DNA from: Malacoraja senta | Lineage: Eukaryota | NCBI GenBank assembly: GCA_038087875.1 | Contig: CM075988.1 | Coordinates: 2,170,001-2,234,000, forward strand | Direction of reading: 5' to 3' | Length of the DNA: 64,000 bases | Shown: positions 1 to 64,000 of the stretch, in pieces | Position numbering within the stretch: the first letter of the stretch is position 1 | Layout of the letters: every line of letters starts with the position of its first letter | Made by a program: the position numbers and the translations under genes | Notes under the pieces: generated by a model | Databases searched by the model: none | Told to the model about the DNA's origin: nothing | What the model saw: the letters and a program-made list of their open reading frames with translations, nothing else

Positions 1-119
1 TATGAAAGTTTCCCAATCCTCTGACCCGCTGAGTAATTACTGCGGTTATTAAGACAAATGTAAGACTGGGTATTCTGTGCTAAATTACTTGCCTCCTCAC
101 ATCTCACACTCTTTCCATC

Positions 120-330
120 ATCCCAAAAGTGCACGTCAGTACTGTGGTGGAATATGTTCCATTTGCTTGGATGAGTGAAACCCTCTCAATACTCAAGAAG
201 TTTGATATCCATGACAGAGAAGTATTGAGAATGGGCTGCTCTGAACTTGAATCCTACCAGCATGGTGCACCATAGTTGACGTGCGGGTGCAACACTACTC
301 CCATCAGCTGCAGGATGCAGTAAACACTCA
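120..330 (+). mobile_element. Degenerate LINE (CR1/L2 group) ORF2 C-terminal fragment
   Basis: Decayed match to a KAQVRSVMEYSPLAWMS..TLKKLD-like coding stretch (aaagtgcacgtcagtactgtggtggaatatgttccatttgcttggatgagt). A related piece lies at about 55945-56060. Confidence 0.55.
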
Positions 331-397
331 TTGCCTCGGGGTGGTGCTGCTGAGTACACAGGCACAGTACCACACACTGCCAGGCAGTGGCAGTGCA

Positions 398-1081
398 GAT
401 AGACAAAAAATGCTGGAGTAGGTCTGCAGGACAGGCAGCATCTCTGGAGAGAAGGAATGGGTGACGTTTCGGTTCGAGACCCATCTTCAGACTGAGAGTC
501 GGGGAGAGGGAGACGTAGACATATGGAAGGGTAAGGTGTGAAAACAAGAGATCAAAAGGGACGATGCTCATGGAAAATGTAGAATAGATCATTATTAGCT
601 GAAGGGAAGGTGACAACGAGGCATACAATCAGTTAAATGTAATCAGGAGGGCAGTCAAACTAGTCAGAGAATTAGGATGGGCAGGCTTGGAGAGAGAGGG
701 AAAGCAAGGGTTATTTGAAGTTCAATATTCATATCGCTGGGTTTTAAGCTGCCAAAGCAAAATATGAGGCGCTGTTCCTCCAATTTGCATTGGGCCTCAC
801 TCTGACAGGAGGAGGAGGCCCAGGACAGCAAGGTCAGTGTGGGAATTGGAGGGGGAAATTGACGTTTTAGCAACCGAGAGATCACGTAGGTCCAGGCGGA
901 CTGAGCGGAGGTGTCCAACAAAATGATCGCCGAGCCTGCGCTTGGTCTCGCCGATATATAGGAGTCCACACCTGGAACAGCGGATACAATAGATGAGTTT
1001 GGAGGAGGTGCAAGTGAACCTCTACCTCACCTGAAAGGACTGTCAGGGTCCTTGGACAGAGTCGAGGGAGGAGGTAAAGGG
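398..1081 (-). mobile_element. Penelope-like element 3' part (GIY-YIG region and terminal repeat)
   Basis: Minus strand reads FTCTSSKLIYCIRCSRCGLLYIGETKRRLGDH, a GIY-YIG motif, with stops and frameshifts. The terminus AGACAAAAAATGCTGGAGTA...GCAGCATCTCTGGAGAGAAGG is shared with other PLE copies in the window. Confidence 0.9.
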
Positions 1082-1741
1082 ACTCAACTCCGTCGAAGGA
1101 CCCCTAACTGTCTTGTGTTCCTTAAATTTGTGATCTTTTATTTCGATTAAAATAGGCATCTCTCCTCTGCAATTTAAGAAAGGTAAGAGGGAAACCAAGG
1201 AACAGTTTATTTTACAGTAATGCTGGTACAGCACAGTGACACAGTCCGACAGCTCCATTTTCACAATCTTCCTGTGGACAAAGTCAGTCAATTTTATTTG
1301 TCACATGCACCCAAAGGTGCAGTGAATGAATTTGCCAGCAGCGATACACTTAAAAGAACACACAATACACAATAAAACATCCACCACAGCATTCTTCACT
1401 GTGGTGGAAGGCAACAAAGTTCAGCCAGTCCTCCTCCTTTGTTCACCCGTGGTCGGGGCCATAAATCCTCCGTAGTTGCCGCTACAGATGGCCCGATGTA
1501 CAGGCCCACTCATCGGGATGATCCAAACTCCGACATCGGAACGGTCAAACACACTCCGCGGCTTCTGGATAATATAGGCTGCGGGCCGGCGGTCAGAGTT
1601 CTTCTCCAGCGATCCCTGCAATGGATCTCAGGCTCCGGATGGTAAGGCCACGCCACGCCCACGGCTAGAAGCTCCGTAGACCACAGCCTCCACGGTACCA
1701 AAGTCACCAAGCCAGCGATCGGAGCACTCCTCTCTGGCGAC

Positions 1742-2825
1742 CAGGGCCAGCCTTAGGAGGTGCGGGGCCCAATTGGGAACAATTTTGGTGAGCCCCAGGT
1801 CCCAGCCAAGGTCTGTAGAATCATAGAAATATAAATAAAGTCTATTATAGACTTTATATCTCTACGGTAGAATGGAAAGTAATCAAAATGTGCGCTTAAA
1901 CAGTGCCTGCGAGTTAATGGACCAAACAGATCTAAGCTAATTTTAATATCAAATTGCATACATGTAAGCCTACAAGTAACAAACAAAATTGTAGATCACC
2001 TCTGAAAAGTACATAGTTACAATACCACTTGTTTTAGTGACTGTGAAATGAAAAAAAGTAATTTAATTTACTGGATCCTGGTAAACCAATAACCATTGGT
2101 GAAAAACTAGTCCAGGCATTAAATTTTGGGCTTCAGCCCATCTTACCCTTTGGGCTTCCACCCATCCTAACTTAGTTGTGTGTGTGTGTAGTTGTGTGTG
2201 TGTTAGTTGTCTGTGCGTGATGTGCATGGGAGGGAAGGAGAGAAGGGAGGGAGGGAGCGAAGGGAGGAAGGAGGGAAGGGAGGGAGTGGAGTAAGAAGGG
2301 AGGGAAGTAAAGAAAGAAGAGAGGGAGGAAAGGAGAGAAAGAAGGAGGGAGGGAAGGAGAGAAGGGAGAAGAGAGAGTGGAAGGCGGGAGGGATGGAGAG
2401 AAGGGAGAAAGGGAAGGAGAGAAGGGAGGGAGAGAGAGGGCCGGCGGCAGGAGCGGATGCCGGGGTCCGGGCGGACGGGTGTGAGCTGAGACCGAGGTTT
2501 GTAAACGTTGCTCCAACCCCCGGCCCGGCCCTCCCTGTATTGTTCACTGCATCTCCCTGGGGAGAGAGAGGGGGGGAGCCGGGGCTGTGTGTGTGAAACA
2601 CGGCGACTGGAGAGGCGGGAGCGATGCCCCGGGACTGTGAGGGAACGACCCACCTCCCCTCACCCCCTTCTCCATTCACCCCTCACATCCCCCTCCCTGT
2701 CTACCCTTTTCTTCCCCCTCCACCCCTGTACTCACTCTCCCCCCTCCACCCGGGGAGCGCGGGGCCCCCTTAGGCGCAGGGCCGAATTGGGACCAATTTG
2801 TCAAATTGGCTTAAGGCCGGACCTG
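1742..2825. mobile_element. Non-autonomous hAT DNA transposon
   Basis: TIRs CAGGGCCAGCCTTAGG and (rc) CAGGTCCGGCCTTAAG. Exact 8-bp TSD CTGGCGAC at 1734-1741 and 2826-2833. Confidence 0.9.
2228..2440 (+). repeat. Purine-rich (GGA/GA) low-complexity tract inside the hAT element
   Basis: Almost pure G/A run; explains the spurious S/L/P-rich ORFs. Confidence 0.85.
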
Positions 2826-3374
2826 CTGGCGACCCCCAGCAAGGGTTCGCCCGCTCCGCGATGGAAAGCCCACGCTGCGCCTGCTGCTGATGCTCCGGGC
2901 CCAACTCCGGAAAAGGCCGCTCCAATCCATGCTGTTAGGCCACGAGGGAGGCGACATGGAAAAAGTCGTCTCTCCATGGATGAGGCGAACGAAAACGGTT
3001 TCCCCCTTTCTCCCCCCCCCCTCACCAACTCCCACACAAGACACACCGAGAGACACCTAAACTAACATTAGACACACCAAAGAAACCAAAAAAAGTCAAA
3101 ATAACAAACACGCTGCTGGCAGGGCAGCCGACTCGCAGCGCCCACACCATGAGTTCTCCAGATTCTTCCCTCATCCTAATGACCTGCAGCTTAGTGAGTT
3201 AATCAGTTACTGTAAATTATCCCAGTGCAGCTGGGAGTGGGAGAATTGGGGAGTGTTCATTACCATGCAGGTGAGAACATAAAAACATAGAAAATAGGTG
3301 TAGTAGTAGGCCATTCGGCCCTTCGAGCCAGCTGATGATATGAAATCAGTACCCCGTTCCTGCTTTTTCCCCAT

Positions 3375-3724
3375 GGCCTGTCCCACTTGGCGATTTTTTC
3401 GGCAATTGCCAGTGTCATTGACTGACGTATCAGGGTCGCCAAAAGATTTTGAACATTTCAAAATCCAGCGGCGACAAAATGTTTTTAAATTTACAGTAAC
3501 TGATTAACTCACTAAGTTGCAGGTCATTAGGATGAGGGTGGAATCTGGAGAACCCATGGTGTCCACAGGAAGAATGTGAAAACTCCACACAGATCAAGTT
3601 TGAACACTGGAGCTGTGGGGCTTCAACGCTACACGCCGCATCACGCCACGACTTCTTCAGTGACCTGATACGTCAGTCAATTATGCCGGCTGTCGCCGAA
3701 AAATCACCAAGTGGGACAGGCCCT
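3375..3724. mobile_element. PIF/Harbinger-like MITE (GGCCTGTCCCACTT TIR family)
   Basis: TIRs GGCCTGTCCCACTTGG..GATTTTT and AAAAATCACCAAGTGGGACAGGCCCT, followed by TAA. Same family as 8472-9165 and 57363-57646. Confidence 0.8.
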
Positions 3725-4347
3725 TAACTCGCTCTTGAAAACATCCAGTGAATTGAGCTCCACTGCCATCTGTGGCAGAGAATTCCACAGATTCACAACT
3801 CTCTGGGTGGAAATGTTTTTCCTCATCTAAGTCCTAAATGGCCAACTCCTTATTCTTAAACTGTGACCCTGGTTCAGGACTCCCCCAACATCGGAAACAT
3901 TTCTCCTGCATCTAGCTTGTCCAATCTTTTAAAAAATTAATTTGTTTCTTTAAGATCACCTCTCATCCTTCTAAATTCCAGTGAATACAAGCCCAGTCGA
4001 CCCATTCTTTCATATGTCAGTCCCGCCATCCCGGGAATTATCCTGGTGAACCTATGCTGCACTCCCTCAATAGACAATAATATCCTTCATCAAATTAGGA
4101 GACCAAATTGCACAACAATGCTCCAGGTGCAGTCTCACAAGGGCCCTGAACAACTGCAGTAGGACCTCCTTGCTTCTAAACTCAAATCCTCTCGCAATGA
4201 AGGCCAACAATGAAGATTTCTTCACTGCCTGCTGTAGCTGCATGCTTACTTTCAGTGACTGATGGACAAGCACACCCAGGTCTCATTGCACCTCCCCTTT
4301 TCCTAATCTGACACCATTCAGATAATAATCTGCCTTCCTATTCTTGC

Positions 4348-5293
4348 CAGGGGTGTGAAATCCCGGGGGGGGGGGGTGCAGGGGGATCGTCCCCCACCTG
4401 TTTGAGAGGTGGGGGTCTATTCCCCCCCCCCCCATTTTTGTAACCCGGAATTTAAAACTCGGTGAAATCTCTGCTTTCCGCGAGACAGTGGGGGTGGGAC
4501 TGATGATCGAGGGCGCCGATTGGACGAGAGAGATGTCGGTCAGCATGCAATGGGGGGTACCATGATGATTCAGCGCGATGATTGCAGGAGGGAGGTGAGG
4601 GTCAGAGGCGGATGTAGGGGGTGGGACTGAGGATAGAGCGCGGTGATTGAGGAGGGAGACGTCCTGGTGGAGCAAAGATCAGAGAGCGGAGCTTGAATTG
4701 CATGCCCAGGTCATAGGTCACAAGCGAAAAACACTCTGGGCAGCCCTGGACACAGACCTGTGCCTCATCCGTAGGCAGGATTGATCCTGGGTCTCCAGCG
4801 CTGCAATCGCTGCCAAACCGCCACTGGACAATCCCCGTCCCCACCCGAGTGCCCCTCCACGCCCGGGGGTGGCCAGAGACGTCTGGAGTCAGACGGGAGC
4901 AGTGCCCCCAGGCCCACAGCCAGCGCAGAGAAGCAGCGCTAAATCCAGCTCAACTCTGTCTGCCCGCCAGGTTAACCTACAGCCCTGCCTGGACTTCTGG
5001 GAACGACGGTCCAGGCTTACGGCCCACGCGGAGAAGCAGCGCTAGCTTCACGGCTCCAGACTGGTGTCCCGTCAGCCCAGGCAGGGCTGTAGGTTAATCG
5101 GCGAGACAGGCAGAGTTGAGCTTCTCCGCACTGGCCGTAAGCCTGGGCCGTCGTTCCCTTAATTACCGTCCACAGGGCCCACGGCTGAAGCCTCGCGTGT
5201 GTGTGTGAGTGAGTGTGCGCATGCGCGCGCGGCCGCCAAGGAATTGTGTCTCCCCCGGTCCCCCCCATGTTTTGATAGAGATTTCCATGCCTG
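4348..5293. mobile_element. Non-autonomous hAT-like DNA transposon
   Basis: Imperfect TIRs CAGGGGTGTGAAATC and (rc) CAGGCATGGAAATC. 8-bp TSD ATTCTTGC/GTTCTTGC (7/8). Contains an internal inverted repeat at about 4920-5135 and a tRNA-SINE-like piece at about 4740-4835. Confidence 0.8.
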
Positions 5294-5499
5294 GTTCTTG
5301 CCACCAGAGTGGAATAATTTACAGGAAAATAAATGAGAGCTGGGGATTGATGGGATTCTCTGTGGGTTGGCATCTACTCTATGGGTTGAAAGGCCTCCTT
5401 TTCTGTCAGCAGAAAATTTAAAGTTACTATGGAGTATCTACATAAGGATAAAATGAATGATCATTTAAAAATTGTACTTGATTAGGAAACCAGCATAGA

Positions 5500-5900
5500 C
5501 TTGCAAACTGTTACTTTTTCTGATGAGCCAGGTTGAATTTAATGGAATGAATAGCTAAAGCAGTGGACAGGGGAAGTCAGTGCTGGCTATTTACATGGAT
5601 GTCCAGAAGCGTTTAATAAATTCCATCTTTGGAGTCTGTGGCTAAATCCAAAACTCATAGAATTTAACGAGACAGTCACCTCATTCGGAAATTGACCTTG
5701 TGAGAGAACACAGAGAATCACAACTATATGACAGGTATTTCATTCGATAGGATATCTGACTGATGGGCCCCATAATGGCCGAAGATGAATTGCAACTATT
5801 TGCTATAAATACAAATTATTCAGACACCAGGATAGGTAGCCATTATCTACGTCTACCAAAGGCACCAGATAGAGCATAGTGGTAGTAAATAATTAAGAGA
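5500..5900 (+). mobile_element. Highly decayed CR1 RT fragment
   Basis: gtggacaggggaagtcagtgctggctatttacatggatgtccagaagcgtttaataaattcca resembles VDRGEPVDVIYMDFQKAFDKVP. Confidence 0.55.
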
Positions 5901-5999
5901 GGTTGTGATTTGGTAAAACAGGCATTTATTTTAATTAGTTTACTGGATTAGACATGACTGGCTTGACATGCATTTACTTACTCCTCACAGGCCCTGAAC

Positions 6000-6250
6000 T
6001 GGGCCACTTCAGAGAGTAGTTAAGATTCAACCACATCATTCTGAGTCAGGTGCCACATGTGGGCAGATGGGGTAAGGCTCTGAAAGACAATTTGATGATG
6101 TCATGGTCAACGCAACTGATGATAGTTATTTTTGTATATTCCAGAATCATTTAAATGCTTGCATTTAAAATTCCCAGTTGCCATGTTGGAACTCAAATAT
6201 TCATGAAGATCGATAGTGCAGGATATTAATTCAGTAACTTTACCCCAGAT
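6000..6250 (-). mobile_element. Old SINE of a second family
   Basis: Reverse-complement similarity to 15520-15800 and 27360-27590. Confidence 0.5.
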
Positions 6251-7244
6251 GGCATGTAACAGCTACACTGTACAGTCTAATGTATAAAATTTGTAGATTA
6301 TGCACAGCAAGGAAATGTGATAAACTTTTGAAGACATGCAATTGAATCATTCAGTTTAAGAGGCAGTTAGATGGACTCTTAAGTAGGCACAGCATTAAAG
6401 CGTGCGGTCCAAGTGCAGGCAATCGGATTAGTATACATGAGCAAAAAGATCAGCATGGATGTGCCCGGCCGAAGAGCCCATTTCTGTGCTGTACGACTCG
6501 ATGATTGAGTAGCGGACTGGAGGAAGGAGGCTGGTGGAACGGCAAACAGACAGCAGATCATGAAAAAATATATTTAAGCAGAAAGGAAAAAGATGAAATG
6601 ATAATTTTCAAAATGATAAAAGTGTGGGGACTGATGTCCCGCTAACTATGCATAACCATGTGAAAGTGGCACAGTATGTTGAGAGAGTGGTTAGTAAAGC
6701 ACATGAGCTATTAGGATTCATTAGTAGAGTACAAAAGAAAGGCGATTTTGTCAAATCTCTACAGCACCTTTTGGACATAACTAGGTTTTTGTCTAAAAGT
6801 TTGGTTATCACGTTTTGTAAATGTAGACGTTTCAGCAGGAGAAGAACAGACTTCCTGGAATAGTTTTAAGGAGAATGTGAGAGATTTGAGAAGCTGGTGT
6901 TGTTCTCCTCAGGAGCAAGAACATGAGAAGGAATTTCACATAGGCACACAAAAGTGTGACAAATTTAAATATAGTAACAAGAGGGAAACAGTTCCATTAG
7001 TGGTTGGGCAGAGGACACAGTTAATGTGATTGGCAAAAAAAACTGGGAATTGTGAAGTTATAGAATGCACTGCCTGAGGATTGAATGCAGACACTCATGT
7101 GGTTCCCATCCACAGGAGGCACTGTGGCAATCCAGCTGGAGACCTTTTATAGCACTTGCTAAAGCTCTGAAATATAATGACTTGAAACGCAACAGCAGCA
7201 AATGCTTGGGAATACAATCATAGGAAACTTTGAGGATATGTAAT

Positions 7245-8110
7245 AGCGGTGCATTTGGAAAGCAGTGACAGGATCGGTCAAAGTCAGCATGGATTTATGA
7301 AGGGGAAATCATGTTTGACTAATCTGGAATTTTTGAGGATGTAACAAATAGAATGGATAAGGGAGAGCCAGTGGATATGGTGTATCTGGACTTTCAAAAA
7401 GCCTTTGACAAGGTCCACACAAGAGATTAGTGTGCAAAATTAGAGCACATGGTATTGGGGGTAGGGTATTGACATGGATAGAGAACTGGTTGGCAGACAG
7501 GAAACAAAGATTAGGAATTAACGAGTCCTTTCAGAATGGCAGGCAATGACTAGTGGGGTGACAAGGCTTGGTGCTGGGACGCAGTTATTTACAATATATT
7601 AATGATTAAGACAAAGGAATTAAATATAACATCTCCAAATTTGCGGATGATCCAAAGCTGGATGGGCAGTGTGAGCTGTGATGATGCTATGAGGCTGCAG
7701 GGTGACTTGGATAGGTTGGATGAGTGGGCAGATGCATGACAGATGCAGTGTAATGTGGATAAATGTGAGGATATCCACTTTCGTGGCAAGAACAAGAAGG
7801 CAGATTATTATCTGAATGGTGTCAGATTAGGAAAAGCGGAGGTGCACCGAGACCTGGGTGTCCTTGTACACCAGTCACTGAAAGTAAGCATGCAGGTACA
7901 GCAGGCAGTGAAGAAAGCCAATAGCATGTTGGCATTATAGCGAGAGGATTTCTGTATAGGAGCAAAGAGGTCCTACTGCAGTTGTACAGGGCCCTGATGA
8001 GACCGCATCTGGAGTATTGTGTGCAGTTTTGGATTCCTAATTTGAGGACGGTCATTTTTGCCATTGAGGGCCGAATGGTCTACTCCTGCACCTATTTTGT
8101 CTATTTCTAA
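7245..8110 (+). mobile_element. CR1 LINE RT fragment with tail (disrupted)
   Basis: QHGFMKGKSCLTNL, YLDFQKAFDKV, SKFADD and CNVDKCEDIHF motifs with frameshifts; CR1 tail at about 8068-8110. Confidence 0.9.
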
Positions 8111-8471
8111 GTTCTACAAGACTAAGTGGGACCCGTTGGGTCACATTCTCACACGGGAGGCCTGATCCCCCCCAACGCAATATTCCACCACTCACCCTTA
8201 GCCCCCAACGGCACAGGCACGGCTGACGGGTTCCCGTTGTGACACTCCTGATACCCCCTCACCCCCCCCCCACTCTGCCCCTTTCTCTTCAAACCCCCCC
8301 TTTAACACACACTCCATCCCCCCATCCATTCTTAGTGGTTCTCCGGCGGCGCAGCCATTCCCGCCCATTGGGTTCCCAATGTGACGTAGAATACGCAGGC
8401 ATTACTGCGCAGGCACAGCTGATTGCATGGCAAGTGGAAAAGGGATATATTAATGCTTAAAATGTGAATAA

Positions 8472-9165
8472 AGGGCCTGTCCCACTTACGTGTCCTTGGC
8501 ACACAAATTACGCAACCTCGTGGTCGCATTGAGGCGTACAGGCATCGTATGGCCGCGCGGGGCCGGTCCCATTTGGAAGCGTGGAGGGGTATGTAGTTGT
8601 GCGCGACATCGCGTGGGGTTCTGAAATTTTGTAGTGAACGAAATCTTCGTGCGCCAACGGCCTGTCGCGGAACTGATGGCTAAAGTGGGACAGGACCAAG
8701 ACCCTGGCGCGATGCAACGTCTCACCTCCAACAGCGGCAGAAGCAGGCAAACGATCACCGAACTCGGCCTGGGGCTCACGGCCGTTGCGGTCCGGATCCG
8801 CCCCCACTTATACTCTCAGAGCGGGGCCAAGAAAATTGAAGATTGTCACCAAAAGGTGGAGTAACTCAGCGGGACTGGCAGCATCTCTGGAGAGAAGCAA
8901 TGGGTGACGTTTCGGGTCAAGACCCTTCTTTTCAGACTGAAGAAGAGTCTCGACACGAAACGTCACCCATTGCTTCTCTCCAGAGATGCTGCCGGTCCCG
9001 CTGAGTTACTCCAGCTTTGTGTCCATCTTCAAATGATGTCACGCGCTCCAGACGGCTGTGCGTACGCATGTAATCGCGCCCGACCTTCGCGGGACCGTCG
9101 CGGCTCAACGTGACCATGAGGTTGCGTAATTTGCATGCCAAGGACACGTAAGTGGGACAGGCCCT
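8472..9165. mobile_element. PIF/Harbinger-like MITE inserted in the Helitron
   Basis: About 55-bp near-perfect TIRs AGGGCCTGTCCCACTTACGTGTCCTTGGCA..., flanked by TAA and TTA. The empty site aatgtgaaTAActctt is visible in the Helitron copy near 29185. Confidence 0.9.
8845..9030. mobile_element. Palindromic PLE terminal-repeat insertion with hammerhead-like motif
   Basis: Inverted pair of PLE termini centred near 8935; CTGAAGA...GAAACGTC at 8937-8964. Confidence 0.8.
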
Positions 9166-9396
9166 TTACTCTTAAAATACAACAACAATTTGAACGTTAA
9201 AGATGAGATCTATTCAGTTCAGTTCTTTCTTATTGCGTCTCTTGTTCCGTTCTGCTGCTCACTGCGTCTCGATGTCTCTTTGCTGTTGAAAAAAAAGACA
9301 CACAATTTTAATATAGACATTATTGAGGGGTCAAACTTTAACTTGAAGAAAATCTGAGAATTTACCTCAGAAGTCATCGTTCAACCAAGCACGCGT

Positions 9397-11760
9397 TTAA
9401 TGACAAGATGTTCCATCCTTCAGGAAAACTTTGACATTTTCCTTCACCTTTCCTCGGCTAAGAGCCACATATAGTTGTCCATGCTGAAATACTGGTTTCT
9501 TGAGGTATATTAACACTTTCTCCATGGTTTGCCCTTGCACTTTATGGATCGTCATAGCAAAACTTGACTGAATGGGGAATTGGTTCCACTGAAGGGAAAT
9601 ATCTTCGCCTTCTGTCAAATTCAGCATTATCCTAGGAATGAAAACAATGTCATCTTTGAAGGCTCCCATGTTGATTCTTGCAATGATCAGATTATTGTGT
9701 AGCTCTTCCACAATCATCCTCGTTCCATTGCATAGCTCTGGGGGTTCCAAGTTTCTCATTAACATGATCGGAGATCCTTTTTTCAACTCCAATTTGTGTG
9801 GTGGTAAACCAGAGATGTCGAATGAATCGAGGAATTCTGTTGGGAAGTGAGTAGCATCAGTTCCCTCAGTGACAGCATTGAAAGGAAAGCACTCCTTAAT
9901 GATTCCAGAGAAGCGTCTGATACATGGAGAATTGTTGCTTCTCATCGTATTGTTCTGCGGAACCAAGATACAATTGTCGGAGAATAATTCTACAGGATTG
10001 TCAAATGCTGGTTAGATGAAATCAAAACAATCCTCCAGTGTTTTTGCTGATTGAACCATGTCTTCTGGCATTTCAATTTCATCGTCTTTATTCTTTAAAA
10101 TCTCGTCTTCTCCAACTTTCAACAAAAATTGAGAATAGTCGCCTTCTCCCTCTTTCAATCGCATATTCGTCTGCAATTGAAACTTGGTGAAAAGTGTCCA
10201 CAAGTAGGATTTCTTGATGCAGGAATTTTCAACATCAGCATCATTTACCCTTTTCACTACAGGAAGGAGTTGTCAAAAATCACCACAACAAATGGTAAGA
10301 ATGCCTTCAAAAGCTTAGTGTTGGTGCGTACATCTTGAAGAGTTCTGTCCACCACTTCAAAGCTCTCCCCCCTAATCATTGGGCATTCATCCCAAACAAT
10401 GTGTTTCACTTGCCTCATCAAACGTGCCATGTTAGAGGTCTTCGCAATGTTGCAGAATGTATCCTCGGTCACTTGGATGGGTATCACCCGGAAGTGGCGG
10501 CACTGTCGAACAGCAGCGGCTCGCCTGCAGTGCGTCTGTTTTTACTTTTTTTATTGTTTTCTTTTGTCCTGTTTTAGTTACATTTTAGTTTATTGGGTTG
10601 TCTATATGTGGGGTGGGGGGGTGAAACATGATTTTTGTCTCTTCCTTCGGGGGAATGCGACTTTTTCTTATCGTATCCCCCTTCTCTGCCTCCGTCTGCG
10701 CCGAGGCCAAAATGGCAGAGCTGCCGGCCTCCAACTCCAATTGTGACCGACCGACCTCGAGGCTCCGGAGGCAGAGCCAGGACTTACCAGCGCGAGGCTG
10801 GCCAACTTCTGGGCTGCGGTGGCGTTCCGGCGGTGGCGACCGGGGACACTGGTGGCGACCTGAATCCGGAGGCTCGGCCGCGGGCCCGGTGGACGACATC
10901 GTCGGGAGTTCGCAGGTCACAGGTGGGTGACCTGTTTTTCTGGGACTCCCGCAACTACAGCTGCGTCCGTTGCACTGGAGGGCGGCGGCTTCGGCCACCC
11001 CGGGCCGCGGAGTTTGAACCGGACCGTCGCGGACGGAGCACGGATTCAGCCGCGGGACTGACTTACCATCACCCGGCGGGGTCACAACGTCAGAAGCCTG
11101 GATCGCCTCAGTGCAGAGGAAGAACAAAGAGGGAAGAGACAGAGACTTTAAGACGTTTGCCTCCATCACAGTGAGGAGGTGCCTGGTGAACTCACTGTGG
11201 TGGATGTTAATTTGTGTTGATTGTGTGTTTTGTTATTTATTATTATATGTATGACTGCAGGCAACGAAATTTCGTTCAGACCGAAAGGTCTGAATGACAA
11301 ATAAAGGAATCTCTAATCTTGGCATTAATTTAGTTGCTATCCCAGAGGATGCTGCAGCAAAAGCCACATCACCTTGACCTCTAACTTTGGAGAGGATCAA
11401 ATTGGTGATAAATGTTATTCCCGTTCCTCCTGGTGAATCAATGAAAAACATTGAAGGAAGATTCCTTTTCAAGCAGTTGCACACCTGGTCATACACTGCT
11501 CTCTGCTCAGCATTCAGCAGGGGCTCATTCTCCTCAACAAATTGATGTTGTTCAGTTCTATTTTATTGTAATTCCTGCAGCAATTCTGGATTGTCATCAT
11601 CAAGGTGCATCCTTCCATTTCGTGGTCGTGGCAAATGAAAGCATTCCATTGTTATGTTGTAATTCTCAAGCTTGTCTTGAATATACAACAGAGCCCGATC
11701 ATGATGCTTCTCTTCAATCATGATATTGGGATCACTCATTGTTCTCCATTCTTTGTACTT
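9397..11760 (-). pseudogene. Helitron RepHel helicase (Pif1/SF1B) fragment, frameshifted and interrupted
   Basis: FFIDSPGGTGITF (Walker A K>I), AASSGIA, IVWDECPM, LQTNMR, GLPPHKLELKKGSPIMLMRNL..LCNGTR, FAMTIHKVQGQT, HGQLYVALSR. Confidence 0.92.
10490..11319 (+). mobile_element. Non-autonomous GC-rich retroposon with Rex1-like 3' tail, inserted in the Helitron helicase
   Basis: Interrupts the helicase between SGIATKLMP and IPIQVTE. Carries the family motifs; tail gaaatttcgttcagaccgaaaggtctgaatgacaaataaa. Confidence 0.8.
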
Positions 11761-11764
11761 GAAG

Positions 11765-12370
11765 CGGGGGCTGTCGAGGGGGGGTGTGAGCGTCCTGCAG
11801 CTGGGGGAGGGGTATGGTTTGAGGCAGGGGCTGTCGGGAGCTGAAGAGAGGGGTGTGATCGTCCTGCAGCCGGGGGAGGGGGACGGCTTGAGGTGGGGGC
11901 TTTCGGCGGGGGGTGCTGCAGCCGAAGGAGGAGGGAGAGCGTCTGGCAGCTGGGGGAAGGGAATGGCAGCAGGCGGGGGCTGTCGGGGGGGTGAACGTCC
12001 TCCAGGCGGGGAGAGGGACGGCTTCAGGTGGGGGCTGTCGGGGGGGTGATGAGCGTCCTGCAGCCAGGGGAGGGGGACGACTTCAGGTGGGAGTCAGTGG
12101 GGTGGGGAAGCATACTGCAGCTGCGGGAGTCGGAGGGTTTCAGACAGGGGCCAGAGTGGGTGGCTTTCTGGAGGCCTAGTACAGGTGTTGTGGGCCGAAG
12201 GGGCACGTTTCTGGAGGGCTAGTACAGACATTGTTGACCGAATAGACTTTTCCTGGGCTAGTCGTGTAGCTGGGGACAGGGAGGGGGACTGCTTCAGGTG
12301 GGGGCCAGCAGGAGCATTCTGTAGCCAGGGAAGGGGGGAGGGGACGGCTTCAGGCAGCGGCCGGTTAGGG
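11765..12370. repeat. GC-rich degenerate tandem repeat (about 55-60-bp unit) inside the Helitron
   Basis: Recurrent gagcgtcctgcagc.gggggagggggacggcttcaggtgggggctgtcgg; the same unit occurs at 29280-29830. Confidence 0.8.
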
Positions 12371-12505
12371 GGGGGAGCGAGCGCTGCTGTGGCCTGCCGC
12401 TGCGTGGAGGGGGGGTGCGAGGGGAAGTGGGTGGGGGGTTATAGGCGGGAGGGGGTGTGTGGGCGGAGGTGGCAAACCGGAAGAGGACAAGATGAGAGTT
12501 TCAGG

Positions 12506-12590
12506 GACAGACAGACAGACAGACAGACAGACGGACGGACGGACGGACGGACGGACGGACAGACAGATAGATAGATAGATAGATAGATGG
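12506..12590 (+). repeat. Compound tetranucleotide microsatellite (GACA)n(GACG)n(GATA)n at the Helitron 5' end
   Basis: Direct reading. Confidence 0.95.
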
Positions 12591-12769
12591 ATATATTAGC
12601 TCAATTCAAAGCCACCACACAATGCCAGCAATGTGGGTATGGCAGCCATGCCACCTGAGGTATTTTGCAAGAGCCAACAATATGTTTCCATTTTCTCTTG
12701 CTGGCCTGGATGACAACCAGTATTGCCTGCAACAACACAGGAACAACAATCAATACTGTCTCCATTAGC

Positions 12770-13600
12770 TCAGTGGCTTGAAGAAAGCAACCATGACCTC
12801 CCAACTTCTATACTCAATACTCTGACTGATGAAGGCCAATGTGTCAAAAGCCAAGTTTTGACCACCTTATCTACCTGTGATGCCACCTTCAAGGAACCAT
12901 GTACCTGCACTCCTAGATCCTGCTGCACTACAACACTCACCAGCGCCCTACCATTCAATGTGTAGGTCCTGCCCATGTTAGACTTTCCAGCACCTCACAT
13001 TCCTCAGCCCACCTGCCCAACCTCTCAAGATCCTGCTGCAATTTTCACAATCTGCAATACAACCTACTTTTGATTCATCTGGAAACTTCTAATCTTGCCA
13101 TGTCCGTTCTCATCCAAGTCATTGATGGAGATGACAAAGTAATGGGCCAGGCACCGAACTCTGAAGCACACCACTAGTCACAGGTCTCCAGTCCAAGAAG
13201 CAACCTTCCACCATCACCCTCTGCTTCCTTCCATGAAGCCAATTTTCTATCCATTCAGCTATGTCTCCTTGGATCCCATGCAATCTAATCTTCCAGAGCA
13301 GCCTACCATGCAGAACCTCGTTGAATGCTTTGCTGAAGTCCTACATCTACATCTACAGCTCTGCGTTCATTTTTGGTCACATCGTCAAAAAAATCAAATC
13401 AGATTTGTGAGACATGACTTCTCACAAACAAAACCATGTTGTCTATCCCTAATCAGCCCTTGTCCATCTAAATCCATGTGTATCCTATCCCTCAGAATAC
13501 TCTTTAGTAACTTTCCGACTACAGATGTTAAGCTCACTAGCCTATAGTTCCCAGCATTTTCAATGCAGCCCTTCTTGAATAGAGGCACAACATTGCCACC
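12770..13600 (-). mobile_element. CR1 LINE RT fragments
   Basis: NVVPLFKKG..NYRLVSLTSVVGKLL..QHGFVCEKSCLTNLI; QDLGVQVHGSLKVASQVDKVVK. Confidence 0.88.
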
Positions 13601-13684
13601 CTCCAGTCTTTTGGCATCTCTCCGGTTTTCAATGACGACAATGTTTATAATATTACTTTTAATCGGTAGTAATGAAAGAAAAAA

Positions 13685-14315
13685 CTCAACGCTAGCATTT
13701 ATTTCAAGAGGGCTTTTATACAAAAACAGGGATGTTATGTTCAGGTTCTAAGGTCGGATTTGGAATATTATGAGCAATTCTGGGCACCATATCTCAGGAA
13801 GGATGTGCTGGCTCTGGAGAGGGTCCAGAGGAGGTTTACAAGAATGATCCCAGAAATGAGTAGGTTAACCTATGATGAGCGTTTGTCAGCACTGGACCTG
13901 TACTCGCTGGAGTTTAGAAGAATGAGGGGGAACCTAATTGAAACATACAGAATAGTGAAAGGCTTGGATAGAGTGGATGTGGATAGGATGTTTCCACTAG
14001 TTGGAGAGTCCAGGACTAGAGGTCATAGCCTCAGAATTAAAGGACATTATTTTAGGAAGGAGATGAGGAGCAATTTCTTTAGTCAGATGGTGGTGAATCT
14101 GTGGAATTCTTTGCCACAGAACGCTGTGGAGGCCAAGTCAGTGGATAGTTTTAAGGCAGAGATAGATAGATTATTGATTAGTACAGGTGTTAGAGGTAAT
14201 GGGGAGAAGGCAGGAGAATGGGGTTAGGAGGGAGATAGATCAGCCATTATTGAATGACAGAGTAAACTTGATGGGCCAAATGGCCTAATTCTTCTCCTAT
14301 TCCTTTTGACCTTAT
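13685..14315 (+). mobile_element. CR1 LINE 3' end
   Basis: ORF 13760-14227 (EYYEQFWAPYLRKDVLALERVQRRFTRMIP...TRGHSLRI...VVNLWNSLP) followed by the CR1 tail. Confidence 0.92.
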
Positions 14316-15312
14316 AATGACAATTTTATGGCCTGTATAAACAATCTCATTTGTGCCATGTTGAAGTCCAAAGATTAATTGATTATAAAAATGAGTTTGG
14401 GTAATTGTGAGGCAGAGTTACCTCACATGTGTTCTTTTTGTTGTCAGCAATAACAGCAGATCTCGATTTACTCAGTAAGTTTGAGTTTAAAACTCCAATC
14501 AATCTCCTCTTCTGATTGTTGAATCTGATAATTTTCATTTCAATTTGTGGTCACAGAATGTTTCATTAACTGGATAATCTGGGATGCAGCAATCCAACTT
14601 TGACCCCAATCATGATGTGATCTGGAGGAAAAAGTAGCACACATGTTTGTAACAATTAGCAATTGAAACTCATGGTTGTTGTGCGGTGACCATCATTCTG
14701 CTGGACATGAGAATGTCCATGCAATTATCAATGGGACTGGAGAAGTTCCAAACAATTGCTTAGTGGAACTTCTCAGCTACCAATACATTGGACGTTAAAC
14801 AGCAGGTTGTGCTAGTTACTTTAATTAACTGTGCTAGTATTTTAGATGTCTCCCTCCATGATCACGCTGATCTTTTGTGACAGTGTGGTTGTCAAAGACT
14901 TCAAGGTCATGGCTTTGTGTGATCACCAGGCCTTTGAAAGACAAATTCAAAGGATTTTCTGCAGCACTGTTGGCTCAGTACAACTTCAACTGAGATCAGA
15001 GGTACTGTGACTGGAATTGAAGCTCACATGAGCTCCCAGCTGCATTAACCCAACTAATTGCTCAGGGAGAGAAACTCCTTGCACTTCCTGCATAAATCAG
15101 GGCTCCAGTGTGGAGCCCTTTATGGAGAATCTTGGCAAATCTGCATGCCAAAGTTGCCTGCTGCCCAATGAGAAGGAGGTGGACTCTCTGATAAAAGAGA
15201 CTTTGTTATGTCCTGCACGCAAATGTTGACCACAAACTGTCAGAACCACAGGCTACTTGGTGTCAGAGTGATCTACTCACCACAAGCAGAGCACAACAGT
15301 CTACATCTCATG

Positions 15313-15423
15313 GTACACAAAAATGCTGGAGAAACTCAGTGGGTGCAGCAGCATCTATGGAGCGAAGGAAATAGGTAACGTTTTGGGCCGAAACCCTTCT
15401 CGCCTCCAAAAAAATGATCCCCC
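15313..15423 (-). mobile_element. Short PLE terminal insertion
   Basis: PLE terminus flanked by a 16-bp duplication CAGTCTACATCTCATG (15297-15312, 15424-15439). Confidence 0.85.
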
Positions 15424-15519
15424 CAGTCTACATCTCATGATGCCTCTTCTGTTTTCAGTGCTCCATGCTCCTGGTTCATGCTGCAAACCCAGTGATACTG
15501 CTACCACAATCATTGTCCT

Positions 15520-15800
15520 ATCAGTGTCAAGCATCCACAGGCCAGGTCCAATGATCTAGAGACACAAATTCAAATCCCACTGTGGGAGCTTGGAATTCAT
15601 TTGCTTGAATAATCTGCAATAATCTAATGCTTGCATTGGTTATAGTGATCATGAAGTTGCTGTTCATTATTTAAACCAATCTAGTTCACTCAAGCACCTT
15701 CATTGAATAAATCCTGTTGCATTCATATAACTCTAGTCCACTGGAATAAAGTTGACTCTTAAGTGCTGTCTGGAATTGCCCAAAGTAGAAGGTACCAAGA
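15520..15800 (+). mobile_element. Old SINE of the second family
   Basis: B-box-like ttcaaatcccac and body motifs (tctagttcact...gttgactcttaa) shared with 27360-27590. Confidence 0.55.
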
Positions 15801-15840
15801 TTTGCAAGATGAACTACAGTGCTTCAAATAAGCTGCAAGC

Positions 15841-15942
15841 CTACCCCTACCCCTCCCCCCCTCCCCCTACCCCTACCCCTACCCCTACCCCTACCCCTAC
15901 CCCTACCCCTACCCCTACCCCTACCCCTACCCCTACCCCTCC
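15841..15942 (+). repeat. (ACCCCT)n hexamer microsatellite, i.e. (TAGGGG)n on the minus strand
   Basis: Direct reading; G-quadruplex-prone on the minus strand. Confidence 0.95.
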
Positions 15943-16231
15943 ATGCTCTCTGCTCACTCTCTGTGACTCCCTTACTGCTAAATTATTCCCTATTCCTTTT
16001 TATACCTGAATTTCAAAGGCAACTATGATTTCCCTGTTGATATCCTAATGGCAAAATCTGCAGGTTTTTAAAATTGCACATTCTTTCAACAATAGGGTGG
16101 TCAATGTTCGGTGTGGACTTGGTAGGCTGAAGGGAATGTTCCAGCCTGTACCTCTATGATGCTAAATGCTGAGTAACCAGCACTGAGTACACAAGCTGCT
16201 TTCAGTTTAGATATCTGACCTTTGATCGTGA

Positions 16232-16872
16232 AATCATAATCATAATCATAATTTGTTAGCCAAGTATGTTTTGCAACATATGAGGAATTTGATTTGCCAT
16301 ACAGTCATACCAAAAAAGCAACAAGACACACAACTACATACAATTTGACATAAACATCCACCACAGCAGCTCCTCCACATTCCCCATGTGATGGAAGGCA
16401 ATAAAGTCTTATCTTCTTTTCTCTTGCGGTCGGGGGAGTCGAACCATCCACAGTCATTGAAGCTCCTGCAGCTGGCGATTGGAGTTCCCGTGTTGTGGGC
16501 GATCGAAGCCCCTGCGATCGGGACGGTCGAATCTCCCAAAGTCGGTCCCTAACCAGGGACCGCGAGCTCCACGATGTTAAGTCTGCAGGCTCCAGTTGGA
16601 ACTCCCAAAGTCGACACCCAGCAAGAGGCCGCCAACTCCATGATGTTAGGCCGCAGTGCAGACGGAGATACGACACGGAAAAAGTCGCATCTCCGTCGAG
16701 GAAAGTGATTTTAAAAGGTTCCCCCACCCCCCCCCCCCCCCCCCCCCACACACATTGTACAAAACTAAAGATTCACTAAAACATCAATTTTACAACAAAC
16801 TAAAAACAACAAAGAAGAAAAAAAGACGAGACGGACCGTTGGCGGGGCAGCCATCGTCGGCGCCACCTGGTG
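16232..16872 (-). mobile_element. Non-autonomous GC-rich retroposon with Rex1-like 3' tail
   Basis: Family motifs GGAGATGCGACTTTTTCCGTGTCG and CCTTCCATCACA..TGTGGTGGATGTT; (TTATGA)n terminal repeats. Confidence 0.8.
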
Positions 16873-16984
16873 TTAAATGCCTACAATCCCCACTTCACTG
16901 GTCCATGCAGTAGGCCTTGAATTCCAAATTACAGGAAAAGCCATAATGATAGGAGGGGAGCAACCATTAAATATCATACAGAGA

Positions 16985-17170
16985 AACAAAGAAACATAGA
17001 AAATAGGTGCAGGAGGAGGCCATTCGGCCCTTTGAGCCAGCACCGCCATTCATTGTGATCATGGCTGATCGTCCCCAATCAATAACCCGTGCCTGCCTTC
17101 TCCCCATATCCCTTGATTCCACTAGCCCCTAGAGCTCTATCTAACTCACTCTTAAATCCATCCAGTGATC
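16985..17170 (-). mobile_element. CR1 3' tail
   Basis: Near-identical to the CR1 tails at 53862-54007 and (rc) 58715-58890. Confidence 0.85.
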
Positions 17171-17531
17171 CATCCATACCTGCCTCTACAAATGAGATAT
17201 CTGCTGGTGGTGATGTGGAAACCTTCTTGTTCTGATGTAGTTACACATATTTGTTGATCAAACTGCTACCCAGTCCTTTCTGGTTTGTCATGAGATGGGG
17301 GGAGGAATGCGTGCTGGGTTAGATGTTTAGAGAAGTGAATGATATTAGATGTTTAAAAATACGTTCAGTGAACTGCAGCAACAAGAATATGAGACCGGCC
17401 TTCGTTGCTAGGAATACAGAAAAACAGAATAAATTGTATTGAAGCTACGTGCCAGAGACTTTCACGGTTACATGAACAATTCAGCACCTGGTATTGGGGA
17501 AAGGCTGCAGAAATGTTATGATTGGGTATCG

Positions 17532-20500
17532 TGGCCAAAAGATGGCCGCGCCATTGTGTTTGGCTGCCCGTCTTCTCCTGCCTGAACAAAGACCCGTTAA
17601 AGGTAATCTCTACCGTTCGTATGGCCTGCAGTCAAAGCTAGCGTACGAACGGCAAACATTATTGAATATACAAGCCTCGGTCATCGAGGTCTTCACCCGA
17701 GGCCCCGCACCGAGCCCCGGACGAAGCCCCGCACCGAGCCGAGCCTCTGTCGTCGAGATCTTCATCCGCGGCCCCGGACTAGACCCCGGACTGAGCCCCC
17801 GACTGAGCCCCGGACAAGACACCGGACTGGGCCTCCGATAGAGCCCCAGACTGAGCCCCGGGCTGGGCCCCGGACTGAACCCCCGACAGACCCCCGGACA
17901 AGGTTTCACTTACCGTTCGCTCCTCGCTCGGCTCCCGGTGGATGTATGGGCTCGGCCTTGTGGTGGCCGCCGCACGCGCCGAGCCTGGAGGCGGGGTAAA
18001 CGCGCGGGCGCCCTGGTAAGGCTGAAGAACCTCGCCCACGCCCATTTAACATCTGCTTACCTCACCCAGCGCTCTGAGGACGGGCCTGGTCGGCTCTACC
18101 GCTCCATCCATCGGCGGTCCCTCGAGCCCAGGTATGCCTTTCTCCGGTCGATCCTCCCGGTCCCCTGTCTCTCGGCACGCGGGCTCCCAGCCAGGCCCTG
18201 TGTGAAGCGCAGCGGCGTGGTCTCCCTGAACCTCCGCCCGCTGGCGTGGGAGCCACTACCATCCCTAAACTCACCTGCAGTCCCTGCAAAAGTGGCCCTG
18301 ATAAATGCAAGATCAGTGCTGAATAAAACCTTCGTCCTCAATGACTTCTTCACCGCACGTGGATTGGACTTCCTACTGATCACTGAAACCTGGCTTAATC
18401 CTGGTGAGCTTGCTCAACTCGTGGAACTCTGCCCTGATACTTGTAACTTTTTCAGCTCGCCCAGGCTCTCAGGTCACGGTGAGGGCCTAGCCACCGTGTT
18501 TAAGAAGAATTTCAACTGCCGCCTTCTGAACACTGATCACGTCTCCAGTTTTGAACATCAACTAATCATAGTTGGTCTAATCTGTCCGCTTTTAATTGTT
18601 CTTGTGTTTCGCCCACCAAAGATGCATAAGGACTTTATCTCACAATTTGGTGACCTTATTGCTAGCTTGTTGCCCAAATTTGACCAGGTCCTGATTCTTG
18701 GTGACTTTAACATTCATGTTTGCTGTCCCACGAAGCCTCTTGTGAGTGAATTTATGAACCTGGTTGAGACCTTCAATCCATCTCTACTCACCACTGGACC
18801 CACGCACAAGCTTGGCCATACACTAGACCTAGTGCTTTCGTCTGGTCTCCCAACTTGTAACACAGATATTATTGATGCCTGCCTGTCTGATCATAGTGCT
18901 ATTATATTCGATATATCTCTGCCTTTCTCTCCCTCAAACTCCCATCTCCCTGCTCGCTACTCCCGCTACGTTAACTCCACGACGGCCAGTAAGTTCTCTG
19001 AGGTTCTCATAGCCACCCCCGACATCTGCACTATTGAGGCGTCCACCCCCCATCTCAGTACCGACGACCTCATTTCTTTATTCAATAATACCTGCTCTTC
19101 CGTCCTGGATTCTGTTGCTCCTCTTAAAATGAAAAAGCCTAAGCCTAAAGGCGAGCCGTGGCTCAATGATACCACCAGAGCCCTAAGAAGAGATTGCAGA
19201 AAATCAGAACGGAAGTACAAATCTGATAAGCTTCAAATTTCCTTTGAAATCCTGAAAAATAATCTTCACAAATACCAGGAAGCCGTAAAATCTGCAAGAA
19301 CTAAATATTTTTCCACCCTTATCTCCAAAAACGCGCAAAATTCCAAGGTCCTCTTTAGCACCATCACCTCCATCATCTGTCCTGCCACCAGCACCAGCCT
19401 AACTGGGTCCCCTGCTAAGTGCGAGGAATTTACCACATTTTTCACCAGCAAGGTAAAGAACATAAGAACAAATATTTCCCCTCCCACCCGTGACCTGGCT
19501 GTCTCATTGGTCTGCTCTTCAAAATTAGACTGTTTCCAACCCGTTACTCTACCCTCCCTTGTAAAATTCATCACCACCATGAAACCTACTACCTGCCCCC
19601 TCGACACTGTCCCCTCTGCCCTCCTAAAGGACGTCATTACAACAGCTGGTCCCAGCATCCTCGCCATCTTCAATAGCTCTCTAGCCACTGGCACTGTACC
19701 TACCTGCTTCAAGCATGCGGTGGTCCAACCACTCCTGAAAAAACCTAACCTCGACCCCACCTTGCCAAGCAACTACAGACCCATTTCTAAACTGCCTTTC
19801 CTCTCAAAAGCCCTTGAAAAGGTAATTTTAAGTCAACTTATACCTTACCTTCACCAAAACACTATCTTGGAAACTTTGCAATCAGGTTTCAGGGCTCACC
19901 ATAGCACAGAGTTTGCCTTGTTGAAGGTACACAATGACCTACTGCTCACCGTTGACTCCGGCGACTGTGCAATTCAGCCCCTTCTTGACCTCAGCGCAGC
20001 ATTTGATACTGTGGACCACACCATCCTAATTGACCGTCTCCGGTATGGGGTTGGTATTGATGGCACTGCCCTGAGCTGGTTCATCTCCTACCTCAAAGGT
20101 AGGAGTTTCTCGACTAACATAGGCAACTCTTTCTCCTCCCCAGCTAATCTCTGCTGTGGAGTTCCACAAGGTTCCATCCTTGGCCCCATTCTCTTCTCCC
20201 TGTATATGCTCCCCTTAGGCCAAGTCATTGAAAGGCACGGCATTTCCTTCCATTGCTACGCAGACGATACACAACTCTATCTCCCCCATAAGCCCAAAAA
20301 ACAATCAAATCTGTTTAACCTTACCCACTGCCTCGAGGATATAAAGTGTTGGATGGCCCAAAACTTCCTCCAACTAAACGAGAGTAAGTCTGAGGTCATC
20401 CTTATCGGCCCCTTGGACTCAATCAAAATGATAGCAGGCAGCCTTGGAAGCCTTACCCCACTACTCAAACCTCACGTCAAAAATCTTGGTGTGATATTTG

Positions 20501-21226
20501 ACACAGCACTGAAATTTGACAAACAAGTCAATGCCGTGGTAAAAGCTAGCTTCTTTCAGCTTCGGACAATAGCTAAAATAAAACAATTCCTCCAGTTTGA
20601 TGACCTCGAAAAGATCATCCACACATTCATCTCCTCCCGCCTAGATTACTGCAACTCCCTTTACACTGGCATCAGCCAATCTTCCCTGTCCCGCCTGCAA
20701 CTGGTCCAAAACGCCGCAGCGAGGCTCCTGACGGGCACCCGAAAAAGGGACCACATCACCCTGATCCTGGCCTCTCTCCACTGGCTCCCTGTGCGGTTCC
20801 GTATAAACTTCAAGATCCTCCTCCATGTCTACAAAGCCCTCAATGGGCTTGCCCCCACCTACATTAAAAGTCTTCTCACCCACCACTCCACCTCCAGGCC
20901 CCTCAGATCGGCCGACTTGGGGTTGTTGAATATCCCACGGTCTAGGCATAAGCTCAGGGGCGACTGCGTCTTTGCGGTTGCAGCCCCTAGACTGTGGAAC
21001 AGCATCCCCTTTCCCATCAGAACTGCCCCCCTCCATCTACTCTTTTAAGTCAAGACTAAAGACTTATCTATACTCCAAAGCCTTTCCTGACGTCCTCTGA
21101 GTGAGGGCTACATGTATATATGTATGTAGTTTGTTTTGTTTGTGCTATTCTTATAACAAATGTAAAGCACTTTGGCCAACGAGAGTTGTTTTTTAAATGT
21201 GCTATATAAATAAATGTGACTTGACT
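17532..21226 (+). mobile_element. Near full-length L2 (LINE-2) retrotransposon
   Basis: APE+RT ORF, L2-type 3' end tgtaaagcactttg...aaatgtgctatataaataaa with short terminal repeats, GC-rich 5' region. Confidence 0.95.
17938..21048 (+). CDS. L2 ORF: AP endonuclease plus reverse transcriptase (1036-aa open segment; probable true start ATG 17542)
   Basis: LINARS, ITETWL, ILGDFN, LDLV, SDH (APE); [39 protein letters not shown] (RT); [19 protein letters not shown]. Confidence 0.93.
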
Positions 21227-21589
21227 ATTGTAAATAGAGATTTATAATAAGGAAAATTGGGCATGAAAAATGTGATACAGGCTCTTTTGCTTGTAACTGG
21301 TAGGATAGATGCTGTAAGTGATTTTAAAAAGACATTTGATAAATGGCTACAAATGTTAATATGACAAAATTAGGGCAAAGGGGATTGAGGGTTCTATATA
21401 AAAACTGATTGATGACTAATGTTCAGCACAGGAATAAATGGGTTATTTTTGGTTTGCCAGGCTGTAATAAAGGGAATGGGACAAGGATCTATCTGATCCT
21501 CACATGTTCATTTTTTATCAATGAATTGTGAAGGGATTGAGATGATCGATGTTTATATTTACATGTAAATAGATGTCGCTAAGCATGGA

Positions 21590-21950
21590 GCTTCCATGGA
21601 GTCATACAGTCGTACAACATGGGAACAGGCCATTTGGCCAATCTTGTCCATGTCAACCTCTGTGCTAGTCTCACCTGCCTACGTATGGCCTAAACCTTTC
21701 CTACCCATGTACCTGTCCAAATATATTTCAAATGTTACAATAGTACCTTCCTCAACTTCCCCCTCTGGCAGCTCGTTCCATATATCTACTACCATTTATG
21801 TGGAAACACTTGTACCTCAAGTTCCTACTAAATCTTTCCCCTCTCACCTATAACCTATGTCCTCTGATTTTGATTCCCCGAGTGGGTAAAAGACTCTGCA
21901 TTCACTCCTCATGATCTATACAATCTGTAAGATCACCCTCAGCCTCTTGA
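21590..21950 (-). mobile_element. CR1 3' end (older copy)
   Basis: ctctggcagctcgttccat (WNELPE on the minus strand) plus tail. Confidence 0.7.
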
Positions 21951-22618
21951 GCTGTAATGGAGTACAAAGGCCAGAAATTTGTTGAGCATGGGTACTTGCT
22001 GTTGTATGGGAACATCTACTTAGCATTTAGATATAAATAAATAGGGTTAAATTAAGAAAATTCGGATTGTGGTTTAAATTACAGTTGCGAGCAGGAAAAT
22101 AAGAATTATACATGATCATTAACTAAATCAATGTCTGTAGTTGGAGCTTTGAATAACCTATCAAGGCATAAAATTATTTTACTGTTTTATTTTGCTAATT
22201 AAACATAAAATATGCAGAGCAGACGATAGGTTGTAATGATAACGTGTGGATGTGTATGGAGACCAGAGAGGTCTGAGCATCAAGATCTTGGCTGGGAGTT
22301 GAATAATTGGCATCTACGCTACACTGTGATTCATTGTGAGTGAACAAAATGCAGAGACACTTTGCCCAGGAAGTAGACACACCCCTGGGTAAATGCTTTA
22401 GTTGTGTTAGTGGTCCAGGATTGGAAGGTCTGGTGCCCAGTATTGTAGCAGCTTCAGCTTTTACACTCAGCTTGCATCCAGTGTGGACATGAGCAAGTAC
22501 TGCAGGGAGGGTAAGCACACCAATCTCGTTCCCATAGTTAAGCATTCCAATAGGGAAAGTAAAATCACCCGGTACTGTTTGATGATAGTTTATTTAGAGT
22601 GTTAGATGCTTATTCAAG

Positions 22619-22714
22619 GTAGACAAAAAATGCTGGAGAAACTCAGCGGGTGAGGCAGCATCTATGGATCGAAGGAAATAGGTGACGTTTCGGGTCGAGA
22701 CCTTTCTTCAGACG
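22619..22714 (-). mobile_element. Short PLE terminal insertion
   Basis: 8-bp duplication TATTCAAG (22611-22618, 22715-22722). Confidence 0.85.
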
Positions 22715-23114
22715 TATTCAAGAGTTTGCCTAACTCTTTATTACCTGTGTTGTTTGTCCTCTGCCAGGTTTAAGGATATTTCCATGGGTTGGAGAAAAGT
22801 TTGCAATGAGAGGGGAAGGATAAAACTGTTATGTCCATTATTAGAGAGATCATTATTAAAGAGGCTCTACCATTTAAGTCTTAACTCTGATGATAGGTCA
22901 TACAATATATCCAAAATGTTGATTGCTTCCTTTCCACAAATGCTGCCTGATCTGCTGTGTTTTTCTAGCATTTTCTGTCTTTAACACACTGGGGAAAGCA
23001 GGTTATATCCTCCAAATTGATGTTGCATAGGATCAAGAAATATGATAATAGTGGGAGATATTATTCTTAAAATATTAAGATATTATTATTCATAAAAATC
23101 AGACTATTCAAATA

Positions 23115-23430
23115 GGACAGCAAGGTGGCACAGCAGTAGAGTTGCTGCCTTACAGTGCCAGAGACCCGGGTTTGATCCTGACTATGAGTGCTGTATATAT
23201 GGAGTTTGTACGTTCTCCCCGTGACTGCATAGGTTTTCCCCAGGTGCTCCTGTTTCCTGTCACACACCAAAGACGTACAGGTTTGTAGGTTAATTGGCTT
23301 TGGTAAAAAATTATAAATTGTCCCTCATGTGTAGGACTAATGCTAGTGTGCGGGGATCGCTGGTTGGCGTGGATTCGGTGGCCCGAAGGGCCTGTTTACG
23401 TGCTGTATCTCTAAACTAAACATAACTAAA
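23115..23430 (+). mobile_element. HE1-like tRNA-derived V-SINE
   Basis: A box GGTGGCACAGCAG, B box GGGTTTGATCC, V-SINE core ggagtttgtacgttctccccgtgactgc, CR1-derived tail ggcccgaagggcctgttt, (CTAAA)n end. Confidence 0.9.
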
Positions 23431-23642
23431 AAATCAGCAAAAGTAATGCTGAATTTGAGTTGACGGAATAGGTTCAAGGTGGTTTCCTGAATTAGAAATC
23501 CCTTGATAAAAGGTTCCTTGCCTGCAATGATCACATGATGGGATTTCATATTCAGTTTAGAAATAAAAACTTAGGTCCACAACCAAGGTCTTCAACTTAA
23601 ATAAAGGCAATGATAGCAATTGTGATAGCAAATGATATTGTG

Positions 23643-23782
23643 AGTGGGGTGGAAGATTGCAACCTTCACGTGGTCCGCCCTGTTTTGACGAATTCAATCA
23701 ACCTGGCGTGCACAATCAAATAAGATCAAATAGAACAAGTTGTCCTACAACTTTAGGCTTGTGCTATACGCAAGAAGAAGAA
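23643..23782 (+). mobile_element. Short retroposon 3' fragment with (AAG)n tail (RTE-like)
   Basis: 9-bp duplication GATATTGTG (23634-23642, 23783-23791); ends atacgcaagaagaagaa. Confidence 0.7.
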
Positions 23783-24287
23783 GATATTGTGTGCAATTTT
23801 GGCCACCATTTCTGAGGAAGGATGTGCTGGCTCTGGAGAGGATCCAGAGGAGGTTTACAAGAGGTTAACCTCTGATGAGCGTTTGTCGGCACTGGGCCTG
23901 TACTCGCTGGTGTTTAGAAGAATGAGGGGAACCTCATTGAAACATACAGAATAGTGAAAGGCTTAGATAGAGTGGATGTGGAGAGGATGTTTCCATTAGT
24001 TGGAGAGTCTAGAACTAGAGGTCATACTCTCAGAATTAAAGGACATTCTTCTAGGAAGGAGATGAGGAGAAATTTCTTTAGGGGTGGTGATCCTGTGGAA
24101 TTCTTTGCCACAGAAGGTTATAGAGGCCAAGTCAGTGGATATAGATACAGGTAGATAGATTCTTGATTAGTACAGGTGTCAGAGGTTATTGGGAGTAGGC
24201 AGGAGAATAGGGTCAGCCATGATTGAATGGGGTAGACATGATGGGTCGAATGGCCTAATTCAACTCCTATTCCTTATGACCTTATGA
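23783..24287 (+). mobile_element. CR1 LINE 3' end
   Basis: Closely similar to 13760-14315 (KGLDRVDVERMFPLVGESRTRGH). Confidence 0.9.
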
Positions 24288-24870
24288 TAGGAAATTTGAT
24301 CAAAGTAGATTGGGAAACTAGATTAAAATATATGATTGCAGGTGGATAGTGGCAGACATTTAATGAAATATTCCATAGTTATCAGCAAAGATATATTGCC
24401 TAGAGAAATATAGATTAATTGGTACTAGATGATACAAGGCTGAAAGAAGAGCTACAAAATCTTGCAAATAGTGCTGGCACTCAGGATTTGGAGATTTTAG
24501 ATATTAACAAGCAAGACTATAAACATTGATAACGAGAGATAAGATAAAATGAGAATGGCCCAACAAGTAATATATTAAAAAATAACAAAAACTTCTATGA
24601 TATCTAAACAAAGGAAGCTGAGATGGGGTGATTAATAATGGGAGAAATAGGGAATGGCAGAGATTTTAAAACATGTTTTGTACCTTTACCAACATAGGAA
24701 ACATAACATTTATCAAACATGAAGGATTTAGAGGACAAAAAACAAAGTAATAATTTTACTCAATTGCTAGTGATTATGTAGGCATAAAGGCTACAAAGCC
24801 TTGTGGAGTAATGGCTTGCATTCTTAAGTTCATACGGAAGAGGGTGTAGAAATAGTGGTTGCAGTGCTTA

Positions 24871-26704
24871 TCTATATAATTAAAAGTGTCATCTTGACCA
24901 CTTCCTGTCTGCGCTGTATATTGATTTTGGAAAAAAACACTACCATATATCACTATAATTTTTGACCATCTTACTCACAGTCCTCCTCCGCTGAGCAGGC
25001 CCTGAGGATTTTTCCCATCGATGAAAAATAAAAAAGTTATGAGTGTTTAAAAAACCATGAGATCCTCTCGCCTGTCAATTGCTACAATGAAGGTAACGCC
25101 TCTTCTGGAGGGTGGGGCAGGACTATAAAACCCCGGATGCCTGGACATGACTCAGTCACTCTGCAAGATCATGAGGGAGAGGCCACGACTCTCATTCTAA
25201 CCTGTGAAGTTCTCAACTGAACTGTGAGTCTGCAATGTACTTGCAATAAATGATTTGTTAGCACTTAATGAAAATGCAATGAGCTGTTTGGCCTGCCCTG
25301 TGCTTGAAACTGCAATGGCAATGGAAATGAAATGAAAATGCAATCAGCTGTTTGGCCTGCCCTGTGCTTGAAACTGCAAAGACAATGGAAATGAAATGAA
25401 AATGCAATCAGCTGTTTGGCCTGCCCTGTGCTTGAAACTGCAAAGCAAATAGAAATTAAATGAAAATGCAATGACCTGTTTGGCCTGCCCTGTGCTTGAA
25501 ACTGCAATGGCAATGGAAATGAAATGACAATGCAATGAGGTGTTTGGCCTGCCCTGTGCTTGAAACTGCAATGGCAATGGAAATGAAATGACCATACAAT
25601 CAGCTGTTCGGCCCGCCCTGTGCTTGAAACTGCAATGGCAATGGAAGTGAAATGAAAATGAAATGAGCTGTTTGGTCTGCCCTGTGCTTGAAACTGCAAT
25701 GACAATGGATGTGAAATGAAACTGCAATGAGCTGTTTGGCCTGCCCTGTGCTTGAAACTGCAATGGAAATGGAAATGAAATAACAATGCAATGATCTGTT
25801 TATCCTGCCCTGTGCTTGAAACTGAAATGGAAATAGAAATGGAAATGAAATGAAAATGCTATGAGCTGTTTGGCCTGCCCTGTGCTTGAAACTGCAATGG
25901 AAATGGAAATGAAATGATAATGCAATGATCTGTTTGGCCTGCCCTGTGCTTGAAATTGAAATAGAAATGAAATGAAATGAGTTGTTTTGGCCTGCCTGAA
26001 ACAACTAATTTCGGCTCACAAGACTCCTATTAACCGAGAAACCAGTCCCTTTTGCCCAAAATGCCCCTATTAGCCCAGGAGGAGCATTTTAGCCCAAAAA
26101 CCGTGCCAGGCCAGGAAAAGTCCAGAAAAGGTGCCTTTCACTGAGACTTCACTGAGATTTATTTTTAAAGAGCCCCTTCATCCCATCAGGCCTGTACCAG
26201 CCCAGGAGGAGTCCCTTTGGCCCATCAGTTAATATTCCCCCTGCAAGTATTAAAACTAACCCCAGTATTTTTCTCCCTCCATTCATTGGCTCACTGTGAG
26301 ATCCAGGCCAGGATAGACTTTCCTCCTTCATTGCTGTGATCTGCAGAAAAAGAGATGAAAAATGTCTAAAATTGATTCTCCTCCCTCTCCCCTTCTCTCC
26401 CACAGAGCCTCTAACCTGTTTTGGGCAAAATTGCTGGCATTTTCTGAGCTGCCAGCCCACCAGGCCTGAGTGACTGAGCTGCCAGCCCACCAGGCCTGAG
26501 TGACTGAGCTTCCAGCCCAAGAATCCATTCGGCCACAATGTCAATACTATCCCTCTGGAAACCAGACCCTTCGGCTCACAACATCCATACTAGGGCTGCA
26601 GAAAGCCCCCCGCCCCCCTCTGGCCACCAAAGACATGGAATATTATGTTGGGGGACTAGCCATCCCATGTGAACATGGGACCCAAAGTGTCCCACTTAGT
26701 CTAG
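24871..26704 (+). mobile_element. Complete non-autonomous Helitron
   Basis: A|TCTATATAAT 5' end; 3' hairpin GGGAC..GTCCC then CTAG|T. No TSD. Removing it restores the flanking old CR1 (gtgctta|taatcttt). Confidence 0.92.
25265..26000 (+). repeat. About 64-bp minisatellite (about 11-12 copies) inside the Helitron
   Basis: Unit gcaatgagctgtttggcctgccctgtgcttgaaactgcaatggcaatggaaatgaaatgaaaat. Confidence 0.95.
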
Positions 26705-27016
26705 TAATCTTTAAACATTTCCTAGATTTTTGAAGATCTCAGTTGCCTGAAAAATTACATATAATTACACTGTTTTAGCATCACACATCTCGGAAACAGC
26801 CCCTTCAGCCCAACTTATCCATGCTGATCAGGATGCCCCATCTAAGCTTGTCTGATTTGCCCTATTTTGGCCAATATCCATCTTCAGGCAGAAAAGTGGA
26901 AAAATGTGGATGAGTGTGGTAATTAGCTGAATATTGGTCGTTGGGAAAATTGTGGAAACCATTAGTAAGGAATGGTAATAACACATTTCAAAGATCATAA
27001 TATAATTAGGGGCAGT

Positions 27017-27173
27017 ATTTAAGAAGGAACTGCAGATGCTGGAAAATCGAAGGTAGACAAAAATGCTGGAGAAACTCAGTCTGAAGAAGGGTTTCGGCCC
27101 GAAACGTTGCCTATTTCCTTTGCTCCATAGATGCTGCTGCACCCGCTGAGTTTCTCCAGCATTTTTGTCCACC
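27017..27173. mobile_element. Short inverted PLE terminal insertion with hammerhead-like motif
   Basis: Duplication ATATAATTAGGG(G/T)CAGT at 27000-27016 and 27174-27190; CTGAAGAAGGGTTTCGGCCCGAAACGTT at 27081. Confidence 0.85.
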
Positions 27174-27359
27174 ATATAATTAGGGTCAGTCCAGTGGATT
27201 CATGGAAATTAGTGTTTGGCAATGTTAGTCAACATCTTTGTTTCAAATGGCCAACTGAAGTCATGTGATGTTACAAATGGTCCCCCAGATTGAGGATAGA
27301 AACATGTATACGATTTAAAACCAATATTCAACCTAATATTGGTGAGGGTTTTATGTGCT

Positions 27360-27590
27360 AATGAGCAACGTTGTTCTGAAGATATCAGATTGAATCCCAC
27401 CAAGGGAGCTGAAGAATTAAAATTGAAGTAATTGCATACATCTGCCATGTTTACAAAAAAAAAGACTCAGTAACTGGCACTGTGAAATAACTAGATTGTA
27501 GTAAAAACATCTGGCTCGCTGATGCTCTGCCAATCTTACCCAGTCTGACCCAGGCCCACCAATGTGGTGAAGTTCTAACAGGTCCCTTCA
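27360..27590 (+). mobile_element. Old SINE of the second family
   Basis: gattgaatcccacc...aaaaacatctggctcgctgatg...aatgtggt; similar to 15520-15800. Confidence 0.55.
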
Positions 27591-27599
27591 TTCAGGATG

Positions 27600-28750
27600 G
27601 GACGACTAATCTCTGTATTGTTTGTCACACCACCAGGACCTTTGGGAGAATGGGGAAAAAGCTCGCTGTCGCTGCTGAAGGTGCAGCCACTCTTCACTTT
27701 TCCCACCCAGAAGGAACGTGTGACTATAGTGCACTATAGCTCATTGCATTGAGGGAGTGGGAAGCTGTCAACATTAAGGATCTGTTCTGGATCTGGACCA
27801 ACAAGCATCAGATGAAGGTGAAGTTGAGGATGGATCGCAAGGGTGCTGTCATATACCAACCCCCCCTCCCCCCCCCCCCCCCCCGTTCGGTGTTCGCTAT
27901 TGAAGAGAATCAAGGGTTTATGATAAACGCAGGACAGCCCAGAGTGTGTCTCAACTACACCAAACCTGGACACGGCAGCCTTGCAGCGCAGTCATCTGCA
28001 AGAACTCCAAGCAGGAAGGCCATCAGACCAAAGACTGCAAAGAAAGTAAGAGCTGCAACCTGTGTGGGGAAGCAGGCCACCTTTACAGGGTCTGCCCTAA
28101 ACAAGCCAGCATCCACGTGCTGGCGATAAGAGGGCCTGTTGTCAATGACAGCATCAAGGATGTCCATACAACCCCTGCCATCACCGAGACCCCAGCAGAA
28201 ACCAAGACCAGGAGTAAGGAGTGTCCGACTTCCTCAAGGTCCTAAAGTCCAGACAGGGACCCCACACCCCACTCCAGGATGGAAGTTGATGAAAGAGGGA
28301 GTTGGGGAAATAACACGGGGTGTGGCAGACGGTGGTAAAGAGAAAAAAGCTACAGAAGATGCGAACAAAGAAACAAAGGGCAGATAAGAAAAATAGCACT
28401 GGGGAAAATAGAATCCTGTCAGACTGACGCCAGCAACCTCTCTTCATCAGAGGATGAATCTAATTCAAGAAACCAACAACGTATGCAGTGGAAGAGGAAA
28501 AATGCAGGAAGAGAAAGAGGTCAGGAAGAAAAAAGACAGCTAATTGACAGGCATGAGCGAGGGGATAAATATGCCTATAGCACCCCAGCTCCAGGAGACT
28601 GGGAGACCGGGAGCAGTGAATCACCCAGCGCATCCCAGCTCCGGGAGACTGAGAGCAGTGAATCACCCATTGCTTCTGTTCCTTTTTATTCAGCACTTTA
28701 GGAATACCTTCTTCATCAGAATGCCACTCATTAATATTCATCATGTAGAA
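27600..28750 (+). pseudogene. L1/Tx1-type ORF1 (ZCCHC3-like zinc-knuckle) fragment, frameshifted
   Basis: IWTNKHQMKVKLR...GQPRVC..KPGH; CKNSKQEGHQTKDC and CNLCGEAGHLYRVC CCHC knuckles. Confidence 0.8.
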
Positions 28751-29093
28751 GGAGGTGGATGATGGTGAGATCAGGGAGGGATAGTCTAGGACATGTCAGT
28801 GTTAAGAAGGGCGAGGCGTTGGATCTCCAGAAAAACATTCCAGTGGATAAGCCTCCAGGGAGGTAAGGGAGAAGATTTCTGGGTTTTGACCAACATCTTT
28901 GTATCCGCTTTGTACTTGAGTGAATAGACAATGGCCAATGTTGCTTCTTTATTTAATAAAGGCAACAGAGACAACCGAGGAATTGATAGGTTGGTGGGTG
29001 TTATACAGTAGGCAAATGACCAGAAAAGATTCTTAGGGACAGGATTTACTCTCATTTGAAAAAGAGTGAGCTTATTAGGAAAAGTCCATGTGG

Positions 29094-30597
29094 CTCCCAT
29101 TGCGACGTAGAACACACAGGTATCACTGCGCAGGCGCAGCTGACGGGCACGGCAGGTGGAAAAGGGATTTATTTAAGCTTAAAATGTGAATAACTCTTAA
29201 AATATAACAACAATTTAAACGTTAAAGATGAGATTTATTCAGTCCATTCTTTCATGTTGCGTCTCTTGTTGTGTTCTGCAGCCGGGGATGGCTTCAGGTG
29301 GGTGGAGCGTCCTGCGGCCGGGGGAGGAGCGTGGCTTCAGGCGGGGCTGTCGGGGGGCAGTGGGGGGCGGGGGGGGGAGAGCGTCCTGCAGCTAGGGAGG
29401 GGGACGGCTTCAGGCAGGGCCTGTCGGGGGCCGGTGGGGAGGGGGGGAGCGCTGCCGTGGCTTAACGCTGCCGTGGCCTACCGCTGCCATAGCCTACTGC
29501 TGCCTACCCCTGCTGCTGCCTACCCCTACCGTGGCCTACCGCTGCTGCAGCCGACCGCTGCCGATCCCTGCTGCTGCCTACCACTGCCGCTGCCTATCGC
29601 TGCCGTGGCCTACCGCTGCTGCTGCCGCTCCCCACTGGTTTCAGGCGGGGACCAGTTGGGAGCATCCTGCAGCTGGGGACGCGAAGGCTTCAGGCAGGGG
29701 GCGGTTGGGTTCGAGCGTCCCTGCAGCAGGAGGAGGGGGACGGCTTCAGGTGGGTGCTGTCGGGGGCTGGTGGGGGAGGGAGGAGTGTCCTGCAGCCAGA
29801 GCAGGGGCACAGCATCAGGCAGGGGCTACCATGGCCTATCAATGTCGTGGCCCACTGCTGCCATGGCTGTGGCCTGTGGGCGGGGGGTATGTGTTGGCGG
29901 GAGGGAGGGAGTGAGGGGGTGGGCGGGGGGGGGGGGGAGGAAGGGGGTGGGCGGTGGATGTGTGGGTGGTGGGGTGTGTGTGGGTGGGGTAAGTGGGGGG
30001 TCTGCGCGGGGTGGAGAGAGCACGGAGAAACGACGGGGTTGTGGCGGAGAGGGGGGTATCACGGGGAGGGGGGCAGGAGCCAGCGAGGGGGACCAGAAGG
30101 GGAGGGGAAGGGGCTGGAGCTGATGGTGCGATGGGGTCTCACAGTGGTCGATGGTCGTTCTCCTCCGCTGGGATCAGATTTTCCGCTTTCTGTTTGACGA
30201 CTTTTCTTGTGCCGGCTGGGCCGTTTGTGGTCCCTCCACAAATTGGGTCTGGTTGGAAACCTCCGCCGGCCATCCTCAGCTCCAGTAAAGACGCGATGGC
30301 GCAGGAAGGGGCGGACCGTCAGGACAGGAAACAGGAGAAAAGCCAATCCATGCGGCTTGAATGGCAGGAGAGGAGATCGATCTGCGCACTTGCAGTTTTT
30401 AAGATTAAAAATTTTTTTAAACCTCACTAACTTTTACATTAGACCACCGATTCGAACGAAACTTGGTGCAATCGCAACATAGGAGAACGGTGAGAAAGCT
30501 GGCAAAAATCGTAGCGCTATCGCGTACGATTTTTGTGCAAATAGAATGACCGCGCAAACCGGAAGATAACAAGATCAGAGCTTTAGTTATGTATAGA
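29094..30597 (-). mobile_element. Non-autonomous Helitron, 3'-truncated
   Basis: Minus-strand A|TCTATACATAACTAAAGCTCTGATCTTG 5' end. 29094-29270 matches 8370-8470 plus 9166-9250. Shares the GC-rich repeat. Confidence 0.85.
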
Positions 30598-30772
30598 TTC
30601 GAAAAGATCCATCATGGCAGGCGGATCCAAAAGAATTAGTCTCATGGGATCCATTGTTATTTGGTAAATTGGATACAAAATTGGCCTGGTCATGGAGGAC
30701 AAAGTGGTGCAGGGTGGTTTTTTGACTGGAGGTCTGTGATCAGTGATGTTCTGCATTATTAGAGCTTGGACC

Positions 30773-31237
30773 TTCAAGATTCAAGATTCAAGAGAGTTTA
30801 TTGTCATGTGTCCCAGATAGGACAATGAAATTCTTGCTTTGCTTCAGCACAACAGAATTATAGAAGGCATCAATACAGAACAGATCAGTGTGTCCATATA
30901 CCATTGTATAAATATATACACACATGAATAAATAAAACAGATAAAGTGCAAATAAAAAGATAATGGGATATTAATGTTCAGAGTTTTGTTTGAGTTGAGT
31001 TCAATAGCCTGATGGCTGTGGGGAAGAAGTTGTTTCTGAACCTGGACGTTGCAGTCTTCAGGCTCCTGTACCTTCTACCTGAAGGTAGCGGGGAGATGAG
31101 TGTGTGGCCAGGATGGTGTGGGTCCTTGATGATGCTGCCAGCCTTGTTGAGGCAGCGACTGCGATAGATCCCCTCGATGGTAGGGAGGTCAGAGCCGATG
31201 ATGGATGGGCAGTGGTTACTACTTTTTGTGGTCTTTG
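30773..31237 (-). mobile_element. Rex1/Babar LINE 3' end
   Basis: Highly similar to 32222-32500; 3' stem-loop and (TCTTGAA)n tail. Confidence 0.88.
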
Positions 31238-31651
31238 TGATATATATTTATACTTACATATAAAAATTATGTGGATAGAAATAGAGGTAGTCAGATTGCT
31301 ATAATATGTTTGCAGACAATAGGAAAATGAATGGAATTGTGAATAGTTAGGAAGGTTGTCAAGGATAATGCTGCATATGGATCAATTGGAAATTTGGGCA
31401 GTGAAATGGCAAGTCGTTTAATCTGGAAAAGTGTGAGATGTTGAAGTTTGAGAGGTTAAATCCAAGAGGAACGTATCAGTAAATGGCCAGTGAGAAGAAC
31501 TGATTTACAGACGGATATTGGGGTGAAAGTCCCTAGCTCCCTGAAATTGGCAGCGCAAGTTGCTAGAGTGATGAAGATGGTGTACGGCATGCTTGGGTCC
31601 TTCTGGGTATAAAAGTCAGGAAGTCATGTTGCAGCTGTATTAAACTTTAGT

Positions 31652-31780
31652 TTGTTTAAGAAGGAACTGCAGATGCTGGAAAATCGAATGTAGACAAAAA
31701 TGCTGGAGAAACTCAGCGGGTGAGGCAGCATCTATGGAGTGAAGGAAATCGGCAACGTTTCGGATCAAAACCCTTCTTCA
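31652..31780 (-). mobile_element. Short PLE terminal insertion
   Basis: tttaagaaggaactgcagatgctggaaaatcg...aaacccttcttca, as at 27017. Confidence 0.8.
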
Positions 31781-32219
31781 ATCTGTAAGAAGTATATAAA
31801 ATTATGCAAGGCATGGATAGTATGGACGGTTATAGTCTTTATTTTAGGGTGTGAATGTCAAATACTGAGTGGCGTAGATATATGGTGGGAGGAAGAAAAT
31901 TTAAAGGAGATATGTGAGGCAGTTCTTTTTACACAAGGAGTGATGGGTGTCGGGAATGTGCTACCAGGCTTGGTTGTGGAAGCAGATATGATAGCAATGT
32001 TGGTGGCATTTAGAGAGACACGTGGACGTGCAGAGAATAGAGGGATATGGCAGAACAGGCAGATGGGATTAGTAAAATTATAGAAAGCGCAGATATGATG
32101 GGCCGAATGGCCTGTTCTAAGGATTCCACTGGTTCAATATGTTTCACTGCATTCTCAAAGGCAATTAGGGATGTAAAATAAATGTTTGCTTTTCCACACT
32201 ATGCACACCCCAATAAATT

Positions 32220-33790
32220 CAATGGGCTATTAATGTTCAGAGTTTTGTCCTAGCCAAGTTTAATAGCCTGATGGCTGTGGGGAAGTAGCTATTCCTGAAC
32301 CTGGTCGTTGCAGTCTTCAGGCTCCTGTACCTTTTACCTGAAGGTAGCGGGGAGATGAGTGTGTGGCCAGGATGGTGTGGGTCCTTGATGATACTGCCAG
32401 CCGTTTTGAGGCAGCCATTGCGATAGATCCCCTCGATGGAAGGGAGGTCAATGCAGATGATGGACTGGGCAGTGTTTACTACTTTTTGTAGTCTTTTCCG
32501 CTCCAGGGAGCTCAAGTTGCCGAACCAAGCCACGATGCAACCGGTCAGCATGCTCTCTACTGTGCACCTGTAGAAGTTTGAGAGAGTCCTCCTTGATAAA
32601 CCGACTCTCCGTAATCTTCTCAGGAAGTAGAGGCGCTGATGTGCTTTCTTAATAATTGCATCAGTGTTCTCGGACCAGGAAAGATCTTCAGAGATGTGCA
32701 CGCCCAGGAATGTGAAGCTCTTGACCCTTTCAACCATCGACCCGTTAATATAAACGGGACTGTGGGTCCCCATCCTACTCCTTCCAAAGTCCACAATCAG
32801 TTCCTTGGTTTTGCTGGTGTTGAGGGCCAGGTTATTGTGCTGGCACCATATGGACAGTCACTCGATCTCTCTTCTATACTCTGACTCATCCCCATCAGTG
32901 ATACATCCCACAACGGTGGTGTCATCAGCGAACTTGATGATGAAGTTCGCACTATGACCGGCTATGCAGTCATGAGTATAGAGTGAGTACAGCAGGGGGC
33001 TGAGCACGCAGCCTTGAGGTGCTCCCGTGCTGATTGTTATCGAGGCTGACACATTTCCACCAATACGAACAGACTGTGGTCTGTGAATGAGGAAGTCGAG
33101 GATCCAATTGCAGAGGGATGCGCAGAGACCCATTTCTGCGAGCTTGGTAACCAGCTTGGAGGGGATGATTGTATTAAATGCCGAGCTGTAATCAATGAAT
33201 AACAGCATGACATATGAGTTTTTGTTGTCCAAGTGGTCCAGAGCGGAGTTGAGGGCCAGCGAGATCGCATCCACCGTTGATCTGTTGTGGCGGTAAGCGA
33301 ACTGCAGTGGGTCCAGGTTTTTGTCGAGGTAGGAGTTGATTTGCGCCATGATCAACCTCTCAAAGCACTTCATCACCACAGACGTTAGTGCCACTGGTCG
33401 ATAGTCATTGAGGCACGTCACCTTGCTCTTCTTGGGCACTGGTATAATTGATGCCCTTTTAAAGCAGGTGGGAACCTCAGACCTCAGAAGTGAGAGGTTG
33501 AAAATGTCCGTAAAAACTCCAGCCAGTTGGTCCGCACAGGTTTTTAGAACACGACCGGGTATACCATCAGGTCCAGGCGCTTTTCGAGGGTTCACCCCTC
33601 TGAAGGATTTCCTGACGTTGGCCTCTGTGACTGAGACTGAAATACCATCACAGCGAATGGGGGCGCGGGAAGGCACATCAGTGTTCTCCCTATCAAAGCG
33701 TGCGTAAAATGCATTGAGCTCGTCAGGGAGTGATGTTTCGCCGACATTCGAGCTGCCTCCTGATTTCGCCTTGTTGGTAGTTCGAGCTGC
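32220..33790 (-). mobile_element. Rex1/Babar LINE RT region (ORFs 32858-33676 and 32237-32794, broken by a stop)
   Basis: [77 protein letters not shown]. Confidence 0.95.
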
Positions 33791-34075
33791 CTCATATTTC
33801 GCTTGGGTAGTTTACACCCCAGCTGTATGAACACTGACTAACCTCAGATAGCCCTTTCTCTCTCCTTCCCCTTCCCAGTTCTTGCACTAGTCATATTGTC
33901 TCCGCCTACATTCTATCTTTGTACCGCCCCCTCCCCTGACATCAGTCTGAAGAAGGGTCTCGATCTGAAACGTCGCCCATTCCTTCTCTCCATAGATGTG
34001 GCCGCACTCGCTGAGTTACTTCAGCATTTTATACCTACCGATTTTACCAGCATCTGCAGTTCTTTCTTACACACT
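33790..34075 (+). mobile_element. PLE 3' end
   Basis: [14 protein letters not shown] followed by the terminal repeat with CTGAAGA..GAAACGTC at 33947. Confidence 0.85.
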
Positions 34076-34997
34076 GACCATTTCCATGTTTTTCTGACCC
34101 AATTTAAGACTTCTAGCATCAGTAGTGTTCGTATTTTTTAAACATGAAAACAGCATACATTTATCTAAAATTGGATATCAGAGAGAAATGGAAGTGTGAA
34201 TTCATGAAGGGATTTGGAAGCAATGATCAGGTTGTCGGGGTCAAAGTGGATCAGTGAGCATAAGGAGTCGGGGATTAGGCAGCAGACTTTTCAATTGGTT
34301 TGAATATATGGGAATGAAAATGGAGAACTGGTCTAGGTAGCAAAAGCTTATATAAAGTTAACGGGTTGGTGAGAGGCCGGTGAGGTCTGATATTACAAAG
34401 ATCAAAGCAGCCCACCTTTATGATGAAGTGGAAGTGGGGTCGGTGGCTTGTTTGAATAGAGAGTCGGAGTTTGGAACTTGGAACTGAAGTAGGCCATTCA
34501 GCCCTTTGAGTCTAATCTACTATTCATTAAGATCATATCTGATTACTCACTTTCACATACCTGTATTTTCCCATATGTGTTCATCTTTTTGGTTAACATA
34601 CATGTCCATCTCACACTGTCATTAACTACCATTTGCAGATGAGAGTTATAAATACGTTCTATGTTTTGGGTGTATCAATTTACATCTGAGAAGTTTCTAC
34701 ATTTTTGACAATTTCCATTGCTGGACTCCACAACCCATGAAAATATTGATGGGGAAACCGTCAGTTCCTCGTGGTTTTCTGAAATCTTTGATCATTCCTT
34801 AAACTCTTAATACAAATCCTGAGGCTATCCCAGATAATTCTATCTATTTTGTCCAGATTTTTGGTCATCTAACTTAATATTTTACTTTTAATTTGGGATT
34901 TTTATTTTGAGAATGTAATTTTTGAAGCCCGGCGACGTTTTTACAATTATATAAGTAAAGGTGCTTGTTGTGGACTGATGATCTTAATCATATGGGA

Positions 34998-36626
34998 GGT
35001 AGACAAAAATGCTGGAGAAACTCAGCGGGTGAGGCAGCATCTATGGAGCGAAGGAATAGGTGAAGTTTCGGGTCGAGACCTTCTTCAGACTGATGTGGGG
35101 GTGGGGGGGCGGGAAGAGGAAAGGAAGAGGCGGAGACAGTGGGCTCTACCCAAGCAAAATATGAGGTGCTGCTTCTCCAATTTGTGGTGGGACTCACTCT
35201 GGCCATGGAGGAGGCCCAGGACAGAAAGGTCGGATTCGGAATGGGATGGAGGTGTTGGGCGAAGCCATCGCCAAGCCTGCGCTTCGTCTCACTGATGTAG
35301 AGCAGTTGGCACCTAGTTGGCACCTAGAACAGCGGATGCAATAGATGAGGTTGGAGGAGGTGCAGGTGAACCTCTGCATCTCCTCCAACCTCATCTATTG
35401 CATTCGCTGTTCAAGGTGCCAACTGCTCTACATCGGTGAGACCAAGCACAGGCTTGGCGATCGCATCGCCCAACACCTCCGCTTAGTTCGCATTAACCAA
35501 CCTGATCTCCCGGTGGCTCAGCACTTCAACTCCCCCTCCCATTCCAAATCTGACAGGCAGCATCTCTAGAAAGAAGGAAAGGGTGATGTTTTAGATCAGG
35601 ACCCCTCTTCAGAATAGAGTCAGGGGAAAGGGAAACAAGAGATATAGATGGTGATGTGGAGAGATATACTGTTGAACAAATAAATGAAAGATATGCAAAA
35701 AAGTAACGATAATAAAGGAAGCAGGCCAATGTTAGCTGTTTGCTAGGTGAGAACGAGAAGCTGGTAAGACTTGGGTGGGGGAGGGATGGAGAGAAAGGGA
35801 ATGCAGGGGTTACTTGATGTTAAAGAAATCAATAAAGAAGGATCTCGACTTGAAATGTCACCCATTCCTTCTCTCCAGAGATGCTGCCTGCCCCGCTGAG
35901 TTACACCAGCATTTTGTGTCTATCTTCAATATTCATACCACTGGGTTGTAAGCTGCCCAAGCGTTATATGAGATGCTGTTCCTCTAATTTGCATTTAGCC
36001 TCACTTTGACAATGATGGATGCCTAGGACAGATAGGTCAGTGTGGGAATGGGAATTTAAGTGTTTGGCAACCACGAGATTAGGTAGGTCCAGGTGGACTG
36101 AGCAAAGGTGTTCAGCGAAACAATCGCCAATCTACGTTTGGTCTCGCCGATGTATAAGAGTCCACATCTTGAACAACGGATACAGTAAATGAGGTTGGAG
36201 GAGCTGCAAGGGAACCTCTGCCTAACCTGAAAAGACTGTCGGGGTCCCTGGACAGAGTCGCGGAAGGAGGTACAGGGACAGGTGTTGCATCTCCTGCGGT
36301 TGCAGGGGAAGGTACCTGGGGAAAGGGTGGTCTGGGATGAGTTAACCAGGGAGTTGCGGAGGGAACGGGCTCCGTAGAAGGCGGAAAGGGATAGAGATGG
36401 GAAGATGTGACTAGTGGTGAGATCCCATTGAAGGTGGCGAAAATGTTGGAGGAATATGTGTTGTATGCGACGGCTGATAGGGTGAAAGGTAAGGACTAGC
36501 GGGACTCTGTCCCTGTTGCGACTAGGGGGAGGGGTCGCAAGGGCTGAGCTGCAGGGTACTGAGGAGACATGTGTGAGGGCCTCAACCATGATGGAAGAGA
36601 GGAATCCCCATTCCCTAAAGAATGAG
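34998..36626. mobile_element. Cluster of PLE fragments in alternating orientation (GIY-YIG region)
   Basis: Several NLIYCIRCSRC..YIGETK copies; fold-back junction at about 35345-35400; ORF 36056-36589 (-). Confidence 0.9.
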
Positions 36627-36685
36627 CTTGGAAAATCTCGTGATGGGCCTGATGTGCCCCGCGGGCCATATTTTGGAGACTCCTG
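36627..36685 (-). mobile_element. hAT (Charlie-like) terminal fragment
   Basis: Minus strand starts CAGGAGTCTCCAAAATATGGCCCGCGGG, a typical CAGGGGTCTCCAAA..GGCCCGCGGG end. Confidence 0.65.
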
Positions 36686-36919
36686 CCTTACAAGAACAAA
36701 AACAAAAATGTACAGAAGTATAAAAATTGATGACTTTATTATTGTGGTAAGTATAGATCTATTAAAAAAAATCTAATAACGTTCTAATGTACCGACAAAC
36801 CTAATTTCCCAATGATCGTTGATGGGGGAACAGAAAATAACATTTTCAGGACAGAATAACATCGACAGCAAACAATAATATTTCAGGACGCAATAACATC
36901 GACAGCAAACAATAATATT

Positions 36920-38412
36920 AAATAGGGTCTCAAAGCCCTCCGTTTCTTCCTCGACCGGAGAATCAACCAATCTCCGTCTACAGATACTCTCCTCCGCCTA
37001 GCGGAGCTGGTCCTTACCCGTAATAACTTTTCGTTTGACTCCTCCCATTTCCTCCAAATACAAGGCGTAGCTATGGGCACGCGCATGGGCCCCAGCTATG
37101 CCTGCCTCTTTGTAGGGTACGTCGAACAATCCTTGTTCGAGACGTATCAGGGCTCCATCCCCGACCTCTACCTCCGCTACATCGATGACTGCATTGGTGC
37201 TACCTCCTGCACGCACACACAACTCACTGACTTCATCCATTTCACCACTAACTTCCATCCGGCACTCAAATACACCTGGACCATTTCCGACACTTCCCTA
37301 CCATTTCTTGACCTCACTATCTCCATCGCAGGTGATAGACTTCTGACCGACATCCACTATAAACCCACTGACTCCCATGGCTATCTAGACTACACTTCTT
37401 CCTACCCTGCTTCCTGTAAGGATTCCATCCCCTACTCCCAATTCCTCCGTCTACGCCGCATCTGCTTCCAGGATGAGGTGTTCCACACCAGGGCAAAGGA
37501 GATGTCCTCATTCTTCAGGGAACGGGGGTTCCCCTCCCCTACTATAGATGAGGCTCTCACTAGGGTTTCTTCCATACCCCGTAACACTGCTCTCTCTCCC
37601 CATCCCCTCACTCGTAACAAGGGCAGAGTCCCCCTAGTCCTCACCTTCCACCCTATTAATCGTCACATACAACAGATAATCCTTCATCATTTTCGCCACC
37701 TCCAACGTTACCCCACCACTCGCCACATCTTCCCATCTCCTCCCCTGTCTGCTTTCCGCAAAGACCGCTCCCTCCGTAATTCCCTGGTCAATTCGTCCCT
37801 TCCCTCCCGTACCACACCCTCCCGGGCACTTTCCCTTGCAACCGCAAGAAATGCTACACTTGTCGCTTTACCTCCCCCCTCGACTCCATTCAAGGACCCA
37901 AGCAGTCGTTCCAGGTGCGACAGAGGTTCACCTGCACCTCCTCCAACCTCATCTATTGCATCCGCTGCTCTAGATGTCAGCTGATCTACATCGGTGAGAC
38001 CGGTGATCGCTTTGCCGAACACCTCCGCTCGGTCCGCAATAAACAACCTGATCTCAGCACTTCAACTCCCCCTCCCATTCTGAATCCGACTTTTCTGTCC
38101 TGGGCCTCCTCCATGGCCAGAGTGAGGACCACCGGAAATTGGAGGAGCAGCACCTCATATTTCGCTTGGACAGTTTATACCCCAGCGGCATGAACATTGA
38201 CCTCCAATTTCAGGTGGCCCTCACTGTCTCCTCCCCTTCTCAGCTCTCCCTCAGCCCTCTGGCTCCTCCTTTTCATTTCTTCTTCCCGCCCCACACCCCC
38301 CCCCCCCACCCTACATCAGTCTGAAGAAGGGTTTTGGCCCGAAACGTTGCCTATTTCCTTCGCTTCATAGATGCTGCCTCACCCGTTGAGTGTCTCCAGC
38401 ACTTTTGTCTAC
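36920..38412 (+). mobile_element. 5'-truncated Penelope-like element (RT, GIY-YIG and terminal repeat)
   Basis: GVAMGTRMGPSYACLF, YLRYIDD, FLDL, YKPTD, SIPYSQFLRLRRIC; frameshifted GIY-YIG; flanking duplication CAATAATATT (36910-36919, 38413-38422). Confidence 0.95.
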
Positions 38413-38429
38413 CAATAATATTTCCTCAC

Positions 38430-38521
38430 CTTTCGTTGTTATTGGGGAACCTGAAGAAAGACAGGTAGGGTCGTCTACATTGGTGATTAGAGCAATTTAT
38501 AGCAGAACAGTGAGGTTTCAC
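38430..38521 (-). pseudogene. THAP-domain first coding exon (THAP12/PRKRIR-like), GTG at the initiator position; remainder not found
   Basis: VKPHCSAINCSNHQCRRPYLSFFRFPNNNE+AG|gtgagg: C-x4-C, SFFRFP and a phase-2 donor inside the Arg codon. Confidence 0.75.
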
Positions 38522-39055
38522 GCAGTCGAGGTCACGACCCGTGACCCGTACTGTTGCCACACAACGCCAACTGGAGTACACGCGATGAACTCGGTAAACA
38601 TTTACTATGGCTGCCAGCACAGCGGGCCCTTCTTCTGGCCCAGCATCCAGACTGGTTGCACACTGGACCGTCTATCCCCGCGGCCGGGGGTGGGGTGGGG
38701 GGAGGAGGGATCCGGGGGGAGGTTGTGGGGGAGGAGGAGGGGGTCGGGGGGAGGTTGGGGGAGGAAGAGGTTGGGGTGTCAGTGCAGCACGGTCAGTGAC
38801 TCTGGGTGGACGGAGGGAGCAGACCGCCTCCAACTTTGCTGCCCCACCCAACCCAGCCACGCTCCACCCAGCCCCGCTCCACCCGGCCCCGTGTGTGGGC
38901 GCTGCCGACCCACAGCCCCTGACAGTGCAGCCCACAGGGGGAGACGGGGCGGAGAGCGGCCGTGGCAGGACAGCGCTGACCCCGGGGGGAGGGTGGGGGC
39001 TGTCCCGAGGGATGCGCTCCTTCAGCCGCTTACACCTTGGTGCTCAGGTTCAGAG

Positions 39056-39580
39056 CAAAGATACTAGAGCATTTGATTCTGTGCGCTCAGTCACCCCCAA
39101 AAAATAACCCCACAAAATTGCAATCAAATTGCTCTGACTTTGAGTTCGCTTTGACATGGCGAAGGCTTATCGAGATGGTGCTGTCTCTCTGGACACGACA
39201 ATGAATGCGGCTATTAGTCGCGGATTGTAAAACACGCTACACCATGAGATAACACCAGTTTAAACATGATACCTTCCCGCTTTCAATGACAGCACCCACA
39301 ATTATTTACAGCGCAAAAAATGATTATTTCGACGTTTTTTAATAGGAAAGTACGCGTTTCGTGGGTTAATGTGTATACCGAGGCCGCCATGTCCTCCACA
39401 TGGATTGAACTGCTCCGAGCGTCACGCCCTTTGACCCGATGACCTTACGTGCAACCCCCCTATAGATGTCGAAGCCATGACAGTATCGAGGCAGCCCATT
39501 AAAATGGCGCCAACAACCACCCATGACATATGACACTTTTTTCACCGAGTGGCGTATCTTGCTCCGCTCTATTATCTTTG
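39056..39580. mobile_element. TIR MITE with CAAAGAT termini (P- or hAT-like)
   Basis: TIRs CAAAGATACTAGAGC and (rc) CAAAGATAATAGAGC; no matching TSD. Confidence 0.7.
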
Positions 39581-39669
39581 AGCACAAGTGGGGCGTGCCA
39601 GAGTCGGAGTGCGCGCTGACGTGTCTGGTGGTGCCTGGGACGTTGCGGGGCGGACAGTGCGGTGCTGAG

Positions 39670-40050
39670 CAAAGATCCTATAGCAAGCAAGATAGTGCAC
39701 TCGACAAAAAAGACGTAGTACGGTCATGGGCAGATTCATGGGTAATTTAAGTCCCCATTTCCATAACCGGCTTCCGTCTCCGCACCAAAGATCCCATGGA
39801 TATTAGGTGCGGAGATGGAAGCCGGTTACGGAAACATCCTAAAATAAAAGTTATTTGGTAAAAATCTTCTCCTCATTTTCAGAATTGTAATTTATTAACA
39901 CAAACTGTTCCCCCGCAACGTTGATTACACTGCGAGTCGGGTCGGGTTACGGAAGTGGATGAAAAAAAGGCCCTCGTTCCGTTGCGTACAACACGTCAGC
40001 CCATTGCATTGAGCAGGAGTGGTCTATCTTGCTCCGCTATCGGATCTTTG
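39670..40050. mobile_element. TIR MITE with CAAAGAT termini (P- or hAT-like)
   Basis: TIRs CAAAGATCCTATAGCAAGCAAGATAG and (rc) CAAAGATCCGATAGCGGAGCAAGATAG; exact 8-bp TSD GTGCTGAG; internal hairpin of about 28 bp at about 39759-39832. Confidence 0.9.
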
Positions 40051-40074
40051 GTGCTGAGAGTGCAGAGTACGGGC

Positions 40075-40218
40075 TGACGTCACGGACGTGGAGTGCGGTG
40101 CGCGCCAGCGGCTTGGGCGGCGTGGTGACGTGCGTGTTGACATCATAGCCAGGGCGGGCCGGGGTGTACGTTTTGACGTCACAAGCGGGGCGGGGCGGGG
40201 CGGTGCGTGATGACGTCC
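40075..40218 (+). promoter_or_regulatory. Cluster of CRE/ATF sites and GC boxes
   Basis: TGACGTCA at 40075 and 40174; TGACGTG at 40126; TGACGTCC at 40211; tandem GGGGCGGGG at about 40187-40202. Confidence 0.75.
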
Positions 40219-40299
40219 TTGCGAGGGCGGGGAGTGCGTGTTGGCGTTATGGCCGGGGCGGTACTGTACGTGCTTACGTCCCGGCTAGGGCGGGGTGTG

Positions 40300-40406
40300 C
40301 GTGCGGCGGTGCCGGCGGCCGGGACTTGAGGCGGGCGGGCGGCGACGACGGCATGCAACCGCTACGGTGTGGCCGGATCTGCTGAGGACCGAGGCAGCGG
40401 ACAGAG
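40300..40406 (+). other. Probable 5'-UTR first exon of an unidentified + strand gene (start approximate), with uORF MQPLRCGRIC* at 40353-40385
   Basis: Downstream of the CRE/GC boxes; donor GAG|gtacgg followed by a G-rich, intron-like stretch. Confidence 0.5.
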
Positions 40407-41429
40407 GTACGGCCTGTGCGCAGCGGCAGCGGCCGTGGCCTGGAGCGGATCACGGACTCCGGCAGCGAGGCGGTGGGAGAGCTGGTGCCGCGTGAGGGAA
40501 AGGCGAGAGCGGGCGGGAGGGGAGCGGCGGCGCCGGCGTGAGGGCTGGCGGACACAGCGGGCGCGGGCGGGGGGAGACACAGCGAGGGCGGGCGAGGGGG
40601 AGACACAGTGAAAGGGGAGACACGGCTGGGATGGGGAGATACTTCTGGGAGCGGGGAGTAGGGCGGGAGCGTGGATGAAGCAGGGAGGTATGGTGGAGCG
40701 GTGAGGGGGTGCCACGCCTGGTGTTACTTGGTGGGGTTGGCGACTATGGCGAGCATGAGGGGAGGGAACACAGAAAGGTAGCGAGGTGAGGACAGGTTGT
40801 GGGGGCGAGGTGAGGGAATTTGGAGGAGGGGACTGGGCAACGGGGCAGGGAGGGGAGTACAGGAGAGGAGTAAAGGGCGGGGGATGAGGGGTGACAGGTG
40901 GGGCGGGAGGGAACGAGGCAGGGGGACATGGCGGAGGGGTAAGAGGGCGGTACGGTGGGAGTGAATGTGGGGCACTGCAGGTGTTACTTGGGGTTGTTGG
41001 CGAGTGTGAGTTAGTGGTGAGTGAGTGTGATCTAACTTGGCATACACCAAGATGACTTGGGGTAAGCTACTGGTAAAATTGGGTGAAGCAAGAATAGGGG
41101 AATGACCGACATCTGTTGTCAATTGGTTAACCGGAGGAGCTGAAGATAAAGACGGGCTGAATGTGCCTGTTGTGGGAAGGATTGTAATGTATAGAGTATA
41201 AGCCCGGGCGGGAGGGTAGGTGGTGTGATTAATGATAGTTGTGAATCAGTGGCCAGGGATGTGAGCATGTCTTGTTTGATGCTTAGATGCCAGCCTTGGG
41301 AAAGGGTTTACACTGGCTGTTGGCTGGTTATGGGTGGTGGGCTTGCTGCCTCAAGAGTGTGATCCAAATCTCCATGGTTTTCTACAGGATCTGTCATTCT
41401 AGTGTAAAATGCGATAACTGTATGGTGCA

Positions 41430-41625
41430 ACAGTGCTGGAATAACTTAGCCAGCCAGGCAGCATCTCTGGAGAACATGGATAGGTGACCTTTCGGGTTAG
41501 GACCAGGCCTGGCCCAAAACGTCATCTACCAATGTTCTCCAGAGTTGCTGCCTGATCTGCTGTGTTACTCCAGCACTGATTTGTTTTTTTTTGTAAACCG
41601 GCACCTGCGGTTACTTGTATCTAAC
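41430..41625. mobile_element. Palindromic PLE terminal remnant
   Basis: tgctggaataacttagc..gcagcatctctggagaac paired with gttctccagagttgctgcc..ttactccagca. Confidence 0.75.
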
Positions 41626-42658
41626 TGTATGGTGCAACCTTGTTGTTGATAGTCTTTTCATTCTGTAAAGTGTGTAATGGTAAGTCAGCTGCAGCCTTGT
41701 GTGACATTTGGTAACATTAAATGCATGTTCAGGTTGAGGTTGGTAGTGTGTGTCTTATCATTTCCAATACTAATGAGAAATATTGAATAATCTCAAAACG
41801 ATGGAAATACAGCCAAGAAACGTAATGACTAGAGATATCCTGCTTCTCTCACTGGGGTTGGGAGCTGCAAACAGCAGATATGAGGGGAATGATAAATGTA
41901 GCAATGTGCATTGACTGCAGTGTGTGCATTGTCGACACAAGGGATGGAATGCGATTGAACAGCTCCCAGGCGCTTGCAGGATATTTAAATGTGAAAAAGA
42001 ATTGGGTGAGAGAGATAAGCTTAAGAGGCAAAGGCCCACTGTACAGAAAGGTTTTTAGAAATAATTTACTTTTTTAAAGTATAAAGTTGTTGGAAATAAA
42101 ACAGTAAAGTCTGGAAATACTTAGATTATAGTGTTTAATGGAGAGAGAGAGAAAGACAATAGAAGAACGAGAACAAAGAGGTGAAGGAGAAGAGCTGGCT
42201 TTGTCAGATGCCACTGAACATTTGAAACCTGGAAAGAAAATCTCTTGGAAATACTCAGCAGGGCAGACTATGTTATTCTCTATGGAAAGAGAATAACAGT
42301 GTTAATGTTACAAATTGATAGCATCTTGTCTGGTCAGTTTTGATGCAAACTATTGATGCACATCTGTAACAGTTGAATTCAGTTGCATCGTAAAATGCCG
42401 AGTTAGAAGGTGCAGGCCGAGGATTAGTTTAACCTGGCATCATGTTCGGCCCTGTGGGCAGAAGGGTCTGTCCCTGTGCTGTACTGTTCTATGCACTATG
42501 TACTGAGTCATAGTCAGTTATTCTCGAGTACGTATACCTTTAATCCGAGTTGCATCTTGTGCAGTTGTGTGAGAAGGGGAATGACATTGCTGCAGATGGA
42601 AGAGTGGACGGGTGTCACAACGGATGCAGTCCCAAAGGAGTGTTGAAACGGGTGAATA

Positions 42659-43425
42659 GAAGCTACTATAGCGCACTCATTCGTTTTCTGTACAAAAATT
42701 CAAAAATTTTGGAATGAAATTTTTGAAAATCTTTACAAAGTTATTTAAAACAAGACTGATACCCAAAGCAGAATGGATTATCTTCGGTATAACGGAAGAT
42801 GGTCCAGAACTAAATGTGTTTCAAAAGAAACTAATGGACTATGGGTTAATAATTGGAAAAAAGCTAATTCTAAAATTTTGGAAGAAGGTTCCAATACCAA
42901 CTATAAATATGTGGATTTCAAATATGTTTGAAACATTACACCTAGAAGAGATAAGACTCCTCCTAGCAGGTAAACCAGATCACTTCCACCTGACGTGGTC
43001 TGCATTTATATAATTATTACAAACAGGGTGCAAAAGTACTTTAAAAAAAAAAAAAATTTGAGGTCAGGTAAGGGGGGATGATAGTTGAAAAGTTGGTATG
43101 TACCATTTACGTAATGCTCATAAAAATATTTGTTTCTCTCTTTTTCCTCTTTCTCTCTCTCTTTCTTTCCTAGGGTCTATTTCTTAACTTTTTCTTTTGT
43201 TTTTAATTTTGCTCTTATAGGGTCTTCGTCCTTTTTTGTTGTCACATTTCCTACACTTTCACTTTTTCCTTCACTTTCTTCTTTCTTTCAATCTTTTCCT
43301 TTTCTAGTGTAAAAAATAAATGGAGTACATTAATTGTAAGAAGATATAAATGACGAGTACTAATGTATGTGGTTGTAATGTAATGTACTTCTAATAAATA
43401 AAAATAAAAAAAATTTAAAAAAAAA
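42659..43425 (+). mobile_element. 5'-truncated L1 LINE (ORF2 C-terminus, 3' UTR, poly-A)
   Basis: EATIAHSFVFCTKIQKFW...GKKLILKFWKKVPIPT..W; AATAAA plus A-tail; exact 14-bp TSD GAAACGGGTGAATA (42645-42658, 43426-43439). Confidence 0.92.
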
Positions 43426-43447
43426 GAAACGGGTGAATAAAATGTCT

Positions 43448-43730
43448 GGTGTAGGAAGAAACTGCAGATGCTAGTTTACACCGAAGATAGACACAAAATG
43501 CTGGAGTAACTCAGCGGGACGGGCAACATGTCTGGAGAGAAGGGATGGGTGACATATAGAATGGTTAACATTTCCTTATTGTCTGATCTGATTTTTCATT
43601 TTCACACCTCACCCTTCCAGATCTCAAAACTCACTCTCCCCTGACTCTCAATCTGAAGAAAGGTCTTGACCCGAAACGTCACCAATTTCTTCTCTCCAGA
43701 GATGATGCCTGTCCCGCTGAATTGCTCCAA
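43448..43730. mobile_element. Inverted PLE terminal repeats
   Basis: PLE termini facing each other; CTGAAGAAAGGTCTTGACCCGAAACGTC at 43653. Confidence 0.8.
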
Positions 43731-43879
43731 GAAAATGTGTGGTGATAGGTTTTTGTTTTGAAGGTTAGAAATGATAGCAGATCTGTTGATCCAGGCGGCT
43801 GGTAGAGAGGAAGGTGAAAATCAGCGTGATTGCACAATAGCTAGAGCTGGGAGATGTATAAGAAGATAAGTTTTCAGTT

Positions 43880-44352
43880 CCATAGACAAAGATCAATGTT
43901 TGCAATGGGGTAGAGGTGAATCGGACAATACCCCAGTTTACACAAGGACCATTCAGCAGCCTGATAAGTGAGGAAGAAGCTTTTTGTGACTCGGGTGGTG
44001 TGCTTTCAAGCTTCTGTATCTTCTGCGAGGAGAAAGAATGACTGGGGTGGGACAAGTCTGATTGATTCCTGAGACACCGTGGTTTAGATGAAGTCGATAG
44101 TCGTACATCCGCAATTCACTGCAATTTCATTTGGTCTTGGGCAGATCTGTTCCCAAACCAAGCTGTGATGCAAGCTGAAGGATGCGTTCTACCGTGCATC
44201 TGTAGAAGTTGGTAAGAGTCATGTTATGCCAAGTTTCTCCAGGAGAAGTAAAGGCATTGGTGTGCAGCCTTGGCCGTTGCTTCAATGTGGTTGGTCCACT
44301 ACAGATCGCAATTAATATTTACGCCAAGGAACTTGAAGCTCTCAACCATTTC
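43880..44352 (-). mobile_element. Decayed Rex1/Babar fragment
   Basis: Similar to 32260-32735 (tgcatctgtagaagttggtaagagtc, ccaaggaacttgaagctctcaacc). Confidence 0.7.
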
Positions 44353-44635
44353 CTGCTGGAGAAACGAAAGTATAGGACAATGGAAACACTGGTATCATCA
44401 GAATAGATGGAACCAAGCTGGAGGTACTGGGAGTGTGGTATGAAATCCTTATGATCTTAGATTATGAGATGTACTTGGATCTCCTTCCTGTGACTTCTTG
44501 CCTTCTAGGTATATTTGTCGCTGTCTTTCGCTATAGCATTGACTGGCTCAATTTTTCCACTGTGGCTACTTATTGTAACCTGGTCCTTTTTGGTCGAGTT
44601 CAGGCAAGAAGTTGAAAAGACCATGTCTGAACAAG

Positions 44636-44760
44636 GTAGACATAAAAAGCTGGAGTAACTCAGCGTGACGGGCAGCATCTCTGGAGAGAAGGAATGGGTG
44701 AAGTTTTTTGGACGAGATCCTTCTTCAGACTGAAAGTCACGGGAAAGGAAAGGAATAGAA
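44636..44760 (-). mobile_element. Short PLE terminal insertion
   Basis: ggtagacataaaaagctggagtaactcagcg...ccttcttcagactga. Confidence 0.8.
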
Positions 44761-44764
44761 GATT

Positions 44765-45026
44765 ATAGAAGGAGTTTCTTCCCAGAGGCCATTAGGACTG
44801 TAAACTCCTACCTCACCAGGGACTAACTTTACTGTACCATTCTACTGTTTTAAAAAAAGATTGCTGTTTTTTTCCTTTTTCCTTCCTCCCACAATATATA
44901 ATATGGAAGAGAATATGTGATTCTGTTTGTTGTTTGTTTTTTGCACAAAGTCCGCGAGCATTGCCACTTTTCATTTCACTGCACATCTCATATGTGTATG
45001 TGACGAATAAACTTGACTTGACTTGA
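44765..45026 (+). mobile_element. Rex1/Babar 3' end
   Basis: RRSFFPEAIRTVNS*, 3' stem-loop, AATAAA(CTTGA)n. Confidence 0.8.
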
Positions 45027-45199
45027 TATCCCTGGCGAAACACTAAAACTTGGCAGAGAACAGCTTCAGTCACAAATCCACATCCCCAACACCCACATCT
45101 GGGAGGGGGAGCATATTCTAGGGAGCCACAGAGATGTTGTAATTATGGCCATCTTCGTGAAGTTTGTCACTATTGTATACTTGCTCCACAACAGCATGC

Positions 45200-45850
45200 A
45201 AGTAGCGATATTAGGTCTAAGTGACGAGCAGTGTCAAACATGGCTGCGTGCCACCACTTTTGTCGATCTTTTTGTAGCCAAGTTCTGATTTCTGCAGAAG
45301 TTGGTCTGAAGACTGAAGGGTAGCTGTTCAGCCTATGATGACCATACTCCAGAACCAGAGTCTCCCAAACCTCTGTGGTAGCAAGTACTCAGTAACGCAT
45401 TTTTGCATGCTCCAAGTCATCAAAGGAAATGAATGCATGTGCCTGCACTCATCTTTACTGCCATGTAAGTCCTCTAACAACCTACCTACATCCATTGCAA
45501 AGTATTTGCATACCGCAAGAACATTCCCCATATTTTGGGAGCCACACTTCAGCAAAGTCAGACATGATCAAATTCACCACTGACTTTATGGTACCAACAT
45601 TTGGTTGGTTTGTATAAAGAACATTTGAAGATTGAAACCTTGGAGCTTTTCATGATAGGACCAAGCTCTGACATGAAAAGCAATTACCATACAGAAAGAA
45701 GAAAAGATTCAAAGGCTCCCTGAAGAGACCCAATATCCTCATTGGCTCCTGGGATTGTCCAAACCATGATTGCTCACAGTGGAGGGGAAGTATTCATGAT
45801 ATCATTGAAATTCACGTCTGTGTATTGGGAGCACATAGAGGTCCTGTGTA
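45200..45850 (+). mobile_element. Highly decayed RTE-type LINE
   Basis: FPYFGSH (FxYLGS-like) and an RKRFKxSLK..I..W-like C-terminus. Confidence 0.55.
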
Positions 45851-46639
45851 TACCGTAGTGTGTTCCTTTCACCTTACAAATACCCATACATATGACCATT
45901 CAGCCACCACCCGTCCCTTCTATTGAAGATTCTGTGGCACCCATGTTTACCCCCTTAACTGTCAGGAAGCAAAACTGGATGGAAGTAAGTCATCAACGAT
46001 CTCTGAAGGACTGCCCTGAGGAAAGAATATTCCCCCCCACTCGTCCAAACTCACCACTTTCTCCACCCTCCCCCCTGTCCTTCACTGATGCTGTCTGAAC
46101 TGCTGAGTGTTCGCAGCATTTTTCAGTTTCTTCATGGTTTGGTATAACACAGTAACAGGAGTTTTGTCTAGTGTTCTTGTTTACATCTCCAGATTTATCG
46201 GCTGTGTCTAATCTTTCACCTCTCCACCAACAACACCACTTTCATTGTATCTTGATCTCAAAGTCTGATACGGGATGAACAGAATTTTTCACCAACTAAG
46301 TAAAGTCGTCATCTGTAGTTGCGATTTGAGAGTAGGTGACCAAGACACCAAGATAGCTCAATGAAGGGCTAAAATATTTCAACAAGCATGTCCAGGTTGT
46401 TTTCAAGGTGAGGGATTATAGATTAGTGCAGTTGCTTTAAAACTTCTCCAAAAGGCAATTTGTTATATGTTGTGGAATGTGGGAATTCAAGTTGGCGTCC
46501 TTAGTCCAGAGATTCAGGCTGAGCTGTGAAAAAGTGGGAGGTGTGACTGAGCCGGGTGATGGATGATGTCTGAAGTAGACCATATATCGTGGGAAGTGTG
46601 TAGGAATGGGAGATATAAACATGGAAAGCAAAAAGTAGG

Positions 46640-47145
46640 GTTAGGTTTGGGTTATTATTGTCATGTGTATCAAGGTGATTTTTATGCTCACCAATCAAAT
46701 TACATAATACTATCCGTAAAGTCAATCAAGCCAACTCAAGTACTATAGGTAGAACAGTTAAAGATACAGGATGCAGAATTTAGTTCTCAGCATTATAATG
46801 CAACAGTTCCAGAGACAAAGTCCAATGAGGTAGAGAAGAATTGAAAGACTGTTCAGAAGCCTGATAAGAAGGAAAGAAGCTATTCCTGAGTCTGGTGGTG
46901 CGTACTTTCAGGCTTCTGTATCTTCTGACTGACAGGAGCGGAGAGAAGAAGGAATGGCCAGGTTGGTAAAGATCTTTGATTATGTTGGCTGCTTTCCTGA
47001 GACGGCATGGTGTAGAGTCAACAGTGGGAAGTCTGGTCTGTGTGATGGACTGGGCTACACCCACAGCTATCTACAATTTCCTGTGGTTTTGGGCAGAGCA
47101 GTTCCCAAATGATGCAACCCGACTGTAGGCTTTCTTTTGTCATCT
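46640..47145 (-). mobile_element. Rex1/Babar 3' end
   Basis: KAANIIKDLYQPGHSFFSPLLSVRRYRSLKVRTTRLRNSFFP. Confidence 0.85.
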
Positions 47146-50100
47146 GTTGGGCTTGGTTTAATAAAGGATTGAATAGGATGGCAATGGAGAATGTGAACCA
47201 TGGTGATAGAGTATGTTTGGCAGTACTTGAGGTGCAGAGTGGATGGTTCATTTTTAACCCAAAGAAGGGAAAGGAAACTGAAATTGAGCCTGCATATTTA
47301 CTGGTAACTTCAATCAGGCATTGGCAGCTTGGGCACAGGCCAACACTGGTGGTTAACATTGCATGTTCTGTCAATACAGGTTTTGGAGATGGTTGCGGGC
47401 AGTAATGTTGCTAAGCTTCACTTAAAGTTGTGTGAGCGTAATGTCTATTTATATAAAATATGAGAGGTGTTCTGTGGGTGAAGTGGTGATTGAGATTATA
47501 TGGATGATGGAAAGTATTTGATGCCTGCATGCGTTTGGAGGTAGAGGTTCAAGTTCTGCATTAGGGTGAACTGTCTGACTTGTTCTGCGCAAATCATTGA
47601 ATTTGTGCTTTGAGTGTTAAGCTCAGCTGCAGCCAGCCTGAAGGTTGGTGTAAGATTCTGCAAATATTGGCTGCAAATGTTGTGCAATTGTTTGGTGTTC
47701 AGAGGAAAAATTGTTTTGTTTTTCAACTAACTCGAAGACAATACAGAACTGTATGACCCTCGACCTGTGAGCTACGCAGTTGGAGGATATTGTCTAGCGT
47801 GCAAAACGGAATTTTTGCACAGTGGCTTAATTGATAAGAAATACAGGTAAAATTGGGGTGTGGGGTGGGGGGGGGGGGGGTATGATATATAGTTTAAAAA
47901 AAGAGCCATTTGTGATGTCAGGTGAAATTTGAAATATGCTAAGAAACATGCTTGGATATTTCAACGAAAATCTTTTAGCATGAAATTTTGTGATAGAATA
48001 GAAAATACTTTGTCTTAAAAGATATTGAATAATTTAAAGTTCTCATTGTCTTAAAGTACATATTTGGGCCTGTTCCATTTCCCCACCCCCCTAACTACCA
48101 CTATTAATTATCACCAGTGTTCTTATATCCTTTCTCTGTTCTTTTATATTTGTTACGGGATAGGTGACTTGTATCAATTTTTAGCTGTCAGTGGTCCAAT
48201 TTATTTTAATTTGCCAGTGCTCGCTGATGTTTCCGGCAATTGGCAGTGCAAGATTATTATGAATTGAAAGTTGTACTTGTTTGATACGTGATGTGTCCCT
48301 CCATTTATTTACAATATCTAACAATAGATCCATGGCCACTTAATTGAGGTAAAGATTGGATAAGCAATCTTTATCTAATTGTGTTTTGAATGGGGGCAGT
48401 AATTTAATGAAGATTGACCTCTTCCTTATTTTAATCATTTTTAGACTGTTTTTTTGGATGTTATCTTTCTTTCCAAGAGTTGTTTGTGTAGTAAAACTGG
48501 CTGATCATGAATTGTGCAATTGTGTGTTCTGCAAAGAACTTCACTTTTCTCACACTTTTGCTTAGTTTGTAAATAACATGTTTCAGGCCTTTCCAGAGAG
48601 GAGGAATAATGCATTGGTGCAATAATAAGCTGGAGCCATCATTGAACCTTAATGATTTTGCAGGCTTGATACACTTCCCAAGGGATACAGTGGAACACCT
48701 GTTCTTGTGCCATTTTTTCTGTCTATAATAAATAGATAGTACTGGAAATTTGCAGCCGATCAGTGTCTGCCAGCAGAGACAGGTTCTGACACACACATAG
48801 TGTATACTGGTTGAGTATCCAATTGTAACTTGCACTTTCTTTACAAATACTGAATGGCCTATGCATTGTAGCATATCAAATTTTGTGTAGTGGTTGAAAG
48901 TTCAGGTTCAGATTTAGTGATTCTTGGATGTAAGCAGTTGACAAACCAGACAGATAATTGTTTTCAATAATTCACTCTCAACAAACACCCTGCATACTAC
49001 TTACAGACATGGTTGGGTAAACACGCTATCCTGTTAAAATTAGTTTAATACACTTTATTTCTTTTAATGGTTGAGATGTATTCAGGATGACTGTAAATAA
49101 TAAAATAATCCACAGCAAAACATTTCCCACCGTAACTAAAAGGAAAGCATGCCTTGTGCCTTGTTACACAGAAGTAATTAAAGATGGATTATAAAAGGTT
49201 TATATGTTGACCTTTCTGTCCAAGCACTTTGTGACGAAAGAGCAATGTTTGTTTGAAATCTGTATCTGAAATCTCATGGCATTAGTGCAACATGGAGAAC
49301 ATTTCAGTTGTTGCCTCATGTCCTTGATGAACAGTTCACGTCCTTGATGAACAACAGTTGGAAGAAGCAGTGAGAGTAACAATGGAAAATTGTACTCTGG
49401 CTTTAATGCCCATCACTAAGTTTGGCTTGGTAGTCCCAACAATGATCATGTTGATTGAATTCTAAAATACATAGCTACCAGACAAGGTATGTGGTAAGTG
49501 AACCAATGTGAGGAGTAACCATGCCAGATGCTGTCCTTGTTAGACCATCTGTTGCAATTGTATCTATCCATGATAGCATCAGTGGGAGTGAATACTGCAC
49601 AATATTTGTTGAGACTGTATTATCTGCACATTCAGAATACTTCTATCTTGCTTTGTGGCACCTCTGCTGTGCATAAGGCAGACTTGGATTGAATTTAGTA
49701 GCTCAAATGGGCATCCATAAGATGTCAATTGCAGTAGAATTGGGCTCCGTCGCTGCCATCTAATGGACAACCTAGGGAATCAGTCTTGAGTAACGTGCGG
49801 AAGCCATGCTAGGAGCAGCATCAGGTGTACCTACAAATTCCAACATGCATGAAATCAGATCTAAGCAATCTCATGTCTGTTAGTCATAATGCTGGCGTAA
49901 CTCAGCGGGAAAGGCAGCATCTCTGGACAGAAGGCATGCGTGACGTTTCAGTCCTTCTTCAGACTGAAAGTCACGGGAAAGGGAAACGAGAGATATAGAT
50001 GATGATGTAGTATTGAATTCGTGTATGGTTTGATTTTATGCAAGCATGGTATGATTTGCTTGGACAGCACCCAAATTATTTGGACTATCTCAGTATATGT

Positions 50101-50329
50101 GACAATATACCTATTAATCCCATGGCTGATATTTTGCCTTTTTGTCATTTTTGTATGCTAACCACAAATTGCTTGATTCCCTTAATATCTAAAAATCTTT
50201 CCATCCCACATAGCCATAGTTACACAGCAAAGAAACAGACCTTTCAGCTCACTATGTCCATACCACCTCTTGGACCTGATTCCATTTACCCACATTAGGT
50301 TCATTCCTTCCATGCCTTGGTGATTCAAG

Positions 50330-53075
50330 CCTTTGTCCAGATGCTGCATAAATATCAAATCAAGGGTTATTGAAGGTTTAATCAGGAAAAACAAGAGATA
50401 TGTGAGAAGTATTGACAACTAATCAAGCAAAGGTGTTGGAGTACATAAGGAAATTAGGGGAACAGAATCCTAAGTCATTCCATAAGTACTTTAGGAGTAA
50501 AAGGGTAGCTGGGTAAGAGTGAGTCTCCTTAGGAACCAACAGATAATCTATTGGATGAGGTCCTAAATTTATACATCTCATCTGTAATTACCAAAGTGAA
50601 TAAAGTTAAGGATACTGGGTTCAGGGAGGGAGACATTAATAGAATCAAACATGTCTCTCATAAGAGGATTCTTACATCTTTGTTATCCCCTGGTTTAGGT
50701 ACGAGAAGACTGGAGGATGGCTAATGCTATTTCATTGTTGAGCAGTAGGGATAGGGCAGATGACGAGAGGGCAGTGAACAGTATGTCTGGTAGTAAAATT
50801 ATAGAAGTGGTTAAGATGGCATGTGGCATATACATAAAATATAACGGTTAGGATGTTATGTTACAATTTAACGAAATAATGATTAGGCTGCACTTGGAGT
50901 ATGGTGTGCAGTTCTGATCACCAAACTAGGAAGGATGTGATTGTGCTGGAGAGAGTGCTGTGGAGATTCACCAGGATGTTTTCAAGATTCAAAATTTCTA
51001 TGGGGCAGGATTTTCATATATTTAGAAAGTCAAGTCGGGAGAGTTTATTGTCATGTGTCCCAGATAGGACAATGAAATTCTTGCTTGCTGCAGCACAACA
51101 GAATATTGTAAGCAAAAATACAGAACAGTTCGGTTCAATATACACATAAATAAACAGATAAAGTGCAATAGGCTGTTACAATTCAGAGTCTGTTTGTTGG
51201 CGAGTTTAATAGCCTGATGGCTGTGGGAAAGAAACATGTATTTAGAAAATGAGTGACTAATTATGGGAGGCAGTATGGCTTTGAGTGGAAAATCCTGTTT
51301 CACTAATTTGAAGTTTTTTTGCACATGGGATCTAAAATCAGCTAATTGATAGGAGTCAGAGAATGGTGGAGGGATGATGTTCCTCAATTGGAAGTCTGTG
51401 ACCAGTGGTGTGCTGGGATTCTTGCTGTTTGGGATTATGTATTAACAAGTTGGATATGATTAGTACATTTGAAGATGACAAGAAAATTGGTGTTTTGGAT
51501 AATGTGGAAGATTGTCTAAGGCTACAGCAGGATATAGATCCATTGGAAAGTTGGTGACGGTGCATTTCATGAAGTCTCACGGGTATAACATCTACACTAA
51601 ATGGTAGGGCTCTAAGTAATGTCGATGTTTTTGGGGTCAATTCCACAGTTCCCTGAAAGTGACAGCACCAGTGGATTAGGTGGTGAAGAAGGCATATGGC
51701 ATATTCATAGAATATAAGAGTTAGGCAATAAAGTATCATTCACTCAAAATGTTATGTTACAACATGAATGGCAGATGGAATGAGGTATTGCATTTTGGTA
51801 AGTCAAACTTGGGCAGGAGTTGCATAGTAATGGTGGAGTCCTGGAGAGTGTTGTAGGGCAGAGAGACTGAGGGGTGAGGGCAGGGCTGTGGAGTCGTCGA
51901 GTCTCGGAGCAATTTTGGTGCCGCAGGAGTCAGTCGGTGAAAAATTCCCGACACCAACCTCAACATAAATTTCAGAGACTACGTAAATCGGAAAAAATCC
52001 CACTTTTTAAACATACTGCACACTTTATTTCCACCCAAGAGAATGTCATTTTGAACATTTTGTATGTACTTTTGTAGCAAACTTAACTATGCATTTATTG
52101 CACTTGAGAATTTATTTTGGTCATAGTTTAGCCATTTAGCTCATATCTGTGGCTTTAGTTTAATACATTTTGGAATAATGCTTTTATAATTTGTATTTAA
52201 TTCAATGGAATTTTGATTGTCACAGCCCTATATGTAATTTTTTTCTTTTAGCATAATGAATGATGTTTTACTTTCAAGAATAAACAATAAAAAAAGCCAC
52301 AATAGCATAGCTACAACCATTATACTCAAAACTTTAAGGACATGGGTTTAAAATGTAACCTGATGATTCATGTAGTTCTTATGAAATACCATCTTGTGTA
52401 ATGCCATCCTAGCAGATTTAGAATTATTATACTTGGGAGTCGGAGTCGGGTGTTTTGGGTATCGACTCCACAGCCCTGGGTGCAGGGGCACTGTTTGTTC
52501 AAAATAGTGAGACGGGTATGATGATGTGGAAGGCATTTGGCATGCTTGATGTTGGTGAGACTACACTTGGAGTATTCTGTGACGTTCTGGTCTCCCAGCT
52601 GTAGGAACAATGTCATTAAGCTGAAAAGGGCACAGAAAAGATCTGAATGTTACCAGGACTCGATGATTTGCGCTGGGTAGCCTAGGAATCTTTTCCCTGG
52701 AGCACAGCAAGCTGAGGGGTGATCTTATGGAAGTATATGAAATTGAGAGGCATAGAAAAGGTGATTAAAACCGTGTCTTTTTCCCAAGAGGAGTGCAAAA
52801 CTAGAAAGCTTAGGTTTAGGGTGAGAGGGTAAAGATTTAAGAGACCTGATGGGCAATTTCTTCACGCGGAGGGTGGTGCATATAAGGAATGAGCTGCCAG
52901 AGGAAGCTGTAGAGTTGGGTACAATTACTATGTTTAAAAGACGTTTAGACAAGTACATGGATAGGGAACTTGTTGAGAGATATTTTGTAAACACAGGCAA
53001 GTGGGATTTTAACTTTATAAAATCTGGTGGACATGGGCGAGTTGCGCCAAAGTGCCTGTTTCCATTATATCTGTG
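50330..53075 (+). mobile_element. Old CR1 fragments interrupted by a Rex1 tail (about 51025-51230) and a hAT
   Basis: RKDVIVLERVLWRFTRM, FEDDKKIG and FFTRRVVHIRNELPEEAVE motifs. Confidence 0.75.
51881..52478. mobile_element. Non-autonomous hAT (Ac-like) element
   Basis: Perfect 16-bp TIR CAGGGCTGTGGAGTCG; subterminal GGAGTC repeats; degenerate TSD GGTGAGGG/GGTGCAGG. Confidence 0.85.
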
Positions 53076-53098
53076 CACCCACTCTGTCTAAATGCAAG

Positions 53099-53387
53099 GT
53101 AGACAAAAATGCTGGAGATACTCAGCGGGTGAGGCAGCATCTATGGAGCTAAGGAAATATGCAACGTTTCGGGTCGAAACCCTTCTGAGGAAATGGGCAA
53201 CGTTTCGGGTCGAAAGTTCGGGTCGTGCTGTAATTGTTATATGATTATATGGTTATCTGGAAACCCTTCTGAAGGAAATGGGCAATGTTTCAGGTTGAAA
53301 CCCTTCTAAGGAAATAGGCAACGTTTCGGGTCGAAATCCTTCTGAAGGAAATAGTCATTCGTTTCGGGTCGAAACCCTTTCTAAATC
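53099..53387 (-). mobile_element. PLE terminal insertion with a tandemly reiterated unit of about 37 bp
   Basis: Duplication CTGTCYAAATGCAAG (53084-53098, 53388-53402); repeated gaaggaaataggcaacgtttcgggtcgaaacccttct. Confidence 0.85.
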
Positions 53388-53861
53388 CTGTCCAAATGCA
53401 AGACTGTTTCAGTGTGATCACACATTGTGTAAAAATTCAGTAGTACAGGCCCAGCTGCAGGTCTGGTGGTCTATCATTGCACTGCCTCTGTTCTTTTATC
53501 CTTTCTTGGTAGGACAAGACTTGCACACAATTTTAGATGCAGCATCTCTAGTACTCAAAGAGACACAAAGTGTGTACTCCAGCACTATCTTTTTTGTAAA
53601 CAAGCATCAGCAGTTTCTTGTATCTCTAGTACTCGTCATCTTATTTGTTTTCCTAATTATTTGCGGGGTTTGCATGTTTTTTGACCGCTATTCAAGAAAA
53701 TCCAGATCCCTCTGAACATCAGCATCTATCAGTGTCACATGATATGAAAAAATGCACTGCTTTTGTATGTTATGTATGACCTTGCAGGTCTTCACTTTAG
53801 ATTCCACTTTACATTTACACTTTTACATAATACTTTTTTATATAAAGGCATAAATGTATGC

Positions 53862-55165
53862 ATAGAAACATAGATACATAGAAGATAGGTGCAGGAAGAG
53901 GCTATTCGGCCCTTCGAACCAGCACCGCCATTCATTGTGATCATGGCTGATCGTCCCCAATCAATAACCCGTGCCTGCCTTCTCCACATATCCCTTGATT
54001 CCACTAGTAGCAATGTCACAATTTTGAGATTTTAAAAATAAAGTCTGCAATTTATCCCATCAGATAAAGCATAAAAATAAGTTTAATTTGACACCTAATT
54101 CACTTTCATATCTTCAGTATTAAAGAAGTTATGGCCATTTTCATACTCGGAAATTAGCATCTTGTTCCCTATTGCTTTTCCATTGACTTAACACAAAAGC
54201 TGTGATCGAGGACAGTTAAAAGCCCATAACTTTCTTAAAAATTAAGATAACTGAAAGAAATTTTCAGTTATTATAGATTGAAGCATTCTGAAACAAATAT
54301 GAAACAATCTTACTTAGAAGACATGAGAGTAAAGCATATAATTAGTTAGTTACCTAATTGTAGCTAATTACAAAATTCAATTACTAGATCTAAACATCTA
54401 TCAATTTCTTAAGAATAGATTAACATTTTTAAATAGCCTAAGTGTCCAAATAACGTTCACACAATAATTCACAATAGAACATAATTTTTAAATCTCATTT
54501 TCATGAATTTACAGGCCAAATGGAAGGAATTGAATGTTTAATACCTGTAAATTAATGGGCATTTAAATCATCTTGCGAGTGAGGATTTCTGGAACGCGAT
54601 CTTTTGGAACGTTCATTTGCGGTGAATTTAACCCCGTATTGGCATGAAAAATACTGCCGTTAATTCGGGGAATAAAATCACCGTGTCGCATGAAAAAATG
54701 TGAATTAAAGGCTTCTTAAGAAGCACTTTTATACATTTAACGAAACCACTTTCGTTTACCTGTCCCGTGTGTGAAATCCGTCCCCGTTATCGGCGTTGAC
54801 GCTTCAGGAGCTGCTTTTAAAATTACTCTAGCGCTGACATTGACGATTTAATAAAAATAAAAAACACACAAAATGCCACTAGGAACGATTCTTCAGCCAA
54901 CGCTTGTACTCCAACAAAATATTAACCAGGACAAGGGAGGAGAAACCGCGTTTTAACCCCGCCCCCCCTTAAAGGCGCCAAAATCGCGCACACGGACAGT
55001 GGCAGAATTACAGCGCGACTGAAGGTAAGTTTTGTAACATACCTACCACTAGCCCCTAAAGCTCTATCTAACTATCTTAAATCCATCCAGTGATTTGACC
55101 TCCACTGCCCTCTGTGGCAAGGAATTCCACAAATCCACAACTCTCTGGGTGAAAATGTATTTTTC
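53862..55165 (-). mobile_element. CR1 3' tail split by a DNA transposon
   Basis: atcccttgattccactag|cccctaaagctctatc rejoins; compare the intact tail near 17110. Confidence 0.85.
54008..55045. mobile_element. Non-autonomous TIR DNA transposon with TAG termini and 7-bp TSD
   Basis: TAGCAATGTCACAA and (rc) TAGGTATGTTACAA; CCACTAG at 54001-54007 and 55046-55052. Confidence 0.85.
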
Positions 55166-56938
55166 TGGGTAAAAAAGTTTTGCCTTTTACTTGCTCATAC
55201 ACTTAATCTATCTTAACCCCCCCAAACCTCTGCATCCTTCTCACATCCTACTCTACAACCCAACTTTGTATTGTTTGCAAGCTTATATTAGTCCTGATAT
55301 CCTATTTTTAATTATTGATTTAAACAGTTGGGATCCTTACTGACCTTAGATTAGCCAACATGAAAATAGACATAAGAGACTGTATATGCTGAAAATAAAA
55401 GTCATAAGTAGGTTCCCGACCCAAGATGTTGTCTATCCATTTCTCTACACAGATGCTGTCTGACACACTCAATTCCTCCAACAGTTTTTTTTAAACTTGA
55501 AAATGACCTGCTTATTCCCATTAATTTTTCTGATGGTTAACAAACCTCAATCCATTTTGTGTATTTCCTCCCAATGTTACATGCTCTAATTCCCTTGTAT
55601 ACCCTTTCTGCAAATCGTATGGCAGGGTTTTTGAAAGTCCAAATAAACCACATCAACTGATTTGCCCTTAGTTTGGAGTTATTACATCAGAAATCTCTAA
55701 AAGACTCGCCACATGCGGTGACAGTGTTATTTTTAAAATGCCATGTTACCACTTCCTTAACAAAAATGCCAGACTACTAGACTATAGTTTCCGTTTCCTT
55801 TTAAATAGTGGGTTTATGTTTGCCACCTCATTGCTCTGAGAAACATTCTAAAGTCCATGAAATTTAGGCAACCAGTTCATCCACCATCTTTATTACCACC
55901 AACTTGGGCTATAGCAAGAGACTCGATCTGCCAGCACAAAGTCCTTCTATCATCCACGTGGCACAAGTTAGATGTGTAATGGAATATTCGCCACATCTGG
56001 ATGAATGCATTTTAATAGCTCCCAAGATGTCAAGGTCATCTAATCCAAAGTGGCCATCTTGAATAATAATAAGTTGGAGGAACTCACCACCAACTTCCAC
56101 CCTGCCCTCAAATTCACCTGGACTACCCCTTGACACCTCTCTCCCCTTTTCTTGATCTCTCTGTCTCCATCACAGGAGACATGCTATCGTCTGAGATCTA
56201 CTATACCGACTGACTCTCTCAGTTATCTGGACTACACTTCTTCCCACCTGCCTCTTGCAATCATGCTATCCTCTATTCGCAATTCCTCCTTCTCCACCGC
56301 ATTTGCTCCCAAGATGAGATTTTCCATACATGGACATTATGGAGTGTAACACAGAGAAATGTCAGTTGTTTCATTTTGGCAACTAATACATGGGCAGGAG
56401 CTATACAGTGAATGGTAGGGCTCTGAGGAGTGTTGTAGAGCAGAGGGATCTAGGAGTGCAGGTGCATGGTTCCTTGAAGTTGGAGTCGCAGGTAAATAGG
56501 GTGGTCAAAAGGGCTTTTAGCACATTGACCTTCATCAGTCAGAGTATTGACTATAGAAGTTGGGATGCCATGTTGCAGTTGTATAAGACGTTGGTGAGGC
56601 TGTATTTAGTATTGTGTTCAGTTCTGGGCACCATGTTATAGGAAATATGTCAAGCTGGAAAGGGTACAGAGAAGATTTTACGAGGATGTTGCCAGGATTA
56701 GAGGGTCTGAACTATAGAGAGGTTGAATAGGCTGAGACTATTCCTTGGAGCGCAGGTGGTTGAGGGGTGATCTTATAAAGGTGTATAAAATCATGAGAAG
56801 AATAGATGGGGTAGATCCACAGAGTCTCTTGCCCAGAGTTCACCTAGGGACCAGAGGACATAGGTTTAAGGTGGTGGAAAAGATTCCCATTGAATTTATA
56901 ATGGGAAACAAGAAAATGGCAGAACAGTTAAACAAGTA

Positions 56939-57025
56939 GGTACACAAAAATGCTGGAGAAACTCAGCAGGTGCAGCAGCATCTATGGAGCGAAGGAAATA
57001 GGTAACGTTTCGGGCCGAAACCCTT
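56939..57025 (-). mobile_element. Short PLE terminal insertion
   Basis: 13-bp duplication AGTTAAACAAGTA (56926-56938, 57026-57038). Confidence 0.88.
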
Positions 57026-57362
57026 AGTTAAACAAGTACTTTGGTTTTGTCTTCACTAAGGAATACACAAACAATCTCCCGGAAATAGTGGAGGACTGAG
57101 GATCTAGTACGAGGGAATCCACATTAGTCAGAAAATGGTGTTAGGTGAGCTTTTGGAACTGAAGGCAGATAAATCCGTAGGGCCTGATGGTCTGCATCCC
57201 AGAGTACTCAAGGAGGTGGTCCTAGAAATCGTGGATGCATTGGTGATCATTTTTCAATGTTCTCTCGACACTGGATCAGTTCCTGTGGACTGGAGGGTAG
57301 CCAATGTAACTCCACTTTTTAAGAAAGGAGGGAGAGAGAAAACGGAATTTTAGACCAGTTTT

Positions 57363-57646
57363 GGGCCTGTCCCACATAGGCTATTTTTTAGGCGACTGCC
57401 GGCGACTGTCATAGTCGTAGCAGGTCGCCGAAAAACTGGCGACTGGACCCCACCTTTGACATAAAATTTGAAATAGAATCATACTTTAACAACAAAAAAA
57501 CTAAGTCAGCTCCGGCGGCAACCTACGACAGAACCTACGTCATCCTGGCGACAACCTACGACAGAACCTACGTCAGGAGAAGTCAAGCTGCGCTCATTGG
57601 CGTCAAGCCTAGTCGCCTAAAAAATCGCCTAAGTGGGACAGAGGCA
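57363..57646. mobile_element. PIF/Harbinger-like MITE in CR1
   Basis: GGGCCTGTCCCACATAGGCTATTTTTTAGGCGACT and AGTCGCCTAAAAAATCGCCTAAGTGGGACAG; inserted at a TTA site of the CR1. Confidence 0.8.
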
Positions 57647-60405
57647 TTAGCTTTACATCGGTAGTGTGGAAGATGCTACAGTCGATTATTAAAGATGTTA
57701 CAGCAGTGCATTTGGAAAGCAGTGATGGGATCGGTCAGTCAGCATGGATTTATGAAGGGGAAATCATGATTGACTCATCTTTTGGGATTTTTTGAGGATG
57801 TAACAAATAGAATGGATAAGGGAGAGCCAGTGGATGTGGTATACCTGGACTTTCAAAAAGCCTTTGACAAGGTCCCATACAAGAGATTGGTGAGTAAAAT
57901 TAGAGCACATGGTATTGGGGGTAGGGTATTAACATGGATAGAGAACTGGTTGGCAGACAGGACGCAAAGAGTGGGAATTAAATGGTCCTTTTCAAAATGG
58001 CAGACAGTGACTAGTGGGAAGCCGCAAGGCTCGGTGCTGGGACCCCAATTATTTACAATATAAACGATTTAGACGAGAGAATTAAATGTAACATCTCTAA
58101 GTTTGCGGATGACACAAAGCTGGGTGACAATGTGAGCTGCGAGGAGGATGCTATGAGGCTGCAGGGTGACTTGGATAGGGTGGGTGAGTGGGCAGAAGCA
58201 TGGCAGGTGCAGTATATTGTGGATAAATGTGAGGATATCCACTTTGGTGGCAAGAACAAGAAGGCAGATTATTATCTGAATGCTGTCAGATTAGGAAAAG
58301 GGGAGGTGCAACGAGACCTGAGTGTGCTTGCACATCAATCACTGAAAGCAAGCATGCAGGTACAGCAGGCAGTGAAGAAAGCAAATGGCATATTGGCCTT
58401 CAATGCGAGAATATTTCAGTTTAGGAGCAAGGAGATCCTACTGCAGTTGTACAGGGCCCTGGTGAGTCAGCACCTGGAGTATTGTGTGCAATTTTGGTCT
58501 CCTAATTTGAGGAAGGACATTATTGCTATTGATGGAGTGCAAAGTATGTTCACCAGGTTAATTCCCAGGATGGTGGGACTGACATATGATGAATGAGTCG
58601 ACTGGGCTTGTATTTGCTGCAATTTAGGATGGGATGGGATATGATAGAAACATAATTCTGAAATATTTGTGAAATTCCCTGCCACAGAGGGCAGTGGAGG
58701 TCAAATCACTGGATGGATTTAAGAGAGAGTTAGATAGAGCTCTAGGGGCTAGTGGAATCAAGGGATATGGGGAGAAGGCAGGCACGGGTTATTGATTGGG
58801 GACGATCAGCCAGGATCGCAATGAATGGCGGTGCTGGCTTGAAGGGCCGAATGGCCTCCTCCTGCACCTATTTTCTATGTTTCTATGTTAATGGATTGGA
58901 CAGGGTAGATGCAGGAAAATGTTCCCGATGTTGGGGGAGTCCAGAACGAGAGGTCACAGTTTAAGAATAAGGGATAGGCCAATTAGGACTGAGATGAGGA
59001 AAAACCTTTTCACCCAGAGGGTTGTGAATCTGGAATATTCTGCCACAGAAGGCAGTGGAGGCCAATTCAATGGATGTTTTCAAGAGAGAGTTAGATTTAG
59101 TTCTTGGTGTTAAGGGAATCAAGGGATATGGGGGAAAAGCTGGAACAGGGCACAGATTTTGGATGATCAGCCATGATCATCTTGAATGGCCATGCTGGCT
59201 CGAAGGGCTCAATGGCCTACATATTTTCTATGTTTCTATTTAACAGGAATCTGAGGGGTAAGTGTTTCACAAAGAATGCTGGGGTATGGAACAAGCTCCC
59301 AGAGGCGGTGGTTGAGGCTGGAACTATCCCAATGTGTAAGAAACAGTTAGACAGGTGCATGGATAGGACTGGTTTGGAGGGATATGGACCAAATGCGGGG
59401 CAGCTGGGACTGGCGTAGCTGGGACATGTTGGCCAAGTGTGGGTAAGTTGAGCCGAAGGGCCTGTTTCCAAGCTGTATCACTCTGCCCAACGACATCCGA
59501 GATATCCTCATTCTTCAGTGGATATGGTTTTGCCCCCCATACACAAGGACAAATTTCCCCCAGTTCTCACCTTTCACCCTACCAGCCTGTGCATCCAACA
59601 TATCATCCTTCGACATTTTGTCACCTCCAACATGATCCCACCATTAATCATATCTTCCCATTCTCATCCCTTTCCGTCTTACGCAGAGACTGCTTCCGCT
59701 AAGAAAACAGAGATAATTTAAAAAATGTACCACTTTATAATTTAAGAGGCAGAGCTCTGTCCCTTCTATCATAGTCTGTGGGATGAGGGTTTATTCTCTA
59801 CCAGCTGAGGGCTATTCATTTTTTGGGTCTTGGTTTCTTGCTATTTGGTGCAAAGGATTAGTGATTATAGCTTTCACTGCATTTGGTGCAGGTGAGCCTC
59901 CCAAATCCCAACCCAAGATGTCACCTATTTATGTCCTGCAGAGATGCCTGACACAGTTACTCCAGCACTTTTTAATTCTAAGTTGCAGATTGGGCCTCGG
60001 GAGATATGGGCCAATGATCTCCGTTATTGCCATTGCGAACTGAGGAATTAGTAAACTTATTTTTGTCTGTAGGACATTCGTAAATTAAATATGTGAATAT
60101 ACCAATGGAGGGCAATGTATTTTGCTACAACTACATTTTGTAAAGTTATGGTTATGTTCTTGCTAGTTGTCTTTTTCACGATGCAAACCACAATCTCATT
60201 TTAAAGAGCCTATTAGTCTCTGTTTTCCATTTTTCTTCTGGAAGTGGTGTGATGACATGGTAGTTTCACAGGGACGTGTTGCCCTGTACTTACCATCATT
60301 CATTTGAGTATGATCAGTAAGTTGTGCAAGGTCTGGTCACTGAATTTAATATTTTCGTCACTCCGAATCCCTTTGTCACTTACTCCACCCAAGTGCCAAT
60401 CAAAT

Positions 60406-62153
60406 CCATGTGGTTGAAGTGCACATTTGACAGATTTTGATAAAGGTCATTTTTATACATTTTGGTTTCACCATGTAGAAATTACATAGTCCCCCCATTT
60501 CAGGACCTATTAGGAGCAGACGAGGGCATTCGATCCAATTTGAGATACCAGCTACCAAGACGGGTGTGTACAGGAATTCATTCTTCCCCTGCACAATTAA
60601 AGCATGGAATAATGTTCACCCTACCATAGTTACTCAACCAGACACAACTAAATTTAAGGCAGCTCTTCTCCAAGAATCTTTTTTTGCTTAAGTCCACCTT
60701 CCGCCACCTCCAGTTTAAATTCCATTTGGAATATTTTGGAGGACCAAGAACCAGGGCATCATAATGTCTGGGATACAGTAATGCCATGTAAATGAGAGTA
60801 GTCATGTTTAGTATTTTGTTGTATATCCTTTGCATGCAATAACTGCTTGAAGTCTGCGATTCATGGACATCACCAGTTGCTGGGTGTCTTCTCTGCCAGG
60901 CCTGTATTGCAGCCATCTTTAGCTTATGCTTGTTTTGGGAGCTAGTCCCCTTCAGTTTTCTCTTCAGCATATCTTCAGGCATGCTCAATTGGGTTCAGAT
61001 CGAGTGATTGACTTGGCCATTCAAGAATTGACCATTTTTTTACTTTGGAAAAACTCCTTTGTAGCTCGAGCAGTATGTTTGGGATGATGTGGAATGAACT
61101 GCTGGCCAATGTGTTTTTTTGAGGCATTTATTTGAACGAGCAGATAGGATGTGTCTATACACTTCAGAATTCATTATGCCACTACCATCAGCAATTGTTT
61201 CATCAATGAAGATAAGCGAGCCAGTACCTTCAGCAGCCATACATGCCCAGGCCATAACACCCCCACCACTGTTTTTTTTCAGATGAGGTGGTATGCTTTG
61301 GAGCTTGGCCAGTTCCTTCTCTCCTCCTTACTTTGCTCTTGTCATCACTCTGATATAAGTTAATCTTTGTCTCATCTGTCCACAAGACCTTTTTCCAGGA
61401 CTGTGGTTGCTCTTTTAAGTACTTCTTGAGAACTGTAATCTGGCCATCCTATTTTTGCAGCTAACCAGTGGTTTGCATCTTGCAGTATAGCCTCTGTATT
61501 TCTGTTCATGACAGTGATCATTGACAAATCCACACCTGACTCCTGAAGAGTGTTTCTGATCTGTCGGACAGGTGTTTGGGGATTTTTCTTTATTATAGAG
61601 AGAATTCTGTCATCGGCTGTGGAGGTCTTCTTTGGCCTGCCAGTCCCTTTGCAATTAGTAAGCTCACCAGTGCTCTCTTTCTTCTTAGTGATGTTCCAAA
61701 CGTTGGTTTTGGTAAGCCTATGGTTTGGCTGATGTCTCTAACAGTTTTATTCTTGGTTCTCAGTCACATAATAGTTTCTTTGACTTTTATTGGCACAACT
61801 GTGGTCCTCGTGTTGATAAACAGCAATAAAAGTTTCCCATGGTGAAAAAATGACTGGAAGAAAGACTAGATGCTGAGAGCTTTCTTATACCTGCATTAAG
61901 GAGGCAATTAAACACACCTGAGCAATTACAAACACCTGTGAAGCCATGTGTCCCAAACATTATGGTGCCTTGAAAATGGGGAGACTATGTATAAACACAG
62001 CTGTAATTTCTACATGGTGAAACCAAAATGTATAAAAATGACCTTTAATAAAATCTGACAATGTGCATTTTAACCACGTGATTTTTTTTCTATTACAAAT
62101 CTCAAATTGTGGAGTAAATAAATGGGTCTTTTTCCCAAACATGGAGGGCACTG
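60406..62153 (-). mobile_element. Tc1/mariner element with long IR/DR-type TIRs and decayed transposase
   Basis: Terminus CAGTGCCCTCC flanked by TA (62154-62155); long inverted repeat 60406-60505 vs 61965-62080; MAWACMAAEGTGSLIFID and WPSQSLDLNPIEH. Confidence 0.9.
60508..60752 (+). mobile_element. LINE 3' fragment (CR1 group) inserted in the Tc1 TIR
   Basis: SRRGHSIQFEIPATKTGVYRNSFFPCTIKAWNNV; the Tc1 TIR resumes at about 60753 (agggcatcataatgt). Confidence 0.75.
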
Positions 62154-63640
62154 TATAACTGGTGTAGAAGCTCAGTGTCAAATTAATGATGGGCTGTTTT
62201 TTTAATAGGACTGAATCTTGTTTGAGCTGTTTAAATATTCATGGCTGCGTGATGGGGGGAGGGGGGGGGGAATGATAGAGGATTTACATGCTTCCAGTTC
62301 AGAGTAGGCGTAGTGTGACTCAATGAAGGTTGCTTTAGACACTTGTTCCCACGCATCTCTTGATGTGTTAATTTGACATTTTCTACTGAGGAAAGCGAAC
62401 GTGAAAATTTTCATTGAGGTGATGCATTGCATCAAGACTACCTGGATAACACCTCTGAAAGCTTACAGATATTCTCGTCTGCAGGGGTAACTACAGCAAG
62501 TGTACTGGAATACCAGTACTAAAATACTGGAATACCAGCACTTTCAAGTTACCTTTGTAGTTGCACACAGTCCATCAAAAATGATGTACTTTCACTGTTC
62601 AGGGAAAATTCTGGAACCTTGTACCTAATAATAACACGGAAGTAACGTCACAGAAGTTACGGGTGTTCAAGAGGCACCTTGTCAATGGCAATTAGGGAAA
62701 AGCTGTCGATGCTACATTGACTGTAAGGTCTGGACTGTCTGAATAATTTAACAAAGGCTTTAGCTTGGTTACATTGATATCCTTGGTTCCCAGGTTAGAG
62801 GTACAGTTCAGGTGCTGCTTGGCTTAGCAAAATCAACACATATCAACAGTTGAGTTTGGGATTGAGGTTGTCGTCAAAATTACCTGGCGTGCACAGGGTG
62901 GATTTGTTCTGCACGCAAATGTCTTTAAAAAAAATGGGTCCTTTGCTTTTCACTTCGTATAACAAATCTTGCTCCAGCTTTAGTTGCAGCCTTTTTTTCC
63001 TCTGATTACTTGTTAATTCTGTTATTTTTAGCACAGACTGTTGAATTACAAGGTACTAAAGGTAATATTTCCGACGTTCTTATTTCATACCAAAAATTGA
63101 CGGTACAAGGCTCGGTTTAGGATTTCAAGCCCTGAGCCCTTAAGTGCCCTGCATAGATCAAAAAATATGTTGCGGGGAGTTAGCGGGAGGGGAAAAAGAG
63201 GGATCCAGGTAGGCAAGTGAAAATAATGCTTCAGTATATTTTGAAAGGTGATAATTTCTAAAACATTGCTGAGTGGTTTCTCCAATGTTTCATAAATGAC
63301 ATATTTTCTACATTGTTTGATACGAGAGATACAGATTGTTGGTCTGCACTAATGAAAATATGGAGTAGAATTTAGCCAAAGGTTTTGTAGAATATTTTAC
63401 AGCGCAGGAATAGAAGTTGCTGAGCAAGGTGAAACTAAGCAAAGTGATGTAAGTTGTATGAGTCTCAGAGGAGAATTCCAAAGGGAAGGGAAATGTAGAT
63501 ACAGCATAAATGACCTTAATCTATCAGAACAGAGGAAAAAACAAAACATTATTAAGATGGGGGGCTTGAGAAGATTCTGAAGATGGCATAGGGTAGGTTA
63601 TGGCAAGATTTGAAGTTGAGGATCAGAAGTTCAACCTCGC

Positions 63641-63925
63641 AGGACGGCACGTTGGCACAGTGGTAGAGTTGCTGCCTTACAGCGCCGGAGATCTGGTTTT
63701 GATCCTGACTACGGGTGCTGTCTGTATGAAGTTTATACGTTCTCCCTGTGACCTGCATGGGTTTTCTGTGGGAGCTCTAACTAGCATTCCAGTAAAATAC
63801 AATCCAAGTCTGTCAAATCTATCCTTGTAGCTAATACCCTTTAATGCAGGCAGCATTCCAGTAAACCTCTGCTGCTTCCTCTCCAAATCTTCCTCTGGGT
63901 GCTCCGGTTTCCTCCACACTCCAAG
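63641..63925 (+). mobile_element. HE1-like V-SINE interrupted by an inverted CR1 piece (about 63775-63890)
   Basis: Matches 23115-23270; resumes at ctctgggtgctccggtttcctccacactccaa. Confidence 0.8.
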
Positions 63926-64000
63926 CAAGCCAATACTACCACTGGGTTCTTTGTGAAGGAAGATTTGTACATTATAGGTTGTAGGCTGTACATTGTTGGC

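What the first reader, a model, noticed from the sequence alone, without database searches (positions are those of the whole stretch)
38430..38521. Orphan THAP zinc-finger exon with GTG where the initiator Met should be
Seen: the minus strand reads GTG-K-P-H-C-S-A-I-N-C-S-N-H-Q-C-R-R-P-Y-L-S-F-F-R-F-P-N-N-N-E-AG|gtgagg inside a CpG island. There is no in-frame ATG back to the upstream TAG (about 38674). Known: THAP domains start M-x3-C-x4-C...F-P, and human THAP12 starts MPNFCAAPNC..LAFFRFPRDPAR. Inference: either a THAP gene with a non-AUG start, or a dead THAP12-like gene or transposase that lost its ATG. It is the only host-like coding signal I found.
Basis: partly seen in the sequence, partly recalled or inferred. 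Interest (0 to 1): 0.7.

Follow-up and report, generated by a model that had tools for sequence, protein, structure and literature searches.

The report
Broken P-element transposon THAP exon
The zinc-finger exon is the decayed front end of a P-element-type jumping gene; its real ATG lies about 950 bases upstream, cut off by a second transposon that happens to supply the GTG, so this is an ordinary relic and not an unusual start codon.

Summary
The sequence is as described (GTG-KPHC…FRFP, donor at 38430/38429; Pfam THAP E 0.0086, below cut-off; family profile E 5e-14). The non-AUG reading fails. The closest relatives are THAP-bearing P-superfamily transposases, present as many dispersed copies in skates, with Met usually 9 residues before the first Cys and never 3 (0 of 23). 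The true start is ATG 39478 (M-A-S-T-S, the only such match in the window), 102 bases inside a P-like terminal repeat at 39580. Contigs in 3 of 3 DNA runs join 39463 directly to 38514, so uninterrupted copies lack the 948 bases between. That insert is a high-copy element, and the GTG lies in its terminal repeat. A contig of a related organism carries the same insertion junction, so the break is old. A Penelope-like retroelement sits in intron 1. Exon 2, the Cys-x-x-His half of the finger and the transposase are absent from the window. A sister MITE (39670–40050, perfect 8-bp target duplication) lies next door, beside a single-copy CpG promoter. The RNA test was uninformative because its control was empty. 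Verdict: nested transposon relic, low interest.

The parts
39670..40050 (.). MITE A: non-coding P-like element, 381 bp, terminal inverted repeats of about 33 bp starting CAAAGATCC, internal hairpin 39758-39834
   Evidence: TIR alignment; perfect 8-bp target duplication, the only 0-mismatch pair; very high summed contig depth in 3 of 3 DNA runs and 50-60 contigs with unrelated flanks before 39670; the leader of Amblyraja THAP protein P0006 matches 39726+ best of 127,918 positions, score 44 against 29
40051..40058 (-). 8-bp target site duplication of MITE A (CTCAGCAC); second copy at 39662-39669
39547..39580 (-). 5' terminal repeat of the THAP-bearing P-like element B
   Evidence: 28 of 34 identical to the MITE A end; an organism-E contig spans it and the single-copy spacer (X8 record 23)
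39479..39546 (-). 5' untranslated region of the transposase gene
   Evidence: residues 1-21 of Leucoraja P0020 match -39529 best of 127,876 positions, score 37 against 26
39463..39478 (-). true start: ATG 39478-39476 and codons M-A-S-T-S, the first part of exon 1
   Evidence: only exact MASTS in six frames; joint 39463/38514 in contigs of X8, X5 and X6
38515..39460 (.). nested high-copy element C, short imperfect terminal repeats, target site TATA at 39461-39464; left end slightly trimmed; superfamily not established
   Evidence: skip of 948, 34 X5 contigs run on unlike after 39464, X8 head-to-tail junction 39446->38522; end alignment only moderately above shuffles, 19 of 1000
39056..39270 (+). 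piece D nested in C, with one P-like end (CAAAGATAC)
   Evidence: joints 39058->39271 and neighbours in 3 DNA runs
38519..38521 (-). the GTG of the finding: part of element C's terminal repeat, not a start codon
   Evidence: lies outside 38414-38514, the stretch matched by family contigs (X5 record 1 and X6 record 9); inside the aligned C end
38430..38514 (-). rest of transposase exon 1: H-C-x4-C…F-F-R-F-P, the N-terminal third of a THAP domain
38413..38429 (-). phase-2 donor GTGAGG and start of intron 1
   Evidence: family contigs match down to 38413 and then diverge
36920..38412 (+). Penelope-like retroelement fragment inserted in intron 1, with the same 10-mer on both sides (38413-38422 and 36910-36919)
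   Evidence: weak RVT_1 (E 0.16) and GIY-YIG (E 0.047) matches; the class name rests on these weak hits and on recall
40051..40560 (+). single-copy CpG-rich promoter-like region with tandem CRE/GC-box units and a donor at 40407; probable host gene on the opposite strand (not identified)
   Evidence: depth about 42 from one 1456-base contig with 0 differences (X5 record 8)

Best explanation
This is the 5' end of a dead P-superfamily (THAP9/P-element type) DNA transposon. Shown: its terminal repeat (39580), leader and ATG (39478) are intact; a 948-base stretch of repeat DNA lies between codon 5 and the rest of exon 1; the GTG belongs to the end of that insert; intron 1 is broken by a retroelement; nothing 3' of intron 1 is found in the window. 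Inferred order of events: (1) a P-like element inserted just upstream of a host CpG promoter, the known target preference of P elements; (2) element C inserted at a TATA site within exon 1, and a small deletion trimmed its left junction and about 7 exon bases; (3) piece D, MITE A and the Penelope-like fragment were added, and the 3' part of the transposon was deleted or moved far away. A transcript from the old promoter would give an 18-residue peptide from ATG 39478 and would pass 8 more ATGs before the GTG. No zinc finger can form, since only 2 of the 4 zinc ligands are encoded. The exon most likely does nothing.
For: Relatives are THAP proteins with P-transposase HTH, RNase H and GTP-binding domains: P0011 overlaps the P-type transposases P0040 and P0041 at 74-77% identity over about 100 residues, and contig L001 carries THAP exon 1, exon 2 and the transposase in one stretch. 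At least 7 annotated Amblyraja copies lie on contigs of 7 different lengths. Exon bin summed depth is 3,995-16,866 against about 42 for the single-copy promoter in X5, with 17-28 contigs per run carrying another letter at one site. Joint 38514->39463 appears in one contig each of X8, X5 and X6; the 9 letters between in X5 keep the frame and give M-A-S-T-S-x4-H-C, the family's commonest spacing. Two tests independent of the contigs point to 39478 and 39529. X8 record 22 (39421-39564, 7 differences, 1 gap) spans the C/B junction, so organism E shares the break. No exon 2 by tblastn with 42 relatives or by two profiles; the sensitivity control found 20 of 20 copies mutated at up to 50%. 8-bp duplication at the sister MITE; 8-bp duplications and promoter preference are P hallmarks (PMC7776569, PMC10983969, passages).
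Against: Element B has no right end and no matching target duplication in the window, so its own insertion signature is not shown. Each run gave only one contig for the key joint, with 20, 26 and 44 letters on the shorter side, and the tool warns about short sides. The terminal repeats of C are short and imperfect (19 of 1000 shuffles scored as high). The tables were truncated (100 letter rows, 138 joints and 1234 loose ends not shown). No genome was held, so exon 2 beyond 38 kb downstream is not excluded. The leader of P0038 did not rank 395xx among its top 4 matches. The donor and the exon frame are still intact, which a strict relic does not require.
Confidence: 0.92

Rival explanations
1. 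Splice rescue and exonisation. A divergent transcript from the CpG promoter starts at ATG 39478, uses a cryptic donor inside element C (39448, phase 0) and an acceptor at 38671 or 38662 (phase 0), so that most of C is removed as a new intron. The half-THAP exon is then joined at 38430 to distant host or transposon exons.
For: A CAC|GTAAGG donor at 39448 and two in-frame AG sites exist. The frame from 38671 to the donor has no stop. Annotated skate gene models fuse this family's THAP exons to host-type coding regions (P0008, P0039 with TRIM B-box; P0038).
Against: The acceptors are weak (8 and 4 pyrimidines of 15). No GT-AG joint was among the 15 joints shown, and none at 38430. No exon 2 in the window. 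The fusion proteins are automatic gene models at other loci.
Confidence: 0.04
2. Functional THAP gene with a non-AUG start at GTG 38521 (or at the in-frame ACG 38542).
Against: Both codons lie in inserted element C. The family spacing is x3 in 0 of 23. The real ATG is found upstream. An out-of-frame ATG at 38601 opens a 27-codon frame whose stop overlaps the GTG. The exon is multi-copy and has no exon 2 in the window.
Confidence: 0.015
3. Pseudogene of host THAP12 (PRKRIR) or of a hAT-type THAP transposase that lost its ATG by point mutation.
For: Several relatives are named '52 kDa repressor of the inhibitor of the protein kinase-like'.
Against: The names are similarity labels; the domains that follow the THAP in this family are P-type, and no listed relative shows a hAT domain. 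The ATG is not mutated. Human THAP12 itself was not compared, as no call supplied it.
Confidence: 0.015

Closest known systems
P superfamily DNA transposons (Drosophila P element; zebrafish Pdre2/THAP9)
   Same: N-terminal THAP domain, then HTH, RNase H and GTP-binding domains in the family's transposases; intron-containing gene; terminal repeats; 8-bp target duplication at the sister MITE; insertion at a promoter (PMC7776569, PMC10983969, passages).
   Different: This copy keeps only the 5' end and exon 1. The terminal repeat sequence differs from Pdre2's CATACCTGTCAAC (PMC10983969). The THAP has a Ser/Thr-rich leader of about 9 residues.
Dispersed THAP/P-transposase fragments annotated in Amblyraja radiata and Leucoraja erinacea (P0006, P0008, P0011-P0013, P0018, P0020, P0038), with relatives in Priapulus, Myxine, pipefish, moray eel, Octopus and Diadema
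   Same: 68-80% identity over the exon-1 peptide; same leader; homologous 5' region.
   Different: Those models include THAP exon 2; this copy has its start separated by element C and no exon 2.
BuT5, the MITE partner of a Drosophila repleta-group P element (PMC3698922, passages)
   Same: Non-coding element sharing ends with a P transposon and flanked by 8-bp (or 9-bp) duplications, as MITE A does.
   Different: BuT5 is about 1 kb with 3-bp TIRs; MITE A is 381 bp with TIRs of about 33 bp.
Human THAP12 (PRKRIR)
   Different: A single-copy host gene with a hAT-type C-terminus (recalled); the window's family is multi-copy and P-type.

Membership tests
P superfamily transposon | N-terminal THAP domain | tested here: met
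   First third in the window; complete in relatives, E about 1e-17
P superfamily transposon | P-type transposase (HTH, RNase H, GTP-binding insertion) in the family | tested here: met
   P0040 and P0041 pass all four Pfam cut-offs and overlap P0011 at 74-77%; L001 links THAP and RNase H on one contig
P superfamily transposon | Transposase encoded by this copy (autonomous element) | tested here: not met
   No hit in the window beyond exon 1; it is a remnant
P superfamily transposon | Terminal inverted repeats | tested here: inconclusive
   Element B has a left end only (39580), 28 of 34 identical to MITE A, which has both ends
P superfamily transposon | 7-8 bp target site duplication | tested here: inconclusive
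   Met for MITE A; not found for element B, whose right end is missing
P superfamily transposon | Dispersed multiple copies | tested here: met
P superfamily transposon | Cut-and-paste activity | not testable with these tools
   Needs an excision assay
Complete THAP domain | C2CH motif plus W, F, P and AVPTIF box (10.1101/2021.02.01.429122, passages) | tested here: not met
   Only the first two Cys and the Pro are encoded; exon 2 is absent from the window
THAP12 / hAT-type THAP | hAT-type C-terminal domains in the relatives | tested here: not met
   Domain lists show P-type or TRIM domains only
THAP12 / hAT-type THAP | Orthology to THAP12 by tree or synteny | not tested
   No THAP12 sequence came from a call and no genome was held
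Non-AUG-initiated gene | Near-cognate codon at the family's start position, with no AUG start available | tested here: not met
   GTG is in the insert; the ATG is at 39478
Non-AUG-initiated gene | Spliced mRNA and initiating ribosomes | tested here: inconclusive
   6% of one RNA run read; low two-way depth, no donor joint shown, control exon empty; no ribosome profiling available
Sola2-like (for element C) | Short TIRs with 4-bp AT-rich duplication (PMC3627910, passages) and a Sola transposase | tested here: inconclusive
   TATA target and short ends fit, but no transposase was identified and the left junction is trimmed; not filed

The most novel reading that the evidence does not exclude
Element C has become a new spliceosomal intron (donor 39448, acceptor 38671 or 38662) that reconnects ATG 39478 to the THAP half-exon in a divergent transcript of the host promoter. 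The locus would then be one of several places where skates recruit the THAP exons of a horizontally spread P-element family into host transcripts, as the TRIM and other fusion models suggest.
Probability: 0.04. Interest if true: 0.55.

Novelty: new member of a known kind. Interest (0 to 1): 0.12.

Why it matters
The locus itself matters little: it is a worked example of how a nested insertion can fake a non-AUG start. The by-product has modest value. Skates hold a high-copy P-element family with MITEs, whose THAP domain is 70-76% identical to a priapulid protein over the aligned lengths and sits in an unresolved group with hagfish, octopus, teleost and urchin sequences, which suggests horizontal spread. 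Annotation pipelines label its fragments as THAP or PRKRIR-like host genes. My paper searches listed no description of this family in skates, but Repbase and Dfam could not be searched and may already hold it.

Tried and rejected
No whole genome was held. Word-based protein search with the 40-residue piece found nothing. PDB sequence search gave only THAP1 at E 2.2. RNA run X11 (about 6% read): exon depth 3.0 and 1.6 in the two directions, most reads 90-95% alike, no joint or loose end at 38430 among those shown; the control promoter exon had no reads, and DNA run X8 of the same organism also lacked it, so this says nothing on expression. X5 is identical to the window at the promoter and may be the same species or source, so it is not counted as an independent orthologue. 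My first guess, that the out-of-frame V-V-T-S-T-A upstream of the GTG was a frameshifted leader or that ACG 38542 was the old start, was dropped after one search placed both inside element C. Pairing ends 39580 and 39056 as one element failed: no shared duplication. The P0038 leader scan did not rank 395xx. Pfam scan of 75 non-repeat plus-strand frames found no host gene (0 of 75). The THAP tree of 20 rows had only 2 well-supported branches, so horizontal transfer is suggested, not shown. A weak tblastn hit of P0042 at 11121-11032 (E 0.003) was not found by the closer relatives or the profiles and was set aside. Earlier scan notes: nothing. The THAP/non-AUG paper search returned mostly repeat-translation papers, none relevant by title (listing only). 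No structure or complex prediction was run, as a 28-residue fragment would not be informative. Supplements were not read.

Full report
Verdict. The exon is real and THAP-like, but it is the broken first exon of a P-superfamily transposon. Its ATG is present at 39478, and the GTG comes from a second element inserted between the two.

Observation. Pfam gives THAP at E 0.0086, 17.3 bits, under the 23.9 cut-off, over model positions 1-27 of 87. A full HMMER search found 8 proteins at E<=0.001. The exon itself is not in the CpG island (GC 0.42, o/e 0.54); the island is 40051-40600.

The family. Named relatives come from Priapulus, Myxine, a pipefish, a moray eel, Amblyraja and Leucoraja. A second search gave 30 proteins, six more from Amblyraja on contigs of different lengths. 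After the THAP domain these proteins carry the P-element HTH. P0011 overlaps P0040 and P0041 at 74-77% over about 100 residues, and both pass the cut-offs for the P-type HTH, RNase H N, GTP-binding and RNase H C domains. Contig L001 holds THAP exon 1, an intron at the same position and phase, exon 2 and the transposase. In the 23 relatives showing the motif (of 37 held), Met lies 0-15 residues before the first Cys, 9 in 8 cases and 3 in none. The premise that the GTG sits at the Met position came from THAP12 spacing and does not hold for this family.

The real start. Laying three DNA runs and one RNA run on 38372-40560 at 90% likeness showed everything from 38372 to 40050 to be repeated DNA: summed depth 3,995-16,866 on the exon bin, against about 42 on the promoter in X5. 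Depth is no copy number, but 17-28 contigs per run carry another letter at a single exon site. One contig in each of X8, X5 and X6 joins 38514 to 39463, skipping 948 bases. With the 9 letters that X5 has between them the frame is continuous and reads M-A-S-T-S-x4-H-C from ATG 39478, the family's commonest spacing. Two longer contigs match only 38413-38514 and stop there (X5 record 1, X6 record 9). Independently of the contigs, MASTS occurs once in the six frames of the window, at -39478, and residues 1-21 of Leucoraja P0020 match -39529 best of 127,876 positions, 37 against 26. A like test with P0038 did not rank this site. The ATG lies 102 bases inside a terminal repeat at 39580 that is 28 of 34 identical to the end of MITE A.

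The insert. 38515-39460 is high-copy; 34 X5 contigs run on into unrelated sequence after 39464, which marks an element end with a TATA target; an X8 contig shows a head-to-tail junction of its two ends. The ends align as short imperfect inverted repeats (19 of 1000 shuffles as high). GTG 38521 and the in-frame ACG 38542 lie in this element's left end. The left junction lacks a few bases of both elements, which I infer to be a later small deletion. X8 record 22 spans the right junction with 40 and 104 bases on the two sides, so organism E shares the insertion and the break is old. The superfamily of C is open; short ends with a 4-bp AT-rich target would fit Sola2 (PMC3627910, passages), but no transposase was seen.

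What is left to translate. From 39478 the window gives 18 residues and a stop. Eight further ATGs precede the GTG; the last opens a 27-codon frame whose stop overlaps it. Sixteen bases into intron 1 a Penelope-like fragment begins, with the same 10-mer on both sides. No exon 2 or transposase is found in the window by tblastn with 42 relatives or by two profiles, whose control recovered 20 of 20 copies mutated at up to 50%. The exon encodes 2 of the 4 zinc ligands of the C2CH motif (10.1101/2021.02.01.429122, passages).

Setting. MITE A (39670-40050) has terminal repeats and a perfect 8-bp duplication, and the leader of Amblyraja P0006 matches inside it best of 127,918 positions, which ties it to the same family. 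Next to it is a single-copy CpG promoter facing away. P elements make 8-bp duplications and favour promoters (PMC7776569 and PMC10983969, passages), and have MITE partners (PMC3698922, passages). The cluster fits that habit.

Limits. Element B's right end and duplication are not in the window; each key joint rests on one contig per run; the tables were truncated; no genome was held. The RNA run was read to about 6%, gave low two-way depth and no donor joint among those shown, and its control was empty, so expression is untested. A cryptic donor at 39448 and weak in-frame acceptors at 38671 and 38662 leave splice rescue formally open, at about 4%.

Novelty. A decayed member of a known superfamily. 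Paper searches (listings) showed no account of this family in skates; repeat databases were not available. THAP genes are known to arise repeatedly from P transposons (PMC10027918, passages). The THAP tree leaves skate, priapulid, hagfish, octopus, teleost and urchin copies in one unresolved group with short branches, which suggests horizontal spread but does not show it. Interest 0.12.

Noticed in passing
window 40051-40560 (+): Single-copy CpG-rich promoter with five ~36-bp units carrying CRE-like and GC-box motifs, and a donor at 40407: probably the first exon of a host gene on the plus strand. No Pfam hit in 75 downstream frames, so the gene is not identified.
   Followed up: partly
proteins P0008, P0039, P0038 (Leucoraja gene models): The family's THAP exons are annotated as fused to a TRIM B-box/coiled-coil region (P0008, P0039) and to a coiled-coil C-terminus that looks MORC-like from recall (P0038, 95% identical to Amblyraja P0011 over 199 residues). 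Could be real exonisation or gene-model artefacts.
   Followed up: no
proteins P0002, P0011, P0003, P0022, P0004, P0007: Skate, priapulid, hagfish, octopus and teleost members are unusually close (72% over the whole of P0002 for P0011), which suggests horizontal transfer among marine animals; the tree is unresolved.
   Followed up: partly
window 39758-39834: A 37-bp-arm hairpin inside MITE A that contains a third copy of the CAAAGATCC end; the MITE folds far below shuffles (z -11).
   Followed up: partly
window 36620-36665 (-): Short stretch resembling the end of a hAT-type MITE (recalled motif), at the point where the presumed intron 1 continuation ends.
   Followed up: no
window 17842-21048 (+): A 1068-residue open frame with endonuclease and reverse transcriptase motifs, an apparently young LINE (class by eye).
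   Followed up: no
window 9397-10011 (-) and 61372-61737 (-): Helitron-like PIF1 helicase fragment and Tc1-like transposase fragment (names by eye from recall).
   Followed up: no
window 25265-26000: Tandem array of ~57-bp units with varied lengths.
   Followed up: no
L001 229-3860: 5' three quarters of a distantly related intron-containing P element in a metagenome contig, with a second copy of its 5' end in L002 at a different flank.
   Followed up: partly
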